Shown here: piece by piece, positions 1 through 64,000 of the stretch | Position numbering within the stretch: position 1 is the stretch's first letter | Layout: each line of letters begins with the position of its first letter | Source of the DNA: an uncultured Chitinophagaceae bacterium | GTDB taxonomy: Bacteria; Bacteroidota; Bacteroidia; Chitinophagales; Chitinophagaceae | Length of the DNA stretch: 64,000 nucleotides | Direction of reading: 5' to 3' | Assembly (NCBI GenBank): GCA_964605065.1 | Contig: CAZSAQ010000003.1 | Span: 234,210-298,209 of the forward strand | Position numbers and translations under genes: made by a program | Notes under the pieces: generated by a model | The model's input: the letters and a program-made list of their open reading frames with translations, nothing else | Database searches by the model: none | Told to the model about the DNA's origin: nothing

Positions 1-291
1 TCCGCCGCATTTTCCCAGGAAAAGAACAGCCTGTGGCTCTATGGCGGTCAGCAGGTCCATCACCGTGGCGGCAGTGGGACTTCCCATTCCGAAATTGATG
101 ATGGTAATCTCCCCGGCGGTGGCGCATTGCATGGGACGCTCAAGGCCAATTACCGGAACATTATGCCAGTCGGCAAACAGTTTTACGTAATTGCTGAAGT
201 TGGTGAGCAGGATGTATTTCCCGAAGTTTTCCAGGCTCTCGCCGGTGTAGCGGGGCAGCCAGTTTTCTACAATTTCATTTTTCGTCTTCAT
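1..291 (-). CDS. AMP nucleosidase-like / PNP-UDP family nucleoside phosphorylase, N-terminal 97 codons; the gene continues past the left edge
   Basis: Reverse-strand ATG at 289-291 with no stop to the window edge. Translation MKTKNEIVENWLPRYTGESLENFGKYILLTNFSNYVKLFADWHNV...ITIINFGMGSPTAATVMDLL...LFLGKCGG has the NFGMGxP/GKCGG phosphorylase-family motifs. Confidence 0.6.
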   Translation of the reverse strand, partial: MKTKNEIVENWLPRYTGESLENFGKYILLTNFSNYVKLFADWHNVPVIGLERPMQCATAGEITIINFGMGSPTAATVMDLLTAIEPQAVLFLGKCGG

Positions 292-336
292 ATTGAATCG
301 TCCGTTAAATCTCTAAATTTAGTTATTTCGCCTGTA

Positions 337-789
337 ATGATCAGAATAGACTATCCGCAACATGAATTCCGTACAAAAACGGAGAGCGACCAGGACTGGA
401 TCTTCGACGAATGGCGAAAACGTTGGGTCAGGCTGAGTCCCGAAGAATGGGTGCGGCAAAACTTTCTTCAATACCTAGTAAAGGTAGCGAATTACCCGGC
501 CTCACTGATCGCGGTAGAGAAGGAGATACGCCTGGGTGAAATGAAAAAGAGGTTTGATATCCTGGTGTATAATGCCAGCCATCAGCCCTGGATGCTGATC
601 GAATGCAAATCCATGGAGGTAAACCTGGGAGAGGATGTACTATCCCAGGCCCTGCGATATTCTCTCACCGTACCCGCGAATTATATACTGATCACCAACG
701 GACATTACTGTGCGGGATGGGAGAAAAAGGAGAACGGATTGCAGGATTTGCAAAGCATTCCGCCATGGAATTCATCGCAAATAAGTTAA
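337..789 (+). CDS. Stand-alone type I restriction enzyme HsdR N-terminal (PD-(D/E)XK nuclease-like) domain protein, about 150 aa
   Basis: ORF 127..789 overlaps the upstream minus-strand gene. ATG at 337 (MIRIDYPQHEF) follows a TAAATTTAG -7-like box. Motifs RFDILVYN...PWMLIECK...ANYILITNG are typical of the HsdR_N family common in Bacteroidota. Confidence 0.7.
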   Translation: MIRIDYPQHEFRTKTESDQDWIFDEWRKRWVRLSPEEWVRQNFLQYLVKVANYPASLIAVEKEIRLGEMKKRFDILVYNASHQPWMLIECKSMEVNLGEDVLSQALRYSLTVPANYILITNGHYCAGWEKKENGLQDLQSIPPWNSSQIS

Positions 790-851
790 CCTGTCGCTGC
801 GTGACACAGGCAGGCAGCTGCCATTGTACAGATCCTGTTTTTTATTTCATG

Positions 852-3800
852 TTACCGGATCAGAAGCAGGTTGCCTGTTCTCTTGATTTCGCCGCAGAAC
901 GATGAGGCCCTGATCACGTAAACATAGCCTCCGGGGTCTTGCATTTTCCCATTAACGCGGCCATCCCAGCATCGGGTAGGGTCTTTCGTCGAAAATACCC
1001 TTTGACCCCAGCGGTTGAAGATGGAAAATTCTTTTATGGTTACCCCACCCCATTTCTGGATGCCGAAACAATCGTTCCGGCCATCCCCGTTTGGAGTAAA
1101 GGCATTGGGTAAAGTAAATACGATGTTGCCGCCATTGGTCACTTTAACCACGACCTCAGCGCTCGACTCGCATCCCTTGTTATCCTTTCCTGTTACCCGG
1201 TAGGTCTGCGTAGTGCTCGGGCTGGCAACAGGGTTTGCACTGTTTGGATTACTCAGGGTGGAGGCGGGAGACCAGGTGTAAGTCTGTGCTCCGGTTGCGT
1301 TCAGCACGGCCGAGGGGCTGCTGCAATCAATATCATTGGACCGGGTTGCAGCAACCGCGGGAGTATCGTTGACTGTTACTACTACATTGAAAACGCTATC
1401 GTACTGGCAGGTCCTTTCTGTAACTCTGACCGTAAGCGAACTGGTAGTACCGGGTGTAAAAACCGGATTTTGTCCGGCAGGGTTATCCAGGAACACCGAT
1501 GGGGTCCAGCTGTAATCTACCGTACCACCATTATTTCCCTGAAGTTGCACAGTTTTACCCAAACATACCTGCACGCCTGCTAAGGGAGCATTGAATACAG
1601 GTTTGGGTATGATGCTCACAAGAACCGAATCGGTTGCCGAGCATAGTGACTGGTCACTAACAGTTAAATAAAACCGCGTGGTTGCCGGTACGGTGGCTAC
1701 GGGCTGTGCGATACCTGCATCGCTTAAGAAATTTCCGGGACTCCAGGAGTAACTACCTCCGCCAGATCCCTGCAAAGTAACGGGCTGGTTGAGACAAACC
1801 AACTGATCAGGACCAGCCTGCGCAGTGGCAGTATCGACTCTTACATCCAGTAATGTACTGTCTGTACATCCTGCAATATCTGTTACTACCAGTTTAACCT
1901 GGTACTGCCCGGCTCTGGAATACAAATGACTGATCGCAGTTGATGCGGAGCTGGAGGTATTACCATCACCGAAATACCAGCGGTAATTGTTGATAGCATC
2001 CCGTTGAACCTGTACGTTTGAAGCGAACTGCAGGTTGCGGCAGGCCACCAGCTGCGGGTTGATCTGTATGGTTCCGATATTTTTTACAAACTGCGTGGAA
2101 GCTACCGGTATCTGCAGCGAATACAGTGAAACGCCGCTTTGGCCTGACGTTGCTCCCCAGGGATTGTTGTTGTCTTTTGTTATGACACCGTTCAGCCCTC
2201 CGTTCTGTATGTTGCTGATTGATGCGGGCAATCCGGCATTGCTAAACCAGGCGATACCGCCACCGCCTCCACCACCTGGTCCAATCCTTCCTCCACCCAC
2301 AGTGTTATAGATGATGAGATCTCCTCCTTTTCCTCCTGCTGTATTGGTGGTGGTTGCTGACAGAATTGTGTTTGCCTGCAACAGAATCGTTCCCCCGCCA
2401 CCACCGCCGCCGCTGCCATCGTGGCAATTGTCGGCATTGGGAAGCATACATTGCACCGCATTTGCTCCTCTCGCTGTGATCGAGTTTCCAAATCCTTCCA
2501 GGAACCCGGTTCGCAGAATGATGATCCCGCCGCCATTTCCGCCGTCCATATTGATGCCGGCCGGTTGATTGCAATGGCCGGCGCCGCCGCCACCACCCAG
2601 GTAGATCCTGTTGGCGGCATTTGAATAGGGAAGAGACTTGCCACCCCATCCGCGGTTATCGAAACTTGTTCCGGTACAATCTTCCAATTGGTAACCTCCA
2701 AATCCTCCCGTGCCTCCATTGGCCCCTCCGCCACCTCCGGAATTATGATCCAGTCCTCCGCCACCTGCACTGGCAGGAGAACCCTTCCCATTCCTGTACG
2801 GAACAGACAAAGAAGTAATAGATTCTCCTTTGGGAGCAGCCAGCGTGCTTCCTGCCGGATAGATATATTCGTTTTGCGAACAGTTGGACTGTAACACCAG
2901 CGAGTTGATGGCTTTACCACCTGCAAATCCTTTTCCCGTTACATCCATATCTGCCGCCATGATCAGGGTATCTCTTACATCAAAAGCCAGGATGCCACCG
3001 ATCTTGCCATTCCAGGGCAGACTGGTGAGTTTGTCGATGATGGTGGCTGTCTGATAATAGGGAATTCTCACCAACTGAACAGCAGCACCCGGAAAATCAT
3101 ATTGTTTGAGAATAACATTTCGAAGGATGATCGAGTTGCCCGATACCTGGTCCACGAGGTTGTATTCATAATTGCCCGCGTTTCGGTAATTGAGTACGTT
3201 TCCAAAGGCGGCAGAATTGGTAGAATCTACAATGGCGCCTTTCATTTGTATCAATAAAACCGTATCGCCTGTTTTGAAGGAAGAAGCGTCCGATACATTG
3301 AGTGCATTCGTGCATTTGTCCAGGCTTATCACTTCTGTATAAGAATTGATGACGCCTGTTATAGGGGTACCCCTGGGATGGCAGATTGCATCCGGTACAA
3401 CGGAAAGAACGATGATGTTGGAACGAACGCGGCACAGGGTTTCATCCACATTACTTCCTTCGCCGGCAATCATCCGGTACAGGATATGAGTGACGGCACC
3501 TACCGACGGGGCAACAAAATTATACTGGAAAACTGCCGAGGCAGGGATGTCCGACCAGTTCTGGCCCTGATCGTTGCTCACCTGCCAGCGATAGGCGGGA
3601 GTGGCATAGCCGGCAGACAGACTGCCGAAGAGGGTAACGGGGTCACCCGCGCATACACGGAGCGAATCCAATTGCAGGGACCCGCTGAAGGATGCATTGG
3701 CGTTGGGACCGCAGGGGCGAAAAGTAATATCGTCGATAGCCAGGTCATTTCCAGGCTGGGCAGTACCTCCCACACTGTTGTTGATCATTTTCAGAACAAC

Positions 3801-5060
3801 GGAAGATTCCCCGGCGGGCAGCGTAAACAAAAATCCAAATTGTTTCCAGGTAAAAACCGATGTTTCAGAAATGGGCCCGGTATTATAAGCGGCAATAAGG
3901 GTACCATCCGTTTTTTCAATCCGGAAAGTGATATTCGGATCCACCCCGTCCAGAAATGCCGGGTTCAGGCAGTTGGCAATCCATGCTGCAAATTCGTAGG
4001 TCGTCGATCCGCAGAGATTGTTGACTGTTTGCCGGTAAAATTCAAGTCCCGCTGTTTCCTGGGAATTATAGAAGGCCAGGTATCCGTTAACGTCGTTCGG
4101 AGTATGATCGGGCATGCCGGAGAACCAGGGGCCATTGAAAGGGGTATTGTTGGTGATGGTGTATTGACCGTCTTGTGGGGTGGGAGTGGCAGGATTGCCG
4201 TTTACCGAAACATAGGAAAGGGTGGTTGAGGCGCCCGGCTGAACTACAGGAAGCGGGTTGCCCGGGTTGGCACCTGCTCCGAAAGTGATGTTGACTACCG
4301 GATCGCCGAGTGAACCGGTGCACAGGACATTGGTTGCCTCGCAAAGAGCCTGAACTTCCTGCAAATTAAGGGCGCGATTATAGATTCTGACATCATCAAT
4401 TTTACCTTTGAATTTCAGATTATCACCTGTCCACCAGGATCCGATCAACAACTGCGTGTTGTTGCATTGAAGGAGGTTCGTATATGGCAAGATCTTCGTA
4501 TCAGAAAGTACTCCGTCCACATAAATTTTCAATACTGAATTTTCAAAGGTGCCTACCAGGCAATGCCATTGATTAGTGGAAAAATTTGAAATTGATTTAA
4601 CGAACGGGTTGCTGGGATCGTAAGGATATTGTTGATTACAACTGGCAATGTTGGGAATAGTACCAAAGAAAAAGCCGGCCTGCACATCATAGTTGATACC
4701 CAAGTGGTATGTCGCCGCGAAACCGTCGGTGTAACTGATTTTGCCAACAACAGTTTGCGAAATGGAAGATTCCGTATAAATCATCGCGGAGACGGTCACA
4801 GCAGTGGGTGACAGGCCCCCGTTATCATTTACTTCAATATAGTCGTCAATTCCATCAAAATAATAAGCACTGTTGGGGCTGCCGAACCGGTCGGTTGTGA
4901 GCGTCGGTCCATTTCTTGTAACTCCATGAAAACCGTTACCGGAAGCGTCATTGGCGTTTCCCGAAAAGGGATAAAAGGCCAGAAGGCCATTGTTCAGATT
5001 AACCTGGGAAATACCGTTCAAAGTGAGTATAAGAAATCCAGCTATTAATACAGGTCTCAT
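852..5060 (-). CDS. Giant secreted cell-surface adhesin: signal peptide, LamG/concanavalin-like lectin domain, glycine-rich block, Ig/PKD-like repeats and a T9SS type-B (gliding-motility/CHU_C) C-terminal sorting domain
   Basis: The N-terminus MRPVLIAGFLILTLNGISQ is a signal peptide. FYPFSGNANDASGNGFHG...LKFKGKIDDVRIYNRAL is LamG-like. A Gly-rich stretch reads GGGGLDHNSGGGGGANGGTGGFGG....GSGGGGGGG. The C-terminus NAFTPNGDGRNDCFGIQKWGGV...YVIRASSFCGEIKRTGNLLLIR is a T9SS CTD. Confidence 0.85.
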   Translation of the reverse strand: MRPVLIAGFLILTLNGISQVNLNNGLLAFYPFSGNANDASGNGFHGVTRNGPTLTTDRFGSPNSAYYFDGIDDYIEVNDNGGLSPTAVTVSAMIYTESSISQTVVGKISYTDGFAATYHLGINYDVQAGFFFGTIPNIASCNQQYPYDPSNPFVKSISNFSTNQWHCLVGTFENSVLKIYVDGVLSDTKILPYTNLLQCNNTQLLIGSWWTGDNLKFKGKIDDVRIYNRALNLQEVQALCEATNVLCTGSLGDPVVNITFGAGANPGNPLPVVQPGASTTLSYVSVNGNPATPTPQDGQYTITNNTPFNGPWFSGMPDHTPNDVNGYLAFYNSQETAGLEFYRQTVNNLCGSTTYEFAAWIANCLNPAFLDGVDPNITFRIEKTDGTLIAAYNTGPISETSVFTWKQFGFLFTLPAGESSVVLKMINNSVGGTAQPGNDLAIDDITFRPCGPNANASFSGSLQLDSLRVCAGDPVTLFGSLSAGYATPAYRWQVSNDQGQNWSDIPASAVFQYNFVAPSVGAVTHILYRMIAGEGSNVDETLCRVRSNIIVLSVVPDAICHPRGTPITGVINSYTEVISLDKCTNALNVSDASSFKTGDTVLLIQMKGAIVDSTNSAAFGNVLNYRNAGNYEYNLVDQVSGNSIILRNVILKQYDFPGAAVQLVRIPYYQTATIIDKLTSLPWNGKIGGILAFDVRDTLIMAADMDVTGKGFAGGKAINSLVLQSNCSQNEYIYPAGSTLAAPKGESITSLSVPYRNGKGSPASAGGGGLDHNSGGGGGANGGTGGFGGYQLEDCTGTSFDNRGWGGKSLPYSNAANRIYLGGGGGAGHCNQPAGINMDGGNGGGIIILRTGFLEGFGNSITARGANAVQCMLPNADNCHDGSGGGGGGGTILLQANTILSATTTNTAGGKGGDLIIYNTVGGGRIGPGGGGGGGIAWFSNAGLPASISNIQNGGLNGVITKDNNNPWGATSGQSGVSLYSLQIPVASTQFVKNIGTIQINPQLVACRNLQFASNVQVQRDAINNYRWYFGDGNTSSSASTAISHLYSRAGQYQVKLVVTDIAGCTDSTLLDVRVDTATAQAGPDQLVCLNQPVTLQGSGGGSYSWSPGNFLSDAGIAQPVATVPATTRFYLTVSDQSLCSATDSVLVSIIPKPVFNAPLAGVQVCLGKTVQLQGNNGGTVDYSWTPSVFLDNPAGQNPVFTPGTTSSLTVRVTERTCQYDSVFNVVVTVNDTPAVAATRSNDIDCSSPSAVLNATGAQTYTWSPASTLSNPNSANPVASPSTTQTYRVTGKDNKGCESSAEVVVKVTNGGNIVFTLPNAFTPNGDGRNDCFGIQKWGGVTIKEFSIFNRWGQRVFSTKDPTRCWDGRVNGKMQDPGGYVYVIRASSFCGEIKRTGNLLLIR

Positions 5061-5107
5061 TATTTAATATTCAGGGTTTTGGAGTAGGCCAAACGTGCCG
5101 AAAATGG

Positions 5108-5115
5108 TACTTTTG
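5108..5115 (+). promoter_or_regulatory. Bacteroidota sigma-A -7 element (TAnnTTTG) for the glycosyltransferase operon
   Basis: 'TACTTTTG' lies 22 nt upstream of the ATG at 5137, with an A-rich short leader. Confidence 0.5.
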
Positions 5116-5136
5116 CCAAATTAAAAAAAGCTCCTG

Positions 5137-5967
5137 ATGCTACCAAGAATTTCGATTGTTATTCCCTGTTACAACCAGGGAAGCTGGTTGCTGGAGACCC
5201 TCGAAAGTCTGAATCTTTGCGACAGACAGCTTTTTGAGGTTATAGTCGTGAATGATGGATCTTCAGATCAAACCACGGTTAAGATTTTAACTGAGCTGAA
5301 AAATCAGGGGCTGAATGTTATTTTCCAGGAAAATGCCGGGCTTTCCGCAGCCAGGAACGCCGGAATAAATATTTCCAAGGGAGATTTTATTCTGCCGCTG
5401 GACTCCGATAACAAAATCAGGCCCGCCTATTTAACCCGGGCACTAGAAATTTTCGATAAGTGCCCTGAAGTTGATGTGGTATATGGAAACGCATTGTATT
5501 TTGGTGCCAGGGAAGGAGAATGGAAACCAGGCTCTTTCAATTTGCAAAAAATAATGATATCAAATTATATCGATGCCTGTGCGTTAGTCAGAAAAGAAAA
5601 ACTAAAGACGATTGGCTTGTATGATATCGCAATGAGAGATGGTTGGGAGGATTGGGATCTTTGGCTGCGTATAGCATTTTCAGATGGAAGATTTTTTTAT
5701 ATCGATGAAATATTATGGGACTATCGGGTTACTCAGAATTCCATGTCCAAAACTCTATATCGCTCCTATGAGAAGCCAAATAAAATAGAGAATTATGTTA
5801 ATGCCAAATATCCTGACAAGATGGGTCAGCAATATCTTGTTCAGAATATGATCAAAAGGTTCAAATCCTCGCCACTTCTATATATCGGAAAACTGGTCAT
5901 TCGGGCTTACTTTCCGAAGTACTATGATAAGTTACTTCAGAAAAATAAAATCAGAAACGGAATATGA
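5137..5967 (+). CDS. Glycosyltransferase family 2
   Basis: SIVIPCYNQGSWLLETLESL...VIVVNDGSSD is a GT2 motif with a DXD-like DSD. It is the first gene of a tightly packed operon. Confidence 0.85.
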   Translation: MLPRISIVIPCYNQGSWLLETLESLNLCDRQLFEVIVVNDGSSDQTTVKILTELKNQGLNVIFQENAGLSAARNAGINISKGDFILPLDSDNKIRPAYLTRALEIFDKCPEVDVVYGNALYFGAREGEWKPGSFNLQKIMISNYIDACALVRKEKLKTIGLYDIAMRDGWEDWDLWLRIAFSDGRFFYIDEILWDYRVTQNSMSKTLYRSYEKPNKIENYVNAKYPDKMGQQYLVQNMIKRFKSSPLLYIGKLVIRAYFPKYYDKLLQKNKIRNGI

Positions 5968-6722
5968 TAGAGTCACAACACTATACCGAGAATTTTTATG
6001 CTGGACAACAGGATGGGTCGCTTTCTTCGGCAAAAGAAATTCTCCCATTGATAAAAGAAGTCTTGAATCCACAATCGGTCGTAGATGTGGGATGCGGGGT
6101 TGGATATTGGTTGAGTGTGTGGCATAATTGGGGGATCACCGATATTTTAGGCGTTGAAGGGCCTTACGTTAAGCCTGAGTTTCTAAAGGTTCCTGTTGGT
6201 AAGGTAATTTTGCAGGATCTGAAAGACCCGCTTCCCATAAACAGAAAGTTTGACCTGGCTATGTCTTTGGAAGTTGCCGAACATCTCCCCACATCTTTTT
6301 CTGACTCATTCGTTGAAACACTTTGTTCGCTAAGCGATGTTGTGTTGTTTTCAGCTGCGATACCCGGACAGGAAGGCACCTATCATATTAACGAGCAAGT
6401 GCCTGAATTCTGGGCCGAAAAATTCATGAAAAGGGGGTTTGTTCCTGTAGATTGCGTACGCGATAAAGTTTGGAACTCACCTAACGTTGAATGGTGGTAT
6501 CAGCAAAACGTTCTATTATTTGTGAGGAAGTCTGTATTGGATCGTTATCCATTGTGGAAGACGGCAAGTGAGAAAACTAACCCCACCTCATTGTTCAGGG
6601 TACATCCCTGGATTTACTTCTATCATTACCGGCAGAAAAAGCAAATGACCTCTATGGTCGGTTACCTGCGATGGAAGCTTTATCCGCTGAAAAAATGGGT
6701 TAAATCATTTTCAAAAAAATAG
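5964..6722 (+). CDS. Class I SAM-dependent methyltransferase
   Basis: VVDVGCGVGYW is the SAM-binding motif I. It overlaps the upstream stop by 4 nt (ATGA). Confidence 0.75.
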   Translation: MIESQHYTENFYAGQQDGSLSSAKEILPLIKEVLNPQSVVDVGCGVGYWLSVWHNWGITDILGVEGPYVKPEFLKVPVGKVILQDLKDPLPINRKFDLAMSLEVAEHLPTSFSDSFVETLCSLSDVVLFSAAIPGQEGTYHINEQVPEFWAEKFMKRGFVPVDCVRDKVWNSPNVEWWYQQNVLLFVRKSVLDRYPLWKTASEKTNPTSLFRVHPWIYFYHYRQKKQMTSMVGYLRWKLYPLKKWVKSFSKK

Positions 6723-6726
6723 CGGT

Positions 6727-7437
6727 ATGCGAGAAAAAGGACTAGTGAGGTTAAGTTCCTTATCTCTGGATAAGAACAGTTCCGATTATATTGTTATGCG
6801 ATATCTGATCGAGGATTTAACCGCTCATATCCGAAGTCATGCATCGGGGAAATTGTTGGATGTTGGCTGTGGTAATAAGCCGTATGAATCGTTGTTTGAG
6901 GGGAAAATACTAAGCTATACAGGATGCGATGTCGTACAGAGCAGCCTTTCAAGAGTGGATGTTATTTGTGAGGCTACCAATCTGGCATTTAAAAACGGAC
7001 AATTTGATACGGTATTCAGCACTCAGGTGATTGAACATGTGAGTGATCCATTTAAGATGCTTGATGAAATATACAGAGTGTTGAAACCGGGCGGTACATT
7101 AATTATTTCGGCTCCGTTTTGCTGGGAGCTTCATGAAGAACCTTATGATTTCTATAGATATTCTAAATACGGCTTGCGGGCGATGATCGAAGGACGGGGA
7201 TTTGAGATTGACACAATTAAAGCAAATGGAGGAAAATGGGCAGCAATCGGACAACTTAATGTCAATATCATTTATTCATCTTTCGCCAGGAAGAGTTTTT
7301 TTGTGAAACTGCTAAAAGGCGTTTTTATCAAACTGAGATTTACCTCCTTATGGAATCGGTTCTTTTTATGGCTGGATCGAAAATATCCCAGTGATCTACT
7401 TACCTTGAATTATGTGGTTGTGGCAAAACGAAAATAA
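6727..7437 (+). CDS. Class I SAM-dependent methyltransferase (Methyltransf_11-like)
   Basis: LLDVGCGNKPY ... LKPGGTLIISAP. Confidence 0.8.
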   Translation: MREKGLVRLSSLSLDKNSSDYIVMRYLIEDLTAHIRSHASGKLLDVGCGNKPYESLFEGKILSYTGCDVVQSSLSRVDVICEATNLAFKNGQFDTVFSTQVIEHVSDPFKMLDEIYRVLKPGGTLIISAPFCWELHEEPYDFYRYSKYGLRAMIEGRGFEIDTIKANGGKWAAIGQLNVNIIYSSFARKSFFVKLLKGVFIKLRFTSLWNRFFLWLDRKYPSDLLTLNYVVVAKRK

Positions 7438-7458
7438 TAAAACCAACTATCGTTGAGG

Positions 7459-8418
7459 ATGCCTTTCTTCTCCATCTGTATTCCTGCTTACAAGCGAGGC
7501 GAGCTGCTGGCAAGGCTGCTCGATTCAATTCGTTCACAACAGTTCCGCGACTTTGAAGTAATAGTAACGGATGATAGCCCGGATGACTCGGTTCAGAAAG
7601 TCTGTGAAAAATTTTCCGGCGATTTCACCCTTCGTTATTTCAAGAACAACCCCGCCCTGGGAACACCGGAGAATTGGAATGAAGCGATCCGGCATGCCGG
7701 GGGACAATGGATAAAAATTATGCACGACGACGACTGGCTGGCGGCGCCAGACAGTCTCGAAGAATACAAAAACCTTATCGAACAAAACCCACAGGCATCG
7801 TTCCTGTTCTCTGCCTCTACTATTGTGAAGGAAGATGGCACAACCGAACACTTCGAAACCAGTGAGGGGAATCGCCGGCTGTTGATAAAAGATCCTGCAA
7901 ACCTGTTTTATAAAAACTTTATAGGGCCGCCCAGTGTTGTTTTGTATCAGGCAGATCCTGAGATCATTTACGATCGCAACATGAAGTGGCTCGTGGATGT
8001 TGACTTCTATTACCGCTACCTGAGCCGCTATCCGAATTTTGCCATGACCCGCAAAGCGCTGGTGAAAGTAGGTTTCAACCCGGGGCAGGTTACCAACGCG
8101 GTCATCCATGATCCGTACATAGTGATTCCGGAGACTTTGTTGTGGCTTCAAAAAACCGGCATCCATATCTTTCGCCGGGTGCGCAACTACGATGCGGCCT
8201 GGAGGCTGATGAGAAATTACCGGATCCGGTCTTTGGAACAACTGGAAGAGTTAAAACCACCCGGCTTCACCGGGAAGATTCCGGCAGTGTTTCCCCAGAT
8301 TCTTTCGAAACAAAGGCATATCCCGATCGAGGTGCTCAGGATGGGGGTATTGTCAAAATTCTTTATGTTTATTAGTTATCTTGGCTACTGTGTACAGGCT
8401 AAAACAAACCAACCCTAA
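7459..8418 (+). CDS. Glycosyltransferase family 2
   Basis: MPFFSICIPAYKRGELLARLLDSIRSQQFRDFEVIVTDDSPDD. The track ORF starts at TTG 7453 and the ATG at 7459 is preferred. Confidence 0.8.
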   Translation: MPFFSICIPAYKRGELLARLLDSIRSQQFRDFEVIVTDDSPDDSVQKVCEKFSGDFTLRYFKNNPALGTPENWNEAIRHAGGQWIKIMHDDDWLAAPDSLEEYKNLIEQNPQASFLFSASTIVKEDGTTEHFETSEGNRRLLIKDPANLFYKNFIGPPSVVLYQADPEIIYDRNMKWLVDVDFYYRYLSRYPNFAMTRKALVKVGFNPGQVTNAVIHDPYIVIPETLLWLQKTGIHIFRRVRNYDAAWRLMRNYRIRSLEQLEELKPPGFTGKIPAVFPQILSKQRHIPIEVLRMGVLSKFFMFISYLGYCVQAKTNQP

Positions 8419-8448
8419 CTTCGTACGGCCAGGCCACACCTTTCATCA

Positions 8449-9453
8449 ATGGATTTAAGTATCATCATTGTAAATTATAGAACACCCAAACTGGTTCTCG
8501 ATTGCATCCGGTCGATACGGTCGTTCCCAGCCCGTATCCGTTACGAGATCATTGTGGTGGACAATGCTTCGGGCGACCAGGGCCAGCAGGAAATTCAATC
8601 TTTCTATCCGGAGGTTCGCTGGATACAGATGGAATATAATGCCGGTTTTGCACGCGCCAATAATGAAGGCATCAGGCGCAGCGAAGCCAGGGCGGTACTT
8701 CTTCTGAATTCAGATACACTCATAGAAGACGATGCCATTCAGCTTTGTTTTGAACGACTGATGGGATCAGACTACGTAGCTGGCGGAGTTCAATTGCTGA
8801 ATGAAGACAGCAGCCCGCAGATCTCGGGGAATTTTTTTATGAAAGGAAGCCTGAACAACCTGCTTCCCCTGCCTTATGTAGGCTGGCTGGTCAAACAAAT
8901 GGGTTTACTCTTCTCTGTAAAAAAGCCCAATGTGCCGGATGCAACTGGCCTAACGGAAGTAGATTGGATCAATGGCGCATTTCTGATGATCAAAAGGTCG
9001 GCTTTTGAAAAAGTGGGTCTGATGGACGAGGACTTTTTTCTGTACGCAGAGGAAGCAGAATGGTGTGCCCGGCTGGGTAAATCAGGTCGCCTGGTAATTT
9101 ATGGTGATCTGCATGTATTGCATTTACAGGGCGAAAGTTCAAACAAGGCTTTTGGTTCCTCAGGTCGCGGATACTACAATCTGTCTGACAGGAAAGGCAA
9201 ACAGATCATGCTTTCCAATTTTGTGCGAATAAGAAAACAATTTGGCGGAGCCTGGTTTCTCTTTCACCTGTTAGCGTATACGATAACCATACCTGTATTT
9301 GCGATACTGGGTTTTTTTCACTACCTCTTCCAGCCTGATCAGTTCCCGGCGTTTATTCGGTCATTGGCCGGATTCACCGCAAATGTTTTCGGTTGCTGGC
9401 GGTTTTTACTCCCTATTCTTGGCAACAAGCCTTATTTTTATAAGGTTCTATGA
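8449..9453 (+). CDS. Glycosyltransferase family 2 with C-terminal transmembrane helices (GtrB/CsbB-like polyprenyl-phosphate sugar synthase architecture)
   Basis: LSIIIVNYRTPKLVLDCIRSI...IIVVDNASGD. The C-terminal hydrophobic segments are AWFLFHLLAYTITIPVFAILGFF and FGCWRFLLPILG. Confidence 0.8.
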   Translation: MDLSIIIVNYRTPKLVLDCIRSIRSFPARIRYEIIVVDNASGDQGQQEIQSFYPEVRWIQMEYNAGFARANNEGIRRSEARAVLLLNSDTLIEDDAIQLCFERLMGSDYVAGGVQLLNEDSSPQISGNFFMKGSLNNLLPLPYVGWLVKQMGLLFSVKKPNVPDATGLTEVDWINGAFLMIKRSAFEKVGLMDEDFFLYAEEAEWCARLGKSGRLVIYGDLHVLHLQGESSNKAFGSSGRGYYNLSDRKGKQIMLSNFVRIRKQFGGAWFLFHLLAYTITIPVFAILGFFHYLFQPDQFPAFIRSLAGFTANVFGCWRFLLPILGNKPYFYKVL

Positions 9454-12350
9454 TGGGCAAGTCAGTTTTTTATTTGCTGTTTTTTTTCACCCGGGCCATC
9501 TTGCTGAATGCCCAGGATTACAGTTTTACGCACTACGACAAACAGGAGGGAATGGCCGGGTCCATTGCATATGGCATGACCCAGGATAAAGACGGCTTTA
9601 TCTGGATAGGAACGGAAACGGGATTGAGCCGCTTCGATGGAAGCAGGTTTGTCAATTTCTCTACACTGGACGGACTGCCCGATAATGAAATCCTCAATGT
9701 TTTCGGAGATTCAAAAGGAAGGGTATGGATCATGCCATTCCGCGTTTCCATCTGCTATTATTATAAGGGGAAATTTTACACCAATGAAAACGACTCTCTC
9801 TTAAGCAAGATAAAGCTGGTTACCCATGCGGCATACGTATCGGAAGACGCCGAGGGGAACATCCTGATCCAGGAATTTGGAAAGAATTGCTACCTGATAA
9901 CGGCGGATGGACAGGTTGATCATTTTACTCCTGATTCGGCGAAGCAGAATTTTGTACAGTCTCACCGGCGAAAGGAAGGCGGATTTTGGGTTCAGCAGGG
10001 AAAATGCCTTTATGTGCTGGAGAAAAGAAAGATGACCCATATAGCGGATCTGAAATTTCCCGCCCAACATTATTTCAATGCCGCTTTGCTCGCCGACCAG
10101 ATGGCCTGGCGCATCAACGGACGCGAGGTGGCCGTTGCCTACCTGCAGAGAAACCAGGTTATCCAGAAATCGTTGTTTCCGGACAAGAAAGGTCGGGTGT
10201 CCATGATCGACAAGGGAACGTTGGCCTTCTGCACCCGGGAGGGGGCCTATGTTTATAGATTGGGACAGAACAGGTCGCCGCAGGTCTTTCTGGCCAACAA
10301 GAGCATCAATGCCATTTTTATTGACGATGAAAAGAACTGGTGGTTTTGCACCTATGGAGCCGGCATCTATCGTCTGAATTCGGAAACTGTAAGGAACATC
10401 AGTTTCAGCAATGGGGCCGATCGCAATCATGCCATTACCGCAGTTGCCCGGAAAGGGGAAAAAATATTTGCCGGAAGCGATGATGGCCGGATATATACTT
10501 TCGATTTCCGAAACGATACGTTGTTCAAAAGTACGGTCATTCCGTATCCGGACAAGACCAGTTCCCCGATCATTGATCTCTCGGTCGGAGAAGACGGAAA
10601 TATCGTATATGGATCACTGGTATCCGTTGTGCAGCTCGATTCTTCCTATCGCGTAAAGGCTTCCAGATACAGTACGTCGACCAAAAAAATATCCGATGCC
10701 GCAAACGGCGAAGTGCTGGTGTCAACAGGGGTGAATGCGGTCAGGATGAATCTAAACCACAACAGGGTAGTGGATACGATCTGGAATGGCAGAACAACCA
10801 CTGTTTTTCAAAAGGGCGATACGATATACCTGGGAACACTCGCAGGGTTATTTTGTATCTACGCGGATAAAAGGACCGAATTCCTGGGCGATCATATCCC
10901 TTTGTTGCGGACCAGGATCATCTCCATATCCCAAACAGCCAATGGTAATTTGTGGGTGGCTACCTATGGAAATGGGGTGATCGGTTTGCGCAATAACCAG
11001 CTTGTTGAACATTTCTCTGGCGAAGACGGACTCAAAAGCAATATCTGCCGTACAACCGCCACCCATGGTAATGACTTGTGGATCGGAACCGATAAAGGGC
11101 TGAGTAAAATCAATACGGCAGACAGGAAGATACCTATCACCAACTATTCTTCGGCAGACGGACTCAGCCATGAAACCGTCAATGCCATAGCGACTACTGA
11201 TTCCATGATATTCGTGGGCACTTACGGAGGGCTTACCTACTTCAAGGAAAAATTGCTGACACAGGAATCTTCCTGCCGCCTCCGGATCACCGGCATTTTT
11301 GTGAACTACAACATGATTTCCCCTGATACAGCAGGACTGACGCTCGATCATGATCAGAACAGCATCCGGGTCGACTACGTGGGCATTTCATTCCGATCGC
11401 AGGGAGATGTGGAGTATAAGTACCGGCTTCTGGGGCTTGATACCACCTGGCAGCACACCAGGGAAATGAGTTTAAATTACCATTCGCTTCCTTCAGGCAG
11501 GTATTTACTTCAAATGCAGGCTATCAACCGCTACGGAGTATCGAGCAGCCTGGTGAATATTCCATTTGCCATCATTGGAACGGTGTGGGAGAAAACGTGG
11601 GTGCGGGCGCTCCTGTCATTGCTGTTTCTCTTATTCATCGTCCTGGTAACCATGATGGTCAGCCGGCAGATCAAAAAAAGGGAGGACAGAAAGAACCGGA
11701 TCAACATGCGCATTACCGAACTGGAACAACTGGCGCTCAAAAGCCAGATGAACCCGCACTTCATATTCAACAGCCTGAACTCCATTCAGCAATACGTAAT
11801 GGACAAGGACATTGCGGGCGCCAATAAGTTCATTTCCGATTTCTCCCGCCTCATCCGGCAGACACTTGATTTTTCTTCCAGGCCTTTTGTCCCTCTTGCC
11901 GACGAAATCAGTTATTTACGCACTTACCTGGAATTGGAAAAAACCAGACTGGAAGGCAAGTTCGATTACAAGATTGACCTCGCCCCTGAATTGAAAGAAG
12001 GCGCCTTTCCTATTCCCCCAATGATTATTCAACCCTACGTGGAGAACAGCATCCGGCACGGGGTAAAGTATCGAAAGGATGATCGGGGACTTATACAGGT
12101 AAAAGTAAACCGGAAAAACAGATACATTGTGGTGGTGATCGAAGACAATGGGATCGGAAGAAAGATGGCCGCCTACTATAAAACATCTAACCCGATCGAG
12201 TATCAGTCCAAGGGAATGTCGCTAACGGCCGATCGCATTGAACTGATCAACAGAAACCGGTCTTCCAAAATCACCGTGCTGATTGAAGACATGGTTGATT
12301 CCTCGCTGGAGCCCCTCGGAACAAGGGTTACGATCAATTTCCCGGAATAA
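9450..12350 (+). CDS. Sensor histidine kinase: periplasmic two-component-regulator propeller repeats plus Y_Y_Y domain, one TM helix, LytS-type His_kinase and HATPase
   Basis: The start overlaps the upstream GT2 stop (ATGATG). The propeller repeat motif is GFIWIGTETGLSRFDG. TM WVRALLSLLFLLFIVLVTMMV. The LytS His_kinase motif is LKSQMNPHFIFNSLNSIQ and HATPase is EDNGIG. Confidence 0.85.
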   Translation: MMGKSVFYLLFFFTRAILLNAQDYSFTHYDKQEGMAGSIAYGMTQDKDGFIWIGTETGLSRFDGSRFVNFSTLDGLPDNEILNVFGDSKGRVWIMPFRVSICYYYKGKFYTNENDSLLSKIKLVTHAAYVSEDAEGNILIQEFGKNCYLITADGQVDHFTPDSAKQNFVQSHRRKEGGFWVQQGKCLYVLEKRKMTHIADLKFPAQHYFNAALLADQMAWRINGREVAVAYLQRNQVIQKSLFPDKKGRVSMIDKGTLAFCTREGAYVYRLGQNRSPQVFLANKSINAIFIDDEKNWWFCTYGAGIYRLNSETVRNISFSNGADRNHAITAVARKGEKIFAGSDDGRIYTFDFRNDTLFKSTVIPYPDKTSSPIIDLSVGEDGNIVYGSLVSVVQLDSSYRVKASRYSTSTKKISDAANGEVLVSTGVNAVRMNLNHNRVVDTIWNGRTTTVFQKGDTIYLGTLAGLFCIYADKRTEFLGDHIPLLRTRIISISQTANGNLWVATYGNGVIGLRNNQLVEHFSGEDGLKSNICRTTATHGNDLWIGTDKGLSKINTADRKIPITNYSSADGLSHETVNAIATTDSMIFVGTYGGLTYFKEKLLTQESSCRLRITGIFVNYNMISPDTAGLTLDHDQNSIRVDYVGISFRSQGDVEYKYRLLGLDTTWQHTREMSLNYHSLPSGRYLLQMQAINRYGVSSSLVNIPFAIIGTVWEKTWVRALLSLLFLLFIVLVTMMVSRQIKKREDRKNRINMRITELEQLALKSQMNPHFIFNSLNSIQQYVMDKDIAGANKFISDFSRLIRQTLDFSSRPFVPLADEISYLRTYLELEKTRLEGKFDYKIDLAPELKEGAFPIPPMIIQPYVENSIRHGVKYRKDDRGLIQVKVNRKNRYIVVVIEDNGIGRKMAAYYKTSNPIEYQSKGMSLTADRIELINRNRSSKITVLIEDMVDSSLEPLGTRVTINFPE

Positions 12351-12458
12351 CATCACCGAACTACTGTTAAATAAGAGTAACCTCCATGGAAATTTATTGA
12401 CACAACCTCTTAATTTTGTCTATCGTTATTTTGTATACCTACAATTCGAAGAGCGATT

Positions 12459-13220
12459 ATGTCGAAGCCAGTCATGAAAGCGGTGATAGTGGATGATGAA
12501 CCAAAGAACATAAAAATCCTCCGGGGGCTGCTGGATGAATTCTGTCCCAACGTAGCGGTGCTGGGCGAAGCAACCAATTCTGAAGATGCAAAACAGGTGT
12601 TCCAGGACGTAAGGCCTGATATTGTTTTCCTCGATATCGAAATTCCATACGGTAATGCCTTTGATCTTCTTGATCAATTGAAACCTGTTGATTTCGAAGT
12701 GATCTTTATTACAGCTTTTGACGAATATTCATTGAAGGCATTTAAATACAGTGCTCTCGATTATCTGTTAAAACCCGTAAATATTGAAGAGCTGATGCAA
12801 GCGGTGGCCAAAGTGGAAAAAAGGCTGGAACATAAACTGATCAATCTGCAACTGAACAACCTTTTTCATAATTTTTCGAGGCAGCCCGGCGATTCCCAGC
12901 GGATTGCGCTTACCGCCATGGATGGAGGAATCGTATTCATGGAGATCAGGGATATCCTGCGTGTAGAAGCTAAAGGAGGGTACACTTTTGTGTTCGATAA
13001 AACCGGGAAATACTACATTTCGTCCAGGGCTATTAAGGAATATGAAGAGATGTTGCCGCCTGATATTTTTTTCAGAATACATAACTCCTACATCATCAAT
13101 GTTTTCAGGATAAAAAAATACCACAAGGGCAGGGGAGGAGTGGTAGAAATGGACGATGGCGTGTCTATCGAAGTGGCCGCGCGCCGCAAAGACGAATTCC
13201 TGAAGCGCCTGGCTTTGTAA
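12459..13220 (+). CDS. LytTR-family response regulator (REC + LytTR DNA-binding)
   Basis: AVIVDDEPKNI...DIVFLDIEIP is the REC acidic pocket. A C-terminal LytTR fold (FFRIHNSYIIN) follows. Confidence 0.9.
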   Translation: MSKPVMKAVIVDDEPKNIKILRGLLDEFCPNVAVLGEATNSEDAKQVFQDVRPDIVFLDIEIPYGNAFDLLDQLKPVDFEVIFITAFDEYSLKAFKYSALDYLLKPVNIEELMQAVAKVEKRLEHKLINLQLNNLFHNFSRQPGDSQRIALTAMDGGIVFMEIRDILRVEAKGGYTFVFDKTGKYYISSRAIKEYEEMLPPDIFFRIHNSYIINVFRIKKYHKGRGGVVEMDDGVSIEVAARRKDEFLKRLAL

Positions 13221-13386
13221 ACTTTATTTACACGTCTATCGGAAATTTCGACACGTTGGTGGAATTTATTACAACACAACAGCGGGTTTACCATAATTTA
13301 GTTGAAACGCATTTATCTCTCTAAAGCTGCCTCAAGGCTTACTGAGATACAAAGAAGGTTCTTTTACCATTACTCCTTTTTTGCTT

Positions 13387-13415
13387 AGCCCCGGTTCTGC
13401 TGGGGCTTTTTTGTT
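13387..13415 (+). terminator. Rho-independent terminator after the response-regulator operon
   Basis: Stem agcccc / ggggct around loop ggttctgct, followed by TTTTTTGTTT. Confidence 0.6.
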
Positions 13416-13428
13416 TACAGGAAAACAC

Positions 13429-14556
13429 TTACTGCGAGAGAAACTGAGCGGCTTTTTTTGCCAGGTTACCCCAGTAATAAAATTCGTAAAAGGCGGCAGG
13501 TGTTTGAATAGTTGACTGAAGGCAATTCTTTACTTCTTCGTTAAAGGCATTCCAGTCCTGGTCGGGTAATACCTTGAGTTTGTCTCCGCAGGCGGCGCGG
13601 TCAAGACCCATCGCCCCAAATTCGGTGGAAACAACCGTACTCCCGTAGGCAACCGCCTCGATGGCCTTGGTCTTCACCCCGCCACCGCTAAGAATTGGAT
13701 TGAGAAAGATATCCGAGGCTTTAAAATATTCAAAGATGTCGTCAACAAATCCTGCATACACTATGTTCAGGTGCCGGTATTCTTTCAGCTCGTTGAAAAA
13801 ATCAGGCAATCCTTTGCCGCAAACGACGATGGTATAGGGTATGCCGCACTGTAACAAGTAGGGATTGATATGATCAAGAATCGCCTGCAAGGCATCGTAG
13901 TTGCTGTGGTGATACAGGGCGCCGTTAAAAAGTAATACTTTATGATGCGCCGGAATGCCATGCCGCTTTCCGATCACCTCGCGACAGAAAGATCTGTCTT
14001 CCGGCAATTGTGCTACTTCTACGCCGTAGGTGATGGCGATAGATTTCGAAGGTTCGACATGCAGCACGCGGATGGCTTTCTGTCGGTCTTCTTCCGAAAT
14101 GAAAAAGATCTTATCGCAGGAATGGTAGGCCCATTGTTCATACCATTTAAGCGCCTTCCACCACCATCTTCCAATGGAACGGGATCTTTCGAATTCGAGA
14201 TTATGAGAATGGATCACCCAGGTGACCGGAGTGGTGGCTTTTAACAGCCAGGCCAGCCAGGCATAATAGGGATGCTCGATCAATAAATGAGTAGAATGGT
14301 ATTGTTTCAAAAGTTTTCGAACCCTGAAATAAAGAACAGGATTGGCATAGCGAAGCCGGCTGTTGGATAGTATTTTCAGAAAAGTATATCCTTTCGCATA
14401 CGCTACACTGTTCGCTTCCACACCTGCTGCTACCAGGGTAAGCTCCCGGGCGATGTATTCATTGAAAATGGCAATGCCTTTTTCACCGCCGAGCCTGGCG
14501 GGTAATATCCTGTAAGGAACGATACTTAATATACGGGTGTTGGTCGACTCGTTCAT
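13429..14556 (-). CDS. Glycosyltransferase family 4 (GT-B, GT1/GT4)
   Basis: The C-terminus GGVKTKAIEAVAYGSTVVSTEFGAMGLD is typical of GT4 retaining transferases. Confidence 0.85.
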   Translation of the reverse strand: MNESTNTRILSIVPYRILPARLGGEKGIAIFNEYIARELTLVAAGVEANSVAYAKGYTFLKILSNSRLRYANPVLYFRVRKLLKQYHSTHLLIEHPYYAWLAWLLKATTPVTWVIHSHNLEFERSRSIGRWWWKALKWYEQWAYHSCDKIFFISEEDRQKAIRVLHVEPSKSIAITYGVEVAQLPEDRSFCREVIGKRHGIPAHHKVLLFNGALYHHSNYDALQAILDHINPYLLQCGIPYTIVVCGKGLPDFFNELKEYRHLNIVYAGFVDDIFEYFKASDIFLNPILSGGGVKTKAIEAVAYGSTVVSTEFGAMGLDRAACGDKLKVLPDQDWNAFNEEVKNCLQSTIQTPAAFYEFYYWGNLAKKAAQFLSQ

Positions 14557-14558
14557 AT

Positions 14559-15617
14559 TTACGGTAGCGAAGATAACCGGCTTTGGGATTTAATGGCCGG
14601 CCTGGCAATAACATATATAAAAGGGGCGAGCCCAAATGACAAAAAAGGAAGCGACCTGATCAGCGGATTGCAGATGGAACCGATCAGGTTTTTCCAGGAT
14701 TTCCTGTTGTGCGTATCCCAGAATCCCGGTTCAAAGGAAGCCGTGTAGCCGGCCCCGGTTATCCAGGATGTGTAGTAACTAAATGGCAGGAGATGTTCTA
14801 CCCAGACTCCGTTTTCGGGATCGCAGGTATTTGTGCCTGCGGACAATGGTTCCGGCAGCTTCCGGGTGGCCAGGTATAGGTCAACTGCTTTCAGAATATC
14901 CCATTTCGCCAACCCTCTGGTTTGAAAGCCCAGTGTGGCTGCTTCGCTGGCTGTAAAACCGGGATGATATTGATGAATGATTTCCTCTCTCTGTTTGCGG
15001 TACACCTTTTCCCATTTAAGATGCATGCGTCGATGTGTCAAACGGGTTCCGGGATTCTTCTGGTTGGCCGTGGTAGAAGAAAATACGATGGCGCCCGGTT
15101 GACGGACAGCCAGCAGCTTGTAAAATAGATCCAGGCGATAGATATGCTCTATTACATTCCGGGATGCAATGATATCACATTGCAGTCCCTGGCGGTCCAA
15201 TACGTCCAGGGTTTCTTCGATATCACCAACTATATACAAGTCGGAAGGACAGTTCAGCGCGGTAGCCAGTAATTCGGCGCTTATTTTCCAATCTTCAAGG
15301 TGATCGTTGTAGATGACTTTTCCGCAGCCGATCATCTTGGCCAGCGGGTACAAAGTTCCCACCCCTGCCCCGTAATCCATCAATACCAGCGAGGAAGGTT
15401 CTTTACCTGTTAATTTGATAGCCCTGTATAAGAGCGCGGCGCTGGTTTGGATCGAGAAAAAAATCCGGTTGAAATGACTGCTTTTAAAATAATGCAGACA
15501 GTGCTCGGGCATACCCAGCCTGTCCGCATCCAGTGCCTGCAAACGACTATAGAGTTCTTGTGACCGATCGTCGATCAGTCGCGAAAGCTCATCCCGAACG
15601 ACCAGGAAACTATCCAT
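14559..15617 (-). CDS. Class I SAM-dependent methyltransferase
   Basis: LVLMDYGAGVGTLYPLAKMIGCG...VIYNDH. The start MDSFLVV at 15617 is preferred over the track start, which runs into the upstream gene. A 2-nt gap separates it from the GT4 start. Confidence 0.7.
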   Translation of the reverse strand: MDSFLVVRDELSRLIDDRSQELYSRLQALDADRLGMPEHCLHYFKSSHFNRIFFSIQTSAALLYRAIKLTGKEPSSLVLMDYGAGVGTLYPLAKMIGCGKVIYNDHLEDWKISAELLATALNCPSDLYIVGDIEETLDVLDRQGLQCDIIASRNVIEHIYRLDLFYKLLAVRQPGAIVFSSTTANQKNPGTRLTHRRMHLKWEKVYRKQREEIIHQYHPGFTASEAATLGFQTRGLAKWDILKAVDLYLATRKLPEPLSAGTNTCDPENGVWVEHLLPFSYYTSWITGAGYTASFEPGFWDTHNRKSWKNLIGSICNPLIRSLPFLSFGLAPFIYVIARPAIKSQSRLSSLP

Positions 15618-18150
15618 TGACACCCGCTTTTTGAGGCGATCTGGATTGTTTCCATATCCAGAACAAACCGCCCAGTAACAGCAGCCAGGATAAGATCCCA
15701 ATCGCGAGGCTGATGGTGTCGCCCGTATGGATCGAGGCTGGCTCGAACCGGAATTCGATCTTGTGACTTCCTGCCGGTATTGCGAGGGCGCGGAGAAGGT
15801 AGTTTACCCGGGCAATCGGAACTTCCTTGCCATCAATGCTGGCTTTCCATCCATGCGGGTAATAGATCTCGCTGAACACTCCCAATCCGTCGGTGGCCGA
15901 CTGGCTGTTGTATAATATATAATCGTTCCTGTTTTCAACCAGTTTGATACTGGAAGCGGAATCGTAGTGGAAATTCTGATTGATTTTTGATACCTCTCTT
16001 TTATCAATCACAGCGGTATCTCTTGGTTTGATGGAATCGAGGGCCAGCATCTCTTCATTGGCAGAGGCCACCGGCCGGATGGCTTTTACAAACCAGGCCG
16101 GTCCCAGTGCTTCCGGGTTAGGCATAGCCATTGGCTGTCTTGTCTGCGGGTTGGATATGATGACATACTTGGTATTAAGCATGTTCAGCACCTGTATGTT
16201 TCCTTTGCTGATCTGGTTTTCAATCAAATCCTGGTAGAGGGCAAGTTTGGCAGGATGGTATCCGCCAATGGAATTGTGAAAATAGGCTGACCTCGATTCA
16301 TTCGTAAAGTTTTCCGTCTGGTCAAACACCCTGTAGTAACCCGTGTCTTTTTTAATGGCCAGGTCGGCATAGTTGGGGGTGAATGCCGCCGCCATCAATT
16401 CGTCTTCTTCGATAAATTTTGAATGGTTGAAGTATCGCAGATCAACGCCGATCAGGTCAATGAAGGAAAGGATGGTAATTGCTGCTGCCAGGTAAAGCGG
16501 GTTCAGTTTTTTCCGGGCTGCCAGGAATAATGCGATCGCGCCAAGCAGGAAAAAGATAATGCCTCTCACCATATCCCCGGTAAAAAGGCCTTTACGATCG
16601 GCCACCAGCGCATTCATTATCTGGCCGGCTTCCCCATTGGCTTTCTGTGTAATCTGTTCACTTGGTTGCTGTCCCTGCGCATAGGCATTACCGAGCATCT
16701 GACCAATGGATTCACGGATATTTCTATCCTGCGGCCCTTTGAAATCAAAACTGATATAGGCTACTACGGTCAGGGCAACCAGGATACCAGCCACATAAAA
16801 CGCTGGTTTTATTTTTTTCCAGAGTTCGTCGCCCGACAGTTTACCAAATAATAATTCCTGCAGACCCATGGCTGCCAGTACAGGCAGGCAAAGCTGTGGC
16901 AACACCAGGCTCATGGAAGGAGCCCTGAACTTTCCGTACATGGGCAGGTAATCAAACAGGAAATAGTTGAAGGCACTGAAATGTCTTCCCCAGGCCATCA
17001 GTATCCCCATCAGACCTGCTGCAATGATCCAGCTGAGATTCCAGCTTCTGACCAGGAATAACCCCACAACCGCAAATAATACAATGATCACTCCGAAATA
17101 GACCGGGCCTGATGTATTGGGTTGATCTCCCCAGTAAGGCGAGAGAAATTGCATGAAATAGCGAATGCCGTCTTCCGGTATCCGGGCATCCTGCATCGTT
17201 TCAATTACTTTTGGCGATTCGCCCAGCTCGTTGGGATTGGAACTTCCTCCTTTGGCATAAGGAAGAATAAAGGTGAGACTCTCCTCTACACCGTAGCTCC
17301 ACCGGAACGCGTATTCCTTGTCCAACCCGCCTTTTGTTTTGTCTTCCTTGGGTTTGTTGAGAGTAAGTTCGGAACGCCCTCCGCGCATGGTTTCCTTCGC
17401 ATATTCATTCAGAGGCATTAACATCACTGCATAGGATCCCGCAGCGATCAGGCCTGCTACGATCGAAACGGCCGCAGTCATCATAATATCCTTAACAGAT
17501 TTCTCCTTCAGTTTTTTGATGGCGAAGCCCAGCGCGGTAAAGAACAACAGGATGATAGTATAGTAAGTGATCTGGATATGATTCTGGTACAGCTGAAGCG
17601 TTGTAAAAAGCATCAGCGCCAGGAACCCCAATACATATTTTCTTTGCGTCAATAGGAGGAAGCCCGCCAGGATCGCCGGCATATAGCCCATGGCCGCCAG
17701 TTTGGTGGTATGACCCACTTCTGCCAGGATCGGGCTGTAAGAGCAAAATGCAAATCCGAGAGAACCAAATATGGCAATCCAGGTGCGAAGGCTGAGCACG
17801 AGTGAAAGTATATAAAAACCGATGCAGCTTAAAAAGAAAAGACCTGCCGGTGTGGGCAGAAATCCGGTAAACAGGTAATGCAGCCAGGCGATGGTAATGT
17901 TGTATTTCGATTCGATGGCCACCTGGTAAGCGGGCATTCCGCCGAACAGGCTGTTGGTCCATAAAGGAAAATGACCGTATTTTTCTTTGAATTCAAATGA
18001 TGATTGAGCCATGCCCTTCCAGCCGATCACGTCCGACTGATTCACGATTTTTCCCTGCAGAGCGGGCAAGCAATAAAATATGGAGATCAACAGGAAGATT
18101 CCGATGGCCAGTACATGTGGTTGCAGTTTCTGCCAGAGCGACTTGTTCAT
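15610..18150 (-). CDS. YfhO-family polytopic membrane protein (GT-C fold glycosyltransferase-like)
   Basis: N-terminus MNKSLWQKLQPHVLAIGIFLLISIFYCLPALQGKIVNQSDVIGWKGMAQSSFEFKEKYGHFPLWTNSLFGGMPAYQ has the Bacteroidota YfhO signature. There are many TM helices and a large C-terminal periplasmic domain. It overlaps the downstream methyltransferase gene by 8 nt. Confidence 0.8.
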   Translation of the reverse strand: MNKSLWQKLQPHVLAIGIFLLISIFYCLPALQGKIVNQSDVIGWKGMAQSSFEFKEKYGHFPLWTNSLFGGMPAYQVAIESKYNITIAWLHYLFTGFLPTPAGLFFLSCIGFYILSLVLSLRTWIAIFGSLGFAFCSYSPILAEVGHTTKLAAMGYMPAILAGFLLLTQRKYVLGFLALMLFTTLQLYQNHIQITYYTIILLFFTALGFAIKKLKEKSVKDIMMTAAVSIVAGLIAAGSYAVMLMPLNEYAKETMRGGRSELTLNKPKEDKTKGGLDKEYAFRWSYGVEESLTFILPYAKGGSSNPNELGESPKVIETMQDARIPEDGIRYFMQFLSPYWGDQPNTSGPVYFGVIIVLFAVVGLFLVRSWNLSWIIAAGLMGILMAWGRHFSAFNYFLFDYLPMYGKFRAPSMSLVLPQLCLPVLAAMGLQELLFGKLSGDELWKKIKPAFYVAGILVALTVVAYISFDFKGPQDRNIRESIGQMLGNAYAQGQQPSEQITQKANGEAGQIMNALVADRKGLFTGDMVRGIIFFLLGAIALFLAARKKLNPLYLAAAITILSFIDLIGVDLRYFNHSKFIEEDELMAAAFTPNYADLAIKKDTGYYRVFDQTENFTNESRSAYFHNSIGGYHPAKLALYQDLIENQISKGNIQVLNMLNTKYVIISNPQTRQPMAMPNPEALGPAWFVKAIRPVASANEEMLALDSIKPRDTAVIDKREVSKINQNFHYDSASSIKLVENRNDYILYNSQSATDGLGVFSEIYYPHGWKASIDGKEVPIARVNYLLRALAIPAGSHKIEFRFEPASIHTGDTISLAIGILSWLLLLGGLFWIWKQSRSPQKAGVNG

Positions 18151-18208
18151 GCTGTAAACAATTAAAAATGATGGGCAAAATAATGCAATTTTACAGGATC
18201 GGAGGCTT

Positions 18209-18490
18209 ATGAAGAACTTATTATTTTTAATGCGGGTGGCCTTTATTTGCAATCTGTGCCTGCTGCTGGCCTGGTTGAGTAAAGACCTGTCCTTCCTGCC
18301 GGAGGGATATATTCAATCAACGGTTGTGATATTGGGCGTCGGACTTTCCTTTTTCCTGAACTTTATACTCTGCCTGCTGTTACTGGTTTGGTGGGGAATG
18401 CGCCGAAAGTTACCAGCTGATTTTCCGGGCTGGTTAATTATCGCTAATTTCCTTTTTTTAATTCCTCAAGTATACCTGCTGCTCAAATGA
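18209..18490 (+). CDS. Small 3-TM membrane protein (hypothetical), translationally coupled to yhhQ
   Basis: 93 aa, very hydrophobic (LCLLLAWL, VVILGVGLSFFLNFILCLLLLVWW). Its stop overlaps the next start (ATGA at 18487-18490). Confidence 0.45.
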   Translation: MKNLLFLMRVAFICNLCLLLAWLSKDLSFLPEGYIQSTVVILGVGLSFFLNFILCLLLLVWWGMRRKLPADFPGWLIIANFLFLIPQVYLLLK

Positions 18491-19263
18491 TCCACTACAT
18501 CATCAAGGACAAGCCTACCCGCCTATTTATTATTCTCGGCGGATTTTTTATTGCCAATGCTCTGATTGCCGAAGTAATAGGGGTGAAATTGTTTTCACTC
18601 GAGAAAACGCTGGGTTTTGCGCCTGCCAGCCTGGACCTGATGGGAGAGAAGGGCCTTGGTTTTTCGCTGACAGTGGGTGTGCTCCCCTGGCCGGTGGTCT
18701 TTATCATGACCGATATCATCAACGAATATTACGGAGTGAAGGGTGTAAGGTTTCTTTCCATTCTCACTGCGGGGTTGATCGCTTTCGCATTCCTGGTTTT
18801 CTACCTGGCCATCAAAACCACGCCCGACGATTTCTGGGTGGGCTCACAGGCAAAGAACAATGTTCCCAATATGCAGGACGCGTATACGCAGATACTCGGA
18901 CAGGGAATGAATATTATTGTGGCCTCACTGACAGCATTCCTTGTAGGGCAGCTCACGGATGCCACGGTATTCAAAAGGATCAAAAAATATACAGGTGAAA
19001 AGAATATATGGATGCGGGCAACGCTCTCTACGCTGGTTTCGCAGTTGATTGATACCATCGTCGTGTCTTATATGTTCCTCTATTTTTCGCTGCATTTTTC
19101 TTTCGCGCGCGTAACGGCCATTGCTTTCACCGGCTACCTGTACAAATTCACCGTTGCCATTCTTTGCACTCCCCTTATTTACCTGGTACATGCCTGGATA
19201 GAACGGTATCTCGGCCATGACAAGGCCCGTGAGATGAAAGAGGCGGCGATGATCAAAGGCTGA
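18487..19263 (+). CDS. yhhQ: Queuosine precursor transporter YhhQ (Vut/DUF165 family)
   Basis: PWPVVFIMTDIINEYYG ... RATLSTLVSQLIDTIVV are the conserved COG1738 motifs. Confidence 0.85.
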   Translation: MIHYIIKDKPTRLFIILGGFFIANALIAEVIGVKLFSLEKTLGFAPASLDLMGEKGLGFSLTVGVLPWPVVFIMTDIINEYYGVKGVRFLSILTAGLIAFAFLVFYLAIKTTPDDFWVGSQAKNNVPNMQDAYTQILGQGMNIIVASLTAFLVGQLTDATVFKRIKKYTGEKNIWMRATLSTLVSQLIDTIVVSYMFLYFSLHFSFARVTAIAFTGYLYKFTVAILCTPLIYLVHAWIERYLGHDKAREMKEAAMIKG

Positions 19264-19270
19264 TCATGAT

Positions 19271-19996
19271 TTACACAGAGTGATTGCGGCGGTCAAAGTC
19301 CTGTTTTGACAATTCCTGGTGTAGCCGTATGGAACGTAACGACATTTTGAGCGCGAAATAATAAGATACCATGGCGCCGGTAAACAGCAAACTGGCCGAA
19401 ATATATTTCGTAACAGATTCGCTGTTTTGCAGAAAAAGGAAGAAATCAAAAGTGCCGTGAAAGAAAGCAGCGATCAGCAAGCCCCTCCACAAATATTGCA
19501 GGGAATGTTCGGAATCAAATTTTGCCAGGCCCGCATGATAGCCCATCAGTACTCCAAAACAGGCATGCGCCGGAACGGAGAGAAACATTCGTAACAACCC
19601 GGTGGTGTACCCGTTTTCCAATACATATCCTACATTTTCAAGGGTGGCAAACCCCATGCTCACCATCACCGAATAGATTATGCCATCGAAAGGCTCGTCG
19701 AAGGCCTTCCGGGTATAGCCGTACCATCGCAGCATGATAAATTTGGAAGCTTCCTCGCCAAATCCAACCACAACATAGGCGAAAACAGCGTAATATCCGA
19801 TGGTTTTGCTATGAAAGAACTGCAGCACCTTTGGTTCATAGTATAACTGAAAAACAAGGGCGGGAACGGTACTCAGCACTCCCAGTAAAAAAGATACAAA
19901 CAGGTGCCTGACCGGCTCACGGTCGTATTTGTCTTTACTGTATATATAAAAGATGATCGCAATGGCCGGGGCCAGTGCCAGGGCTACCAGGTACAT
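19271..19996 (-). CDS. PrsW-family intramembrane glutamic protease
   Basis: Multi-TM protein with VVGFGEEASKF and FHGTFDFF motifs (PrsW EExxK/HxxxD). Confidence 0.8.
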   Translation of the reverse strand: MYLVALALAPAIAIIFYIYSKDKYDREPVRHLFVSFLLGVLSTVPALVFQLYYEPKVLQFFHSKTIGYYAVFAYVVVGFGEEASKFIMLRWYGYTRKAFDEPFDGIIYSVMVSMGFATLENVGYVLENGYTTGLLRMFLSVPAHACFGVLMGYHAGLAKFDSEHSLQYLWRGLLIAAFFHGTFDFFLFLQNSESVTKYISASLLFTGAMVSYYFALKMSLRSIRLHQELSKQDFDRRNHSV

Positions 19997-20023
19997 GATT
20001 CAAATTTACCGGAAAGCAGGCAC

Positions 20024-20056
20024 AAAAAAACCCCGTATCTTTTGGATACGGGGTTT
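20024..20056 (-). terminator. Rho-independent terminator of icd (minus strand)
   Basis: Minus-strand stem ccccgtatc/gatacgggg with loop aaaa, followed by UUUUUUU (plus-strand A-run 20024-20030). Confidence 0.7.
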
Positions 20057-20073
20057 GTCCATAACGTTCGATT

Positions 20074-21306
20074 TTATAACCCTGTCTTCTTTTTCAGATT
20101 CTGGTCGATGGCATCCAGGAACTCTTCCGTATACAGGAAATGGGCTCCGTGTTCCACTTTGTTTCCGTGAATACAAACGGCAAGGTCCTTGGTCATTTTG
20201 CCGCTTTCAACGGTTTCAATACAAACCTGCTCGAGGGCGTTGCAGAAATCGATCAGCTCGGTATTATTGTCCAGTTTGCCGCGGAAGGCCAATCCTCTTG
20301 TCCAGGCAAAGATGGACGCAATCGGGTTGGTAGAGGTAGGTTTGCCTTTCTGGTGATCGCGGTAGTGGCGGGTAACCGTTCCGTGTGCAGCTTCTGCTTC
20401 CATGGTTTTGCCGTCGGGCGTTACCAGTACGGATGTCATCAGGCCAAGAGAACCAAATCCCTGTGCCACGGTATCGCTTTGAACGTCGCCATCGTAGTTT
20501 TTACAGGCCCAGACAAACTTGCCATTCCACTTCAGGGCGCTGGCTACCATATCGTCAATCAATCTGTGTTCATAAGTAATGCCTGCTTTTTCAAATGCCG
20601 TCTTGAACTCGTTGTCATAGATATCCTGGAAGATATCCTTGAAACGTCCGTCATATTTCTTGAGGATGGTATTCTTGGTGCTCATGTACAGGGGCCAGCC
20701 TTTCTGAAGCGCCATGTTGAAACAACTGCGGGCGAAACCAATGATGCTTTCGTCGGTATTGTACATGCTCAGCGCCACACCGGCTCCCTTGAATTGGTAC
20801 ACTTCGTGCTCGATTACTTTCCCGTCTTCCCCTTCAAACTTTACCGTCAGCTTTCCTTTTCCGGGAACCACAAAATCGGTGGCGCGGTACTGATCGCCAA
20901 AGGCGTGACGCCCAACGATGATGGGGCTGTCCCAGTTGGTTACCAGTCGGGGGATGTTTTTTATTACGATCGGCTCACGGAATACCGTACCGTCGAGGAT
21001 ATTGCGGATGGTGCCATTGGGGCTCTTCCACATTTGTTTCAGGTTGAATTCTTTTACCCTTGCTTCATCGGGAGTGATGGTGGCACACTTAATACCCACA
21101 CCGTATTGTTTGATGGCGTTGGCCGAATCGATCGTCACCTGGTCGTTGGTGGCGTCGCGATGCTCAATGCCAAGATCGAAGTATTTGATGTCAACATCCA
21201 CATAAGGAAGTATCAGTTTCTCCTTGATGAATTTCCAGATGATCCGGGTCATTTCATCACCGTCCAGTTCCACAACAGGATTAGCTACCTTGATTTTCTT
21301 TGCCAT
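20074..21306 (-). CDS. icd: NADP-dependent isocitrate dehydrogenase (dimeric, eukaryote-like type)
   Basis: [24 protein letters not shown]...[16 protein letters not shown]. The track ORF extends 52 codons upstream and the start at 21306 fits the homologues. Confidence 0.9.
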
Positions 21307-21496
21307 GATTTGGTCTTTAAGTGTTTTATTGGTGTGCAAACCTAAGGAAATGATGGTATTTCGCAAAGGGCAGCCCCTTTCTTTATCAATGAGTTGAAGA
21401 AAGCCGGACAGCCCGCTGTCGCCACTCGTACATTTTTTGGTCGAATGATTGGGTAAAAACAAGGTAATTCAATGGGCAATCGACTAAATTGCAGCC

Positions 21497-22087
21497 ATGA
21501 CCAGAAATTTTGCGGAATATCTGGGCCGGTACTTGGCGCTGAGTAGTGATGAGATAGGACAGTTATCTCAGGTGCTGGAAACGCGTTCATTCGATAAAAA
21601 AGTGCGGCTGACAGATGTCGGAGAGGTGGAACAGTATATGAACTTTGTTGAACGAGGCTTACTTCGGAAATTCTTTATAAAGGGAAAGGAACAGGTGGTA
21701 AAACACATTGCCAAAGAAGGCAATATCCTGGCTTCCTCTGTTTCGTTTTTTTACAGGCAACCCTCTCGCTACATTGTTGAAACCATCGAGCCAACTGTGG
21801 TTACTTCCATCAGTTGTGAAAACCTCGAAACCTTATTCGCTTCCGGTGGACGGTGGGAGCGTATCGGAAGATTGCTGATGACCGATTTCCTGATCGAAAA
21901 GGAATACTGGCTGCTCGATCACATCCGGTACACGCCCCGTGAAAGGTTTTTGCGATTCATGAAAGAGCAGCCCGACCTGCTGCAGCGTGTGCCGCAAAAA
22001 TACCTGGCTTCTTATCTCGATATCAAGCCGGAAACCTTCAGTCGCCTAAAGCACCTGATGTTCCTGAAAAATGATAACGCATCCTGA
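21497..22087 (+). CDS. Crp/Fnr-family transcriptional regulator (cNMP-binding + HTH)
   Basis: The HTH region is QRVPQKYLASYLDIKPETFSRLKHL. Confidence 0.8.
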   Translation: MTRNFAEYLGRYLALSSDEIGQLSQVLETRSFDKKVRLTDVGEVEQYMNFVERGLLRKFFIKGKEQVVKHIAKEGNILASSVSFFYRQPSRYIVETIEPTVVTSISCENLETLFASGGRWERIGRLLMTDFLIEKEYWLLDHIRYTPRERFLRFMKEQPDLLQRVPQKYLASYLDIKPETFSRLKHLMFLKNDNAS

Positions 22088-22115
22088 ATCATTGCAACAA
22101 ATTTGACCCTGGAAG

Positions 22116-22724
22116 ATGACGACTGTTATTAATAAAGCAGACCCCGTAGTTTTCAATTTTGTACTGGAAAGACTTCAACGCTTTTTTCCTGTAACCCAGG
22201 AACAGGCCATGATGATGCTTAACTACAGCGAAATGCGTTACATCGATAAGAAAACGGTGCTGGTAGAAGAAGGGGGGATCGAAGATTATCTTAATATGGT
22301 TGTGAGCGGCCTGGCCCGGAAATACGTACGCAAAGGTAAAAGTGAGATCACCCTGCAGCTGGCTACCGAAGGCCATATCATACATTCCGAAATTTCATTT
22401 CTCCAAAGATGCCCCTCACCGGTGGTGGTGGAAACCATCGAACCCACCACTTTCATTTCGGTTTCCTATAGCAATTACCTGGACGCGCTGGAAAAAATGC
22501 CCGGTGCCGACCGTATCGGCCGGCTACTGGTAACTGCCATGTTTGTAAAGAAAGACGAAAGACATTATAACCAGTTGCAGCAAACCACGCGTGAGAGATT
22601 CCTGGAATACATGAAGAATCATCCCCACATGCTTCAACGCGTGCCGCAAAAATACCTGGCCTCCTATCTCAATATCAAACCCGAAACATTCAGCCGGCTC
22701 AAACACCTGGTTAAGCTGAAATAG
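22116..22724 (+). CDS. Crp/Fnr-family transcriptional regulator, tandem paralog of the upstream gene
   Basis: The HTH QRVPQKYLASYLNIKPETFSRLKHL is nearly identical to the neighbour and the N-terminal cNMP domain is diverged. Confidence 0.8.
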   Translation: MTTVINKADPVVFNFVLERLQRFFPVTQEQAMMMLNYSEMRYIDKKTVLVEEGGIEDYLNMVVSGLARKYVRKGKSEITLQLATEGHIIHSEISFLQRCPSPVVVETIEPTTFISVSYSNYLDALEKMPGADRIGRLLVTAMFVKKDERHYNQLQQTTRERFLEYMKNHPHMLQRVPQKYLASYLNIKPETFSRLKHLVKLK

Positions 22725-22908
22725 GAAAGAAAAAATGAATTAGCCAATGAGCCAATGGAGAAAAATTCCGAATGACGAATGACGAATTACTAAATACGGA
22801 TTAAATTAGCCAATTAGTGAATCACTGTTGTCCGGTTAAGACTTTACGGTTCTTTAAAAAAATACCCGCATTTCTTCCATCCGCATTGGCTCCCACCCTC
22901 ACCCCCAG

Positions 22909-22931
22909 CCCCTCTCCCGCGGGTAGAGGGG
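22909..22931. repeat. GC-rich hairpin (cccctctccc-gc-gggtagagggg) in convergent spacer
   Basis: Outer 7-bp arms cccctct/agagggg with an inner self-complementary cccgcggg. Confidence 0.5.
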
Positions 22932-23061
22932 AGTAATTCAGTAATTAGACTTTTCCTGGTATAATTACTGTTGCAGGTTTAATGCATGGTTTTTGAATAA
23001 TTGCCCGGCTTTATTCTGCAGCTGTTCACCACCGAAGAACTGAAGCTGGGCGTTAGACTAC

Positions 23062-23101
23062 GGAAACCGGGCTGTACATCGGTTTCCGGTCGCCTTTTTT
23101 T
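23062..23101 (+). terminator. Hairpin + T7 run (candidate intrinsic terminator)
   Basis: ggaaaccg/cggtttcc 8-bp stem with a 10-nt loop, then ggtcgcc and TTTTTTT. Confidence 0.45.
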
Positions 23102-23103
23102 GT

Positions 23104-23135
23104 GGTACTTTTTTTGGCGAAACAAAAAAAGTACC
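23104..23135. repeat. Perfect 12-bp-arm palindrome ggtacttttttt-ggcgaaac-aaaaaaagtacc
   Basis: Exact reverse-complement arms. Candidate bidirectional terminator for the convergent crp paralog and mntH genes. Confidence 0.55.
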
Positions 23136-23182
23136 ATCAGCGACTTGCCCCGGCAACAATGCCTCTATTATGCTCGCAAAAG

Positions 23183-23345
23183 CACTCGCTCCCGCACTCG
23201 CTCCCGCTCTCACTCCCGCTCTCGCTCTCACTCTCACTCTCAGTCACATTCTCTCGCTCTCAGTCTCGCCCTCTATCTCATTCTCTCTATCTCTATCTCT
23301 ATCTCATTCTCTTTCCCATTCTCATTCTCTTTCTCCTTCCGCGTC
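23183..23345. repeat. Degenerate hexanucleotide tandem repeat (CTCNYT)n, about 27 units, >80% pyrimidine on the + strand
   Basis: ctcgct cccgca ctcgct cccgct ctcact cccgct ctcgct ctcact ctcact ctcagt ... ctctat ctcatt. Units drift from G-containing to A/T-containing along the tract. Confidence 0.85.
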
Positions 23346-23362
23346 ATCCGCTTGCTTAGCCG

Positions 23363-25246
23363 TTAGAGGTTTACCACGAGCAGCGGGATTTTCAATTCGT
23401 GGCGAACGCCTTCAATCGTTTCTCCATATAACCAGTCTTTAATGCCTGTATGACCATGCGCGCCGATGATGAGCATATCCGCCTCGTTTTCCTTTACCAG
23501 CCTGGCAATCTCCTTTGCCCGTTTGTTGAATCCGAGTTTTCCTTCGGCACGCAGCCCGTTTTGTTCGAGCAAGCGTACATATTGCTGCAGTCGTTCCTCG
23601 TCGGTACGCGTTTCATAGTCATCGCTCTCTCTTCCCAGCATTCGCGAGGAGGCGCTTTCCACCACATGGATCAGCAGGTACCGGGTATCAGGTTTACCCT
23701 GGCTGATGGCATGGGCCAGCAGCTTCTCGTCGTTTTCGCTGAAATCCAATGCCACCGCTATTTTCCGGTAAAATGGAATTTCGGAGAACACCAGGTTTTT
23801 GCCGGCAGGATGGAGGTTGATATCTTTTCCTCGCCTTTTCCTCGGTAGCCAGGGAAACAGGCTGATATATACCAGCAGGCCTAACAGCGAAGCAGAACCG
23901 GCGATTATCAGGATCTTCCAGCCGATATGTCCGGCACGGCCAAAGTAGTCGACAATTTCCCCGACCACCATTTTTATGTTCAGGTAAACAAGAATGGCAG
24001 CGATCAGCCAGGCAAGGAGTTTAACGTAAGGTTTGATCACGAACTCACCCATCTTCTCTTTATCGCTTACAAAATGTATAAGGGGGATGATGGCAAATCC
24101 CAATTGCAGGCTGAGGATCACCTGGCTGAGGATAAGAAGTTTGTCTACTTCCTGGTCTCCATAAATACCGATCAGCACAACAGCCGGAACGATGGCGAGC
24201 AAGCGGGTAAGCAACCTTCGCATCCAGGGATTGATACGAAGTTTCAGATAACCTTCCATTACGATCTGGCCCGCGAGGGTACCGGTTACTGTAGAACTTT
24301 GCCCGGCGGCTATCAGGGCAACGGCAAACAAAACCGGGGCCATTTTGGATCCCAGCAACTGGTTGAGCAACTCATGCGCCTGTTTCAATTCAGCCACATC
24401 TGTCCGGCCGGATTTAAAAAATACCGTTGCCGCCAATACCAGGATGGCTGCATTCACCAGGAACGCAATATTCAGGGCTATGGCCGAATCCAGGAAATTC
24501 CATTTCAAGGCCTGCCGGATTCCTGCACTCGTCCTTTGTATTTTCCGTGTTTGAACCAGGGCCGAATGCAGGTAAAGATTGTGCGGCATCACCGTTGCTC
24601 CAATGATACCGATGGCGATATAAAGCGCTTCATTATTGGGGATCGTGGGCACAAAGCCGGTCAACATTTCTCCGGGGGAAGGTTTTGCCAGGATGATCTC
24701 CACCAGGAAGCTGAGGCCAACAATGGCCACCAGCCCGATGATAAATGCTTCCATCTTTCGCATGCCCAACCGTTGAAGAAACAGCAGCAGAAAAGTATCG
24801 AAAACCGTAATGGCAACACCCCAGATCAGGGGAAGGCCCGTCAGCAAATGGATACCAATGGCCATACCCAATACCTCTGCCAGGTCACAGGCGGCGATGG
24901 CGATCTCTGCCAATGCGTACAGGGCGATGTTAACCATCTTCGGATAGGTTTCGCGATTGGCCTGCGCCAGGTCACGCCCTCTCACAATTCCCAGGCGCGT
25001 CGAAAGCCCCTGCAGCAGCAACGCCATCAGGTTGCTCATCAGCAACACCCAGATCAGTTTATAACCAAACTGGCTGCCACCTGCCAGGTCGGTAGCCCAG
25101 TTGCCCGGATCCATATACCCTACACTCACAAGATAGGCCGGTCCGAAAAACGCAAATGCCTTTCTCCAGCCCGATTTTTTCAGGCTGATATCTACCGAGC
25201 CATGCACATCGCTCAGCGAATGATCATGATGGGGGTTAGTCGTCAT
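23363..25246 (-). CDS. mntH: NRAMP-family divalent-metal (Mn2+/Fe2+) transporter fused to a C-terminal universal stress protein (UspA) domain
   Basis: The Nramp signature is GYMDPGNWATDLAGGSQFGYKLIWVLLMSNLMALLLQ. About 11 TM helices are followed by a C-terminal USP domain (KIAVALDFSEND...MLIIGAHGHTGIKDWLYGE...PLLVV). Confidence 0.9.
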   Translation of the reverse strand: MTTNPHHDHSLSDVHGSVDISLKKSGWRKAFAFFGPAYLVSVGYMDPGNWATDLAGGSQFGYKLIWVLLMSNLMALLLQGLSTRLGIVRGRDLAQANRETYPKMVNIALYALAEIAIAACDLAEVLGMAIGIHLLTGLPLIWGVAITVFDTFLLLFLQRLGMRKMEAFIIGLVAIVGLSFLVEIILAKPSPGEMLTGFVPTIPNNEALYIAIGIIGATVMPHNLYLHSALVQTRKIQRTSAGIRQALKWNFLDSAIALNIAFLVNAAILVLAATVFFKSGRTDVAELKQAHELLNQLLGSKMAPVLFAVALIAAGQSSTVTGTLAGQIVMEGYLKLRINPWMRRLLTRLLAIVPAVVLIGIYGDQEVDKLLILSQVILSLQLGFAIIPLIHFVSDKEKMGEFVIKPYVKLLAWLIAAILVYLNIKMVVGEIVDYFGRAGHIGWKILIIAGSASLLGLLVYISLFPWLPRKRRGKDINLHPAGKNLVFSEIPFYRKIAVALDFSENDEKLLAHAISQGKPDTRYLLIHVVESASSRMLGRESDDYETRTDEERLQQYVRLLEQNGLRAEGKLGFNKRAKEIARLVKENEADMLIIGAHGHTGIKDWLYGETIEGVRHELKIPLLVVNL

Positions 25247-25898
25247 ATTTTACAAATATGTTTTTAGCCACATGCTCGCTAACGGTCATGGGTGGGTGAT
25301 TTTTTAATTTTACCTCCACGGAATTGTCGAACGCGAACTTCTTTTTCACCTCGATTTTGCTTCCCAGCTGAATGTTGCGGTGATTCAGCAGCTCCAGCAT
25401 TTCGCCCGACTGATCACCGATGGCGCTCACTTCCGCCAGGATATGGGAAGGAAGATGCAGCAGGTCCACCTGCCGGGTAGTAGTGATTTTACCCTGGCTG
25501 TCGGGAATCGGGTCGCCATGAGGATCCATCTTCGGAAAATCCAGAAAGGCATCCAGCCGGTCGATCAGTTTTTTGCTGCTGATGTGTTCGAGCTCTTCAG
25601 CGATCTCGTGCACTTCATCCCACCCGAAATCCAGTTTGTGTACCAGGAAGTATTCCCAAAGCCGGTGCTTGCGAATGATCTGCAACGCCACTTTCCGCCC
25701 CTCAACGCTCAATCTGAAACCCTTGTATTTCTCATACTGCAGCAGCTTCTGCGTCTTTAATTTCTTGAGCATATCGGTAACCGATGCCGGTTTGGTATGC
25801 AGGGAGGCTGCCAGCTGCGTGGTACTCACCGTTCCCTCTTCCTCCTGTAAATGGAAGATCGCTTTGAGGTAGTTTTCCCGGCTGGCAGAATATTTCAT
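25236..25898 (-). CDS. DtxR/MntR-family metal-dependent transcriptional repressor with C-terminal FeoA domain
   Basis: MKYSASRENYLKAIFHLQEE...TTQLAASLHTKPASVTDMLKKL is the DtxR HTH, followed by RLWEYFL and a FeoA-like C-terminus. It overlaps mntH by 11 nt, so the two are likely an operon. Confidence 0.85.
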   Translation of the reverse strand: MKYSASRENYLKAIFHLQEEEGTVSTTQLAASLHTKPASVTDMLKKLKTQKLLQYEKYKGFRLSVEGRKVALQIIRKHRLWEYFLVHKLDFGWDEVHEIAEELEHISSKKLIDRLDAFLDFPKMDPHGDPIPDSQGKITTTRQVDLLHLPSHILAEVSAIGDQSGEMLELLNHRNIQLGSKIEVKKKFAFDNSVEVKLKNHPPMTVSEHVAKNIFVKYDD

Positions 25899-25900
25899 TG

Positions 25901-25920
25901 GCCTAAAATTAAATTTAGGC
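25901..25920. promoter_or_regulatory. Near-perfect 20-bp AT-rich palindrome immediately upstream of the DtxR-family repressor start (candidate operator overlapping a -7-like box)
   Basis: gcctaaaatt|aaatttaggc has 9/10 complementary positions per half. A related direct copy ctaaaattaatattt lies at 25924-25938. Confidence 0.4.
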
Positions 25921-26005
25921 AAATCTAAAATTAATATTTCTAAATTCCAACAAACTTTTCAACGTGTGGGGTTGAATGATTACTTTTAAGCGCCAACACT
26001 TTAGT

Positions 26006-26953
26006 ATGAAGAAACTGGTACTGATAGCGTTACTTCCGTTATTCCTGCTTTCCTGCAAAGGCCGTAAAAAAGTGCTGCAGGATGATGATATCGTTACCAT
26101 CGCCGATTTTATTGAGTTTTTCCCGGACGCTGCACTTCCGGTGAGAGTGGCGGATACGACACTGACCAGGAAAACGACCGACAGCTCACTGATCGGCTAT
26201 AAAATATTTATTCAGTTTATTCCCGATTCGGTGCTCGCCAGAGATTTCGGCAAAGGAGTGAAGCCGAAGTTGTACCCCATTGGCAAAGCCAGGGAAAAAA
26301 ATAAGGAAACCTACCTGTTCATCAAGGCCGTAAATGGGAGTAAGAGAATCGGGTACCTGGCCTGTTTCGACAAAGACAACCGGTATTTACAGGCGATGCC
26401 GCTGGTTCAAACCGACCAGGATCCGGGCACTTCCACCTACGGATCACTCGATTCAAAATTCCAGATCACCACCTATCGCGAGAAGAAACAGGGTAATGAG
26501 TCGCGATTCAAGCGCAACGTTTACATCTTTAACAGTACGACCAATCAGTTTATGCTGATCATGACGGAGCCGAACGAAGAAATGATCGAAAAAGTGATCA
26601 ACCCGATCGATACGCTGGCGCGCAAAAACAAATGGGCCGGCGACTATGTAAAGGATCCAAAGAATTTCATCAGCTTCCGGGATGGGAAACGGGCTGGTGA
26701 GCTCCTGTTTTTTGTTCATTTTGAAAAAGACAATGGCACCTGTAAAGGTGAACTGAAAGGATCGGCCCTGCCGGGGGCAAAAAATACGGCCACTTTCACC
26801 GATTCGGGCAATCCCTGTTCGCTGGAGTTTAGTTTTGAAGGCAATGTGGTAACCATGAAAGAAACAGGAGGATGTGGTAAATACAGGGATATCAAGTGCT
26901 TTTTTGAAGGAAGTTTCAGAAAAAAGGCCGAGCCGAAGCCGAAGAAGAAATAA
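26006..26953 (+). CDS. Hypothetical lipoprotein
   Basis: MKKLVLIALLPLFLLSCKG is a lipobox. The C-terminus KKAEPKPKKK is Lys-rich and there is no recognisable catalytic motif. Confidence 0.65.
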   Translation: MKKLVLIALLPLFLLSCKGRKKVLQDDDIVTIADFIEFFPDAALPVRVADTTLTRKTTDSSLIGYKIFIQFIPDSVLARDFGKGVKPKLYPIGKAREKNKETYLFIKAVNGSKRIGYLACFDKDNRYLQAMPLVQTDQDPGTSTYGSLDSKFQITTYREKKQGNESRFKRNVYIFNSTTNQFMLIMTEPNEEMIEKVINPIDTLARKNKWAGDYVKDPKNFISFRDGKRAGELLFFVHFEKDNGTCKGELKGSALPGAKNTATFTDSGNPCSLEFSFEGNVVTMKETGGCGKYRDIKCFFEGSFRKKAEPKPKKK

Positions 26954-27109
26954 AAACAATTCATTAACCAATTTCCCCTCCGGGATGCTTTTTAAGCAGA
27001 ACCTGCCCTCCGGGTACAATCGTATTTGATATTTTACCGTTATATTGCGGCCTCATTTGCGTAAAAAATACACACGCAAATTGCAGAGTTGTTGCTTGCT
27101 ACATTTTAA

Positions 27110-28774
27110 TTGTTTTCGCTTATGAGCTTTACTCATTTCAAAGTACCCTATTCGATCGATGAACGCTATGGCAAAAAAGTAGCTTATTTCTCCATGGAAT
27201 TTGCGGTACACCAACCGCTGAAGATCTATAGTGGCGGATTGGGCTTTTTGTCGGGATCTCACCTGCGCAGTGCCTACGAACTGCGTCAGAACATGATTGG
27301 CATTGGCATATTGTGGAAATACGGTTATTATGACCAGGCCAGGAATCAGGATCAGACCCTGCAGGTGACCTGGATGGAAAAACAATACAGTTTTCTGGAA
27401 GATACTGGGATCAAATTTCAGATCATCATCCATGACCACCCGGTTTGGGTAAAAGTCTGGTACCTTAACCCGGAGACGTTTAAGACAGCTCCCTTATTCC
27501 TGCTGAGTACGGATTTGCCGGAAAACGACTATATCTCCCAAACCATCACACACCGTCTTTACGACGCGAATGTAGCAACCAAAGTGGCTCAGTTTATTCT
27601 CCTGGGAGTGGGTGGCGCCAAACTGGTGGATGAAATTGGTTTCAATGCCGATCTCTACCATCTAAATGAAGCGCATGGTGTTTCTTCGGTGTTTTATCTC
27701 TACAAGAAATATGGCAATGTGGAAGATGTGCGCAAAAGACTGGTGTTTACTACCCATACGCCCGAAGAGGCAGGGAATGAAAAACATGATATCCACCTCT
27801 GCCAGAAAATGAGTTATTTCTGCGGGCTTAGTATTGACGAAGTCAGACAGCTCACCGGTCTCAAAGACGATCAATTCAATCATTCGCTGGTGGCGCTCAG
27901 ATTTGCGAGACTCGCCAACGGCGTTTCCCAATTGCATGGCGAGGTGTCGCGAACAATGTGGTCGCGCTATGAAAATATCTGTCCCATTATTTCAATCACC
28001 AACGCGCAAAACTGGCGGTACTGGGCCGACAAACAATTATACCGGGCCAGCGAAGAAGCCAATGACACCTGGTGGGATGACCGGAAAAAATATCTCAAGA
28101 AAAGAGCTTTTGAAATCGTAGCCGATCAGACGGGGAAACTGTATGATCCCAATGTTTTCACGATCGTTTGGGCCAGGCGTTTTGCCGGATACAAACGAGC
28201 CGAGTTGATCACCAGGGACAAGGCGAGGTTTGAAGCGCTGCTCAACAACAAAAAATACCCGGTTCAGATCATTTGGGCAGGAAAGCCTTACCCGATGGAT
28301 TACCCGGCCATCAATGAATTCAATAACCTGGTTCATCTCAGCCGCAACTACAAGAATGTAGCGGTACTGATCGGATACGAACTCACGCTTTCCAAAAGAA
28401 TGAAACAGGCCGCGGATATCTGGCTGAATAATCCCCGTGTTCCGCGGGAAGCTTCAGGAACCAGCGGCATGACTGCTGCCATGAATGGCGCGGTGAATTT
28501 TTCAACCGACGACGGCTGGATCCCTGAATTTGTCAACCATGGCAACAATGGATTTGTGGTGCCGAAAGCTGATTATTCCAGGATGAGTGTTCAGCAGCAG
28601 GATGATTATGACCTGGAAAAATTGTACGACATCTTTGATAAGGAAATTCTTCCTCTTTATTACGATAATTACGAAACCTGGCGACAGGTATGCAAGAACG
28701 GAATGCGCGACGTAAGATTCCGTTTTGATGCCGGCCGCATGGCAGACGAGTACTACAACCTGCTGTACAAGTAG
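27110..28774 (+). CDS. glgP: Alpha-glucan (glycogen/maltodextrin) phosphorylase, GT35 family
   Basis: FSMEFAVHQPLKIYSGGLGFLSGSHLRSAYEL ... TSGMTAAMNG motifs. Confidence 0.85.
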   Translation: MFSLMSFTHFKVPYSIDERYGKKVAYFSMEFAVHQPLKIYSGGLGFLSGSHLRSAYELRQNMIGIGILWKYGYYDQARNQDQTLQVTWMEKQYSFLEDTGIKFQIIIHDHPVWVKVWYLNPETFKTAPLFLLSTDLPENDYISQTITHRLYDANVATKVAQFILLGVGGAKLVDEIGFNADLYHLNEAHGVSSVFYLYKKYGNVEDVRKRLVFTTHTPEEAGNEKHDIHLCQKMSYFCGLSIDEVRQLTGLKDDQFNHSLVALRFARLANGVSQLHGEVSRTMWSRYENICPIISITNAQNWRYWADKQLYRASEEANDTWWDDRKKYLKKRAFEIVADQTGKLYDPNVFTIVWARRFAGYKRAELITRDKARFEALLNNKKYPVQIIWAGKPYPMDYPAINEFNNLVHLSRNYKNVAVLIGYELTLSKRMKQAADIWLNNPRVPREASGTSGMTAAMNGAVNFSTDDGWIPEFVNHGNNGFVVPKADYSRMSVQQQDDYDLEKLYDIFDKEILPLYYDNYETWRQVCKNGMRDVRFRFDAGRMADEYYNLLYK

Positions 28775-28864
28775 TTGCCGGAAATTCTTAAGGAAATGTT
28801 GTAACGCGGAGTGGTTATGTAATATTCCGCGCGGAGGCATCCAATGACTGATTAAATTTTTATT

Positions 28865-30655
28865 ATGAAAAGATCAGTCATTAGTGCCTTTTTCTTATTT
28901 CTGGGAACCGTCGTTTTTGCGTCGCCCGAGCGCCCTGTATTTACCTCCAGCCTGAAAGAAGCAACGGTTTACCGGCTCGGAGCAGAATTGTTTCATACTG
29001 CGCGGGTTAATCTGATACAGGGTACCAGCGAAATTATCATTGATGGTATCAGCAACCGGATCGATATCAGCAGTATCCAGATCGGCACCGAAGGAAAGTT
29101 TACGATCATGTCGATGGAATTCTCCACAGATTTTCTGAAGCCTGTTGTAAAATCCGCCGTGGTGATAAGGCTGGAAGACTCCTTACAATCGCTGGAGCGC
29201 GACCTCAGCAGACTGCAGGTTATGATGAAAACAAACAAAGACATGCTCGACCTGCTGAAGGCTAACCGGAATATCGGAGGCACACAAAACGGAGTAAGTG
29301 TGGCCGAACTGGTGAAAATGATGGAGTATTATAAAGTAAAGAGCCTGGAACTGGAAAATGAGATCAACAGTTTCCGGGAGAAAGAATCCAGGTTGCAGGA
29401 GCAGGCAAGCAAGATCCGCCAGCAGATCGCCGAAGAGGAGCAGAAGAATTCAAAAACCTCCGGCAAACTGTTGTTGCAGGTAATGACGCCGGTAGCCGGA
29501 AATTACAACATCAATATTTCGTATCTGACACCCGCCGCTTTCTGGAACGCCGCCTATGATCTGAAAGTGGAAAATATCAACAAACCGATCAATGTAGCTT
29601 ACAAAGCCCGCCTGGTGCAAACGACGGGTATCGACTGGAAGAATGTGAAGCTGACCCTGGCAACTTCCACTCCCAGCCAGCAAGGGGTGGCGCCGGTATT
29701 TCAAACCTGGTTTCTGGACTACCTTAACCCGGTGGCCAGGATGGAATCTACCCTGATGAATACGGTTCCTTCTATGGCGCGTGGCCGAATTGTTGGCGAC
29801 GAAGCGTCAAAGGAAGTGGCGATCAGGGGTTATGGCAGCATCAGCAAAGACAGCGAACCTCTGTACATCGTCAATGGAGAAGCCATGTCGGCAGAGGAAT
29901 TCAGAAAGATCAACAGCAATTCGATCAAAGAGATCAAGGTTTTGAAAGATGCCAGCGCAACGGCTATATACGGATCGAGGGCTTCCAACGGAGTCATCAT
30001 CGTGACCTTGAAAGACGGGTTGGGAGATTATGTATCTGTCAGCGACAATGAGCTGAATGTTACCTACGCCATAGACATTCCCTATGATGTTCCATCGAAC
30101 GGAAAGGAACAAACTGTAGGCCTGAAAGACCTTACGATTCCTTCTTTTTATAAGTACTATTCGGCTCCCAAACTCGATCAGCAGTCTTACCTGCTGGCCG
30201 AAGTGGCGGATTGGGAATCGCTCAACCTTCTTCCCGGCGAAGCGAATATCATGTTTGAAGGCACCTATGTCGGTAAAACCTATATCGACCCCCAATCGAC
30301 CCTGGATACGTTGAATCTCACTTTAGGTCAGGATAAGCGGGTGGTCGTAAAAAGAGAGAAGTTGAAAGATTTCAGCAGTGTAAAATTTTTAGGAGCCAAC
30401 AAAAAGCAGGTGCTGACTTACGAACTGACCGTGAAGAACAACAAGAAAGAAAAAATTGAAATGCTGCTGAAAGATCAGTTCCCCATTTCAAATAACAAAG
30501 ACATCGAGGTGGAGCTGTTGGAAAGTTCCGGTGCCTCCGTAAACCAGGAAGTAGGAGTGGTTACCTGGAAACTGGAACTCAATCCCGGCGAAGTCAGGAA
30601 ATACAGGATCAGTTACAGTGTAAAATATCCCAAAGATAAATCGCTGAATTTGTAA
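28865..30655 (+). CDS. DUF4140/DUF4139 (MuiA-like mucoidy-inhibitor family) secreted protein with internal coiled coil and a TonB-plug-like segment
   Basis: Signal peptide, a coiled-coil around 29.1-29.4 kb, IKEIKVLKDASATAIYGSRASNGVIIVT, and a C-terminal DUF4139-like region. Confidence 0.75.
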   Translation: MKRSVISAFFLFLGTVVFASPERPVFTSSLKEATVYRLGAELFHTARVNLIQGTSEIIIDGISNRIDISSIQIGTEGKFTIMSMEFSTDFLKPVVKSAVVIRLEDSLQSLERDLSRLQVMMKTNKDMLDLLKANRNIGGTQNGVSVAELVKMMEYYKVKSLELENEINSFREKESRLQEQASKIRQQIAEEEQKNSKTSGKLLLQVMTPVAGNYNINISYLTPAAFWNAAYDLKVENINKPINVAYKARLVQTTGIDWKNVKLTLATSTPSQQGVAPVFQTWFLDYLNPVARMESTLMNTVPSMARGRIVGDEASKEVAIRGYGSISKDSEPLYIVNGEAMSAEEFRKINSNSIKEIKVLKDASATAIYGSRASNGVIIVTLKDGLGDYVSVSDNELNVTYAIDIPYDVPSNGKEQTVGLKDLTIPSFYKYYSAPKLDQQSYLLAEVADWESLNLLPGEANIMFEGTYVGKTYIDPQSTLDTLNLTLGQDKRVVVKREKLKDFSSVKFLGANKKQVLTYELTVKNNKKEKIEMLLKDQFPISNNKDIEVELLESSGASVNQEVGVVTWKLELNPGEVRKYRISYSVKYPKDKSLNL

Positions 30656-30740
30656 CCGTCTGTAGATGCGGAAACAGAAGTGGAGACTGCGGAATAGTTC
30701 ATTATCAGCCCCGTTTGGGACCCACGTTGCCGTTAAAAAT

Positions 30741-30777
30741 AATTCCCCGTCAAATCAGTACGGGGAATTGTTTTTTA
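30741..30777 (+). terminator. Rho-independent terminator
   Basis: aattccccgt / acggggaatt 10-bp stem with loop caaatcagt, then GTTTTTT. Confidence 0.75.
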
Positions 30778-31039
30778 TATATTTTTACGCTTCAATTTTA
30801 CCCCATCATGGAAAGTGACCCGTATAGTTGTTGCTTCTCATTTTCAGATTTCCCTAAAGTATCTATTTACAATACTTCTCCACCCGGTATCATGGAATAA
30901 TACAGTAAGTTGCTGAAATGGAACAACCCATTTCACCAGTAATATTTTACTGCCAGGTATAGCCCCGGCGGTGAAGTGAAGCCTGCGTATATATTTATTT
31001 CAAGTTTAAATTATTTATCACAATAACCCCTGTTTATTT

Positions 31040-32962
31040 ATGGAAAAGGAAACCTTCATCAGGTGGGCATTGATCATTGGCATTCCCTTGCTCAGCCTGC
31101 TATTTTACAAGTTTATTTTGCGCGTATTTTTCGGACTGGTCATTGTTCCGGAAGACCGAATTGGTCTGGTGACCAAAAAATTCGTACTGTTCGGCAAACA
31201 GGAACTGCCGGAGGGCCGCATCATCGCTACCGGTGGCGAGGCCGGTTTTCAGGCGCAGACCCTGGCACCGGGTGTCTATTTCTGGAAGTGGATATGGCAA
31301 TATGAAATATCCTTTCAACCGTTTACTGTAGTGCCCACCGGGAAAATTGGCCTGGTGATGGCTAAAGACGGTGCTGAATTACAAACGGGCCTGATCCTGG
31401 CCAGGAAAGTGGAGTGCGACAGCTTCCAGGATGCCGAATCATTTTTGAGAAATGGAGGACGCAAAGGCCGACAGACAGGCATTATTCCGCCCGGTTCCTA
31501 CCGTATCAACACCTTTCTCTTCGAACTGGAGATTGTTGACATGACCAACATTCCGGAGAATGCCGTAGGCATCGTTACAACGCTCGAAGGTCAGCCTCTG
31601 GATGAAGGACAGATTGCAGGACGTCTCATCGAGGGACATAACAAGTTCCAGGATGTTGACATGTTTCTCAATAAGAATGGATACAAAGGTTTGCAGGAAC
31701 AGGTAATGCTGGCCGGATCTTACTTTCTGAACCCGTGGTTTACCAAAGTGGAAATGGTGCGGATGACAGAAATACCAATCGGTCATGTAGGGGTGGTCAT
31801 TTCTTATGTAGGCGCGGAAGGTGTAGATACCAGCGGTGTGGAGTTCAAGCATGGAAACATTGTTTCAAAGGGGCAAAAAGGTGTTTGGGCCGAACCGCTT
31901 GGTCCTGGTAAATACCCCATCAACCCTTATATCATGAAAGTGGAGCTGGTACCCACTACCAACCTCGTGTTGAACTGGGCCAGCGCCCGGAGTGAATCGC
32001 ACCAGTTAGACAAGAACCTGTCGACCATTACTGTGAGAAGCCGCGATGGTTTTACGTTCAGTCTTGACGTGTCACAGATCATTCACATCCCTACCACTGA
32101 AGCGCCCAAGGTGATCGCGCGATTTGGAAATATGTCGAACCTGGTGACGCAGGTACTGGAACCTACCATTGGTAACTATTTCCGTAACTCGGCACAGGAT
32201 GCAGAAGTGATTGACTTCTTAAAGAGCCGTAAGGAAAGACAGGAAGCCGCCAGAACGCATATTGGCCGCGTACTCGAGCAGTACAACGTGTTTGGTGTAG
32301 ATACGCTGATCGGTGATATTGTACCACCCGAGAGCCTGATGAAGACACTTACAGATCGTAAGCTCGCAGAAGAACAGAAAGTGACTTACGAAACACAGAT
32401 GAAGGCCCAGGAAACGAGGCAGACCCTGGAGAAAGAAACGGCTATCGCCGAGATCCAGAAAGAGATCGTAAAAGCAGACCAGGGCGTATTGATTGCAGAA
32501 CGCATTGCCGATGCGTCTGTAAAAAAGGCAACCGGTGATGCCAATGGAGTTCGAATCCAGGCAACAGCAGAAGCCGACCGGCTCAAGCTGCTCGCATCCG
32601 GTGAGGCCGAGAAAGTCAGACAACTGGCCAAGGCCGATGCGGAAAGAACAGAATGGCTCGCGAAAGCCGAAGCGGAGAAGATCGCGTTGACCGGTAATGC
32701 GGAAGCGGAAAAAATTCTGGCCATTGGTAAGTCCAACGCCGAATCTTACAGGCTTTCTGTGGACGCCATGGGTGGAGATAATTTTACGCAATGGAAAGTG
32801 ATGGAGGCCATCGCCACACAGAAGGTGAAGATCATGCCTGATGTTTTGATTGGCGGACAGGGCGACTCTGCCAATGGGTCAATCAGCGGTTTGCTGGGCA
32901 TGCAACTGCTGAAACAATTGAACAATAAGATCAGCCAGGACGACGAGCCCTCTTCCAAATAG
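31040..32962 (+). CDS. Flotillin-like SPFH/Band-7 protein (YqiK-like)
   Basis: N-terminal TM, an SPFH domain, and a C-terminal Ala/Glu-rich coiled coil with repeated AEAEK/AKADAER. Confidence 0.85.
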   Translation: MEKETFIRWALIIGIPLLSLLFYKFILRVFFGLVIVPEDRIGLVTKKFVLFGKQELPEGRIIATGGEAGFQAQTLAPGVYFWKWIWQYEISFQPFTVVPTGKIGLVMAKDGAELQTGLILARKVECDSFQDAESFLRNGGRKGRQTGIIPPGSYRINTFLFELEIVDMTNIPENAVGIVTTLEGQPLDEGQIAGRLIEGHNKFQDVDMFLNKNGYKGLQEQVMLAGSYFLNPWFTKVEMVRMTEIPIGHVGVVISYVGAEGVDTSGVEFKHGNIVSKGQKGVWAEPLGPGKYPINPYIMKVELVPTTNLVLNWASARSESHQLDKNLSTITVRSRDGFTFSLDVSQIIHIPTTEAPKVIARFGNMSNLVTQVLEPTIGNYFRNSAQDAEVIDFLKSRKERQEAARTHIGRVLEQYNVFGVDTLIGDIVPPESLMKTLTDRKLAEEQKVTYETQMKAQETRQTLEKETAIAEIQKEIVKADQGVLIAERIADASVKKATGDANGVRIQATAEADRLKLLASGEAEKVRQLAKADAERTEWLAKAEAEKIALTGNAEAEKILAIGKSNAESYRLSVDAMGGDNFTQWKVMEAIATQKVKIMPDVLIGGQGDSANGSISGLLGMQLLKQLNNKISQDDEPSSK

Positions 32963-32981
32963 CAATACTCCAAAGAAATGA

Positions 32982-33016
32982 AGGCTGCCTCATTTATTGA
33001 GGCAGCCTCTTTTTAT
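32982..33016 (+). terminator. Rho-independent terminator of the flotillin gene
   Basis: aggctgcctca-tttat-tgaggcagcct, then CTTTTTAT. Confidence 0.75.
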
Positions 33017-33073
33017 GGATGTACATAACGGAATTCTGCGTGGCATTGATTAATTTTAGCCAAATACAGCATA

Positions 33074-34087
33074 TTGACTCCTGCCGCCTGGAAAATACTA
33101 CAGCCCGTAATGATCCTTTTTGGAATTACCGTGATCGGTGTCGTGGGCTATATGATCATTGAACATTTTACCCTGGTGGAGGCGATCTATATGACCACCA
33201 TCTCGGTAACCACGGCGGGATTTACGGAAGTGAGGCCACTCAGCAACGAAGGCAGAATGTTTACCGTTTTTCTGCTGATCGTAAGCTGGTGTTTCTTTGC
33301 CTTTGCCCTGACCCGCCTCACCCAATACATAATTAGCGGAGAAATCAATAAATATTTTAAAACCCGCCGGACCATGAACTCAATATCAAAACTCAAGGAT
33401 CATGTGATCATTTGTGGCTATGGCCGAAACGGGCAACAGGCCGCGGCCACTTTAGGCTATCACGGACAGGAATATGTCGTTATAGAAAGTGACATCAAGC
33501 GGGTGGAAACAGCGCAGGCCGAAGATCCCGAATTGTTGATGATTCACGGAGACAGTACAGACGATGACGTGCTTAGAAAAGCCGGTATATTATCTGCCAA
33601 AGCCCTGATCAGTGCGCTGCCAATCGATTCCAATAACGTATTCATCGTATTATCCGCCCGCTCGCTCAACCCCAACATCCAGATCATCAGCAGGGCTTCC
33701 GAAAGCAGCACTTTCCCGAAGCTGAAAAAGGCGGGAGCGAATAATGTGATCATGCCCGACAAGATCGGCGGTACGCATATGGCTACCCTTGTATCCAAAC
33801 CGGATGTTATTGAATTTATTGATTATTTATCGGGGGAAGAAGGTGAGGCCATCCATATCGAGTCTGTTTCTTATGATCAGTTGCCGGATAATATACGTGA
33901 CCGCTCACTGAGCGAGATCATGGCCTGGAAAAAAACAGGCGTCAACTGTATCGGTCTCAAAGATGCGGAAGGAAAATTTCTGATCAATCCGCCGGAAGAT
34001 GTACTGGTAAAAGAAGGAATGAAAGTGCTGGTACTCGGCACCCGCCAGCAGATTCAGCGGATGAAAATTAATATTAGTGACGATTAG
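33074..34087 (+). CDS. Potassium channel protein with TrkA-N/TrkA-C (RCK) regulatory domains
   Basis: 2-TM pore region (TTAGFTEV), then VIICGYGRNGQQAA (Rossmann RCK_N) and a C-terminal RCK_C. Start is uncertain: TTG at 33074 or ATG at 33110. Confidence 0.8.
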   Translation: MTPAAWKILQPVMILFGITVIGVVGYMIIEHFTLVEAIYMTTISVTTAGFTEVRPLSNEGRMFTVFLLIVSWCFFAFALTRLTQYIISGEINKYFKTRRTMNSISKLKDHVIICGYGRNGQQAAATLGYHGQEYVVIESDIKRVETAQAEDPELLMIHGDSTDDDVLRKAGILSAKALISALPIDSNNVFIVLSARSLNPNIQIISRASESSTFPKLKKAGANNVIMPDKIGGTHMATLVSKPDVIEFIDYLSGEEGEAIHIESVSYDQLPDNIRDRSLSEIMAWKKTGVNCIGLKDAEGKFLINPPEDVLVKEGMKVLVLGTRQQIQRMKINISDD

Positions 34088-34259
34088 TTTGGTTTGCAGT
34101 TTGTAGTTTGCGGTTTGCAGTTTAATAATGTTGTTTACTAAAATTGATTTAAATTAGAATCAGTTTCCATTGGATTAATATCTGAAATACTTCTAGATTT
34201 TTGATAAGTAAAACCGCAAACTGCAAACCGCAAACTGCAAACCGCAAACTATAAACTAC
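34088..34259. repeat. Heptamer-periodic inverted-repeat element, copy A, filling a convergent junction
   Basis: Left arm (ggtttgc agtttgt agtttgc ggtttgc agttt) and right arm (aaaccgcaaactgcaaaccgcaaactgcaaaccgcaaact) flank an AT-rich 87-bp spacer. The right arm ends at the FKBP stop codon. Confidence 0.85.
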
Positions 34260-34981
34260 TTCAAAATATCCAGCAACTCGACTTCAAATATTAAAGTGGA
34301 ACCGGCTTTGATTACCGGACCGGCGTCACTGTCGCCATAAGCCAGATTGGAGGGGATAAACAATCTCCATTTGCTTCCAACGGGCATCATCGGCAGCGCT
34401 TCCACCCAGCCTGGAATCACCTGACCGATCATCAGTTCAATAGGCTCTCCTCTTTCAACAGAGCTATCGAAAACCGTACCATCGATCAGGGTGCCATGGT
34501 AATGAACTTTTACTTTATCGGTTACAGCTGGCTTGGGGCCGGTACCTTCTTTCAATATCATGTATTGAAGGCCGCTGGCAGTAGTAACTACACCCGGCTT
34601 CTTTTTATTTTCCGCCAGAAAAGCTTCTCCGGCCTTGCGTGTACCGGACGATTTTTCGCTTCTGACCTTCTGCATGTAAGCCATGATCACGTTGTTCACT
34701 TCAGATTCATTCAGGCCCGGTTTGCCCGAACTGCAATCAGAAAAACCTTTTGTGATCAGCGAACTGTTTATGTTGGTGATGCCTTGTTCTTTGTAAAAAT
34801 TGGCAATGCTGACGCCAATGGCATAACTGAAAGAATCAGTCGGGTTTTTCAATACGGGTCTGGTAACGGCAGTCTTGGAGGATTTTACCCCGGGCTTGAC
34901 CGCCGCCGGTTTTTTGGCGCCCCCCTGGGCATAACTTCCTAAAGAAGCACTCATCAGAAACAGGATCAACAATTTTTGCAT
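34256..34981 (-). CDS. FKBP-type peptidyl-prolyl cis-trans isomerase (secreted)
   Basis: Signal peptide, then VKVHYHGTLIDGTVFDSSVERGEPIELMIGQVIPGWVEAL. Confidence 0.9.
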   Translation of the reverse strand: MQKLLILFLMSASLGSYAQGGAKKPAAVKPGVKSSKTAVTRPVLKNPTDSFSYAIGVSIANFYKEQGITNINSSLITKGFSDCSSGKPGLNESEVNNVIMAYMQKVRSEKSSGTRKAGEAFLAENKKKPGVVTTASGLQYMILKEGTGPKPAVTDKVKVHYHGTLIDGTVFDSSVERGEPIELMIGQVIPGWVEALPMMPVGSKWRLFIPSNLAYGDSDAGPVIKAGSTLIFEVELLDILK

Positions 34982-35080
34982 GATTATTAAGAATTTGTAA
35001 GGGCTAAAAATAAGTATAAATAAGCGTTGTGCCCGTTTAAAAACGATGGTTGGTTTGTTTTATTTTAGCAAAAATTATCA

Positions 35081-35521
35081 ATGAATCCATATATCAAACC
35101 GGTAGAAGTAAGGTGGTCGGACCTGGATCCGAATTTTCATGTCAGGCATTCGGTGTATTACGACTGGGGCGCTTACTGCCGCATCAATTACCTGACAGAA
35201 AACGGACTGACACCAGCCGTCCTTACCCGTTTGCAGTTTGGCCCGATCCTGTTCCGGGAAGAATGTGTTTTCAGAAAGGAAATACAGTTTGGAGACCTGT
35301 TGACGATTGACCTCCAGCTATTGCGGTCCAGGGAAGACTTTTCGCGATGGTCTATTCGCCACCAGATATTTAAAAATGGCGATCAGCTGGCGGCCGTTTT
35401 AACGGTAGATGGGGCATGGATCGATACGGCGCGTCGAAAACTGGCTACTCCACCGGAACTGGTTCACCAGGGTTTCCGGGAGATGCCCCGTTGTGCTGAA
35501 TTTGAGTGGATAAATAAGTGA
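35081..35521 (+). CDS. Thioesterase-superfamily (4HBT/YbgC-like) acyl-CoA thioesterase
   Basis: 146 aa. RWSDLDPNFHVRHSVYYDW is hot-dog-fold-like. Confidence 0.65.
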   Translation: MNPYIKPVEVRWSDLDPNFHVRHSVYYDWGAYCRINYLTENGLTPAVLTRLQFGPILFREECVFRKEIQFGDLLTIDLQLLRSREDFSRWSIRHQIFKNGDQLAAVLTVDGAWIDTARRKLATPPELVHQGFREMPRCAEFEWINK

Positions 35522-35577
35522 TTTCTTAACAAATTTTTCAGTCATTCGGGCGTTTATTTGTCATCTAACAATATACT

Positions 35578-36321
35578 ATGAAAAGAACTGCACTTCTTAT
35601 GTGCCTGTTTGTGGCCTCACAAACATTTGCACAGCAATCATCCGATTCAAAAGGTGGCATTTTAAAGAAAGCCGGAGGCATCATCAACAAGGTGAAAGGG
35701 GGTAGTGGGAGCAATCTTACCAACGATGAAATCATTGCCGGACTCAAGGAAGCCTTGTCTGTTGGCGCTAATAACAGTGCCGGCAAATTGTCTGCCCTGG
35801 ATGGATTCTTTGCCAATGCCGCCATCAAGATCCTGATGCCGGAGGAAGCCAGGAAAGTAGAATCGGCGCTTCGGACCGCAGGCATGGGAAGTATGGTCGA
35901 CAAGGCGATCCTTTCAATGAACCGGGCTGCGGAAGAAGCTTCCAAATCGGCTGCGCCGATTTTTGTAGACGCCATCAAACAAATGAGCTTCCAGGATGCG
36001 CTGGGTATTCTGAAAGGTGCGGATACAGCTGCTACCAGCTACCTGAAAGGAAAAACTACACCCGCGCTTACGTCGGCATTCAAACCGGTCATCGACGCGG
36101 CACTGGAAAAAACAAATGCCACCAAATACTGGAAAGATGTATTTGAAACCTATAACAAACTTCCCACTACTTTCAAAAAAGTAAACACAGACCTGTCCGG
36201 GTATGTTACAGACAAGGCGCTCACGGGTTTATTTTTCCAGGTAGCGCAGGAAGAACAGAAAATCAGAAAAGACCCTGCGGCCAGGGTAACTGATGTTCTT
36301 AAAAAAGTATTTGCCAATTAA
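35578..36321 (+). CDS. Secreted hypothetical protein (DUF4197-like)
   Basis: Signal peptide MKRTALLMCLFVASQTFAQ. Ala/Lys-rich helical protein. The family assignment is from memory and is tentative. Confidence 0.6.
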   Translation: MKRTALLMCLFVASQTFAQQSSDSKGGILKKAGGIINKVKGGSGSNLTNDEIIAGLKEALSVGANNSAGKLSALDGFFANAAIKILMPEEARKVESALRTAGMGSMVDKAILSMNRAAEEASKSAAPIFVDAIKQMSFQDALGILKGADTAATSYLKGKTTPALTSAFKPVIDAALEKTNATKYWKDVFETYNKLPTTFKKVNTDLSGYVTDKALTGLFFQVAQEEQKIRKDPAARVTDVLKKVFAN

Positions 36322-36343
36322 ATTCAGCGTATGCTGACAATAT

Positions 36344-36379
36344 ATCCCCTGTTTGCCTGCGAACAGGGGATTTTTTTAT
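36344..36379 (+). terminator. Rho-independent terminator
   Basis: atcccctgtt-tgcctgcg-aacaggggat, then TTTTTTTAT. Confidence 0.8.
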
Positions 36380-36433
36380 CCTGCAAGAATCGGTTCGGCT
36401 AATTGACGACCACTTGGTAATTTTGCCTCGGAT

Positions 36434-37651
36434 ATGATTGGAAGAACCGCCAGGCTGTACAGAAATGCATACGAAGGACTTTCACCGGAAACCTGGTGGT
36501 TGTCACTGGTGATGCTGATCAACCGAAGCGGTACCATGGTCATTCCTTTCATGACGATCTACCTGACCAGTCCGAAAATGGGATACAGCATCGGACAGGC
36601 GGGTATCGTAATGGGTCTCTTTGGATTGGGCGCCGTAGCCGGTGCCAATATCAGCGGCCGGCTTACGGACAGGATCGGTTTTTATCCCATTCAGATCATT
36701 ACACTCGCTGGTGGTGGAATTTTGTTTATCCTGCTCGGGCAAATGAAGACTTATCCGCTCATCTGCCTGTTTACCTTTCTGCTCAGTTTTGTCAATGAAG
36801 CATTTCGTCCGGCCAATTCAACAGCCATCGCTTTTTACAGCAAAGAGAAAAATCGTACCAGATCCTATTCGCTGAACCGGCTGGCGATCAACCTGGGATG
36901 GGCGGTAGGCAATGCCATTGGCGGGCTGGTGGCCTCCTTCAATTACGAACTGTTGTTCTGGTTTGATGGTATTACTAATCTGGTAGCGGCATTCCTGATG
37001 TGGCGGCTGCTGTCACCCATCAATAATGGCAGATTGGAGAAAAAGAAGGAAGACAGCCATGCAGGTGAAAAGGCCTACCATGATAAAACCTATCTCTGGT
37101 TTACCTTCATGGTATTTCTGTTTGCCGTTTGTTTTTTTCAATTATTCACCAACCTCCCGGCCTATTACAGAAACGAGCTTTCTTTTTCGGAGCAGTTTAT
37201 CGGGTTGATAGGAGCGGTGAACGGGCTATTGATCGCAGTAATAGAAATGGTACTGATCTTCAAACTGGAAGGGAGAAGGGCGAATACCTACTTTATAATG
37301 AGGGGTACGGTATTGTGCGGATTGTCTTACCTGCTGATCGCGGTATTCCGGGTAGATCACTGGCTGGCCTTGGTGATGATACTGATGATGACAATAGGAG
37401 AGATCATCTCTATGCCATTTATGAATTCGTTCTGGATATCGCGCAGTTCGAACCACAACAGGGGCCAATATGCTGCCCTGTATACGGTAGCCTGGGCCGC
37501 TGCCCAAACCATCGGTCCGGTGGCAGGAGCGTTTCTGGCCGAAAAGCAAGGTTACACTACACTGTGGTGGACCATCGGGGCACTCATGCTGATTACCTCC
37601 ATCGGTTTTGCCTGGTTGCACCGGTATGTACATCATCAATCATTACAATGA
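36434..37651 (+). CDS. MFS transporter
   Basis: 12 predicted TM segments, typical MFS loops (GRLTDRIGF). Confidence 0.8.
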   Translation: MIGRTARLYRNAYEGLSPETWWLSLVMLINRSGTMVIPFMTIYLTSPKMGYSIGQAGIVMGLFGLGAVAGANISGRLTDRIGFYPIQIITLAGGGILFILLGQMKTYPLICLFTFLLSFVNEAFRPANSTAIAFYSKEKNRTRSYSLNRLAINLGWAVGNAIGGLVASFNYELLFWFDGITNLVAAFLMWRLLSPINNGRLEKKKEDSHAGEKAYHDKTYLWFTFMVFLFAVCFFQLFTNLPAYYRNELSFSEQFIGLIGAVNGLLIAVIEMVLIFKLEGRRANTYFIMRGTVLCGLSYLLIAVFRVDHWLALVMILMMTIGEIISMPFMNSFWISRSSNHNRGQYAALYTVAWAAAQTIGPVAGAFLAEKQGYTTLWWTIGALMLITSIGFAWLHRYVHHQSLQ

Positions 37652-37664
37652 TTTCAATAGAAGC

Positions 37665-38612
37665 ATGACTGAAGAATCCAAACAAATCATGTTCCGCAAT
37701 CGCCTGGTAAAAGTTTACCGGCATCTGCATAAACTGGCCCGCAAGCAGGGAATCAGTTGCTTTCGTCTGTACGACCGGGACCTGCCCGAATTTCCGCTGA
37801 TCCTGGAAGTGTACGACCAGTACGTATACGTAGCCGAATACAGGAGCAAGCATTCACTTTCCGAAGAAGAATACGAGCAATGGCTGGATGATTGCCTTCA
37901 GTCCATATCAGAGGTACTGCAGGTTGCCGCGGATCATATTTTTGTAAAACAACGACAACGCAAAACCGGCCGCGAAGGGCAGTACCAGAAATTCGGATCA
38001 GATCAGCATATCGCTATAGTGAAAGAGAACGGACTTTCCTTCAAAATAAACCTCTCTGATTATCTTGACACCGGATTGTTTCTGGATCACCGCCTCACCA
38101 GGAAACTGGTGATGGATCAGTCGTCCGGAATGAAAGTGCTGAACCTTTTCTGTTATACAGGCTCCTTCTCCGTATATGCCGCCGCGGGAGGCGCTGCCGA
38201 AGTACATTCGGTAGACCTGTCGAATACCTATCTGCAGTGGGCGAGAGAAAACTTTGAACTCAACCTGCTGAAGAGTGAGGGATATCATTTTATTCGGGCA
38301 GACGTGAAACAATACCTGGATGAATTGCCCACGGACTATTTCGACCTGGTTATTATGGATCCTCCCACTTTCAGTAACAGTAAAATGATGAAGGATTTTC
38401 TGGATATTCAGCGCGATCATGTGGAATTGCTGAACAAGGTACTCGCCGCCACCAAACGCGGAGGGAAAATTTACTTCAGCACCAACATGAGGAAGTTTGA
38501 AATCAACACGGATTCAATTCTTGCCGGCAGCATCAAAGATATTACCCGTGCCACCACGCCTTTCGATTTCCAGGGGAAGCTGCAGCGCTGGTGTTTTGAA
38601 ATCATTCGCTGA
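37665..38612 (+). CDS. Class I SAM-dependent rRNA methyltransferase (RlmI/RlmK-like, Methyltrans_SAM)
   Basis: VLNLFCYTGSFSVYAAAGGA...VIMDPPTFSNSK. Start MTEESKQ at 37665 is chosen because the track ORF overlaps the MFS gene. Confidence 0.75.
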   Translation: MTEESKQIMFRNRLVKVYRHLHKLARKQGISCFRLYDRDLPEFPLILEVYDQYVYVAEYRSKHSLSEEEYEQWLDDCLQSISEVLQVAADHIFVKQRQRKTGREGQYQKFGSDQHIAIVKENGLSFKINLSDYLDTGLFLDHRLTRKLVMDQSSGMKVLNLFCYTGSFSVYAAAGGAAEVHSVDLSNTYLQWARENFELNLLKSEGYHFIRADVKQYLDELPTDYFDLVIMDPPTFSNSKMMKDFLDIQRDHVELLNKVLAATKRGGKIYFSTNMRKFEINTDSILAGSIKDITRATTPFDFQGKLQRWCFEIIR

Positions 38613-38632
38613 ACCTGACAGATGGCGCGCAT

Positions 38633-38668
38633 AAAAAAAGCGAAGAGGCATACTCTTCGCTTTTTTTG
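38633..38668. terminator. Bidirectional intrinsic terminator at a convergent junction
   Basis: AAAAAAA-agcgaagag-gcata-ctcttcgct-TTTTTTT. Confidence 0.8.
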
Positions 38669-38687
38669 TTATCCTTAGACATTTGTA

Positions 38688-40241
38688 TTATCTGAACTGT
38701 GCATCCAGAGGAATATCACGCTTCAGCATATCCGTACGATTGGCCATTTCCCAGGCGGTGTAAAATACCAGTTGGGCTCTTTTTGCCATCTGAACGTAAT
38801 CGATTTTATCAGGAGTATCTGTCGGACGGTGATAATCGTTGTGGGTTCCATTGAAATAGAAAATAATAGGAACTCCTTTGCGTGCGAAATTGAAATGGTC
38901 GCTGCGGTAGTAAATACGCTCTGTATCTTTCGGATCATTGTATTTGTAATCCAGTTCGAGCTTGGTGTATTTTTTATTAATGGATTCGCTGATGGGCTTG
39001 AGGTCGGAGCTGAGTTTATCGTCGCCCACTACATATACGTAGTTTGTAGAATCTCCTTTTCTTTTGGGGTCGATGCGACCGATCATATCGATATTGAGAT
39101 CCGCAGTTGTTTTATCGAGCGGGTAAGTAGGATGATCACCATAATAGGCAGATCCCCATAGGCCCTTTTCTTCTCCGCTAACTGTGATGAAGATGATGCT
39201 TCTGCGGGGGCCTTTGCCGGCAGCTTTTGCTTTTACGAATGCTTCGGCAATATCCAATACCCCTGTAGTGCCTGATCCATCGTCATCGGCGCCGTAATAG
39301 ATTACGCTGTCCCTTTTACCCAGGTGATCGTAATGCGCGCTGATCACGAGGTATTCATCTTTCAGGTCTGTTCCTTCGAGAAATCCGATTACGTTGCTGC
39401 TTTGAAGCCTGATGACAGTCTTCATCAGCTCAAGCTGAACATTGGCCTGGTAAGATTTTCCGGTAGGGTTTCCGGCTTTCATGGCCGCTTTGGCAGCGGT
39501 ATAGTCATCGCCCATAATGGCCATGGCAACCTGCTCGGAAATGGCAAAGCTATTGGGGTAATTGGTTCTCTTGAATCCGTTTACTGTCTGGTTGCCGCGG
39601 GTTGGTCCGGAGCGGCGGGGGAAATTTTCCTGTACTACCAGCACGGCAGCAGCGCCATTTTTGGCGGCGGCATCTTGCTGGGCAAATGGGCTGAAGCCTA
39701 CCCGTGTACGGCCGTTGCCACTATTGTTGGCGGCATTGGCGCTGGGAGGAGAGCCTGCCAGGATCAGTACAATCTTGCCCCTCGTGTTTAAACCTTTGTA
39801 ATCGTCGCGGGTGGAATCACTGATGCCATATCCTACAAAAACTACTTCACTGGCCAGCAGGCTGGCGCTATAACTGCTGCCGAGGTTAACGGCATAGTCT
39901 TTATTGATGTCGAATTTCTTTCCATTTACTTCCAGTGCGGAACTGACCAGCGAATCCTGGAATACCGGATAATATTGCTGGTAGTCGCCATTGTTTCCGG
40001 GGGCCAGGCCGAGCGATTTGAAATGATTCTCGATGTAAGCGGCGGCGCGGCGTTGACCTTCAGTCGCTGTTTCCCGGCCCTGCATCTCGGCGCTGGCAAC
40101 GATGTACAGGTGCTTTTTAAGATCTTCGGGAGTGATCGTTTTGGCAAAGGGAACAGGGTCGGGAATTTTAGGAGCCTTACCCTTTTGGGCGAAACCTTGA
40201 ATGCCCGCGAGGAATAAAATGACCGTTAAAAATTTTCTCAT
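38688..40241 (-). CDS. M28-family aminopeptidase with PA domain (secreted)
   Basis: Signal peptide MRKFLTVILFLAGIQGFAQ. HYDHLG and GADDDGSG are M28 zinc-ligand motifs. Confidence 0.85.
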   Translation of the reverse strand: MRKFLTVILFLAGIQGFAQKGKAPKIPDPVPFAKTITPEDLKKHLYIVASAEMQGRETATEGQRRAAAYIENHFKSLGLAPGNNGDYQQYYPVFQDSLVSSALEVNGKKFDINKDYAVNLGSSYSASLLASEVVFVGYGISDSTRDDYKGLNTRGKIVLILAGSPPSANAANNSGNGRTRVGFSPFAQQDAAAKNGAAAVLVVQENFPRRSGPTRGNQTVNGFKRTNYPNSFAISEQVAMAIMGDDYTAAKAAMKAGNPTGKSYQANVQLELMKTVIRLQSSNVIGFLEGTDLKDEYLVISAHYDHLGKRDSVIYYGADDDGSGTTGVLDIAEAFVKAKAAGKGPRRSIIFITVSGEEKGLWGSAYYGDHPTYPLDKTTADLNIDMIGRIDPKRKGDSTNYVYVVGDDKLSSDLKPISESINKKYTKLELDYKYNDPKDTERIYYRSDHFNFARKGVPIIFYFNGTHNDYHRPTDTPDKIDYVQMAKRAQLVFYTAWEMANRTDMLKRDIPLDAQFR

Positions 40242-40370
40242 ATGTCTATTTTGGGTGAAGATAAATAAATGTACGTTCGGAAGAAGCATGCCGGCAATTT
40301 CGTGATGAATGGCGGGTAGAAAGGATTTGCGGGGAGAGGTTAAAAATAGAAGGGCGCAGAATTTAAAGAG

Positions 40371-40550
40371 CCGTAAACCTCAAACAGTAAACAGCAAACT
40401 GTAATCCCTCGATTATGCCATCGCCGTAGAGGAACGCAAAGATCAAAAACCGGTCAACGTCTTTTAGGCATGGACAATAAACAAACCGTAAACCACAAAC
40501 TGTAAACCTCAAACCTCAAACAGTAAACAGCAAACGCCAAAACCAAACCT
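40371..40550. repeat. Heptamer-periodic element, copy B (direct-repeat variant)
   Basis: Two same-orientation AAAC-type arms (ccgtaaa cctcaaa cagtaaa cagcaaa ctgtaa ... aaacaaa ccgtaaa ccacaaa ctgtaaa cctcaaa cctcaaa cagtaaa cagcaaa cgccaaa accaaacc). They share an exact 25-mer aaacctcaaacagtaaacagcaaac around a 74-bp spacer. Confidence 0.85.
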
Positions 40551-40552
40551 TC

Positions 40553-42442
40553 CTATTCCGCCCACTCGCTTAGCTCCAACCACCTCATTTCTTTTTCGTC
40601 CAGTTGGCTGGTAACTTCCATGATCCTGGTGGAAAGTGACTGGAGATGTTCATAGGAAGCATTGCTATTATTGAGCTCCTCGGTAATTTTCGTTTTTTCC
40701 GCTGTCAGTTGCTCGATCTCTTTGCTGAGCAGGTCAAACTCTCTTTTTTCTTTAAATGAAAGCCGGCGTTTTGCTTCCTGTTTGGGAGTTGCTTCGGTGC
40801 TATTGCTGACCTGGCGGGCTGCCATCACGCTTTCGGCTTCAGACAGTTCCTGTTCGCGTTGCCAGATCCGGTATTGACTGTAGTTGCCGGGAAAATCCCT
40901 GATCATCCCGTTGCCTTCGAATACAAGCAAATGATCCACCAGCCTGTCCATGAAATATCGGTCGTGAGAAACAATGAGCAGGCAACCCTGGAATTCGCTC
41001 AAAAAATTTTCCAGTACGGCCAGTGTCGGCAGATCGAGATCATTGGTGGGTTCGTCGAGGATCAGAAAATTGGGATTGCGGAATAATATGGATAGAAGAT
41101 GGAGTCTTCTTTTTTCTCCGCCGCTCAGCTTACTGATATAGGTGTATTGTTTATCGGGATCAAACAGGAAAAGTTGCAGGAACTGAGCGGCACTGAGTGA
41201 TCCGCCACTGACAAGAGGAAAATTTTCAGCGATGTTCTTTACAAATTCGATCACCCGCATATCCTCTTTCCACTGCAATCCCTGCTGGGAGTAATTGCCG
41301 AACACTACCGTATCACCCACGTTTATTTTTCCGCTGTCGGCTTCTTCCAGTTGCTGGATGATATTGATAAAAGTCGATTTGCCCACCCCATTGGGGCCAA
41401 CGATCCCCACTCTTTCGCCTTTTTTGAAAGTGTAATCGAAGCCTTTCATAATTACCTTATCACCATAAACCTTATATACTTTTTTCAATTCCAGGATCTT
41501 TCCGCCGAGGCGGTTCATTTTCATATCGAGTTGCAGTTTCTCTTCCGCAATTTTCTGTTTGGCGACCTTTTCTATTTCATAAAAATTATCCTGCCGGCTC
41601 TTGCTTTTGGTAGTTCTGGCCCTGGGTTGCTTTCGCATCCATTCGAGTTCTTTGCGGTAGGTGTTCCTGGCCTTGTCGATGGTAGCGGCTTCGCTCTCCT
41701 GGCGGGCAGCTTTTTTCTCGAGATAATTTTCATAGTCGCCTTTATATACATAGAGGCTGCTCCGGTCAAGTTCCCAGATTTCTTCGCACACGGCATCGAG
41801 AAAATATCTGTCGTGGGTAACCAGCAGCAGGGTGATGCGTTCCTGGTTCAGGTAGTGCTCCAGCCATTCCACCATACCCACATCGAGATGGTTGGTGGGT
41901 TCGTCCATGATCAGCAAAACATGTTTGTGTTCAAAGCCGATGTCTATAAGGGTTTTGGCGAGCGCAACTCTCTTGCGTTGACCTCCGCTGAGTGTATTGA
42001 CGGCCTGGTGTAATTGGTGAATATTGAGTTTGCCCAGGATTTGTTTAACCTTGGCATCAAAGTCCCAGGCGCCCAGTTCATCCATTCGGATGATGGCGGC
42101 CTGGATGGCGGGCTCGTTGTCCGAATCGCAGGCATCCTCGTATTTTTTAATGGCCTCGATAAACGGATTCTGGTGATGGAAAATATTATCCAGCACGGAT
42201 TGACTTTCGTTAAAATGCGGTTCCTGTTCGAAAAGGGCCACCGTCACATCTTTGTTGATCCATACCTTGCCTTCATCGGCAGGTTCAGTGCCGGCCAGGA
42301 TCTTCAGCAGGGTTGATTTGCCGGATCCGTTCCTGGCCACCAGGGCGATCTTGTCGCCTTCTTCTATATGGAATGTAATACCTGAGAACAGCGGCTGTAT
42401 GCCATACGACTTGCCCAGACCTTCTACCGAAACATAATGCAT
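40553..42442 (-). CDS. ABC-F family ATPase (two ABC cassettes + C-terminal coiled-coil extension, Uup/EttA-like)
   Basis: Two Walker A motifs (ARNGSGKST, GPNGVGKST), LSGG signatures and a C-terminal coiled coil. No TMD. Confidence 0.9.
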   Translation of the reverse strand: MHYVSVEGLGKSYGIQPLFSGITFHIEEGDKIALVARNGSGKSTLLKILAGTEPADEGKVWINKDVTVALFEQEPHFNESQSVLDNIFHHQNPFIEAIKKYEDACDSDNEPAIQAAIIRMDELGAWDFDAKVKQILGKLNIHQLHQAVNTLSGGQRKRVALAKTLIDIGFEHKHVLLIMDEPTNHLDVGMVEWLEHYLNQERITLLLVTHDRYFLDAVCEEIWELDRSSLYVYKGDYENYLEKKAARQESEAATIDKARNTYRKELEWMRKQPRARTTKSKSRQDNFYEIEKVAKQKIAEEKLQLDMKMNRLGGKILELKKVYKVYGDKVIMKGFDYTFKKGERVGIVGPNGVGKSTFINIIQQLEEADSGKINVGDTVVFGNYSQQGLQWKEDMRVIEFVKNIAENFPLVSGGSLSAAQFLQLFLFDPDKQYTYISKLSGGEKRRLHLLSILFRNPNFLILDEPTNDLDLPTLAVLENFLSEFQGCLLIVSHDRYFMDRLVDHLLVFEGNGMIRDFPGNYSQYRIWQREQELSEAESVMAARQVSNSTEATPKQEAKRRLSFKEKREFDLLSKEIEQLTAEKTKITEELNNSNASYEHLQSLSTRIMEVTSQLDEKEMRWLELSEWAE

Positions 42443-42524
42443 GCGGCAAAGATATTATTTCGTAACCGTGAATTTCTTTTTGGAATCCTTTCAATTCGGT
42501 GTAACTTTTTTAAAATTTCAGATC

Positions 42525-42995
42525 ATGGCAAGTTTTCAGTTGGAGGTCAATAATAAGAGCGTAACGGTGGACGCGGAACCGGATATGCCGCTGCTCTGGG
42601 TGTTAAGAGACATCCTGGATCTCACGGGAACCAAATACGGTTGTGGCGTCAATACCTGCGGCGCCTGCACCGTTCTCATCAACAAACGGGCTGTCCGCTC
42701 ATGCCAGATCAGCATTCAGTCCTGCCAGGGCCAGTCGGTTACCACTATCGAAGGGTTGTCTGCCGACGGATCGCATCCGATCCAGCAGGCCTGGGAAAAA
42801 GTTGGGGTTCCGCAGTGTGGTTATTGTCAGCCCGGGCAAATGATGACGCTGGCGGGTTTACTGAATCAAAACCAGAAGCCAACTCCCGAACAGGTCAGTG
42901 CAGTGATGAGCCAGAATCTTTGCCGTTGCGGCACCTATCACCGAATAGAAAAGGCCATTGGCGAAGCCATTGCCACATACCATCAACAATCCTGA
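42525..42995 (+). CDS. (2Fe-2S)-binding small subunit of a xanthine-dehydrogenase-family molybdoenzyme (IorA/aldehyde oxidoreductase small subunit-like)
   Basis: GCGVNTCGACTV...CQPGQMM...CRCGTY are two [2Fe-2S] motifs. Confidence 0.85.
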   Translation: MASFQLEVNNKSVTVDAEPDMPLLWVLRDILDLTGTKYGCGVNTCGACTVLINKRAVRSCQISIQSCQGQSVTTIEGLSADGSHPIQQAWEKVGVPQCGYCQPGQMMTLAGLLNQNQKPTPEQVSAVMSQNLCRCGTYHRIEKAIGEAIATYHQQS

Positions 42996-43008
42996 TAAAT
43001 CAACTGTC

Positions 43009-45225
43009 ATGAAAAAAATCTCGATCGATCGCAGACGATTCCTGAAAATGGGTACACTGGCAGGTGGCAGCCTGGTGCTGGGATTTGTGTTGCCGGGAAG
43101 CAAAGCAATGGCATCGCCAGGTGCGGATTGTGAATATTTTCAACCCAATGCCATCTTGCGTATCGACAAAGCCGGTAACATCACCATTTACGTGGGTCGG
43201 CAGGAAATGGGACAGGGCGTCAACACTTCATTACCGATGATCGTGGCCGATGAGATGGATGCTGATTGGAAAAAAGTGAAAGCCGCGATCGCTCCCTTCG
43301 GTTCTTTACCGAATGGTGCGCATGATACCGGGGGCAGTCAAAGCGTATTGACAGACTTCAACGAGTTGAGAAAAGCGGGAGCCGTAGCGAAAGCCATGCT
43401 GATCGCTGCCGCTGCCAAACAATGGAATGTGAGTCCTGATAAATGTGCTGCGGACAATGGAACGGTGGTCAACACAGTTAATATGCGCACCATTGGATTC
43501 GGAGAACTGGTGTGCGAAGCGGCGGCCCTGCCGGTTCCCAAAGAAGTAACCCTGAAAAGCCCGAAAGATTTTAAACTGATCGGTAAAGAACAGAAAAAAT
43601 CAAACCTGAAAGATATCCTGATGGGCAAGGCCAAATACGGCATGGACCTGAAGGTGCCCGGAATGCTGTATGCCTCTGTTGAAAGATGCCCGGTAATGAA
43701 TGGCAAACTGGTCAGCGTGGATGACAGCGCTGCCAAAACCGTTCCCGGTTATATCCGTTTTGTTACCTATACGGGAACGGGAAAGCCGATGCATGTCCGA
43801 GACGGAGTAGCCGTTATTGCCAGCAATATCTGGTCAGCCATGAAGGCAAGAAAGCTTCTTGTCATCAAGTGGGAGGAAGGCGCAGAAAACAAACAGAACA
43901 CCACTGCCTTGTTCCAGCAAATGGCGGCCAGGTCAAAACAGAAACCTGCGATAGAAAAATACAAGAAGGGAAACAAAATACCCTCGGTGTTGCAGCCGGC
44001 TACGTCGCATACGGCCGAATATGCCCAGCCCTTCCTGGCGCATGCAACCATGGAACCCATCAATTTCATCGCCTCCGTAGAGGGAGACAAGTGTGAAATG
44101 TGGGGAGGGCTGCAACTTCCCGACTGGGCGGTGAACCAGGTAGCGGCAGACTGCGGGCTGAAAAAGGAAAATATCAAAGTAAACCTGTCACTGATCGGCG
44201 GAGGGTTCGGAAGAAGGCTGCATTTCGAATTCGCGATAGAAGCGGTAAAAATATCGCAGCAGCTGGGCAAACCGGTGAAAGTCGTCTGGGACAGAACCGA
44301 TGATATCCGGTTTGAAAACTACCGGCCGGCCAACTACCACCGGCTGCAGGCTGCCTGGGATGCAAAGGGAAAATTAAATGACTGGTACCATCATGTTTTG
44401 TCGACGTCCATTGCAGTTACCATCGATGGTCCCGAAACCAAAGACCCTTCCGAGAATCTCGGCGGGGCCACCAACGATTTTTATTATGATGTGCCCAATG
44501 TGACCACCGGGTTTACACATGTTGATTTTAACCTGAATCGTGGGTGGCTGCGTTCAGTGGAAATTTGCATGAACTGCTTTCCCATCGAATCTTTTATCGA
44601 TGAAGTTGCCAGGAAACAAAAGAAAGACCCGCTTCAATACCGGTTGGCACTACTGGAAAATCGCCCGGTGTTTACTACCGGCGATGGCCCGGGAGCGATG
44701 AAACAGTATCCGCAAAGGATTGCCAATGTACTGAAGCTGGCAGCGGAAAAAATCGGCTACGATCAGCCCAGGAAGAAAAATCATTACATAGGAGTAGCTA
44801 CCCATTCTTTTATTTTCGCAAAATCTTATGCGGCACATGCCATAGAGATTGAGCTGACAGGCCCGAAAAGTTTTAAGATCAAAAGAATCGTTGCGGCTAT
44901 CGACTGCGGCATCGTGATTAATCCGGACGGATTGAAAAACCAGATGGAGGGAGGCATTGCTTTTGCCCTTCAGCAGGCGCTCAAGGGAGAGATCACCGTT
45001 CAGAACAGCCGGGTGGTACAAGACGGATTTCGTACGTATGAGTTGCTGCGTTTCGCCGAAATGCCGCCAGTTGAAATACATATGGTGCCCAGCGAAGAAG
45101 ATCCAGGTGGAGTGGGAGAGGTGGGCTTGCCTACCGTGGCGCCTGCCTTGTGCAATGCGTTGGCTGCGGCGGGTCACCGTGTCAGAAAACTTCCCCTGAA
45201 ATCGGAAGGCTGGACCTGGTCCTGA
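43009..45225 (+). CDS. Molybdopterin-binding large subunit (IorB/aldehyde oxidoreductase-like) with Tat signal
   Basis: MKKISIDRRRFLKMGTLAGGSLVLG is a twin-arginine signal. It follows the small subunit by 13 nt. Confidence 0.85.
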   Translation: MKKISIDRRRFLKMGTLAGGSLVLGFVLPGSKAMASPGADCEYFQPNAILRIDKAGNITIYVGRQEMGQGVNTSLPMIVADEMDADWKKVKAAIAPFGSLPNGAHDTGGSQSVLTDFNELRKAGAVAKAMLIAAAAKQWNVSPDKCAADNGTVVNTVNMRTIGFGELVCEAAALPVPKEVTLKSPKDFKLIGKEQKKSNLKDILMGKAKYGMDLKVPGMLYASVERCPVMNGKLVSVDDSAAKTVPGYIRFVTYTGTGKPMHVRDGVAVIASNIWSAMKARKLLVIKWEEGAENKQNTTALFQQMAARSKQKPAIEKYKKGNKIPSVLQPATSHTAEYAQPFLAHATMEPINFIASVEGDKCEMWGGLQLPDWAVNQVAADCGLKKENIKVNLSLIGGGFGRRLHFEFAIEAVKISQQLGKPVKVVWDRTDDIRFENYRPANYHRLQAAWDAKGKLNDWYHHVLSTSIAVTIDGPETKDPSENLGGATNDFYYDVPNVTTGFTHVDFNLNRGWLRSVEICMNCFPIESFIDEVARKQKKDPLQYRLALLENRPVFTTGDGPGAMKQYPQRIANVLKLAAEKIGYDQPRKKNHYIGVATHSFIFAKSYAAHAIEIELTGPKSFKIKRIVAAIDCGIVINPDGLKNQMEGGIAFALQQALKGEITVQNSRVVQDGFRTYELLRFAEMPPVEIHMVPSEEDPGGVGEVGLPTVAPALCNALAAAGHRVRKLPLKSEGWTWS

Positions 45226-45229
45226 TCCA

Positions 45230-45787
45230 TTAATTCTTCCACTTGATATTGCAACCGATGCTGGGTTTCTGCAATCCGGTAACCGGCCGGCCGGCAAGGA
45301 TGCTTTCCAGTGCTTCTCGTATGTCCATGCCAGTTACAGGGATGTCATTTCCCGGCCGGGAATCATCGAGCTGACCCCGATAGGCCAGTTTCAGGTTCTT
45401 GTCGAATACGAAAAAATCAGGCGTGCAGGCAGCCTGGTAAGCCCTGGCCGTTTCCTGCGTTTCATCGTACAAATACGGAAACGGATATTCCAGTTTTAGT
45501 GCGGTAGTTTTCATGGCCTCAGGACCATCGTCGGGATACTGAACCGCATCGTTGGAGCTGATGGCGATAAATCCGACTCCCCGATCCTGGTAGTCCTTTG
45601 CCAACTGCAGAAGCGCCGGGTTGACGTGCTTGACAAACGGACAATGATTGCAGATGAATGCAATGACAGTGGCACTACTGCCCTTCAGGTCTGATAGTGA
45701 TTTCTGATCGCCACTAATCACATCCGGCAGTTGAAATGCAGGTGCCATTGTTTGCAGCGGGATCATGTTGGAGGGTGTTCTGGCCAT
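45230..45787 (-). CDS. Thioredoxin-fold (AhpC/TSA-like) protein
   Basis: CNHCPFV is a CxxC-like active site. About 185 aa. Confidence 0.75.
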   Translation of the reverse strand: MARTPSNMIPLQTMAPAFQLPDVISGDQKSLSDLKGSSATVIAFICNHCPFVKHVNPALLQLAKDYQDRGVGFIAISSNDAVQYPDDGPEAMKTTALKLEYPFPYLYDETQETARAYQAACTPDFFVFDKNLKLAYRGQLDDSRPGNDIPVTGMDIREALESILAGRPVTGLQKPSIGCNIKWKN

Positions 45788-45789
45788 GT

Positions 45790-47508
45790 TTATTGAATGA
45801 AATATACTTTGGCAATCTTGCCGTTTTCGATATGGTAGATAGCGATGGCCTTTACCGGTTGGGGACCAAAACCCGTAACCTTTTCATGATCGATGACCGT
45901 ATTGCCTTCAACAATCCTTTCCGTAACCTCGCAATGAAGATCGACTACAGTTTTGAACATTCCTTCGTATTCTTTTCGCATAGCTGCCTTTCCTTTTGTA
46001 ATAAGTTTGGCAGGAAATTCATAGATCTCCACACTATCCGAATAGGGTTCCAGGAAGGCTTCGAGGTTGCGAAGGTTGTACGCATTCAACTGTTGTTGCG
46101 CCAGTATGGCGGGCGTGTTGGGAAGCAGTTGTTTCGGATCCAATGAAATGCCGCGATGAACCACCGTGGAGGGGGTCATAAGACTGTTCAGATCCGAAGT
46201 CGGATCTTTTTCCAGCAATACGATATCAGCCACTTTGCCTTTTTCAATGCTTCCGAAGTCCTTCTCCTTGCCAAACCCTTTGGCGGTATTGATGGTGGCT
46301 GAGCGAATGATTTCCCAATTACTGAGCCCTGCATTTTTCATGGCCAGCAGTTCATCAAAAAAAGAACTGGCATGTTGCGTGCCGATGTTTCCGGCATCTG
46401 TACCAGCAGAAATCAGTCCTCCTTTCTGTTGCAGCAGCAGGAGATTGGAAGCCATTACTGTGTCTTCCTTGCCTGGTATGGGAAGACGGCTCCTTAGTTT
46501 TTTATAGTCGAGTTGCGACTTGGCTTTATCTATATGCTGCAGATCCATGAGGCTCCCGATTTGTACCGGGTCGCCGATCTTTAAATCGTAGCTGGTGAAA
46601 TTGAATTGCTGCGTAAAAACCCGGTTATAGTTCTGCGCCACGATGAGGGTTGGGATATAAACTACATTCTTCGATTTTAATAACTGGATAAATGATTCGT
46701 CAATGAGTTTGTTGTCTACACTGTGAACAAGGATATCCGCGCCGTTTTCTACCGCCAGTTTTGCCGTTTCAAATTCGGTGGCGTGTACGGCCACTTTTAA
46801 GCCGTTGGCATGGCTCTCGTCAATGGCAGCCTTAACAATTGGCAGATTGCTTTCTGCTTTTTGTCCATCCAAAACGATATACCAGATCTTGATAAAGTCG
46901 GGGTGATAGGGAATCTGTTTCCTGACCAGTTCACGGGCCTCCTCCGGGGTATTTACTTTGACAATCGGCGGATCTTTTTTATCGAGATGGGGTGGCTGAT
47001 AGGTGGAGATCAGCGGGCCGGTTACCCAGGCATTAGGGGAGAGTTTATCGGCATTTACTTTTTTTCTGATATCATAGTTCGAAAAGGGGCCGCCTACATC
47101 AACTACTGTGGTGATACCGGCAGCCAGGTATCTGTTCATGAGAGGCGACAGATTGTCTTTAATCCATTGCTGGTCTTTTTCGTAGGGATAAATCGGCATG
47201 AGGTTAAATCCGTCGGGGCGGGTGTATAATCCGCCGCTTTGAAAGAAATGGATATGGGCATCGATCAGTCCCGGGATGGCGTATTTGCCGGTAGCATCTA
47301 CCTGCTTTGCATTTTCGGGGATCTTTATTTTCTTGAACGGACCGACCAGGCTGATGCGATTGCTGTCAATTACGATCGTCTGATCGGCATCCAGTTTGCC
47401 GGTATTGACGTTAACAATCGTTACGTGAATGAAGGCGGTTGGCGAATTGGTTTGCGAAAAAGAAAGGAAGGAAAGGAAAACAAACGCGAAAAGGAGGGCT
47501 ATGCGCAT
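45790..47508 (-). CDS. Secreted amidohydrolase-family metal-dependent hydrolase fused to a C-terminal NTF2-like (SnoaL-like) domain
   Basis: Signal peptide, DAHIHF metal-binding motif, HATEFETAKLAVENGADILVHS, then a C-terminal ~110 aa NTF2-like domain (AYNLRNLEAFLEPYSDSVEIYEF). Confidence 0.8.
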   Translation of the reverse strand: MRIALLFAFVFLSFLSFSQTNSPTAFIHVTIVNVNTGKLDADQTIVIDSNRISLVGPFKKIKIPENAKQVDATGKYAIPGLIDAHIHFFQSGGLYTRPDGFNLMPIYPYEKDQQWIKDNLSPLMNRYLAAGITTVVDVGGPFSNYDIRKKVNADKLSPNAWVTGPLISTYQPPHLDKKDPPIVKVNTPEEARELVRKQIPYHPDFIKIWYIVLDGQKAESNLPIVKAAIDESHANGLKVAVHATEFETAKLAVENGADILVHSVDNKLIDESFIQLLKSKNVVYIPTLIVAQNYNRVFTQQFNFTSYDLKIGDPVQIGSLMDLQHIDKAKSQLDYKKLRSRLPIPGKEDTVMASNLLLLQQKGGLISAGTDAGNIGTQHASSFFDELLAMKNAGLSNWEIIRSATINTAKGFGKEKDFGSIEKGKVADIVLLEKDPTSDLNSLMTPSTVVHRGISLDPKQLLPNTPAILAQQQLNAYNLRNLEAFLEPYSDSVEIYEFPAKLITKGKAAMRKEYEGMFKTVVDLHCEVTERIVEGNTVIDHEKVTGFGPQPVKAIAIYHIENGKIAKVYFIQ

Positions 47509-47570
47509 TTTTCTTTTAAAGATAATGATAAGGCCGAAGACAATTTTCCCCGGCCTTATTCCTGGTTCGT

Positions 47571-48203
47571 TTATTTTTTCATCACCTGGTTGGGTGGCAG
47601 GGGTGCGGGCACCTGGTTTTTGATGGCAGGGATGGTTCTTAAATAGGCAAACATGGCCTCCAGGTCTTCATCCGTCATTTTACCCACTTTCTGCCAGGGC
47701 ATAGGAGGAAGTACAGGTCGGCCTCCGGCCTGTCCGAGGTGCTTGCCGGTCCGCATCGTATTTTTGAAATTATCTGCTGTCCATGCACCAATTCCTGTGG
47801 TGGAATCGGGGGTGAGATTGGCAGCGAAGCTCATTCCCCAGGGGCCAACCGCGGCTGTTAAGTCTGCCGAAAACAGGAGCCAGTTGCCAGGCTTGGTGGC
47901 ATCGTAAGTAACCGGTGGCAGTTTGCTGTCGGCAGGATGCCCGGACAATAATTTGGTTTCATCGGGAACCGGTCCCTCTGGACTCATGTTTTTAGGTGTA
48001 TGGCAATCGTTGCAACCTCCGGAATTGACGAGATATTTTCCTTTCTCGATGCGGTCTTCTTTCACAACCGGTACCGAAGTTTTGCCGGCCGCTTCGTCTG
48101 ATCGGGGAGCTTCTGCGGGTTGAGAACAATAAAACTGAGCAGGGATAACAACTGCTGCCACGACAACTGTCGCCAGCAGCTTCTTGTAGGAATGAGCATG
48201 CAT
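47571..48203 (-). CDS. c-type cytochrome (periplasmic)
   Basis: CNDCH is a heme-binding CxxCH motif. Signal peptide present. Confidence 0.7.
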   Translation of the reverse strand: MHAHSYKKLLATVVVAAVVIPAQFYCSQPAEAPRSDEAAGKTSVPVVKEDRIEKGKYLVNSGGCNDCHTPKNMSPEGPVPDETKLLSGHPADSKLPPVTYDATKPGNWLLFSADLTAAVGPWGMSFAANLTPDSTTGIGAWTADNFKNTMRTGKHLGQAGGRPVLPPMPWQKVGKMTDEDLEAMFAYLRTIPAIKNQVPAPLPPNQVMKK

Positions 48204-48309
48204 ATTGGTTGGGTTTTTAGGCTGGGTGATCAGGCTACTTCATCATGGCCCGGCATTACTCCATTCCGGTTTACAGGGGCCCTTAAGAAAAGAAAAGGTA
48301 CAGAAAAGA

Positions 48310-48783
48310 TCAGAATTGTATGAGATCAGTAATTTTTTCAAGATAGTATTGATCGGTTTCATCATAGTGCGCGAGTGATTCGCTGTCGACATCCAGAACT
48401 GCTACAACCTCACCTCCCCGAATGAGGGGGACTACTATCTCTGATTTTGACAGGCTGCTACAGGCGATATGCCCTGGAAATTTTTCAACGTCTTCCACGA
48501 TCAGCGTTCGTGCCTGCTCCCAGCTCGAGCCGCACACACCCCTGCCTTTCCTGATGCGCGTACAGGCAACAGGCCCCTGGAAAGGACCCAAAACAAGTTC
48601 ATTATTTTTTACGAGGTAGAAACCTACCCACAGCCATCCAAATTGTTCTTTCAGAGAAGCGGCCACATTGCCCAGGTTGGCAACCAGGTCGGGTTCCCCT
48701 TCCAGCAATCCCTTTATTTGAGGGATCAGTGATTCATATTGTTCCTGTTTTGTGCCCGTTGCAATCCGCAGATCTTCTGCCAT
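48310..48783 (-). CDS. GAF-domain protein (free methionine-R-sulfoxide reductase fRMsr/YebR-like)
   Basis: WVGFYLV...GPFQGPVACTRIRKGRGVCG...AVLDVDS motifs. Confidence 0.8.
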   Translation of the reverse strand: MAEDLRIATGTKQEQYESLIPQIKGLLEGEPDLVANLGNVAASLKEQFGWLWVGFYLVKNNELVLGPFQGPVACTRIRKGRGVCGSSWEQARTLIVEDVEKFPGHIACSSLSKSEIVVPLIRGGEVVAVLDVDSESLAHYDETDQYYLEKITDLIQF

Positions 48784-48894
48784 ACCTTATAAATTGAAGG
48801 GCAAAATTAAGGAAGATGAAATTAGTATGTTAACGACCGGTGTGCTGAAACGAATTCCTGATGATTGTTCTACCTTTATGCAAAACCAACTTAG

Positions 48895-49417
48895 TATGCG
48901 TAATAAATTTATTCCCCTGGCCGCCGTTATATTGATGGCGGGTGCCTGCAATAATAGTACAAGCGAAGCGGGAGCTACTCCCAAAGACACCGCCGCTGCC
49001 AAACACGATACTTCCGGTCACGAAGGTCATATGGCCACCACAACCAAGGAAGTTCCTCCCATGCCGGAAATTCCAACCGGGGCCAAAGTATTTTTTAAAA
49101 ACCTGAAGAACGGACAAACCGTCAAATCTCCGCTGAAAGTTGAAATGGGCGTAGAAGGTATGGCGCTGGATACAGCCAATGGAATAGTGAAAGCCGCTTC
49201 GGGACACCATCATATCCTGATTGATCTTGATTCGGTGGCTGCAGAGTCTGTAGTGCCGAAAGATTCAATCCATCTGCATTTCGGAAATGCACAGTCTTCT
49301 GCCGAAGTGAAGCTGTCGCCGGGTAAACACAAACTCACCCTGCAATATGCCGATGCGCTTCACAGATCATATGGAAGCCGCCTCACTTCGACTGTTACGG
49401 TGAATGTGAAGCAGTAA
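48895..49417 (+). CDS. Small lipoprotein, His-rich (DUF4399-like, tentative)
   Basis: MRNKFIPLAAVILMAGACNNS is a lipobox. GHHHILIDLD motif. The track ORF begins upstream inside the GAF gene. Confidence 0.6.
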
Positions 49418-49520
49418 GCGATTGGGGTTTATCGTTTCACGTTTCTGGTTTCACGTTGTTTAGCCATTCAGAGTTCATGCGCATAAACGAAAAACGTGAA
49501 ACGATAAACGCCAATCGGTC
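49415..49520. repeat. Heptamer-periodic inverted-repeat element, copy E (GTTTCAC variant)
   Basis: cgattggGgtttatcgtttcacgttt ... aaacgtgaaacgataaacGccaatcg are ~28-bp near-perfect inverted arms around a 27-bp loop. It spans from the stop of the + gene to the stop of the - gene. Confidence 0.85.
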
Positions 49521-50007
49521 ACTTCGTTTCTTCAAACACCCCGGTCTGCTTGTTTTTTCTGACATTATCCCAGTCGAAGGCTCTTCCGTTCATGGCAATG
49601 TATACTCCCGGAGGTAGTGTCTGAACAAAGGCCAGGGCATTGCCGAGATTGAAGAACCCGTCGGAGCTGCCGAATTTGTAGGGAATCATCGCCCCTGTCA
49701 GAACGATGGTCTTGCCCTTTACTTTTTCGGCAAGTACTTTGGCGGTAACAGACATCGTATCGGTGCCATGCGTGATCACGATCTTGTCTTCCGTCGCGTT
49801 TCGGCATTGATGCGCGATCAGTTCGCGGTCTTCATCTGTCATCAGCAGGCTGTCGATCATCATCAGTGTTCTTACCGTGATGTCGAGGCTGCTTCTGCTG
49901 CGAGCCAGCATTTCGGGGAGATGGGTTTCCTTAAAAAAAAGTTCGCCGGTCAATTCGTTGTATTCCTTATCGAATGTGCCGCCGGTTACAAAAAAGCGGA
50001 TAGACAT
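49519..50007 (-). CDS. Short asparaginase N-terminal-domain protein
   Basis: MSIRFFVTGGTFDK...VITHGTDTM are asparaginase motifs. Only about 160 aa, so the C-terminal domain is absent. Confidence 0.7.
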   Translation of the reverse strand: MSIRFFVTGGTFDKEYNELTGELFFKETHLPEMLARSRSSLDITVRTLMMIDSLLMTDEDRELIAHQCRNATEDKIVITHGTDTMSVTAKVLAEKVKGKTIVLTGAMIPYKFGSSDGFFNLGNALAFVQTLPPGVYIAMNGRAFDWDNVRKNKQTGVFEETK

Positions 50008-50020
50008 GACAAAGCTTGGT

Positions 50021-50452
50021 TTAGGGGTGAATGGATGCTCCGGCTTTTGCCCACTCGAACCGGATGTTGAGTTCAATATCTGGATGAATACTGTAAAATA
50101 CGGGACAGGTATGTGCGCAGCGCTCGATAATCACCCGCTGCTTTTCATCGGCATTCACCGATTCGGGGAAATGAAACGTTAAATTTATGCCGCCCACCCG
50201 TCTGGGATCCGCCTTCATTATTTTTTCAACATCAACGGTCGTTCCCTTCAGGTCTACATTCATGTCCCGGGCTTTGATGCCCATGATGGTCATGGCGCAG
50301 GCTCCCAGGGAAGTTGCCATCAGATCGGTGGGGGAGAAGCGTTCTCCCCGGCCCTGGTTATCGGGAGGGGCATCGGTTTCGAACTGACTACCGCTTTTCA
50401 GGTGGGTACAAACTGTACGGAGGTTTCCTTCGTATACTACCGAGGATGTCAT
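50021..50452 (-). CDS. OsmC/Ohr-family peroxiredoxin
   Basis: PTDLMATSLGACAMT...IIERCAHTCPV are the conserved Cys motifs. Confidence 0.85.
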   Translation of the reverse strand: MTSSVVYEGNLRTVCTHLKSGSQFETDAPPDNQGRGERFSPTDLMATSLGACAMTIMGIKARDMNVDLKGTTVDVEKIMKADPRRVGGINLTFHFPESVNADEKQRVIIERCAHTCPVFYSIHPDIELNIRFEWAKAGASIHP

Positions 50453-50501
50453 AATGTGTTATTTTGCCCTAAATTTACGTTGAATAACTAAATCAATTCT
50501 G

Positions 50502-51299
50502 GTGAAGAAGATCCTATTAAGCTCGTTCCTGTTGTTGTGCCTCTCCGTTTCGTATGCCCAGTACAAAAAAGAAACCCCTTCGGCCAAACAGCAACGAAAG
50601 GAAGAAAGAAGAGATAGGCTGAACAAACTGTCCAAACAGGAAGAAGAGGGTGAACTGGTATTCAACAAACAAAGCATATTTGGTATCAAGCTGGTTACAG
50701 ACGGTTATGGTCTCTCCTATGAATTCGGGAAGTACCAGACCAATAAAAGAACACTTCTTTTCCAGTTTGAATTCAATGAAAAAAGGCACCCCAAAGAAAA
50801 GAAGCTTTCGCTTTTTGACGGGATCGGCTTCAGCAATGTGATATTCGGAAAAACCAACAATTTCTACCAGGTTAAACTGGGAGTAGCGCAGCAGTTGCGC
50901 ATCGGGGGCAAAGGAAACAAAAACGGGGTAGCTGTTTCCGGTATCGTAGGCGGTGGTTTTTCGGCCGGGCTGGAAAAGCCTTACCTGGTTAATGTTACCG
51001 TCAACGGCCAGGAGTTCAGGACCACGTTCCCCACCATCATCGACAGTGGATATACCGATAAGATCAATGGTTCTGCAGGCGTATTCAAGGGCTGGAGCTC
51101 CGTGAAATTCAATCCGGGCGCTCATGCCAAGATCGCCATGCGGTTCGATTACGGCCGGTTCAATGAAACGGTAACCGCAATAGAGGCAGGGGTTATGGGC
51201 GAATTCTACAGCAAGAAAGTATCCCAGCTGGCCTATGTCAAGGAAAAACAGTTCTTCCTCACCGGCTATATTTCCATCCTTTTAGGAAGACGAAAGTAA
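50502..51299 (+). CDS. Hypothetical secreted protein
   Basis: Signal peptide MKKILLSSFLLLCLSVSYAQ, no recognised domain. Confidence 0.55.
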   Translation: MKKILLSSFLLLCLSVSYAQYKKETPSAKQQRKEERRDRLNKLSKQEEEGELVFNKQSIFGIKLVTDGYGLSYEFGKYQTNKRTLLFQFEFNEKRHPKEKKLSLFDGIGFSNVIFGKTNNFYQVKLGVAQQLRIGGKGNKNGVAVSGIVGGGFSAGLEKPYLVNVTVNGQEFRTTFPTIIDSGYTDKINGSAGVFKGWSSVKFNPGAHAKIAMRFDYGRFNETVTAIEAGVMGEFYSKKVSQLAYVKEKQFFLTGYISILLGRRK

Positions 51300-51366
51300 T
51301 GCGTATTTTTGCCTCCGCTGGTTCTGAAGGTAAAACCCCGGAACCGATATCGATGCGATTTGCGGA

Positions 51367-52311
51367 TTGAATACCACTATAATGACAGAATTACCAGTAG
51401 TTTCAGGCAGTGATGAGCAGGCTTTAAGGGTAAAGAAACCCGACTGGCTCAGGGTGAAGCTTCCGATAGGGGAAAGCTATAAGCATGTAAGAGGTCTCGT
51501 AGATACCCATAAGCTCCATACCATTTGTGAAAGTGGCAATTGCCCCAACATGGGTGAATGCTGGGGCGAAGGAACAGCCACCTTCATGATCCTGGGAAAC
51601 GTATGTACCCGCAGCTGCGGATTTTGTGCGGTAGCAACCGGCCGCCCCGATCCGGTGGATTGGGACGAGCCGCAAAGGGTGGCAGAAGCCATTCACCTCA
51701 TGAAAGTGAAACATGCGGTCATAACTTCGGTAGATCGCGATGAACTGAAAGACGGAGGAAGCATCATCTGGTTCAATACCATCAAAGCCGTTAAAGCCCT
51801 CAATCCCGAAACAACTCTCGAAACCCTGATCCCTGATTTCAAAGGCGAATCGGAAAACATTCAAAGAATCATCGAGGCTGCCCCTGAGGTAGTGTCTCAT
51901 AATATTGAAACCGTAGAGCGACTGACCCGCCAGGTGCGCATCCAGGCCAAGTATTGGAGAAGCATGGAAACACTCAAAACACTGAAGCAGGGTGGCATGA
52001 GAACCAAGAGCGGGATCATGCTCGGCCTGGGCGAAGCCCGGGAGGAAGTGATCCAGACACTGGAAGATTTAAGAAACAGCGAAGTGGATGTTGTTACGAT
52101 CGGTCAATATCTTCAGCCTACAAAAAAACACCTGCGTGTTCATCGTTTCGTTCATCCCGACGAATTTGCCGAGTACAGGAAAATCGGATATGAACTGGGA
52201 TTTGATTACGTGGAAAGCGGTCCGCTGGTACGCTCTTCCTATCATAGCGAAAAGCACGTTATTCCCGGTTACGGCAGAGCAAAATGGCTGGAAGAACAAT
52301 CCAGTCAATAA
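51367..52311 (+). CDS. lipA: Lipoyl synthase
   Basis: CPNMGECW and CTRSCGFC are radical-SAM and auxiliary cluster motifs. Confidence 0.9.
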
Positions 52312-52388
52312 TCTCATTCGCAATAATAGGTTGCTGAATGATATGACACGGATTTTGCATTCAGCGCCTGTCATGTTACCTTCGGTTC

Positions 52389-53348
52389 ATGCGGCTTAAT
52401 ACCTGTTTTTTGACACTTTGCCTGCTCGCGGGTTACCTTGCTACGGCACAGGTTAAATGGACCCGCACTACCGAATTCGGCTATCTGCCAAAGTCGATCA
52501 AAGTATACAAGACTTCCGACTCGCTCAATGGCCGGCCGTTCATTGCTTACTATGTGGAAGCCCGGCTGAAAGACAGAAACCTTGAATTCACCACAGAAAC
52601 CGGAAAAGGCAAACGATACACTCCTTCCCAGTATTTTGCAAACGACGAAACACCATACCTCGTCATCAATGGCACTTTCTTCTCTTTCCAGACCAATCAA
52701 AACCTGAACCTGGTGATGAAAAACGGAAAGATGGTGGCTTACAATGTACCGGCCCTGAAGAGCAAGAACAGTGATTCGTTTTACTATCCGACCCGCGGAG
52801 CCATCGGTATTTCACGGAAAAGAAAAGCAGATGTTGCCTGGGTATTCACGGATACGGCCAACCGCTGGCCCTATGCGTTTCAATTGAAACCGGTTGTGGC
52901 GAAAGGCGCTACCTCGGATCCTTCCTTTGAAGACCTCAATACACTCGACTACTGGAAATGGTGGAAAATGTATACGGCCATCGGGGGTGGACCCGTGCTG
53001 CTGCAAAAAGGTAAAATAAACATCACCAATAAAGAGGAGCAGATGTTTGTTAATGGCGAGCAGGACCGTCATCCGCGAACCGCGATGGGGTACACCAGAA
53101 ACGGGAAACTGATCCTGCTGGTGATACAGGGTAGATTTCCGGGGATAGCAGAAGGCGCCACCCTGCAGGAAGAAGCGCAGATTTTGAAGAACCTGAAATG
53201 CTGGGAAGCCCTTAATCTCGACGGAGGCGGAAGCAGCTGCATGCTCCTCAACGGAAAAGAAACGATCAAGCCATCCGATAAAGAAGGTCAACGCGCGGTA
53301 CCGGGTGTGTTCATTATCCGGGATAAAAAAACGGTGAATATCTATTAG
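52389..53348 (+). CDS. Phosphodiester glycosidase family protein (DUF2233/NAGPA-like), secreted
   Basis: Signal peptide, GGGPVLLQKGK ... LNLDGGGSSCM. Confidence 0.75.
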   Translation: MRLNTCFLTLCLLAGYLATAQVKWTRTTEFGYLPKSIKVYKTSDSLNGRPFIAYYVEARLKDRNLEFTTETGKGKRYTPSQYFANDETPYLVINGTFFSFQTNQNLNLVMKNGKMVAYNVPALKSKNSDSFYYPTRGAIGISRKRKADVAWVFTDTANRWPYAFQLKPVVAKGATSDPSFEDLNTLDYWKWWKMYTAIGGGPVLLQKGKINITNKEEQMFVNGEQDRHPRTAMGYTRNGKLILLVIQGRFPGIAEGATLQEEAQILKNLKCWEALNLDGGGSSCMLLNGKETIKPSDKEGQRAVPGVFIIRDKKTVNIY

Positions 53349-53365
53349 GCCATGGCAAAGATCAA

Positions 53366-53400
53366 AAAAGCAAACCCTCCGGGTTGGGAGGGTTTCAAAA
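53366..53400. terminator. Bidirectional intrinsic terminator
   Basis: AAAAAAGC-aaaccctcc-gggttg-ggagggttt-CAAAATTT. Confidence 0.7.
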
Positions 53401-53418
53401 TTTAATCAGGCGAATTTA

Positions 53419-54393
53419 TTATTTGTCCCACACCAGGGCAGAGGCCCCGAGGATGGCGGCATCCGATTCTTTCAGGTGGCTGACCAGTATTTTCACTTTG
53501 TTCTGGAAAACCTGGATCAGGTTGTCTTCCATGTGCTGGCGGGTGGGTTTCAGGATCAGGTCTCCTGCCTTTGTCAGTCCGCCGAAGAGAACAATAGCCT
53601 CCGGGCTGCTGAACATAACCGCATTGGCCAGTGCCAGTCCCAGGATCTTCCCGGTATATTCGAAAATTTCGAGGGCCAGTTTATCGCCTTTGATGGCCGC
53701 ATCAAAAACAGCTTTGGAATCCATTTCTTCTTTGGGAACAGTTCTCAGCAGGCTCGGCTCTTTGCTGTTTTCCAGTAATTCGAGAGCCGTGAGTTTCACG
53801 CCGGTGGCGGAGGCGTAGCTTTCGAGGGAGCCGTGCTTGCCCGTTCCTTCATGCAGGCGGCCGTCGGGGATCACGATGGTATGCCCCAATTCACCGGCAA
53901 ACCCGTCATGCCCGTAGATCAGCTGTCCGTTGGCTACAATTCCGCTTCCTACTCCCGTACCGAGGGTGATCATGATAAAGTCTTTCATGCCCTGGGCAGC
54001 GCCATACATCATTTCTCCGATAGCGGCGGCATTGGCATCATTGGTAAGGGTTACGGGAAGCTTGAATTTATCCTGGATCATTTTGGCCAGGGGTATGATT
54101 CCTTTCCAGGGAAGATTGGGGGCGTATTCGATAGTGCCTGTGTAGAAGTTGCCGTTCGGCGCACCCACCCCGATGGCTTTCATTCTTCCAATGCCTCCGG
54201 CCTTTTTGATAAGGGGGGATAGGCTTTCATATAGTTCATCAATAAACGATTCTACCACCTTGTGTTTCTTCGTCGAGATCTCGCTGGAGAAGAGTACGTT
54301 GCCATTCCGGTCGACGATGCCAAACTTGGTTCCTGTACCACCGATGTCTATTCCAATGGCCAGGGGATCCAGCGCTGGAGAAGCATTTGCCAT
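53419..54393 (-). CDS. ROK-family glucokinase
   Basis: LAIGIDIGGTGTKFGIV ... GHTIV. The start MANASP at 54393 is preferred because the longer track ORF would translate through a terminator hairpin. Confidence 0.8.
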   Translation of the reverse strand: MANASPALDPLAIGIDIGGTGTKFGIVDRNGNVLFSSEISTKKHKVVESFIDELYESLSPLIKKAGGIGRMKAIGVGAPNGNFYTGTIEYAPNLPWKGIIPLAKMIQDKFKLPVTLTNDANAAAIGEMMYGAAQGMKDFIMITLGTGVGSGIVANGQLIYGHDGFAGELGHTIVIPDGRLHEGTGKHGSLESYASATGVKLTALELLENSKEPSLLRTVPKEEMDSKAVFDAAIKGDKLALEIFEYTGKILGLALANAVMFSSPEAIVLFGGLTKAGDLILKPTRQHMEDNLIQVFQNKVKILVSHLKESDAAILGASALVWDK

Positions 54394-54401
54394 AACTATC
54401 G

Positions 54402-54434
54402 TTTTAAAAGAAAGCCCCGGTTTTTTACCGGGGC
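54402..54434 (-). terminator. Intrinsic terminator/attenuator between the sugar transporter and glucokinase genes
   Basis: Minus-strand gccccgg-uaaaaaa-ccggggc, followed by uuucuuuuaaaa. Confidence 0.6.
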
Positions 54435-54481
54435 CGTAAGTTAACAATAAATATCATTGAAAGTAAATCTGAAAAACTTTC

Positions 54482-56110
54482 CTAGTGAGAGGCGGCAACC
54501 TGCTCGTCCACATCCAGGCCTTGCTTTTTCAACACACTCTTTGTTTTCAAAGCGTGCCAGGCAAGGTAAGCAAAGCAGATCATGGGAACGATATAAGACA
54601 GCTGGGTATAAGTTGAGATCGTTTTGTCGCCGGAAGGGTCAAAATCAATCACTGCGCCCTGGGTGGGAGGGATGATCGCGCCCCCCAGGATCATCATGAT
54701 CAGGAAGGCAGAACCCTGGCTGGTATATTTGCCAAGACCGTTTACTGCCAGCGCGAAAATACAGGGCCACATAACAGAGCAGCAGAGGCCGGTGCTGACA
54801 ATTGCGAAATTGGCAACCATTCCCGAGCTGGTAATGGCAATCACCATCGCTACTGCGGCCAGTACGGAAACCGTTAACAAGAGTTTTACCGGTTTCTCCT
54901 CAGCATACAGGAACGCCGCAATGGCGATCACGATGCAGATCGGGTAATAAAAGAAATCACTCACATCATTGCCCTTGATATAGTTTACCAGCAGGATGAT
55001 ACCGAATGCCACAAACGGAACCACGATCACCATGACCCGTTTGGTTATTTTTGACAGGTTGAAAACGCTCACCGCACCGGTCCAGCGACCGATCATCAGG
55101 CTACCCCAGTAAAGCGATACCAGGTGCGAAATGTGGGCCTCGTCGTATCCGCCGAATTTATCTTTTTTCAGCAGGGCGCCGAAATTATTGTCGATCGTAA
55201 CTTCCACACCCACGTACACGAAGATCGCAATCATGCCCAGCACGAGCTGAGGATAAGCCATCGCCCCCCATCCCTGCGGTTTTTTCGAAGCAGCGGCCAT
55301 CGACACGAACAGGGCCAGCAAAATAATGGCCAGGCATACAGCGATGATAACGCCTTTGGACAGCCCTGTTGCCGCTTTTACCGAGTCGGCAAACAACACC
55401 GGCAGAAACACCAGGCCGATCAATAATAGCACGTACAGCGCTTTGGGACTGTTCTCCAGCTTTTCATTGGAAGTAGTCTTCGGAAGCTTTGAAAAAGTGA
55501 ATATCAGGGCTGCTACTATAAATAAACCTGAAAGAAAGAAGTAAAGAGTTTGTATGTTTTCAATGGAAGCTTCCTTGGCCTCGGTAACGGTACCAAAGAG
55601 AAGAAAACTTACCACCAGCGGGCCCAGTAAAGTACCAAAAGAGTTGACACTTCCACCCATATTCAACCGGTGAGCGCCTGTTTCGGGGCTGCCCAGGGCA
55701 ACAGCAAATGGCTGTGCGGAAGTTTGCTGCAGCGAGAAGCCGAGCGCTATAATGAAAAAGGAGATCAGTACCATCGGGAAAGTGGCCTTTCCGGATCCGC
55801 TGATAAACGCCAGTGCAATCGCTCCTACCACAGAGATCAGCAAACCATAAATGATCCCCTTCTTGTATCCGATCTTGTTGAGAATATCGGTTCCGCTCAA
55901 AGTGGAGGCCAGGTAGAGAATAAGCGACCCGTAAAAATAGGCGCCATAAAATGCCGACCCCACCAGTTGCGACTGGATCTGGTCCAGGTTGAAAAACTTT
56001 TTACAAAACGGGATGAAAATACTGTTGGATGCTGCCACAAAGCCCCAGAAGAAAAATACAGTGATCAATACGCCAAATTGCGACCACTTTGTTTGCTGAT
56101 TCATAAGCAA
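54482..56110 (-). CDS. Sugar MFS transporter (FucP/GluP glucose-galactose-fucose:H+ symporter family)
   Basis: N-terminus KWSQFGVLITVFFFWGFVAASNSIFIPFCKKFF is the FucP-family signature. Confidence 0.8.
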   Translation of the reverse strand: MLMNQQTKWSQFGVLITVFFFWGFVAASNSIFIPFCKKFFNLDQIQSQLVGSAFYGAYFYGSLILYLASTLSGTDILNKIGYKKGIIYGLLISVVGAIALAFISGSGKATFPMVLISFFIIALGFSLQQTSAQPFAVALGSPETGAHRLNMGGSVNSFGTLLGPLVVSFLLFGTVTEAKEASIENIQTLYFFLSGLFIVAALIFTFSKLPKTTSNEKLENSPKALYVLLLIGLVFLPVLFADSVKAATGLSKGVIIAVCLAIILLALFVSMAAASKKPQGWGAMAYPQLVLGMIAIFVYVGVEVTIDNNFGALLKKDKFGGYDEAHISHLVSLYWGSLMIGRWTGAVSVFNLSKITKRVMVIVVPFVAFGIILLVNYIKGNDVSDFFYYPICIVIAIAAFLYAEEKPVKLLLTVSVLAAVAMVIAITSSGMVANFAIVSTGLCCSVMWPCIFALAVNGLGKYTSQGSAFLIMMILGGAIIPPTQGAVIDFDPSGDKTISTYTQLSYIVPMICFAYLAWHALKTKSVLKKQGLDVDEQVAASH

Positions 56111-56206
56111 TCGGGTTGTTTTAAAATGATTGCTGAAAGTAGTAAGATTTTAGCAGTAATAAAATTTTTTCAAACCCTGATACTTGGTTAGGTTTAACTC
56201 GTTAAA

Positions 56207-57643
56207 TTGATGCACATTTCACACAGAATGGAAATACTTCACGTCAGCGCAGAATGTTACCCCGTCGCAAAAGCAGGTGGTTTGGGAGATGTGGTAGGCG
56301 CCTTGCCTAAATACCTGAATAACCAGGGCCATATCGCCAAAGTGGTGATGCCGATGTACCGTACCAAATTCCTTTATGCCAATAAATGGGAAGTAGTGCA
56401 TAAAGGCTTTACCAATCTCGGCAACTGGTGGTTCGAGTTCACCGTTATCAAGGAAACAGAAAACGTTCTGGGCTTCGATCTGTACCTGGTCGATATCAAC
56501 GGACTTCTCGACCGCGAAAAAGTATACGGATACGAGGACGACGCCGAAAGATTTACCGCCTTCCAGATTTGTGTACTCGACTGGGTCAGTCAATGGCAAC
56601 ATCAGCCCGACGTGATCCATGTGCACGATCACCATGCGGCACTGATTCCCTTCATGATCAAGTATTGTTACAAATACGCGGCAATCCGGAATATTCCAAC
56701 AGTACTCACCATCCACAATGCGCAGTACCAGGGCTGGCTGGGTTGGGAAAACAGCCGGTTTATTCCCACCTGGGACACCTGGCAGTGGGGCATGCTCGAC
56801 TGGAACAACACGATCAATCCCCTGGCATCAGCCATCAAATGCGCCGACAAGGTAACTACCGTTAGCCCCAGCTATCTCGATGAACTCAAATACATGAGTA
56901 ACGGACTGGAGGCTTTATTTGAATATGAAAAAGGAAAATGCGTCGGCATCCTCAATGGTATCGACGTAGATGTCTGGGACCCCTCCCTGGATAGTTATCT
57001 CGATCATCATTATTCGATCAAAGACGAAGAAGCGGGCAAGGCCAAAAACAAAATGGAACTCTGTGAGCGTTTCGGCCTTGACTTTGAAAAACCCCTGATT
57101 GTATTCATTGGCCGCCTGGTGGGTGAAAAAGGAGCGGAGCTGCTTCCCCAGGTCGTCGGCGACTCTTTTTATTATGTGGGGCGCAGGATGAACTTCCTGA
57201 TACTGGGCAGCGGATTTCCTGAAGTGGAAGCCGGGCTGACCGCACTGAAGCCTTTATCGCAATACGATTACAATGTATTTATCGGGTATAATGAGAAATT
57301 GAGCCACCTGATGTACGCAGGAGCCGATTTCCTCCTGATGCCTTCAAGAGTCGAACCCTGCGGACTGAACCAGATGTATTCCATGCGCTACGGCACCGTT
57401 CCCATGGTAAGGCGCATAGGCGGGTTAAAAGACACCGTTAAAGATTATGGCGAACCGGGAGGCTATGGCATTTGTTATGATCAGACAGCTGTCGGCGATA
57501 TTACTCATGCTGTGTGGAGAGCAGTAGAACTTTACCACGACAAGGCAAGAATGAAACAGATCCGCCAGAAAATGATGGCCCTTGACTTCAGCTGGGAAAG
57601 CAGCGTGGATAAATACCTGGATGTATACCGAAGCCTGAAGTAA
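56207..57643 (+). CDS. glgA: Glycogen (starch) synthase, GT5
   Basis: ILHVSAECYPVAKAGGLGDVVGALP (KxGGL motif). The start may be 56228 instead. Confidence 0.85.
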   Translation: MMHISHRMEILHVSAECYPVAKAGGLGDVVGALPKYLNNQGHIAKVVMPMYRTKFLYANKWEVVHKGFTNLGNWWFEFTVIKETENVLGFDLYLVDINGLLDREKVYGYEDDAERFTAFQICVLDWVSQWQHQPDVIHVHDHHAALIPFMIKYCYKYAAIRNIPTVLTIHNAQYQGWLGWENSRFIPTWDTWQWGMLDWNNTINPLASAIKCADKVTTVSPSYLDELKYMSNGLEALFEYEKGKCVGILNGIDVDVWDPSLDSYLDHHYSIKDEEAGKAKNKMELCERFGLDFEKPLIVFIGRLVGEKGAELLPQVVGDSFYYVGRRMNFLILGSGFPEVEAGLTALKPLSQYDYNVFIGYNEKLSHLMYAGADFLLMPSRVEPCGLNQMYSMRYGTVPMVRRIGGLKDTVKDYGEPGGYGICYDQTAVGDITHAVWRAVELYHDKARMKQIRQKMMALDFSWESSVDKYLDVYRSLK

Positions 57644-57702
57644 CTTAAGATCACCAGTCAGACATTGCTTGTAAAACCATATTGAATTCAAAAAAAACTG
57701 AT

Positions 57703-58977
57703 ATGTCAAAAGAAATATTAGCCGTGATACTCGGCGGAGGAGCAGGAACCAGGTTATATCCCTTAACAGCCAGCCGCTCGAAACCCGCAGTACCCATCGC
57801 CGGTAAATACCGCCTGGTAGATATTCCCATCTCCAACTGTCTCAACTCGAATATCGCCCGGATGTTCGTGCTAACCCAGTTTAACTCGGCCTCCCTTAAC
57901 CGCCATATCAAAAATACTTACCACTTCAGCGCATTCAGTTCAGCGTTTGTAGACATCCTCGCAGCGGAACAAACTCCCGACAACCCTACCTGGTTCCAGG
58001 GTACTGCCGACGCCGTGAGACAGAGTCTTCGTCACATCGAACCTTTTTCGAGCGATTATGTGCTGATCTTATCCGGCGACCAGCTGTATCAGATGGATTT
58101 CCGCGAAATGATCAATAACCATATCGATAAAAAAGCCGATATCTCCATCGCTACCATACCAGTGGGCGATCGGGAAGCACCCGAGTTCGGAATCCTCAAA
58201 AAAACAGACGACGGACTGATCAGCTCTTTCGTGGAAAAACCCAAGAAAGAAGTATTGTCGCAGTGGGTCAGCGATACCGGCCCGGAAATGCAGCGCCAGG
58301 GAAGAAATTACCTCGCCTCCATGGGTATTTATATCTTCAATCGCCAGTTGCTCACTGATCTGCTGCTGGATGAATGCAAGGAAGCTACCGATTTCGGAAA
58401 AGAGATCATCCCGCAGTCGATCTCCAAATACAAAGTGGCCAGCTACCAGTACGAAGGATACTGGACCGATATCGGGAACATCTATTCCTTTTTCGAAGCC
58501 AACCTCGGTCTTACCCAGGAAATTCCCGATTTCAACCTCTTCGACAACAACAAGGCCATCTATACGCGCGCGCGCATGCTGCCGCCCGCCAAGATCAGCG
58601 GTACCACTCTCGAAAAGACCATCATCGCCGAAGGCTGTATCATCAATGCCTCCAGGGTAGAGAACAGCGTGATCGGAATCAGGACCCGCGTCGGATCGGG
58701 AACCACCATCGTCAGCAGCTATGTAATGGGTAGCGATTATTTCGAAACTCTCGAAGAAATGAAACACAATGCGGAGAGAGGCGTCCCTAAATTAGGTATT
58801 GGTGATCGCTGCTATATCCGCAATGCCATCCTGGACAAAAACTGCCGCATCGGCGACGATGTCCGCATCAATGGAGGCCATCACCTCGAAAATACCGACC
58901 ATTCCCTGTATACCGTTAAAGACGGAATAGTTGTAGTCAAAAAAGGAGCCGTTATTCCGAATGGATTTGTGATATAG
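57703..58977 (+). CDS. glgC: Glucose-1-phosphate adenylyltransferase
   Basis: ILGGGAGTRLYPLTASRSKPAVPIAGKYRLVDIPISNCLNS. Confidence 0.9.
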   Translation: MSKEILAVILGGGAGTRLYPLTASRSKPAVPIAGKYRLVDIPISNCLNSNIARMFVLTQFNSASLNRHIKNTYHFSAFSSAFVDILAAEQTPDNPTWFQGTADAVRQSLRHIEPFSSDYVLILSGDQLYQMDFREMINNHIDKKADISIATIPVGDREAPEFGILKKTDDGLISSFVEKPKKEVLSQWVSDTGPEMQRQGRNYLASMGIYIFNRQLLTDLLLDECKEATDFGKEIIPQSISKYKVASYQYEGYWTDIGNIYSFFEANLGLTQEIPDFNLFDNNKAIYTRARMLPPAKISGTTLEKTIIAEGCIINASRVENSVIGIRTRVGSGTTIVSSYVMGSDYFETLEEMKHNAERGVPKLGIGDRCYIRNAILDKNCRIGDDVRINGGHHLENTDHSLYTVKDGIVVVKKGAVIPNGFVI

Positions 58978-58980
58978 TTA

Positions 58981-59092
58981 GGTTTGCAGTTTGCTGTTTG
59001 CCGTTTGCGGATAGACCAGTCTAAAAGCTGTTACTTCCTCTTTAAAAGACGGGGGTGGAGCTTAACAGCAAACTGTAAACGGCAAACCTCAA
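58981..59092. repeat. Heptamer-periodic inverted-repeat element, copy C
   Basis: ggtttgc agtttgc tgtttgc cgtttgc gg ... 55-bp spacer ... cagcaaa ctgtaaa cggcaaa cctcaaa. It lies downstream of glgC. Confidence 0.85.
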
Positions 59093-59185
59093 ATAACTGT
59101 CCGGAACCCTAAACCCCTACAAAGTGTACTAATTACACAATATCTCCTTATCTTTCCATAGATACATTAACCATTACGATCGCTT

Positions 59186-60568
59186 ATGTCTACCGCCTAC
59201 ACCGGGGTAAAACCTGCATTACGATTATCTGAAATTGTCAATATGAGTGTCGGCTTCTTTGGGATCCAGTTCGGATGGGATCTTCAGAGAGCCAATATGG
59301 GTCGGATCTATGAGAATCTGGGTGCCAACCCGGATGAAGTGCCGATACTCTTCCTGGCGGCTCCCTTAACGGGTTTACTGGTTCAGCCGGTCATCGGATA
59401 TATGAGTGATCGCACCTGGCATCCCAGGTGGGGAAGGAGAAGGCCTTATTTTATGTTGGGGGCCATTTTAAGTTCCATCGCACTGATCTTTATGCCACAC
59501 AGCAGCGCTTTATGGATGGCCGCGGGACTGCTCTGGGTATTGGATGTTTTTGGAAACGTGGCGATGGAGCCCTTCAGGGCATTTGTTACGGACAAACTCC
59601 CCGATTCGCAGGTGAACAGGGGATTTGTAATGCAGAGTTTCATGATCGGGCTGGGAGGATGGATCGCTTCTTCGTTACCCTGGCTGATGAAAAATGTATT
59701 CAATCTTCAGAATACAGCCAGCAAAGGAGAAATTCCTGCTAATGTTCAGTATTCATTTTATATCGGTTCGTTCTTCTTTTTATCTGCGGTGCTATATACC
59801 GTTTTTACAACCCGGGAATACCCTCCTTCCGACCTTAGTTTTAAAGATAAGGTCAAGGAATCGAACAAAGGATTTGGAGGCGGCGTTTCGGAGATACTCA
59901 ATGCGTTGACCAACATGCCCGCGCGGATGCGAATCGTTTCGCTCGTTCAATTTTTTACCTGGCCGGGTTTGTTCCTCATGTGGTTTTATTATACAACGGC
60001 CGTAGCAGTAAATGTTTTTGGCGGAAAAGACAGCAGCGACCCGGTATATGCGCAGGGAGCTGATTTCGCCTCCCTCACCCTGGGATACTACAGTGCGGTA
60101 ACATTTGTATTTGCATTGATTCTTCCGTTCATCGCGGATAAGCTTGGACGAAAATCAACGCACGCCCTTTGCTTGCTCTGCGGAGCCATCGGCCTGATCA
60201 GCCTGCGCTGGATTCACGATAAAAATATGTTGTACTTGTGTATGACAGGCGTAGGAATAGCATGGGCCAGCATCCTTTCAATGCCCTATGCCATGCTGAG
60301 CGGAGTTTTGCCGAAAGACAAAGTGGGAATTTATATGGGCATCTTTAATTTCTTTATCGTACTGCCTGAGATAATCGCCTCATTTGGATTTGGCTGGCTC
60401 ATGCGAAATGTACTCAATAACGACAGGCTGCTGGCTGTACAGGTCGGTGGGGGATTGATGGTGCTGGCTGCCCTGGTCTGCTTCCTGTTCATCCGTGAAA
60501 AGAAACACGAAGCGGTGGATGAAACGATGGTCAACAAATTGGAAATTTCAGAAGAGAGATCTGTATAA
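59186..60568 (+). CDS. MFS transporter, SLC45/sucrose-symporter-like (likely maltose/maltodextrin uptake)
   Basis: GFFGIQFGW...PVIGYMSDRTWHPRWGRRRPY is the GPH/SLC45 signature. Confidence 0.75.
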   Translation: MSTAYTGVKPALRLSEIVNMSVGFFGIQFGWDLQRANMGRIYENLGANPDEVPILFLAAPLTGLLVQPVIGYMSDRTWHPRWGRRRPYFMLGAILSSIALIFMPHSSALWMAAGLLWVLDVFGNVAMEPFRAFVTDKLPDSQVNRGFVMQSFMIGLGGWIASSLPWLMKNVFNLQNTASKGEIPANVQYSFYIGSFFFLSAVLYTVFTTREYPPSDLSFKDKVKESNKGFGGGVSEILNALTNMPARMRIVSLVQFFTWPGLFLMWFYYTTAVAVNVFGGKDSSDPVYAQGADFASLTLGYYSAVTFVFALILPFIADKLGRKSTHALCLLCGAIGLISLRWIHDKNMLYLCMTGVGIAWASILSMPYAMLSGVLPKDKVGIYMGIFNFFIVLPEIIASFGFGWLMRNVLNNDRLLAVQVGGGLMVLAALVCFLFIREKKHEAVDETMVNKLEISEERSV

Positions 60569-60579
60569 TCTTATTTTTT

Positions 60580-62451
60580 ATGAGAAAGAATGGCTTCCTG
60601 TTTTTTTGGCTCCTGATCGTGAGCTTCTCCTTTGCGCAAACAGATGTGTATCCCACCCACTGGTGGACCGGCATGAAGATGTCAAAGATCCAGTTGCTGA
60701 TCCGATCAGAAAACATCAGCGGCCCGGAAAGACGCATTGCCATGGTCAGTTACCCGGGCGTAAGAGTGCTGGGAGTAGAGAAACTGGAGAACCCGAATTA
60801 CCTGCTGGTAAACCTTGATATCTCCGCACAGGCAAAGCCCGGATCGTTTCCTATAAAAATAGTAGGGGGCAACAAGCCGGTTCAATTTACTTATGAGCTG
60901 AAGGCGAGAGACCGGGAAGATGGAAAATCGAGGGTGCAGGGTGTCACTTCGAAAGATCTGGTTTACCTCATCATGCCCGACCGTTTCGCCAATGGAGATC
61001 CCTCCAACGACGCGTTTGATAGTTACAAAGACAAAGAAGCGAACCGCAACAGTAAATATGCCCGTCATGGGGGCGACCTGAAAGGCGCCCAGGATCACCT
61101 GGATTATTTGTCGGACCTTGGCGTAACGACCATCTGGTTAACGCCGCTTACCGAAAATGACATGCCCAAAATGCGCGAGGGAAGCTGGGATATGTCGGGC
61201 TATCACGGTTACTGGTTTACGGACCACTATAAAGTAGATAAGCGTTTTGGCGGCAATGAAGCGTATAAAGAATTTATCACCACCGCCCATCGCAAGGGCC
61301 TCAAGGTAATCCAGGATGCGGTGTACAATCATATCGGACTGGAACATTGGATCTATCTCGATCCGCCTTCCAAAGACTGGATCAACCAATGGCCCACATT
61401 CACCCCGCCCAACCACCGTGTTGAAACCATGTTCGATCCATACGGCTCCGACTACGATAAGACCAATATGGTGAAGGGATGGTTTGTTAGGCACCTGCCC
61501 GATCTCAATCTCGCCAATACTTCCCTCGCCAACTACCTCATTCAGCATGCCATCTGGAGCGTGGAAGAATTCGGATTCGATGGGTTTCGCGTGGATACCT
61601 ATAAGTATTGCGACGAGAATTTCCTGAATAAAGTAAATGCGGCGCTGGTGAAAGAATATCCTGGCATCACCACCTTTGTAGAAGCCTGGGCCAACAATGA
61701 ACAGGGCAATGCGTACTTCGTTCAGAACAATCTCAACATTCCTTTTAAACACAACGCAGGTGGTGCGCTGGATTTTCCACTTTGCTTCTCGATGCATGCG
61801 GCCATGAACCAGCCCAATGGATGGACCGAAGGAGTTAATCGATTGTACATGACGCTGGCGCAAGACCGAGCATACAAGGACCCGCTGACCAATTGCATCT
61901 TCCTCGATAACCACGACCTGGACCGGGTATACTCTGTCATCGGGGAGGACTGGAACAAAATGAAATGGGGGATGAACTGGTTGCTAACCTTGCGGGGCAT
62001 ACCTCAGCTTTACTATGGTACCGAAATTCTGATGAAGAATTTTAAACAGCCGACAGACGCGGAAGTCAGGCTCGATTTCCTCGGTGGATTTCCGGGCGAC
62101 GCAGTCAACAAGTTCACAGCAGCCGGCAGAACGGAAAAAGAGAACGAAGCCTTCAATTATATCCGGAACCTCGCTCGTTTCCGCAAAAGCTCCTCCGCCC
62201 TCACTACCGGTAAAACCATGCAGTTCATCGTTCGCGATGGAGTGTATACGTATTTCAGGTACGACGACAAACAAACCGTCATGGTCATTACCAATACCGG
62301 CGATAAAATCTATACCCCGGACTGGACAATCTTCAAGGAAAGAACGGCGGCCTTCAAATCAGCCCGCGATATTCAAACCGGTAAAATGACCCCACTCGAA
62401 AACCTGCAAATAAAACCGAAAGAAGGATTGGTGTTGGAGTTGATGAAATAG
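60580..62451 (+). CDS. Glycoside hydrolase family 13 alpha-amylase (secreted, SusG-like)
   Basis: Signal peptide, DAVYNH, GFRVDTYKY (catalytic Asp), EAW and FLDNHD are the GH13 regions I-IV. Confidence 0.85.
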   Translation: MRKNGFLFFWLLIVSFSFAQTDVYPTHWWTGMKMSKIQLLIRSENISGPERRIAMVSYPGVRVLGVEKLENPNYLLVNLDISAQAKPGSFPIKIVGGNKPVQFTYELKARDREDGKSRVQGVTSKDLVYLIMPDRFANGDPSNDAFDSYKDKEANRNSKYARHGGDLKGAQDHLDYLSDLGVTTIWLTPLTENDMPKMREGSWDMSGYHGYWFTDHYKVDKRFGGNEAYKEFITTAHRKGLKVIQDAVYNHIGLEHWIYLDPPSKDWINQWPTFTPPNHRVETMFDPYGSDYDKTNMVKGWFVRHLPDLNLANTSLANYLIQHAIWSVEEFGFDGFRVDTYKYCDENFLNKVNAALVKEYPGITTFVEAWANNEQGNAYFVQNNLNIPFKHNAGGALDFPLCFSMHAAMNQPNGWTEGVNRLYMTLAQDRAYKDPLTNCIFLDNHDLDRVYSVIGEDWNKMKWGMNWLLTLRGIPQLYYGTEILMKNFKQPTDAEVRLDFLGGFPGDAVNKFTAAGRTEKENEAFNYIRNLARFRKSSSALTTGKTMQFIVRDGVYTYFRYDDKQTVMVITNTGDKIYTPDWTIFKERTAAFKSARDIQTGKMTPLENLQIKPKEGLVLELMK

Positions 62452-62464
62452 AGAGAGTTTATGG

Positions 62465-62614
62465 GTGGTTTGAAGTTTACCGTTTGAGGTTTACGGTTCG
62501 ATCGCAGTCAGCGTACTCCTCTGAAGTATAGTCTGTCGTTAAGAACAGACAGATTTAAATACGATTACGAATGATTCAACAGAAAACCTCAAACTTCAAA
62601 CCTCAAACAACCGA
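62465..62614. repeat. Heptamer-periodic inverted-repeat element, copy D, filling a convergent junction
   Basis: ggtttga agtttac cgtttga ggtttac ggtt ... 84-bp spacer ... aaaacctcaaacttcaaacctcaaacaacc. Confidence 0.85.
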
Positions 62615-62618
62615 CCCC

Positions 62619-63365
62619 TCACAACATCACCAGCCAAATATTCCGGTTAGCCCATTTGCCCCATTCCTTGAGACTGCTTTGCAGGGATGTTTGTAATTGT
62701 GTGAAGTTGGTTTTTTTTCCTTTGGTAGGAGCGGCCAGGTCTTTGGCGGTTACTTCCACAACCTGCAGTTTAGTGGCAAACCAGGTGGTATTGATACGGG
62801 GGATGGCGATGCCAAGGATCATGCCGGGTAAGCCATTGAATCCTTCAGGGCCGCCGGTAACCATGATTTCATCCGTATAGAATGCGAAAATGAACACAGA
62901 GTCCATCATCAGGCCGGTTGCCTTGCGACAGTTGAAACCGGCGATCTTGCGGGTATCATTTGTCAGCTTCCATTCTATTTTACGCAGGGTGTCCTGAACC
63001 AGGTAAGTATTTTCAAAAACCTGTTTCTGACTTACAAAACTCTGTGTGCTGTAATCGTTGTGAACGATATTCTCTGAAGCCGGCCCGGTGCCCCAGCCAT
63101 TGGGCCGCTGATTGGGATTCTCCCGGCCAGGCTTATAGGTAGACTGGTTACCATCGAAAAAGAAATCAAAATACGTGATGTCGTATTGCGGAATGCTTTT
63201 CTTCAGCTCCTGTATCCACTCGCCATTTCCTTCCGAATCGAGTTGCTTGTGTACATTGACTTTTCTTTCGAATTCAATTTTACCCTTGGTAATGAATTGC
63301 TGTGCCTGCAGCGCCATGGGTGCCAGCAGTACTATGCACAATATGGTCAGAATTTGTTTTTTCAT
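62619..63365 (-). CDS. GLPGLI-family protein (TIGR01200)
   Basis: MKKQILTILCIVLLAPMALQAQ signal. The namesake motif is FNGLPGMILGIAIP. Confidence 0.75.
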   Translation of the reverse strand: MKKQILTILCIVLLAPMALQAQQFITKGKIEFERKVNVHKQLDSEGNGEWIQELKKSIPQYDITYFDFFFDGNQSTYKPGRENPNQRPNGWGTGPASENIVHNDYSTQSFVSQKQVFENTYLVQDTLRKIEWKLTNDTRKIAGFNCRKATGLMMDSVFIFAFYTDEIMVTGGPEGFNGLPGMILGIAIPRINTTWFATKLQVVEVTAKDLAAPTKGKKTNFTQLQTSLQSSLKEWGKWANRNIWLVML

Positions 63366-63375
63366 TGCTGATGTA

Positions 63376-64000
63376 TTAATCGAATGGACTGGTAGGTGCT
63401 TTTCCGTTTTTGGAGAAATTCCAGGTAAATGTGAGCAGCCAGAAACGACGCAGCGTTTCATAGGTTCTTTCGGTAATGGAGTTGCCGTTCACGTCGCGGC
63501 TGATGCCCAGGTTCTGATTGAGGATGTCGTTCATTTCAAACTTCACGACGCCGCTGTTATCCTTGAACAGTTTGCGGCTGATATTCCCGCGAATCAAAGC
63601 CACGTTCCGGTTGTTGGGGAACAGGGGCGTTTTCTGCCTGAGCTGAATGTCGATATTGGATCCTGCTTCCAGTTTCCACGGAAGATAAACAGTGATGTTT
63701 CCGTAGATATTGGTAGACCAGTAATTGTTGTTGAAAGCCGAGTTGAGAGATGATTTCGAGGTGTTGTAGGTTGGGCGAACGTTCAGGTAAAACTCCAATT
63801 TCTTTTCTTTCCTGTAATTGGTACCTACACCCAGGCCCCACTGGAAGTTGGTGGTTTTGTTTTTACGACCGTTTACAATGGTGTTGTTGGTGCTTCCCGA
63901 ACCCTCGTAGTTAAACTCCAGGTTGAAATCGCTCTTCTTCAGCTTAAAACTGTACGACAGGTAGCTGGCATAGTTGAAATTCCCGCTTACGTTGATAGGT
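63376..64000 (-). CDS. Outer-membrane beta-barrel/TonB-dependent-receptor-like protein, C-terminal part (the gene continues past the right edge)
   Basis: Open frame to the window end. The C-terminus ...LRRFWLLTFTWNFSKNG has alternating hydrophobic beta-strand pattern. GLPGLI genes typically follow such barrels. Confidence 0.55.
   Translation of the reverse strand, partial: PINVSGNFNYASYLSYSFKLKKSDFNLEFNYEGSGSTNNTIVNGRKNKTTNFQWGLGVGTNYRKEKKLEFYLNVRPTYNTSKSSLNSAFNNNYWSTNIYGNITVYLPWKLEAGSNIDIQLRQKTPLFPNNRNVALIRGNISRKLFKDNSGVVKFEMNDILNQNLGISRDVNGNSITERTYETLRRFWLLTFTWNFSKNGKAPTSPFD

Follow-up and report, generated by a model that had tools for sequence, protein, structure and literature searches.

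The region 5137-18150 of the window (the whole 64-kb stretch of DNA that we analysed) can best be read as a surface-glycan assembly island anchored on YfhO, in which a methylated lipid-linked oligosaccharide would be passed by YfhO to a putative periplasmic acceptor; this is the likeliest of the readings considered, and we hold it with about even confidence. Domain and profile searches resolved the region into two convergent operons comprising ten genes, each found where an earlier note on this DNA had placed it and with the domains described there. The plus-strand operon encodes, in order, a family-2 glycosyltransferase (GT2), two methyltransferases (MTs), another GT2, a membrane-anchored GT2, a propeller/Y_Y_Y histidine kinase (HK) and a LytTR response regulator (RR), and the minus-strand operon encodes YfhO, an MT-like protein and a GT4. 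The host is a soil-type Bacteroidota (Chitinophagaceae).

Genes and conservation of the YfhO island

The features of the island and its edge are as follows:

5108..5115, + strand: candidate Bacteroidota-type −7 promoter box TACTTTTG, an exact TAnnTTTG match 21 nt 5′ of the GT2a start codon
5137..5967, + strand: GT2a, soluble family-2 glycosyltransferase (Pfam Glycos_transf_2, 5.8e-29; no TM segment; GC 0.396)
5964..6722, + strand: MT1, SAM methyltransferase (weak family match, Methyltransf_23, 4.4e-07, 30.2 bits versus a cut-off of 27)
6727..7437, + strand: MT2, class I SAM methyltransferase (Methyltransf_11, 1.4e-18; GC 0.395)
7459..8418, + strand: GT2b, family-2 glycosyltransferase (ATG start; Glycos_transf_2, 6.2e-22)
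8449..9453, + strand: GT2c, C-terminally membrane-anchored GT2 (Glycos_transf_2, 8.3e-18; GlfT2-like catalytic domain; conserved C-terminal NKPYFYKVL motif)
9450..12350, + strand: HK, sensor histidine kinase (Pfam Reg_prop, Y_Y_Y, His_kinase PF06580), its start overlapping the GT2c stop (ATGA)
12411..12418, + strand: candidate internal −7 box TAATTTTG, 40 nt 5′ of the RR ATG
12459..13220, + strand: RR, LytTR-family response regulator (Response_reg, 2.9e-18; LytTR, 7.2e-16)
13387..13407, no strand assigned: GC-rich terminator-like hairpin between the convergent operons (9-bp stem with 6 GC pairs, then TTTTTTG)
13429..14556, − strand: GT4, family-4 (GT-B) glycosyltransferase (Glyco_trans_1_4, 7.5e-17; Glyco_transf_4, 1.9e-11)
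14559..15617, − strand: MT3, putative SAM methyltransferase of 352 aa (weak matches, Methyltransf_23 E = 0.0099 and UbiG 0.0014; motif I VLMDYGAGVG visible)
15610..18150, − strand: YfhO-family GT-C glycosyltransferase of 846 aa (Pfam YfhO, 33.5 bits versus a cut-off of 28.5)
18209..18490, + strand: conserved three-TM protein of 93 aa without family assignment, divergent from YfhO, overlapping the Vut_1 gene by 4 nt

GT2a and MT1 overlap by 4 nt, and the ATGA common to GT2c and HK lies within ATGATG. Overlaps of 2-8 nt had been claimed for the minus strand, which is correct for YfhO and MT3 (8 nt), but between MT3 and GT4 there are 2 nt and no overlap. The search for exact TAnnTTTG boxes gave 32 matches in the whole window on both strands, none of them on the plus strand between 6212 and 12411; the TACTTTTG box, which sits in the 76-nt intergenic region upstream of GT2a, may be active as a promoter, and the hairpin is likely to act as a terminator. 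Three methyltransferases had been counted in the earlier note: MT1 and MT2 are assigned by Pfam, and MT3 by its weak match together with SAM motif I. MT3 falls in no curated family and no PDB relative was found for it; it directly follows YfhO in the nearest clade (49-60% identity). Genes for Wzx, Wzy, Wza, an initiating transferase, GtrA or sugar-nucleotide synthesis were found neither in the region nor in the rest of the 64-kb window, which agrees with the earlier view that this glycan locus is not a classical one; at its centre is a GT-C enzyme whose acidic loop is intact.

YfhO consists of a multi-pass TM domain, a C-terminal periplasmic beta domain and a last TM helix (AF2 model, pLDDT 78), and its Pfam match is confined to the C-terminal 90 residues. 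D40, a residue of the first periplasmic loop, does not vary even at 27% identity, and the GT-C acidic-loop motif, on which the earlier note had made its interpretation depend, is thus preserved.

Comparison of related genomes showed that the family as a whole keeps YfhO, and keeps it at one chromosomal position, next to the genes for the small membrane protein and Vut_1. Orthologues with 43-66% identity occupy the syntenic position in 80 species genomes; Vut_1 lies at most 1.5 kb upstream of YfhO in 24 of the 50 loci whose flanks are long enough (36/77 overall), and the gene for the 93-aa protein is a conserved marker of the island edge. When island content was counted in the 50 loci flanked by 6 kb or more, GT genes were present in 46, methyltransferases in 34 (FkbM, CmcI rhamnosyl O-MT and C-MT kinds) and sugar-nucleotide genes in 26, of which 15 carry GDP-mannose 4,6-dehydratase. 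The combination of methyltransferases with YfhO, remarked in the earlier note, is therefore recurrent, and the GT, MT and sugar-nucleotide content beside YfhO varies by lineage. The GT4 family occurs in 22/50 islands and is found directly downstream of YfhO more often than any other gene; GT2b homologues recur in 15/50 and lie upstream of GT2c in L036 and L104.

Base composition confirmed the AT-richer part that had been remarked at 5.1-8.4 kb, but with a different extent: the stretch runs from ~4.5 to 7.4 kb and spans GT2a, MT1 and MT2 (GC 0.40-0.43, GC3 0.38-0.45, versus a window mean GC of 0.478, sd 0.025), whereas GT2b is of normal composition. An orthologous GT2a-MT1-MT2 block was found in only one of 80 related loci (L072). 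Because of this rarity and the low GC, these three genes look horizontally acquired, as suggested earlier for the whole part.

Nature of the glycan and of its acceptor

GT2c carries a hydrophobic C-terminal helix by topology analysis (residues 267-293), and its AF2 model (pLDDT 82.6) has helices at 248-265, 267-293 and 296-317. Family length is conserved (~334 aa), and the best NCBIfam match is rhamnosyltransferase TIGR01556; the NCBIfam models of GtrB, ArnC, DPMS and PgfS gave no match. The GT2c family profile scored GtrB at 18.9 bits, over the N-terminal 90 residues only and behind ~20 generic GT2s, and the nearest fold was that of GlfT2, with DPMS ranking 20th, ArnC 37th and GtrB 39th. GlfT2 works at the cytoplasmic face, where it polymerises onto a lipid-PP-linked acceptor, and the fold of GT2c comes close to the cytosolic polymerising synthase that the earlier note had held incompatible with its model. 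The identification of GT2c as a GtrB/CsbB-type Und-P-sugar synthase, put forward in that note, was not supported, since sequence similarity is not preferential and the fold is GlfT2-like. The pairing of the anchored GT2 with YfhO did hold up, as a genomic association seen in many genomes, often within one operon.

The presence of four cytoplasmic GTs and three MTs points to assembly of an oligosaccharide, and not to the single methylated decorating sugar proposed before. [quoted passage not shown] The glycan would be flipped by a transporter encoded elsewhere; Wzx-like MOP genes are present in 5/77 related islands, in one case divergent from YfhO at 126 bp. YfhO may then draw on a lipid-linked donor, either the glycan or a sugar, to modify its putative periplasmic acceptor, most plausibly Ser/Thr residues of secreted proteins in the general O-glycosylation system of Bacteroidota. 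HK could sense periplasmic carbohydrate through its domain homologous to Bacteroides glycan sensors, and the LytTR regulator would relay the signal and tune expression of the locus or its targets.

The function of YfhO in Bacteroidota had been called unknown, which is true experimentally, but a July 2026 preprint predicts it to be the missing O-oligosaccharyltransferase of the phylum (10.64898/2026.07.27.740950). For Bacteroidota O-glycosylation no OTase, core-glycan machinery or ligase has yet been discovered, and the O-glycans are commonly methylated (PMC12871550); the O-glycan cluster of T. forsythia contains five Gtfs and three Mtfs (PMC6120980). The island bears on these still-missing enzymes. 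P. gingivalis is without YfhO (10.64898/2026.07.27.740950) yet its O-glycoproteome has been characterised, and YfhO is therefore not a universal transferase, which counts against the preferred reading.

Two other readings of the glycan were weighed. GT2c could make an Und-P-monosaccharide; after flipping, YfhO would transfer this one sugar, which may be methylated, to an existing polymer or protein on the outer side of the membrane. We consider this unlikely: the similarity, profile and fold results for GT2c do not favour GtrB, ArnC, DPMS or PgfS, a GtrA-like flippase is absent, and three further GTs and three MTs would have no role in a one-sugar decoration, although the hydrophobic C-terminal helix of GT2c is genuine and followed by a second one, and the frequent adjacency to YfhO would suit this model. 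The characterised YfhO-family members (CsbB/YfhO and the PgfS/PgfM system), which pair a GT2 with a GT-C enzyme, are described with Und-P-linked single sugars and not oligosaccharides; this supports the one-sugar model and counts against an oligosaccharide donor, as does the lack of a flippase and an initiating transferase in the window island. The occurrence of a GT2c-HK-RR block apart from any YfhO in Flavitalea BT771 counts against both.

It is also possible, but in our view doubtful, that the product is a non-protein glycan (an LPS/LOS outer-core or O-antigen-like decoration, an exopolysaccharide or a glycolipid) and that YfhO acts like ArnT, AftA/AftD or the teichoic-acid YfhO enzymes. 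Structurally, YfhO indeed matches AftD and AftA best, two arabinofuranosyltransferases with cell-wall glycans as their substrates, but protein mannosyltransferases and OSTs match about as well; because lipid-P-sugar and lipid-PP-oligosaccharide enzymes score alike, the fold is uninformative on donor type. Teichoic acids are targets of characterised YfhO enzymes, O-antigen and EPS loci typically contain variable GT/MT/deoxyhexose cassettes, and the apparent horizontal acquisition of GT2a-MT1-MT2 points the same way. Against this, Wzy, a chain-length regulator, Wza and an ABC exporter are absent here and from the recurrent families examined in related islands, and the fixed core-genome position and identity of YfhO would be more expected of a housekeeping function than of a polysaccharide that varies by strain.

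Coupling of the two-component system to the glycosyltransferase genes

HK comprises a signal/anchor sequence, a periplasmic double propeller with Y_Y_Y, one TM helix (~720-738) and a LytS-type core; it matches the hybrid two-component sensor of PDB 4A2L/4A2M (E = 1.9e-31) and, in the kinase core, 6SWJ. RR follows after 108 nt, and an RR gene comes behind HK orthologues in nearly all loci. HK is translationally coupled to GT2c through their overlap and, judged by gene neighbourhood, the coupling of HK to GT genes is real and conserved across genera. Orthologues with 38-48% identity lie directly 3′ of a GT gene on the same strand in 14/20 informative loci, and the 4-nt GT/HK overlap is identical in seven: the window, L086, L087 (Niastella), L088, L089 (Flavitalea), L096 and L098.

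The pair could instead be a passenger from a very large Chitinophagaceae paralogous family that landed between glycan operons and regulates something unrelated, which we regard as very unlikely. HK/RR are present in only 3/80 species-representative YfhO loci, five HK relatives (35-39% identity) lie among housekeeping genes, and in L005 HK and RR have a peptidase gene between them and the GT2 gene upstream of HK lies 138 nt away. A passenger would hardly explain, however, the frequent same-strand GT gene upstream, the persistence of the overlap at only 38-45% HK identity, the lack of a TAnnTTTG −7 box upstream of HK, or the finding that only 3 of ~50 distant HK paralogues touch such genes. The earlier proposal that kinase and regulator belong to the GT operon is thus upheld for HK; RR has its own candidate −7 box, TAATTTTG, which may serve as its promoter and would also suit a passenger. 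A LytTR binding site was looked for and not found, which counts against the preferred oligosaccharide reading.

Comparison with known systems

CsbB-YfhO (B. subtilis LTA GlcNAc) and PgfS-PgfM1/PgfM2 (Streptococcus mutans protein O-glycosylation) likewise pair a YfhO-family GT-C enzyme (PF09586) genomically with a GT2, and in each case the GT-C protein spans the membrane many times, has an acidic residue in its first outer loop and carries a large extracytoplasmic domain ahead of the final TM helix. In the window, by contrast, the partner is GlfT2-like and not GtrB/CsbB-like, only the last 90 residues of YfhO match the Pfam model, the host is a Gram-negative Bacteroidota without teichoic acid, and the island adds three GTs, three methyltransferases and an embedded two-component system. 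Unlike GtrA-GtrB-GtrC O-antigen glucosylation and ArnC-ArnT lipid A modification, the window has no GtrA flippase, GT2c is far from GtrB and ArnC in sequence and fold, and the gene count implies an oligosaccharide. Compared with eukaryotic and actinobacterial O-mannosylation (Dol-P/polyprenyl-P-Man synthase with PMT), no DPM1/Ppm1-type synthase was identified in the window, DPMS being 20th for GT2c, and YfhO has a C-terminal beta domain where PMT has MIR domains.

The Bacteroidota O-glycosylation loci (B. fragilis LFG; the 27-kb T. forsythia cluster with GtfSMILE and MtfJOY) also combine a GT2/GT4 set with three methyltransferases and a conserved with a species-variable part; their glycans are commonly O-methylated and have a hexose-deoxyhexose core, and YfhO is the predicted transferase. 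The window lacks the known Bacteroidales O-glycan locus (metG-wzx-GTs), which speaks against the preferred reading. It also lacks nonulosonic-acid genes, and a two-component system is described in none of those loci. In Bacteroides, yfhO lies beside sahH or luxS and is not clustered with GTs (10.64898/2026.07.27.740950).

The HK sensor is homologous to the periplasmic Reg_prop/Y_Y_Y sensor of Bacteroides hybrid systems of the BT4663 type (the 4A2L match), but here receiver and kinase are different proteins, and the output domain is LytTR in place of a fused AraC domain. BtsS/BtsR and LytSR have the same PF06580 LytS-type core and LytTR partner; the window sensor is periplasmic and not a 5TM-Lyt membrane domain. 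Unlike either group, HK lies in a predicted transcript with biosynthetic GTs, and not with polysaccharide-utilisation or transporter genes.

Gene map of the two convergent operons

Listing of open reading frames, translation and Pfam and NCBIfam scans gave the map below for a window whose nearest named relatives are Chitinophagaceae, e.g. Flavitalea, Paraflavitalea and Niastella. GT2a, GT2b, GT2c and GT4 are glycosyltransferases, MT1 to MT3 putative SAM methyltransferases, HK a propeller/Y_Y_Y sensor kinase, RR a LytTR regulator and YfhO a predicted GT-C glycosyltransferase; −7 boxes are exact plus-strand matches to the Bacteroidota-type motif TAnnTTTG.

Features of the glycan island
5108-5115, plus: candidate −7 box, 21 nt before the GT2a start
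5137-5967, plus: GT2a
5964-6722, plus: MT1
6205, plus: −7 box match inside MT1
6727-7437, plus: MT2
7459-8418, plus: GT2b
8449-9453, plus: GT2c
9450-12350, plus: sensor kinase HK, 966 aa
12411-12418, plus: candidate −7 box, 40 nt before the RR start
12459-13220, plus: LytTR response regulator RR
13387-13407: GC-rich hairpin and T run, between the convergent operons
14556-13429, minus: GT4
15617-14559, minus: MT3, methyltransferase-like, 352 aa
18150-15610, minus: YfhO

The map bears out the two convergent glycan operons of the earlier note, with the genes assigned to them there. Wzx, Wzy, an initiating transferase and sugar-nucleotide genes are absent from the island, as also claimed, and from the rest of the 64-kb window, as are GtrA, an export protein and the export or chain-length proteins of a classical Wzx/Wzy O-antigen, capsule or EPS locus, so that the original observation holds with small corrections. 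A GtrA-like small flippase was not found as an ORF or domain within 5137-18150, and the remainder of the window contains housekeeping genes, among them those for glycogen and for transporters. GT2a and MT1 overlap by 4 nt, GT2c and HK have the ATGA of their junction in common, and 108 nt separate HK from RR. On the minus strand, where overlaps of 2-8 nt had been described, YfhO and MT3 do overlap by 8 nt, but MT3 and GT4 are separated by a 2-nt gap.

An AT-rich stretch also exists, but its extent differs from the 5.1-8.4 kb reported. GC content is 0.40-0.43 and GC3 0.38-0.45 in GT2a, MT1 and MT2, against a window mean of 0.478 (sd 0.025, 1-kb windows), and the minimum of the whole window lies at 5001-6000; GT2b and GT2c are of normal composition, which places the AT-rich part at ~4.5-7.4 kb. 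Of 80 related loci, L072 alone yielded an orthologous GT2a-MT1-MT2-GT2b block. Low GC and rarity together fit a cassette that may have been exchanged horizontally, in line with the acquisition suggested earlier.

The boxes at 5108-5115, 6205 and 12411-12418 are the only exact plus-strand matches reported for the window. A separate promoter for the kinase/regulator pair, which in the earlier note would have undone its coupling to the glycosyltransferases, is thus not indicated for HK, upstream of which no exact TAnnTTTG box occurs, while RR, with its candidate at 12411-12418, is probably also transcribed from a separate promoter. A sigma-70 promoter scan was uninformative (26 sites versus 23 expected), and a direct-repeat search for a LytTR operator in three promoter regions returned nothing but a repeat rich in T between HK and RR.

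YfhO and the GT2 enzymes

YfhO scored 33.5 bits against Pfam PF09586, above the curated gathering score of 28.5, in a match confined to the C-terminal ~90 residues (757-848 in the extended ORF), and its homologues in public databases all carry the PF09586 annotation. The protein has GT-C architecture: its multi-pass TM core is joined by a large extracytoplasmic domain, and its structural core is that of a GT-C enzyme. A search of the PDB gave no sequence relative; fold comparison matched it to AftD (15.4), AftA (14.3), STT3B (13.9), Pmt4 (12.3), AglB (11.7), DPY19 and PglB (11.5 each), Pmt1/Pmt2 (about 10) and ArnT (9.5), such that lipid-P-sugar enzymes and lipid-PP-oligosaccharide enzymes fit about equally. 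The acidic loop residue, whose loss had been named as fatal to the assignment, is present, making YfhO credible as a GT-C enzyme: D40, in the first extracytoplasmic loop ~8 residues past TM1, is unchanged across 18 orthologues and across homologues with as little as 27% identity. This Asp stands alone rather than in a DxD, and its conserved motif runs on to "P-x-W…F-x-G-M-P".

GT2c had been presented as a membrane-anchored, GtrB-like partner of YfhO; the anchor stands, but the class does not. The 334-aa family is tightly conserved (more than 120 clusters at at least 58% identity) and is marked by the motifs VVDNASGD, LLLNSDT, DEDFFLYAEEAEWC and a C-terminal NKPYFYKVL. Among curated models, GT2c matches the rhamnosyltransferase subfamily TIGR01556 best, and the NCBIfam models for ArnC, PgfS, PpgS and dolichyl-phosphate hexose transferase gave no match. 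In a single-sequence PDB search, GtrB, DPMS and ArnC were absent from the matches. A family profile did reach GtrB (18.9 bits, residues 3-91 only) and DPMS (25.4 bits), in both cases through the nucleotide-binding N-terminus only, and both ranked behind ~20 generic GT2 enzymes such as chondroitin synthase (67 bits).

The AF2 model (pLDDT 82.6) consists of a GT-A domain followed by helices 248-265, 267-293 and 296-317, the second strongly hydrophobic (Kyte-Doolittle 1.95), the third less hydrophobic and poorly conserved. This layout is GtrB-family-like but not specific to the GtrB class; Foldseek with the model returned generic GT-A enzymes, and GtrB, ArnC and DPMS were not the closest structural relatives. 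Since membership failed by both sequence and structure, we place GT2c outside the GtrB/CsbB class, as a membrane-anchored enzyme that most resembles those extending lipid-PP-linked glycans. GT2c is GlfT2-like, and GlfT2 itself is a cytoplasmic-face enzyme whose substrate is a decaprenyl-PP-linked glycan. Residues 326-334 of GT2c (NKPYFYKVL) are almost invariant in the family while the helix before them varies, which suggests a docking or active-site-capping tail.

The other two GT2s were also rejected as Und-P-sugar synthases: GT2a, which has no TM helix, matched GtrB and ArnC at ~36 bits over the N-terminal 105-119 residues only, with generic GT2s matching better, and GT2b matched neither. 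MT3 and GT4 gave no match in PDB sequence searches.

Conservation of the island and of the kinase junction

We surveyed the best 80 YfhO loci (one genome per species, YfhO at 43-66% identity), which come nearly throughout from Chitinophagaceae; 77 have a called YfhO ORF and 50 at least 6 kb of flank. Among the 50, glycosyltransferase genes occur in 46, methyltransferases in 34 (FkbM, CmcI-type rhamnosyl O-methyltransferase, C-methyltransferase and class I types) and sugar-nucleotide enzymes in 26, including GDP-mannose 4,6-dehydratase in 15; GT4 is found in 22, a GT2c-like gene in 19 and GT2b in 15. Genes of rml type were seen in one related island. Upstream of YfhO, Vut_1 is present in 36/77 loci, often with a conserved 93-aa membrane protein, while gene content downstream varies. 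YfhO is thus the conserved anchor of an island with lineage-variable cargo, in which glycosyltransferases, sugar methyltransferases and deoxyhexose synthesis recur.

The 93-aa protein has three TM helices and no Pfam or NCBIfam match; in the window (18209-18490, plus strand) it overlaps by 4 nt the start of Vut_1 (18487-19263), of the YhhQ-like queuosine-precursor transporter family. In many Chitinophagaceae loci, among them L004-L006, L013, L014, L036 and L086-L088, the pair and YfhO lie divergent to each other.

The window lacks the components of a classical Wzx/Wzy locus, and candidate Wzx-like genes occur in only 5/77 related islands. These encode a 500-aa family with ~10 TM helices (e.g. 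L013 20492-21988, L054 6313-7821 and L058 19580-21070), the L054 copy being divergent from YfhO at a distance of 126 bp. The family is probably a divergent Wzx-like (MOP) flippase, a weak assignment given that it had no match in NCBIfam or in Pfam at 1e-3 and that a single member passed Polysacc_synt (30.7 bits, gathering score 28.2) at lenient settings only; another fell below threshold for MatE (23.9 bits, gathering score 24.9).

HK carries an N-terminal signal/anchor, a ~700-residue periplasmic Reg_prop and Y_Y_Y region, one TM helix and a PF06580 LytS-type core (His_kinase, 3.8e-22, and HATPase_c), with H770 invariant in an NPHF motif; RR combines Response_reg and LytTR. The pair shares with LytS/LytTR systems the PF06580 core with its conserved His and the receiver-LytTR regulator, but the propeller/Y_Y_Y region and single TM helix replace the 5TM-Lyt membrane sensor. 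The periplasmic part is homologous to Bacteroides hybrid two-component sensors (4A2L/4A2M, E = 1.9e-31; 3V9F) and the kinase core to 6SWJ. Unlike these hybrids, which fuse kinase, receiver and AraC output in one protein, HK stops behind its ATPase domain, and receiver and LytTR are encoded together by a gene of their own. A literature search for propeller-LytS/LytTR systems in Bacteroidota found nothing relevant.

Seen from YfhO, HK/RR is present in only 3 of the 80 best loci, as if it were a sporadic passenger, a view overturned by searching from the kinase side. Four orthologue loci (L086-L089, 39-45% identity) were looked up exactly, and further loci came from a metagenome scan. In the Niastella loci L086 and L087, GT2, GT2c, three tandem HK paralogues and RR converge on GT2 and YfhO next to Vut_1, with a 4-nt overlap between GT2c and the first HK. 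One operon of L088 reads rml genes, C-methyltransferase, CmcI methyltransferase, GT2s, HK and RR, the last, GT2c-like GT2 overlapping HK by 4 nt, and converges on GT4, a methyltransferase, an MT3-like gene and YfhO. L089 (Flavitalea BT771) has a TylF-type methyltransferase, a further methyltransferase, GT4, 2-epimerase, GT2, GT2c, HK and RR, with 4-nt overlaps at each of the GT2-GT2c, GT2c-HK and HK-RR junctions, and no YfhO within 9 kb.

Among all kinase relatives of at least 35% identity with upstream sequence, a same-strand glycosyltransferase gene lies directly upstream of HK in 14 (the window, L005, L036, L086-L092, L096, L098, L104 and L105); HK is divergent from a YfhO gene in L101 and sits among unrelated genes in five (L093, L095, L099, L100 and L102). 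Paralogues at 24-30% identity touch window-like glycosyltransferase or YfhO genes in only 3 of ~50 cases. With the ATGA overlap, no −7 box upstream of HK and a coupling that spans genera, the earlier claim of a kinase hard-wired into the glycosyltransferase operon is upheld. That a biosynthetic glycosyltransferase is translationally coupled, and conservedly so, to a sensor kinase of periplasmic glycan type suggests that surface glycosylation may here be regulated by a signal; in the literature searched, no such regulation is described for glycosylation systems of this kind.

One of the three paralogue exceptions, L140 (4055-14086), lies on a low-GC Bacteroidota metagenomic contig (GC 0.30): Epimerase_2 and two GT4 genes are divergent from a propeller-kinase/LytTR pair that converges on a YfhO gene (35% identity), so that the association may extend beyond Chitinophagaceae. 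HK has also undergone tandem expansion, with three paralogues (41-43% identity to the window HK) before a single LytTR regulator in L086 2184-10883, L087 2154-10907 and one metagenomic contig, and an HK-RR-HK-RR-HK array in L104 (3656-14069). In L085 (= L005), a 66%-identity relative, a Peptidase_S58 gene lies between kinase and regulator (14535-19786), neither GT2c nor MT3 is present at the locus, and 138 nt separate the kinase from GT2b, the gene before it; remodelling of the block is evidently under way.

A tentative link to protein O-glycosylation

The island is a GT-C-centred glycan pathway; the finding of the earlier note is real and is here partly reinterpreted. Many secreted proteins of Bacteroidota are modified at D-(S/T)-(A/I/L/V/M/T) with a commonly methylated O-glycan made of a conserved hexose-deoxyhexose core and a species-specific outer part (PMC12871550). 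The outer part comes from metG-wzx-GT loci, while the core machinery, oligosaccharyltransferase and ligase are undiscovered, and a 2025 review likened core synthesis to eukaryotic O-mannosylation (PMC12871550). For more than 15 years, the genes for the conserved core glycan and the enzyme that passes glycan to protein have eluded identification. In T. forsythia, a cluster encodes five Gtfs and three Mtfs (PMC6120980). A July 2026 preprint, in silico only, predicted that Bacteroidota YfhO is the oligosaccharyltransferase, on the grounds of PMT homology, phylum-wide conservation, predicted essentiality and multiple TM helices; YfhO is absent from P. gingivalis, whose O-glycoproteome has nevertheless been characterised (10.64898/2026.07.27.740950 for the prediction and the absence).

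In the scheme that we favour, the four cytoplasmic glycosyltransferases and three methyltransferases would build up a methylated oligosaccharide attached to a lipid, YfhO would hand either this product or a sugar linked to a lipid on to an acceptor in the periplasm, for which protein Ser/Thr would be the most attractive given the state of the field, and the kinase would detect a periplasmic carbohydrate. We tentatively propose that the island could be the Chitinophagaceae form of the missing transferase/core module of general protein O-glycosylation: YfhO would act as an O-oligosaccharyltransferase or PMT-like O-hexosyltransferase, the conserved inner glycan would be made by GT4 and the GlfT2-like GT2c, species-specific methylated sugars would come from the low-GC glycosyltransferase/methyltransferase cassette, and the kinase and LytTR regulator would tune protein glycosylation to a carbohydrate signal from the envelope or the environment. 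If true, no regulated general glycosylation system would have been described in bacteria before this one.

It is rather unlikely that YfhO instead decorates a surface polymer or protein with single sugars, as the earlier note had it. YfhO-family precedent points that way, since the systems characterised so far (CsbB/YfhO, Lmo1079 and PgfS/PgfM) are described with Und-P-linked single sugars from GtrB-like GT2s, and the anchoring of GT2c also speaks for the model; Gtr three-component systems, however, encode a GtrA-like flippase alongside, which the island does not, and GT2c falls outside the GtrB class. A non-protein acceptor, be it LPS, EPS or a glycolipid, has the same rather low probability in our estimate. 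LFG-type loci, with metG, wzx, variable glycosyltransferases and two conserved ones at the end, differ from the window, which has neither metG nor wzx. That the kinase is a mere passenger of the pathway is quite improbable: its relatives among unrelated genes are set against the recurrent junction with a glycosyltransferase gene.

Bacteroides yfhO has no informative neighbours. The Chitinophagaceae gene stands at a fixed locus, with glycosyltransferases, sugar methyltransferases and deoxyhexose-synthesis genes as direct neighbours and now and then a putative Wzx-like flippase, an independent genomic context that, as far as gene neighbourhood can tell, ties YfhO to a lipid-linked glycan pathway; the island names GT4, GT2c and MT3 as concrete partner genes. 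It is set apart by its Bacteroidota host, GlfT2-like GT2 partner, many methyltransferases and embedded, conserved glycan-type sensor kinase. Novelty is tempered by the preprint, which had already predicted a role for YfhO, and the island functions given here are predictions.

Flanking the island, 852-5060 (minus strand) encodes a giant type IX secretion cargo protein with Laminin_G_3, PKD, a CHU_C C-terminal domain and a long Gly-rich stretch. Proteins of similar LamG/PKD/CHU_C make-up lie next to the island, or to the GT2c-HK-RR block, in Paraflavitalea soli (L084 20797-22532) and Flavitalea BT771 (L089 17404-20931), which could be coincidence, such genes being abundant in these genomes. A 280-aa protein at 62619-63461 (minus strand), unrelated to the island, carries Porph_ging and PNGase_F-II_N-like domains.

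Follow-up and report, generated by a model that had tools for sequence, protein, structure and literature searches.

We found that the purine/pyrimidine-asymmetric tract beyond the mntH gene of an uncultured Chitinophagaceae bacterium is a non-coding, degenerate hexanucleotide array, which is restricted to a few lineages and differs by whole units among them. A homologous array, accompanied by the same neighbouring modules, fills a different spacer in sister strains. The tract is probably a hypervariable, slippage-driven and essentially neutral or selfish variable number tandem repeat (VNTR), which forms one module of a composite repeat element of ~260-300 bp lying between convergent stop codons. 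All coordinates given without a contig name refer to the window, that is, the whole 64,000-nucleotide stretch of DNA that was analysed. The features concerned are the following.

18487-19263, + strand: Vut_1 gene
19264-19270, no strand: empty second site, the 7-bp spacer between the Vut_1 and PrsW genes
19271-19996, - strand: PrsW-family protease gene
22116-22724, + strand: gene for a cNMP-binding-domain protein, the convergent neighbour of mntH-usp, identified by domain search
22737-22758, no strand: octamer array (CATTGGCT)~2.5, abutting the stop codon of the cNMP-binding gene
22768-22788, no strand: heptamer array (TTCGTCA)~2.7, the right-hand module of the element, homologous to (TCCGTAA/TCCGTCA)n of the relatives L218 and L219
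22854-23181, no strand: internal segment found only in the long-form spacer (window and the relative L085)
22888-22933, sequence given for the - strand: REP-like G/C-rich hairpin CTCCCCTCTACCCGCGGGAGAGGGGCTGGGGGTGAGGGTGGGAGCC of the long-form spacer
22930-23060: structured stretch in the long-form segment
23060-23101, + strand: terminator-like hairpin with a T-run, the sole terminator-like site in the spacer
23104-23135: hairpin in the long-form segment
23182-23267, no strand: GC-rich sub-array (GAGAGY/GGGAGY/GAGTGC in the gene sense)
23183-23345, no strand: degenerate hexamer array (the tract) of ~24 units of type GRGNNN, with the - strand, the sense strand of mntH, as the purine-rich strand
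23271-23336, no strand: AT-rich sub-array (GAGAAA/GAGAAT/GAGATA; GAGAAW/GAGATA), adjoining the mntH stop and found at this locus only
23337-23362, - strand: flank between the mntH stop and the array, containing the heptamer-like unit GGATGACG
23363-25246, - strand: Nramp and Usp fusion gene (mntH-usp), 627 aa, Pfam PF01566 and PF00582
25236-25922: DtxR-family regulator gene, upstream of mntH-usp and overlapping it by 11 nt

The array and its spacer

The tract occupies 163 nt (A17 C74 G12 T60) of a 638-bp spacer between the convergent mntH-usp and cNMP-binding genes. It ends 17 nt from the stop codon of the Nramp-Usp fusion gene, close to the distance of about 20 bp given in a preliminary description of this DNA. 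The + strand is 82.2% pyrimidine, and autocorrelation maxima at lags of 6, 12 and 18 (0.73, 0.74 and 0.68, respectively) give a period of 6. Overlapping arrays with periods of 6, 12, 24, 26 and 32 were called over 23185-23339 by TRF. The earlier characterization of a slippage-prone hexamer array with more than 80% pyrimidine on the + strand is thus borne out by measurement. On the other hand, the same description had counted about 27 hexamers all starting with CTC. The repeat is real, but only 16 of 27 hexamers are CTC-initial in any single register. A flexible parse of the - strand yields 24 units, 20 of GAG type and 4 of GGG type, mostly at a spacing of 6 nt, and two irregular units of 8 and 14 nt change the register. 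The drift of unit types that had been noticed along the tract is also found, with GC-rich units at 23182-23267 and AT-rich units at 23271-23336.

A search for further (CTCNYT)n tracts, as had been proposed, led back to the same place: (CTCNYT)3 with at most one mismatch has 12 matches in the window, all 12 of them within the tract, where shuffles expect 0.04. Nowhere else in the 64-kb window do purines or pyrimidines make up at least 85% of a 60-nt frame. In the flank towards mntH, the unit GGATGACG is the inverted complement of the right-hand TTCGTCA heptamers over 8 bp with one G-U, as far as the pairing can be read from the sequence.

No sigma-70-like promoter match was found in the spacer, and the Bacteroidota TAnnTTTG motif is missing from both strands of 22650-23450. 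The whole window has no Rfam match at the gathering threshold; a relaxed E-value threshold gave chance-level matches to the flanking hairpins only. In the mntH-sense RNA, the mntH-proximal part of the tract is predicted to be unpaired, and the centroid structure leaves almost the whole tract unpaired. These results argue against an independent sRNA, which had been suggested earlier. The short-form elements, folded as RNA, show no significant whole-element structure (z = -0.5 and -0.6).

The long-form segment has features of its own. On the + strand, 22930-23145 comprises four hairpins (z = -5.6), the terminal one being the terminator-like hairpin with the T-run. This stretch is present in the window and L085 and missing from the short allele L094; it has no match in Rfam and may have been inserted secondarily or encode a small structured RNA. 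The REP-like hairpin at 22888-22933 has a 41-nt match in an unrelated metagenome contig (L149), a similarity which suggests that it may be a widespread small repeat. When the spacer was compared by BLAST with the window and with all loci, this 41-nt match was the only further copy of any non-repeat part.

Distribution, variation and the second locus

The sequences examined comprise ~64 kb of the source genome and ~20 kb per relative, so that copy number and mobility are poorly sampled; the 64 kb of the source genome contain one copy of the element. Closer relatives were taken from a protein cluster, and the nearest GTDB species representatives are Chitinophagaceae with at most 71% protein identity. 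One contig, L001, matches the window without a difference along 7.9 kb. No purine or pyrimidine tract was found at any of 80 other Bacteroidota mntH loci. The mntH/cNMP spacer is only 26 bp in eight loci with 93% identical MntH, and 3 bp in a relative with 77% identity. At the mntH site, the tract is found in three lineages only, namely the window, L094 (99.2% nucleotide identity in the gene) and L085/L217 (86% nucleotide identity). In 702 kb of related sequence, such a tract occurs only at this locus and at one other.

The other locus is the spacer between the convergent PrsW and Vut_1 genes, which measures 257-285 bp in L218 and L219, whereas the window has 7 bp there and L217 has 5 bp. L218 and L219, both relatives with 93% MntH identity, have no tract at mntH, and possess (GAGAGC/GGGAGC/GAGTGC)n directly 3' of the PrsW stop codon. 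In both, the hexamer array is followed by a linker, then by (TCCGTAA/TCCGTCA)n heptamers and then by CATTGGCTCATTGACCAATTG. The order and orientation of these modules are those of the mntH spacer. The GC-rich sub-array of the window is 87-93% identical over 46-53 nt to the PrsW/Vut_1 arrays of L218 and L219, and the right-hand modules of the two loci are collinear with 74% identity over 80 nt. Because a homologous array with the same neighbouring modules in the same order fills the PrsW/Vut_1 spacer, we regard the tract as a module of a composite element of ~260-300 bp that is present in at least two convergent spacers. The preliminary description considered the tract alone and missed this larger element.

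Of the two non-orthologous convergent spacers, each is occupied by the element in one lineage and lacks it in the other, a pattern shared with MITE-like elements. The ends of the element show only inverted heptamer matches of 8-10 bp, with no clear terminal inverted repeat and no definable target-site duplication. The array abuts the stop codon of one of the two genes at each locus, and the sense strand of that gene is the purine-rich one (n = 2, with related copies).

The tract varies by whole units between strains. Compared with the window, L094 has gained one GAGAAT unit (+6 nt) and lost one GATAGA unit (-6 nt), and the AT-rich sub-array is the site of this gain and loss. The G residues at unit positions 1 and 3 are invariant between alleles, whereas the remaining positions vary. 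After GAGACTGAGAGCGAGA, L094 lacks the rest of the GC-rich half together with ~370 bp of hairpins and the REP-like element, with a breakpoint at ~23252. A complete short allele of 299 bp was obtained by joining L094 with L385; it has at least six octamer units beside the cNMP gene versus 2.5 in the window. L218 and L219 have identical MntH proteins and are ~98% identical overall; their tracts differ by a 30-nt gap, corresponding to five units, and by unit changes, and few stretches of their 15-kb alignment diverge as much as the PrsW/Vut_1 spacer. Length polymorphism between strains, which had been proposed as a check, is thus clearly present at both loci. However, the reasoning that such polymorphism counts against neutrality was inverted: neutral microsatellites show polymorphism, and polymorphism is not evidence of function.

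Substitutions are also in excess. Between the window and L085, 18 of 167 alignment columns differ in the tract (10.8%) versus 5 of 458 in the remaining spacer (1.1%; Fisher p = 2e-7), an approximately tenfold difference. The same two sequences share a ~1.1-kb patch with 93-100% identity. It extends over 4400-5550 of L001/L085 (window ~22700-23850) and covers the whole spacer and the last ~500 nt of mntH, that is, the end of the Usp domain. Because this patch stands amid a background of ~83% identity, the alignment indicates a probable recent recombination between the window and L085 lineages, across a species-level divergence.

The arrays flanking the tract, heptamers (TTCGTCA/TCCGTAA)n and octamers (CATTGGCY)n, are length-polymorphic as well (window 22737-22788; L094 3560-3648; L385 1503-1561; L218 13790-13860). 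Several Logan contigs assembled with k=31 from independent runs stop in this region: L002, L004 and L096 end inside the tract, and L382, L383, L384 and L386 all end at window position 22853, the edge of the long-form segment. That these ends coincide to the base on either side of the long-form insert fits either a repeat copy elsewhere in the genome or mixtures of alleles within a sample. The ends inside the tract might reflect within-sample heterogeneity. They are no proof of it, because the longest exact repeat internal to the tract (16 nt) is shorter than k and low coverage explains these ends equally well.

Kind of element and possible roles of the array

The tract consists of short head-to-tail units beyond chance, is polymorphic in length by whole units and diverges more than its flanks, as is characteristic of simple sequence repeats/VNTRs (LSSR). 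Our best reading is that it belongs to a known kind, the prokaryotic LSSR or STRR-like intergenic repeats. Prokaryotic STRs are known to be indel hot spots (PMC12699852). As LSSR/VNTR with 5-11-nt units are described in PMC12699852 and in the summary of Mrazek et al. 2007 given in PMC4679880, they resemble the tract in being intergenic, in consisting of tandem short units, in their sporadic occurrence among lineages, and in whole-unit indels between strains for which slippage is presumed. Set against these descriptions, the tract is unusual in being long (163 nt), highly degenerate and strongly purine/pyrimidine-asymmetric, and in belonging to a composite element found at a second locus as well.

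Intergenic assemblages of 5-11-nt repeats are found in Cyanobacteria (STRR), Beggiatoaceae and some Bacteroidetes, where they are missing in close relatives and break assemblies (PMC2670836, PMC4679880). The cyanobacterial STRR and the heptamer assemblages of these three groups have in common with the present element several short arrays per spacer, inverted hairpin-forming heptamer arrays, the same spacer being empty in close relatives, and assembly breaks (PMC2670836, PMC4679880). The tract differs from them in its 6-nt unit, its lack of self-pairing and its Chitinophagaceae host, and it lies between convergent stop codons, whereas those assemblages lie upstream of start codons. Pneumococcal BOX elements, organized as boxA-(boxB)n-boxC, and enterobacterial REP/BIME are small and modular, do not code for protein, contain internal repeats in varying number and often lie at 3' ends. 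They share with the element described here the small non-coding modules, the variable repeat count, the location outside genes and the presence or absence by strain. Unlike them, our element has a far shorter internal unit, shows no sequence similarity to either and was seen at only two loci across strains.

We propose that the element is composed, in this order, of a short heptamer end, the purine hexamer array, a unique linker, a heptamer array and an octamer array. The arrays would grow, shrink and homogenize by slipped-strand mispairing and by unequal exchange between units. Copies of the whole element have probably reached at least two different convergent spacers, and recombination of its flanks has probably carried it between lineages; convergent spacers would tolerate such inserts because they lack promoters. 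The strand asymmetry would be inherited from a founding purine-rich unit. The GC-rich half is presumably the older one, because it is common to the other locus, and the AT-rich half would be a local expansion beside the mntH stop codon. The view that the gradient of unit types records a stepwise expansion is in keeping with this picture, since the GC-rich half shares unit types with the second locus and the AT-rich half is locus-specific. If transcription runs on past the stop codon, the mntH 3' UTR would begin with the tract as an unstructured, purine-rich part. The effect on the cell is most likely none or slight. Two observations sit less easily with a neutral array. The sense-strand orientation and the in-frame start of the array at both loci could hint at a rule, though with n = 2 and related copies, and the G kept at unit positions 1 and 3 is what selection on GRG predicts, although whole-unit exchange predicts the same.

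An unlikely alternative, yet the strongest of the functional ones, is that the tract insulates the abutting gene in a strand-specific manner by loading Rho, like a rut site. Transcripts reading through from the convergent gene would contain the tract as (CUCNYU)n, rich in C, poor in G and unstructured, and Rho would halt this antisense transcription before it enters mntH-usp and, likewise, PrsW at the second locus. A rut site is a C-rich, G-poor, unstructured RNA of roughly 80 nt. The + strand of the tract, and only this strand, has such a composition, with 45% C, 7% G and 58 YC dinucleotides; the top 78-nt frame of the window for C minus G lies inside it (+0.41, ~4.9 SD over the mean), and at both loci the abutting gene has the C-rich strand as its antisense strand. 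However, close relatives do without the tract although their convergent genes are only 3-26 bp apart, a terminator-like hairpin on the + strand (23060-23101) already precedes the tract in the window, and the tract is hypervariable, with half of it deleted in L094. It is quite unlikely that the element represents an undescribed family of Chitinophagaceae intergenic elements homing to the stop-proximal ends of convergent pairs, whose array would be inert as sense RNA and would insulate the abutting gene as an antisense Rho-loading or R-loop-prone barrier.

TRAP sites consist of 9-11 (G/U)AG triplets with 2-3-nt spacers in Bacillus trp leaders. The tract resembles them in its evenly spaced GAG triplets and its unstructured RNA strand, and a ring-shaped or multimeric RNA-binding protein on the ~24 G(A/G)G triplets of the mntH 3' UTR might affect mRNA stability. 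The number of triplets (20 GAG and 4 GGG, mostly at 6-nt spacing), the 3-nt spacers, the invariant G at positions 1 and 3 with variable spacer residues, and the predicted single-strandedness of most of the tract, especially its mntH-proximal part, would all suit such a platform. We nevertheless judge it very unlikely. The tract lies 3' of the gene rather than in a 5' leader, is restricted to a few strains and is not conserved; GAG-to-GGG changes are frequent and GGG triplets many; half of the tract is dispensable in L094; and the invariant G follows equally from whole-unit exchange. We know of no candidate TRAP-type protein or TRAP homologue in Bacteroidota.

The tract is non-coding. The ORFs across it have no Pfam match and no gene call in public contigs, and no start codon or frame is shared between alleles, in line with the earlier view that the six-frame ORFs over the tract are artefacts. 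The array does start in frame with the upstream stop codon in all five alleles, reading (E-x)n or (ER)n, and the unit variants of L218 and L219 are mostly synonymous in the ER frame (CGA/CGG/AGG, GAG/GAA). In addition, most arrays with the GC-rich unit pattern in IMG/VR are coding linkers, 101 of 125 lying inside ORFs of at least 600 nt. A decayed or occasionally translated coding repeat, such as an (E-x)n/(ER)n read-through tail, a small ORF or what is left of a low-complexity linker, might be imagined from these features, but it is very improbable. The ER frame contains TGA stops in the window and L085, the candidate ATG is replaced by ATT in L219 and by ATA in L085, the alleles have different sequences beyond the array, and an in-frame start at two loci has a chance probability of ~0.1. 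A protein-coding reading was accordingly rejected: striking as (ER)n is in L218 and L219, its start, stops and tail are not conserved.

Triplex formation and phase variation had also been put forward for this tract. H-DNA requires homopurine/homopyrimidine mirror repeats (PMC4060949, PMC11667243). The tract shares with such repeats an 82% purine/pyrimidine strand asymmetry and lacks their defining features: a pyrimidine interrupts the purine strand about every 6 nt, perfect mirror arms are at most 10 nt long, so that the tract is not mirror-like in the sense that H-DNA requires, and the longest uninterrupted purine run is 16 nt, ordinary for a window that has runs of 25, 19 and 18 nt elsewhere. 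Length polymorphism would agree with a contingency locus in which unit number switches a neighbouring gene. However, the tract lies between two 3' ends, outside any promoter or ORF that could be switched. An H-DNA former or contingency locus is therefore highly improbable. The chance that the tract is an assembly artefact, as the Logan contigs from several runs stopping inside or beside it might suggest, is negligible, given the identical tract in two independent JGI assemblies from separate samples, the variant alleles in ENA, NCBI and Logan assemblies of other samples, and the longest exact internal repeat of only 16 nt.

Related arrays and the meaning of the element

A metagenome contig scan with the exact distal flank (32-mer) gave no match, and the source samples are therefore absent from that metagenome collection. 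Scanning with (GRGNNY)8 returned at least 120 generic hexanucleotide microsatellites, mostly perfect and including telomere-like GGGGTT, and no bacterial family emerged. The degenerate tracts most like that of the window (L102, L164, L187 and L203) are on ORF-poor, eukaryote-like contigs. Among the IMG/VR arrays with the GC-rich unit pattern, none lies within 500 nt of a heptamer module. The heptamers themselves are more widespread. We found (TTCGTCA/TTCGTAA)n arrays in 39 stretches of IMG/VR contigs; some form inverted pairs, and some contigs have several. The 12 stretches examined have GC contents of 0.31-0.69. The (TCCGTAA/TTCGTCA)n module of the element also matches arrays on plasmids of heterocystous cyanobacteria with ~86% identity.

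Elsewhere in the window, ten (GTTTNNN)n arrays of at least three units lie beside gene 3' ends (34088-34257, 40375-40535, 49427-49509, 58982-59087 and 62468-62608). Most begin within ~20 nt of a stop codon, and those checked are in the gene-sense orientation. Such arrays are found neither in shuffles nor in 630 kb of other Bacteroidota loci. The pairs tested are predicted to form long stop-to-stop hairpins across the spacer, with z = -10.3 (34085-34260), -7.3, -4.8 and -3.6. The corresponding FKBP/TrkA spacer of L217 and L219 also has inverted heptamer arrays, but their units are different on both arms, so that the arms have changed together. The (GTTTNNN)n hairpins may be a clade-specific type of bidirectional 3'-end element. 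These stop-abutting heptamer-array hairpins are a more striking feature than the hexamer tract.

The hexamer tract is a well-documented hypervariable simple-sequence array in a bacterial spacer and has little significance alone. It could be used as a strain marker, and it may explain why short-read assemblies break here. As an example of a large, strand-asymmetric tract that has arisen and spread in bacteria with no detectable function, it cautions against inferring H-DNA or phase variation from every purine/pyrimidine tract. The wider context is that convergent spacers in this clade are filled with short-period arrays starting at stop codons.

Follow-up and report, generated by a model that had tools for sequence, protein, structure and literature searches.

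Heterogeneous heptamer repeats have been described in Xanthomonas (GGGAATC) and Nostoc (GGGGA(C/T)T), where they mostly comprise four units and are about 90% intergenic (Rehm et al. 2015, PMC4692102). In 70-75 cases two such sites lie in convergent orientation with the G-rich strand first. The repeats follow the upstream ORF at a distance of about 28 nt, seldom lie between divergent genes and occur between the same gene pairs in related species, with strong variation in length and sequence; no function has been assigned to them (PMC4692102). Among the long simple sequence repeats of 5-11 nt, heptamers are the most abundant, according to the summary of Mrazek et al. (2007) given in PMC4679880. 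As far as the available summaries describe them, these repeats and the cyanobacterial STRR heptamers are tandem, mostly non-coding, lineage-specific direct arrays ascribed to slippage. A further heptamer, TAACTGA, was reported from Beggiatoaceae, cyanobacteria and a few Bacteroidetes (MacGregor 2015, PMC4679880). It forms mostly direct arrays of homogeneous units just upstream of start codons, and a translational role was proposed for it; other heptamer repeats were noted in intergenic regions of Bacteroidetes, absent at the same site in close relatives (PMC4679880).

The 64-kb window (the whole stretch of DNA that was analysed) harbours a family of GTTT heptamer arrays that is real and non-random. 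The pattern GTTTNNNGTTTNNNGTTT, i.e. (GTTTNNN)2GTTT, was matched 27 times on both strands against an expectation of 0.00 (100 dinucleotide shuffles), and all of these matches are confined to five intergenic sites (34092-34256, 40375-40535, 49427-49509, 58982-59087 and 62468-62608), at which TRF found the same period-7 arrays. These are the five loci of the original prediction (E1 to E5, Table 1), which had claimed a family rather than random slippage at one site and had correctly placed E1, E3 and E5 at convergent gene junctions and E4 after glgC. The five elements contain 47 strict units, 22 of them distinct, in which GTTT is fixed, position 5 is a purine in 40 of the 47 and position 7 may be any base; position 6 is never G (C in 25 units, A in 13 and T in 9). 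The formula proposed at the outset, N-GTTT-R-M, captures this layout only approximately, since part of E3 has C at position 5 and some units have T at position 6. All window arrays are intergenic, consist of 3-8 strict units and lie 0-16 nt from a stop codon, which bears out the suggested tie to gene 3' ends. E1, E3 and E5 fill whole convergent gaps, and none of the divergent gaps of the window contains an element.

Table 1. Gene context and component parts of the five GTTT heptamer elements (positions refer to the window; stop codons are given in brackets)
Feature	Position	Strand	Description
E1	34088-34259		Between a TrkA-type K+ channel gene (+) and an FKBP isomerase gene (-), convergent
E1 left arm	34088-34126		Five strict GTTTRNN units (34092-34123), 4 nt past the K+ channel TAG stop (34085-34087)
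E1 spacer	34127-34207		AT-rich, unlike the other spacers
E1 right arm	34208-34259		Seven NNYAAAC units (34211-34256), running into the FKBP stop (34256-34258, - strand)
E2	40371-40550		3' of an ABC-F gene (-)
E2 promoter-distal array	40373-40404	-	Four GTTT units; direct copy of part of the 40481-40549 array
E2 central segment	40405-40480	-	Own imperfect hairpin (about 40416-40475)
E2 stop-proximal array	40481-40549	-	Eight strict GTTT units and degenerate ones; ends 3 nt from the ABC-F stop (40553-40555)
E3	49415-49520		Between a DUF4399 gene (+) and an asparaginase gene (-), convergent
E3 left arm	49418-49457		GCGATTGG, then four GTTTNNN units (49427-49451), 9 nt past the DUF4399 stop (49415-49417)
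E3 spacer	49458-49484		Together with inner units 55 nt, inverted in congener A
E3 right arm	49485-49518		Four AAAC units, then CCAATCGG; reaches the asparaginase stop (49519-49521, - strand)
E4	58981-59092		3' of glgC (+)
E4 left arm	58978-59010		Four GTTTGCN units (58982-59006), 4 nt past the glgC stop (58975-58977)
E4 spacer	59011-59065		Inner hairpin; kept in congener A
E4 right arm	59066-59092		Three AAAC units (59070-59087)
E5	62465-62614		Between a cyclomaltodextrinase gene (+) and a Porph_ging gene (-), convergent
E5 left arm	62455-62498		GTTTATG, then four units (62468-62492); begins 6 nt past the cyclomaltodextrinase stop (62449-62451)
E5 spacer	62499-62583		Inner hairpin GTCTGTC...GACAGAC
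E5 right arm	62584-62618		Four AAAC units (62584-62608), 10 nt from the Porph_ging stop (62619-62621, - strand)

At four of the five loci (E1, E3, E4 and E5) the arrays form true inverted pairs, as had been predicted, and in each of them the GTTT arm comes first. The spacers (27-91 nt) are indeed not conserved, as their similarity among copies equals that of shuffled sequences. The expectation that such arms could fold in transcripts arriving from either side agrees with the computed structures, which are long imperfect hairpins with energies far below those of shuffles (z from -3.2 to -9.5). The MFE of E1 is -67.4 on the plus strand (z -9.5) and -59.2 on the minus strand (z -9.4), and a 27-nt stretch of its right arm is perfectly complementary to its left arm. 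For the two strands of E3 we obtained -46.0 (z -7.4) and -46.8 (z -8.4), for those of E4 -45.8 (z -4.8) and -36.1 (z -3.5), and for E5 -45.6 (z -3.2). Co-variation of an arm with its own partner is clear in E1 and E3 and absent in E4 and E5, the arms of which match those of other elements as well as their own partners. E2 is a direct pair, as the original prediction implied: both of its arrays read AAAC on the plus strand, they have 25 nt in common, one array equals the other minus three units, and a separate hairpin lies between them. No significant fold was found between these two arrays (z -1.1).

The window family resembles the Xanthomonas and Nostoc repeats in its 7-nt unit (4-5 positions conserved and 2-3 free), in its short intergenic arrays of about four units near the end of the upstream ORF, in its convergent, G-first pairs (four of the five loci), in its scarcity between divergent genes and in its occurrence at the same gene pairs in relatives, where it is nevertheless variable. 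However, its units carry single G residues only, without G tracts, and can therefore form neither G-quadruplexes nor i-motifs but only duplex hairpins; moreover, its core is AT-rich and its host belongs to the Bacteroidota. G tracts define the published examples, not the architecture. As the same polarity is seen here without them, the G4-based explanation given in the literature may not apply to such repeats in general. The family also shares the tandem, intergenic heptamer layout of the long simple sequence repeats and of TAACTGA, but its arrays are paired, polar and placed behind stop codons, in contrast to the direct arrays described in the summaries cited above and to the start-proximal TAACTGA (PMC4679880). 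In the literature searched there was no description of GTTT-type or any other heptamer hairpins in Chitinophagaceae. The statement that this is not a described repeat family is therefore correct, within the literature searched, for the exact GTTT family but not for its class, already known from Xanthomonas and Nostoc (PMC4692102): the GTTT family is a genus-specific example of a known, little-studied and functionally unexplained class of repeats.

Rfam 15 gave no hit in the window at gathering thresholds, and a search with relaxed E-value, run on the E1 region (33900-34450), returned nothing beyond generic long-hairpin matches to plant miRNA precursors, far below threshold. Mimicry of the Bacteroidetes promoter (TTTG-N17-23-TAnnTTTG) was also considered and set aside, with 3 matches versus 2.1 expected and none of them in an element.

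Two congeners were found by protein look-ups. Congener A is represented by one 50.7-kb contig (read as L329 and L334), whose K+ channel and MFS transporter are 94% and 99% identical to those of the window, and congener B by L335 (MFS transporter 97% identical); the glgC product of the window is at most 85% identical to those of the Chitinophagaceae genomes in GTDB, which marks its source as an uncultured member of this family. A GTTT-family array is present in every slot that these contigs cover, i.e. E1 and E2 in A, E3 and E4 in both A and B, and E5 in B, and at no other site in about 56 kb. The content of the slots is reshuffled. E1 of A consists of four different units with a different spacer, and only the outer 14 nt beside the FKBP stop are common to it and the window, while E2 of A is reduced to remnants (two or three degenerate units). 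The central 55 nt of E3 are inverted in A (46/55 positions identical in inverted versus 36/63 in direct orientation), which is the outcome expected of recombination between inverted arms. In E4 of A the spacer and right arm were retained and the left arm was swapped for nine units, which have 29 exact nt (TTGAAGTTTACCGTTTGAGGTTTACGGTT) in common with the left arm of E5 in the window; after this replacement the two arms pair poorly. Similarly, E5 of B has 30 exact nt in common with the right arm of E1 in the window, and the window E3 and the E1 of A have 19 nt in common.

The occurrence of identical strings of 29-30 nt at non-orthologous slots indicates that arm sequences move between copies, and this exchange looks like ectopic conversion or template switching. 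Such copying between loci accounts for the persistence of one core throughout the genus, and a binding factor need not be invoked. There was no strain polymorphism to be followed, as all contigs with an identical amylase were 100% identical across the elements.

The same slots could be followed into more distant syntenic relatives: L336 and L337 (MFS transporter 90-91% identical), L205-L208 (cyclomaltodextrinase 72-76% identical), and L332 and L333 (K+ channel 81% and 79% identical, respectively). GTTT arrays are essentially absent from L332, L333, L336 and L337, with the exception of one 3-unit AAAC run in L337, and are rare in 1.29 Mb of GTDB relatives. A pattern scan of metagenomes was swamped by eukaryotic telomere-type repeats (GTTTAGG, GTTTGGG) and yielded few bacterial-like members (L256, L257 and L278). 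Wherever GTTT-family pairs were encountered outside the window (L134 and L190 among the GTDB relatives, the three metagenomic loci and the congeners), they are likewise GTTT-first.

In these relatives, canonical terminators were found in the E1 slot of L332 (bidirectional), in the E3 slot of L337 and, as long stems with a T tract, in the E4 slot of L205, L206 and L337; by our own reading, they also occupy a large share of the glgC-downstream regions of 45 relatives. Other lineages carry hairpins of unrelated heptamers: GTGAAAG/GTGAGAT in three Flavihumibacter species, where those in the glgC slot end in T tracts (L139, L146 and L152), TAAGTTA in L145 and GGCGAAT in L205. In L336 both gaps of the E3 region contain GTGAGTC units, the E4 slot contains AGCTNNN, and AAATGTA arrays flank a terminator core in the E5 slot. 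Five TGATGGG units begin at a stop codon in L333, palindromic 8-mer arrays are present in L206, L207, L337 and L333, and in L125 and L127 the slot lacks any spacer. The presence of canonical terminators in orthologous positions shows that the heptamer hairpins occupy the terminator slot and, judged from these comparisons, the slot is more conserved than its sequence.

A survey of 80 relatives' loci (about 1.3 Mb) showed that a period of 7 is by far the most frequent among intergenic tandem arrays (98 arrays; periods 8, 9 and 6 account for 17, 6 and 5 arrays, respectively). Convergent and tandem gaps contain 1.1-1.3 arrays per kb versus 0.3 per kb in divergent gaps, and some genomes are saturated with them, such as L134 (21 arrays in 21 kb). 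The arrays are also polar. Of 14 inverted pairs formed by two arrays, 12 have more G than C in the 5' arm, and the sense strand of stop-proximal arrays contains 22% G and 7% C, with G exceeding C in 40 arrays versus 16. Start-proximal arrays show the opposite skew (C exceeds G in 11 versus 2). The controls lack such a skew: G and C make up 19.0% and 18.7%, respectively, of the first 40 nt in 3' regions without arrays, and among 107 canonical terminator stems G exceeds C in 46 and C exceeds G in 51.

It might be supposed that a 7-nt unit serves to provide stop codons in all three frames, as stop triplets outnumber their reverse complements on the sense strand (224 versus 129). This idea was ruled out: TAA is as frequent as TTA (74 versus 72) and non-stop triplets containing G are far more skewed, so the effect is one of G over C and not of selection for stops. 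The GTTT family of the window shows no excess of stop triplets at all.

Based on these observations, we suggest that the elements constitute a genus-specific dispersed family of heterogeneous GTTT-R-N-N arrays, most of them inverted pairs with the G-rich arm first, which fill the untranslated gap directly past stop codons, are remodelled at the DNA level and would act as 3'-end hairpins. We hold this account as a whole, the best that we can offer, with about an even measure of confidence. The making and remodelling of the arrays at the DNA level is largely established: the number of units changes by slippage in 7-nt steps, the two arms recombine and thereby flip the centre, and arm segments are copied between distant copies, so that a single GTTT core is kept throughout the genus. 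In the RNA of either flanking gene the C-poor GUUU arm would come first and the complementary AAAC arm last, and the transcript would fold back on itself as an imperfect hairpin, its arms paired over stretches of roughly 15-35 bp. As 4-5 of every 7 positions are fixed, pairing would be independent of the unit register, and the hairpin would therefore survive slippage.

Such a hairpin would stand in for the terminator hairpin of related genomes. Its most likely role is to set or protect the 3' ends of mRNAs and to insulate convergent genes from each other without a classical U tract, either by termination or pausing, or as a shield against 3' exonucleases, as in REP elements or in trimmed Rho-dependent ends. 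Being poor in C, the first arm may help to avoid a single strand that favours Rho or RNases before the hairpin has closed. A terminator-like or 3'-end-hairpin role is our best functional guess because orthologous slots of the relatives hold canonical, partly bidirectional terminators. To this extent the idea of a shared bidirectional terminator, put forward in the original prediction, is sustained; on the other hand, no hairpin-plus-T-tract site was called in any of the five elements, and their 3' arm is A/C-rich.

Several findings count against this account. The two arrays of E2, a direct pair, form no hairpin with each other. In convergent gaps of the relatives, the only context with such a trend, terminators were predicted in 5 of 17 gaps with arrays versus 44 of 92 without them, an exclusion that is not significant and rests on a crude predictor. 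The sense strand folds better than the antisense strand in 8 of 11 tandem contexts, which is suggestive only, and 23 of 74 arrays adjoin start codons. Furthermore, the weak match of the E4 and E5 arms to their own partners, together with the poor pairing of E4 in congener A, indicates that selection for exact pairing is weak.

A model of neutral debris therefore stays a serious rival, although we regard it as somewhat unlikely. According to it, the arrays are a by-product of mutation: the replication machinery of this clade would be prone to slips of 7 nt, palindromic terminator remnants would seed their inverted growth, and they would pile up where they are harmless, i.e. past stop codons and away from promoters. 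The excess of heptamers has in fact been ascribed to polymerase slippage (Mrazek 2007, as reported in PMC4679880 and PMC4692102). The finding of unrelated units in the same slot of different lineages fits such a process, but the occupancy of the slots is kept in three congeners (the window, A and B) despite the turnover of sequence. Many arrays start at or within a stop codon and extend across the gap as far as the coding limit, they also occur before start codons, and the variable positions of E4 and E5 pair weakly, all of which would be expected of a by-product. In L146, L152 and the E5 slot of L336 the arrays flank an intact terminator core with a T tract, and their outer arms would thus seldom be transcribed. 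However, slippage alone does not predict the strong G-first, C-poor polarity, of which array-free 3' regions and terminator stems show no sign. Nor do GTTT arrays form inverted pairs as a matter of course: in viral contigs 82 of 88 are solo.

It is improbable that the elements are binding platforms, on which a trans-acting protein would read GUUU units in a 7-nt register and control hairpin closure, read-through or decay. A candidate would be a cold-shock-domain protein, each monomer of which covers 6-7 nt of a U-rich single strand; CspB of B. subtilis binds T-rich heptamers, one protein per heptamer (PMC4679880). The GTTT core is invariant and common to all slots of the three congeners despite rapid change elsewhere, which speaks for such a factor, yet ectopic copying by itself accounts for a common core. 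In related genera, arrays of the same period and placement consist of unrelated units, often rich in purines; the period is thus generic and not bound to GTTT, which also argues against the earlier reading of the 7-nt phasing as a specific protein- or RNA-binding register. No candidate gene is linked to the elements within the window.

Insertion of mobile non-autonomous elements (MITE- or REP/BIME-like) at 3' ends, with the heptamer arms as terminal inverted repeats, appears very improbable. Enterobacterial REP/BIME sequences are intergenic, located at 3' ends and often arranged as inverted pairs, and they are transcribed into 3' hairpins protecting mRNA; REP itself, about 35 nt long, is a conserved palindromic unit associated with RAYT transposases. 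The window elements share the intergenic 3' location, the inverted arms and the multiplicity of copies, and identical 29-30-nt arm strings occur at non-orthologous sites of the congeners. Their arms, however, are tandem heptamers that vary in the order and number of units and have only a 4-5-nt core in common, with no conserved palindromic unit of about 20-40 nt, and their spacers are unrelated. There is no target-site duplication in the flanks, the congener slots are filled and about 56 kb of congener sequence show no newly gained site, and the replacement of one arm of E4 beside an orthologous spacer and right arm corresponds to conversion, not transposition. Neither the REP/BIME-like identity proposed earlier nor that of a mobile unit is thus borne out.

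Classical Rho-independent bidirectional terminators are hardly tenable: the elements do carry a stable hairpin directly past the stop codons, including those of convergent genes, i.e. at the 3' end of a transcription unit, and relatives hold canonical terminators or T-tract-ending Flavihumibacter heptamer hairpins in the same position, but no U tract follows any of the hairpins of the five elements, the 3' arm and the following sequence are A/C-rich on both strands, the AU-rich paired stretches (roughly 15-35 bp) are much longer, the G-first skew is foreign to canonical stems, and the scan that flagged none of the five elements did call canonical terminators elsewhere in the window (at 32982, 36344, 47559 and 53395). 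Ordinary terminators of the window at other gene 3' ends were placed at 32982, 36344, 38613, 47528 and 53372.

Returning to the 3'-end hairpins, what is new here is the comparative evidence that they are placed in the terminator slot and evolve by slippage, inversion and copying between loci; neither the equivalence with terminator slots nor the inversion of the centre nor such copying has been reported for the Xanthomonas and Nostoc repeats (PMC4692102). There is also a practical side to it, as repeats of this kind are missed by terminator predictors and break short-read assemblies (cf. contig L330, which ends 1 nt past the K+ channel stop codon, where the E1-slot array begins).

A wider reading, which we consider rather doubtful, would join these repeats into one cross-phylum class of U-tract-independent 3' ends (Bacteroidota, Xanthomonas and cyanobacteria), made of G-first heptamer palindromes, in which each lineage keeps its own 'house' unit by concerted evolution or a trans-acting factor and in which the polarity is functionally required. 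If this were true, transcription would begin with the C-poor arm, and the C-rich arm would be sequestered immediately upon its synthesis, possibly because Rho or RNases are thereby kept off the RNA until the hairpin closes, and the 7-nt period would provide a register-independent pairing that survives slippage.

In many bacteria, heptamers stand out as the long simple repeats with the greatest over-representation, yet they are without a demonstrated function. The junctions studied here offer a comparative series in which the same position is occupied, depending on the lineage, by a canonical terminator, by a GTTT-heptamer hairpin or by hairpins of unrelated heptamers, and the strand polarity sets these arrays apart from ordinary terminator stems. 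Whether they are 3'-end elements or the debris of slippage is directly testable in cultured Chitinophagaceae that carry such repeats, i.e. Flavihumibacter profundi, F. fluminis and Pinibacter soli (L139, L146 and L182).

Periodic sequences in the 3' slots, i.e. the untranslated gaps following stop codons, are not limited to the GTTTRNN heptamer arrays of the GTTT family (elements E1-E5 of the window). The short arrays located behind gene 22116-22724 are built of AATGAGCC (2.5 copies) and CGAATGA (2.7 copies) units, and approximately 150 nt downstream of them lies a GTAATTC/AGTAATT stretch showing partial complementarity. As these arrays belong to another family than GTTT, at least one 3' slot of the window harbors a periodic array of non-GTTT type. 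A hexamer tract, (CTCNCT)n, follows the minus-strand gene 23363-25246, whose congener ortholog contains Nramp and Usp domains. It is conserved as a tract in congener A, and this 3' slot sequence is a mirror repeat of the triplex-prone type.

Features other than the GTTT family elements of the window
Feature	Location	Context
Short non-GTTT arrays	window 22738-22787 and 22934-22950	directly after stop of gene 22116-22724
Polypyrimidine (CTCNCT)n tract	window 23185-23340 (~155 nt)	directly 3' of stop of gene 23363-25246 (- strand)
Counterpart of (CTCNCT)n tract	L329 90-248	congener A
GTGTAC-N5-GTACAC-like palindrome, AGTGTACTAATTACACA	window 59124-59138	5' of MFS transporter gene that follows glgC
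8-nt-unit arrays	L206 11858-11893; L207; L337 3624-3667; L333 13677-13828	equivalent 3' slots of relatives
(TGATGGG)5 array	L333 5247-5284	first unit is TGA stop codon of K+ channel gene
CCGTTTA/CCGTTTT (GGAAAAC) heptamer arrays	L067 1908-2004, 2580-2597, 3335-3595, 5900-5917	putative phage contig
Inverted (GGGGTTT)5-8 arrays	L217-L219, L224, L235, L236, L247, L251, L263, L268-L270, L283	both ends of metagenome contigs (1.2-5 kb)

The unit length also varies among the relatives. Arrays of 8-mers, either with self-palindromic units (TTGGCCAA, TTAGCTAA) or inverted (GTTGAnAA / TTnTCAAC), occupy equivalent slots in some of them, which indicates that the repeat phenomenon is not strictly confined to period 7. 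The 21-kb contig L134 of the Chitinophagia MAG MFD06435 carries 21 period-7 arrays with more than 12 different units; heptamers make up nearly all of its intergenic gaps, and one GTTTTTA array of 130 nt lies in a divergent one. Heptamer arrays were also found at 6 intergenic sites of L067 (IMG/VR, 9.6 kb, 58% GC), including two GTTT-first inverted pairs and one array placed just 5' of a start codon.

The metagenome pattern scan was dominated by whole contigs carrying at either end inverted (GGGGTTT)5-8 arrays whose G-rich strand is directed outward. They probably represent the linear, gene-sized chromosomes of a eukaryote (nanochromosomes of the ciliate type) and are unrelated to the GTTT family.

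The palindrome preceding the MFS transporter gene, which is of the maltodextrin type, is followed by a TCCTTATCTTTCC motif and AACGATYGCTTATG. Palindromes of this kind are conserved in many Chitinophagaceae, and matching sites were detected in L154, L160, L164, L171, L184, L185, L197, L200, L202, L205, L206 and L334-L337. The palindrome and the motifs behind it are candidates for the operator and promoter of the glycogen/maltodextrin cluster.

Heptamer repeats break short-read assemblies, and MAGs probably under-represent them. The 10706-bp contig L330 terminates 1 nt past the K+ channel gene stop codon, at the start of the array in the E1 slot (between the K+ channel and FKBP genes).

In L333 the (TGATGGG)5 array begins with the stop codon of the K+ channel gene itself, and the start of arrays in L145, L146 and L152 falls inside the glgC stop codon. 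These starting points suggest that duplication of a stop-containing heptamer can seed an array.
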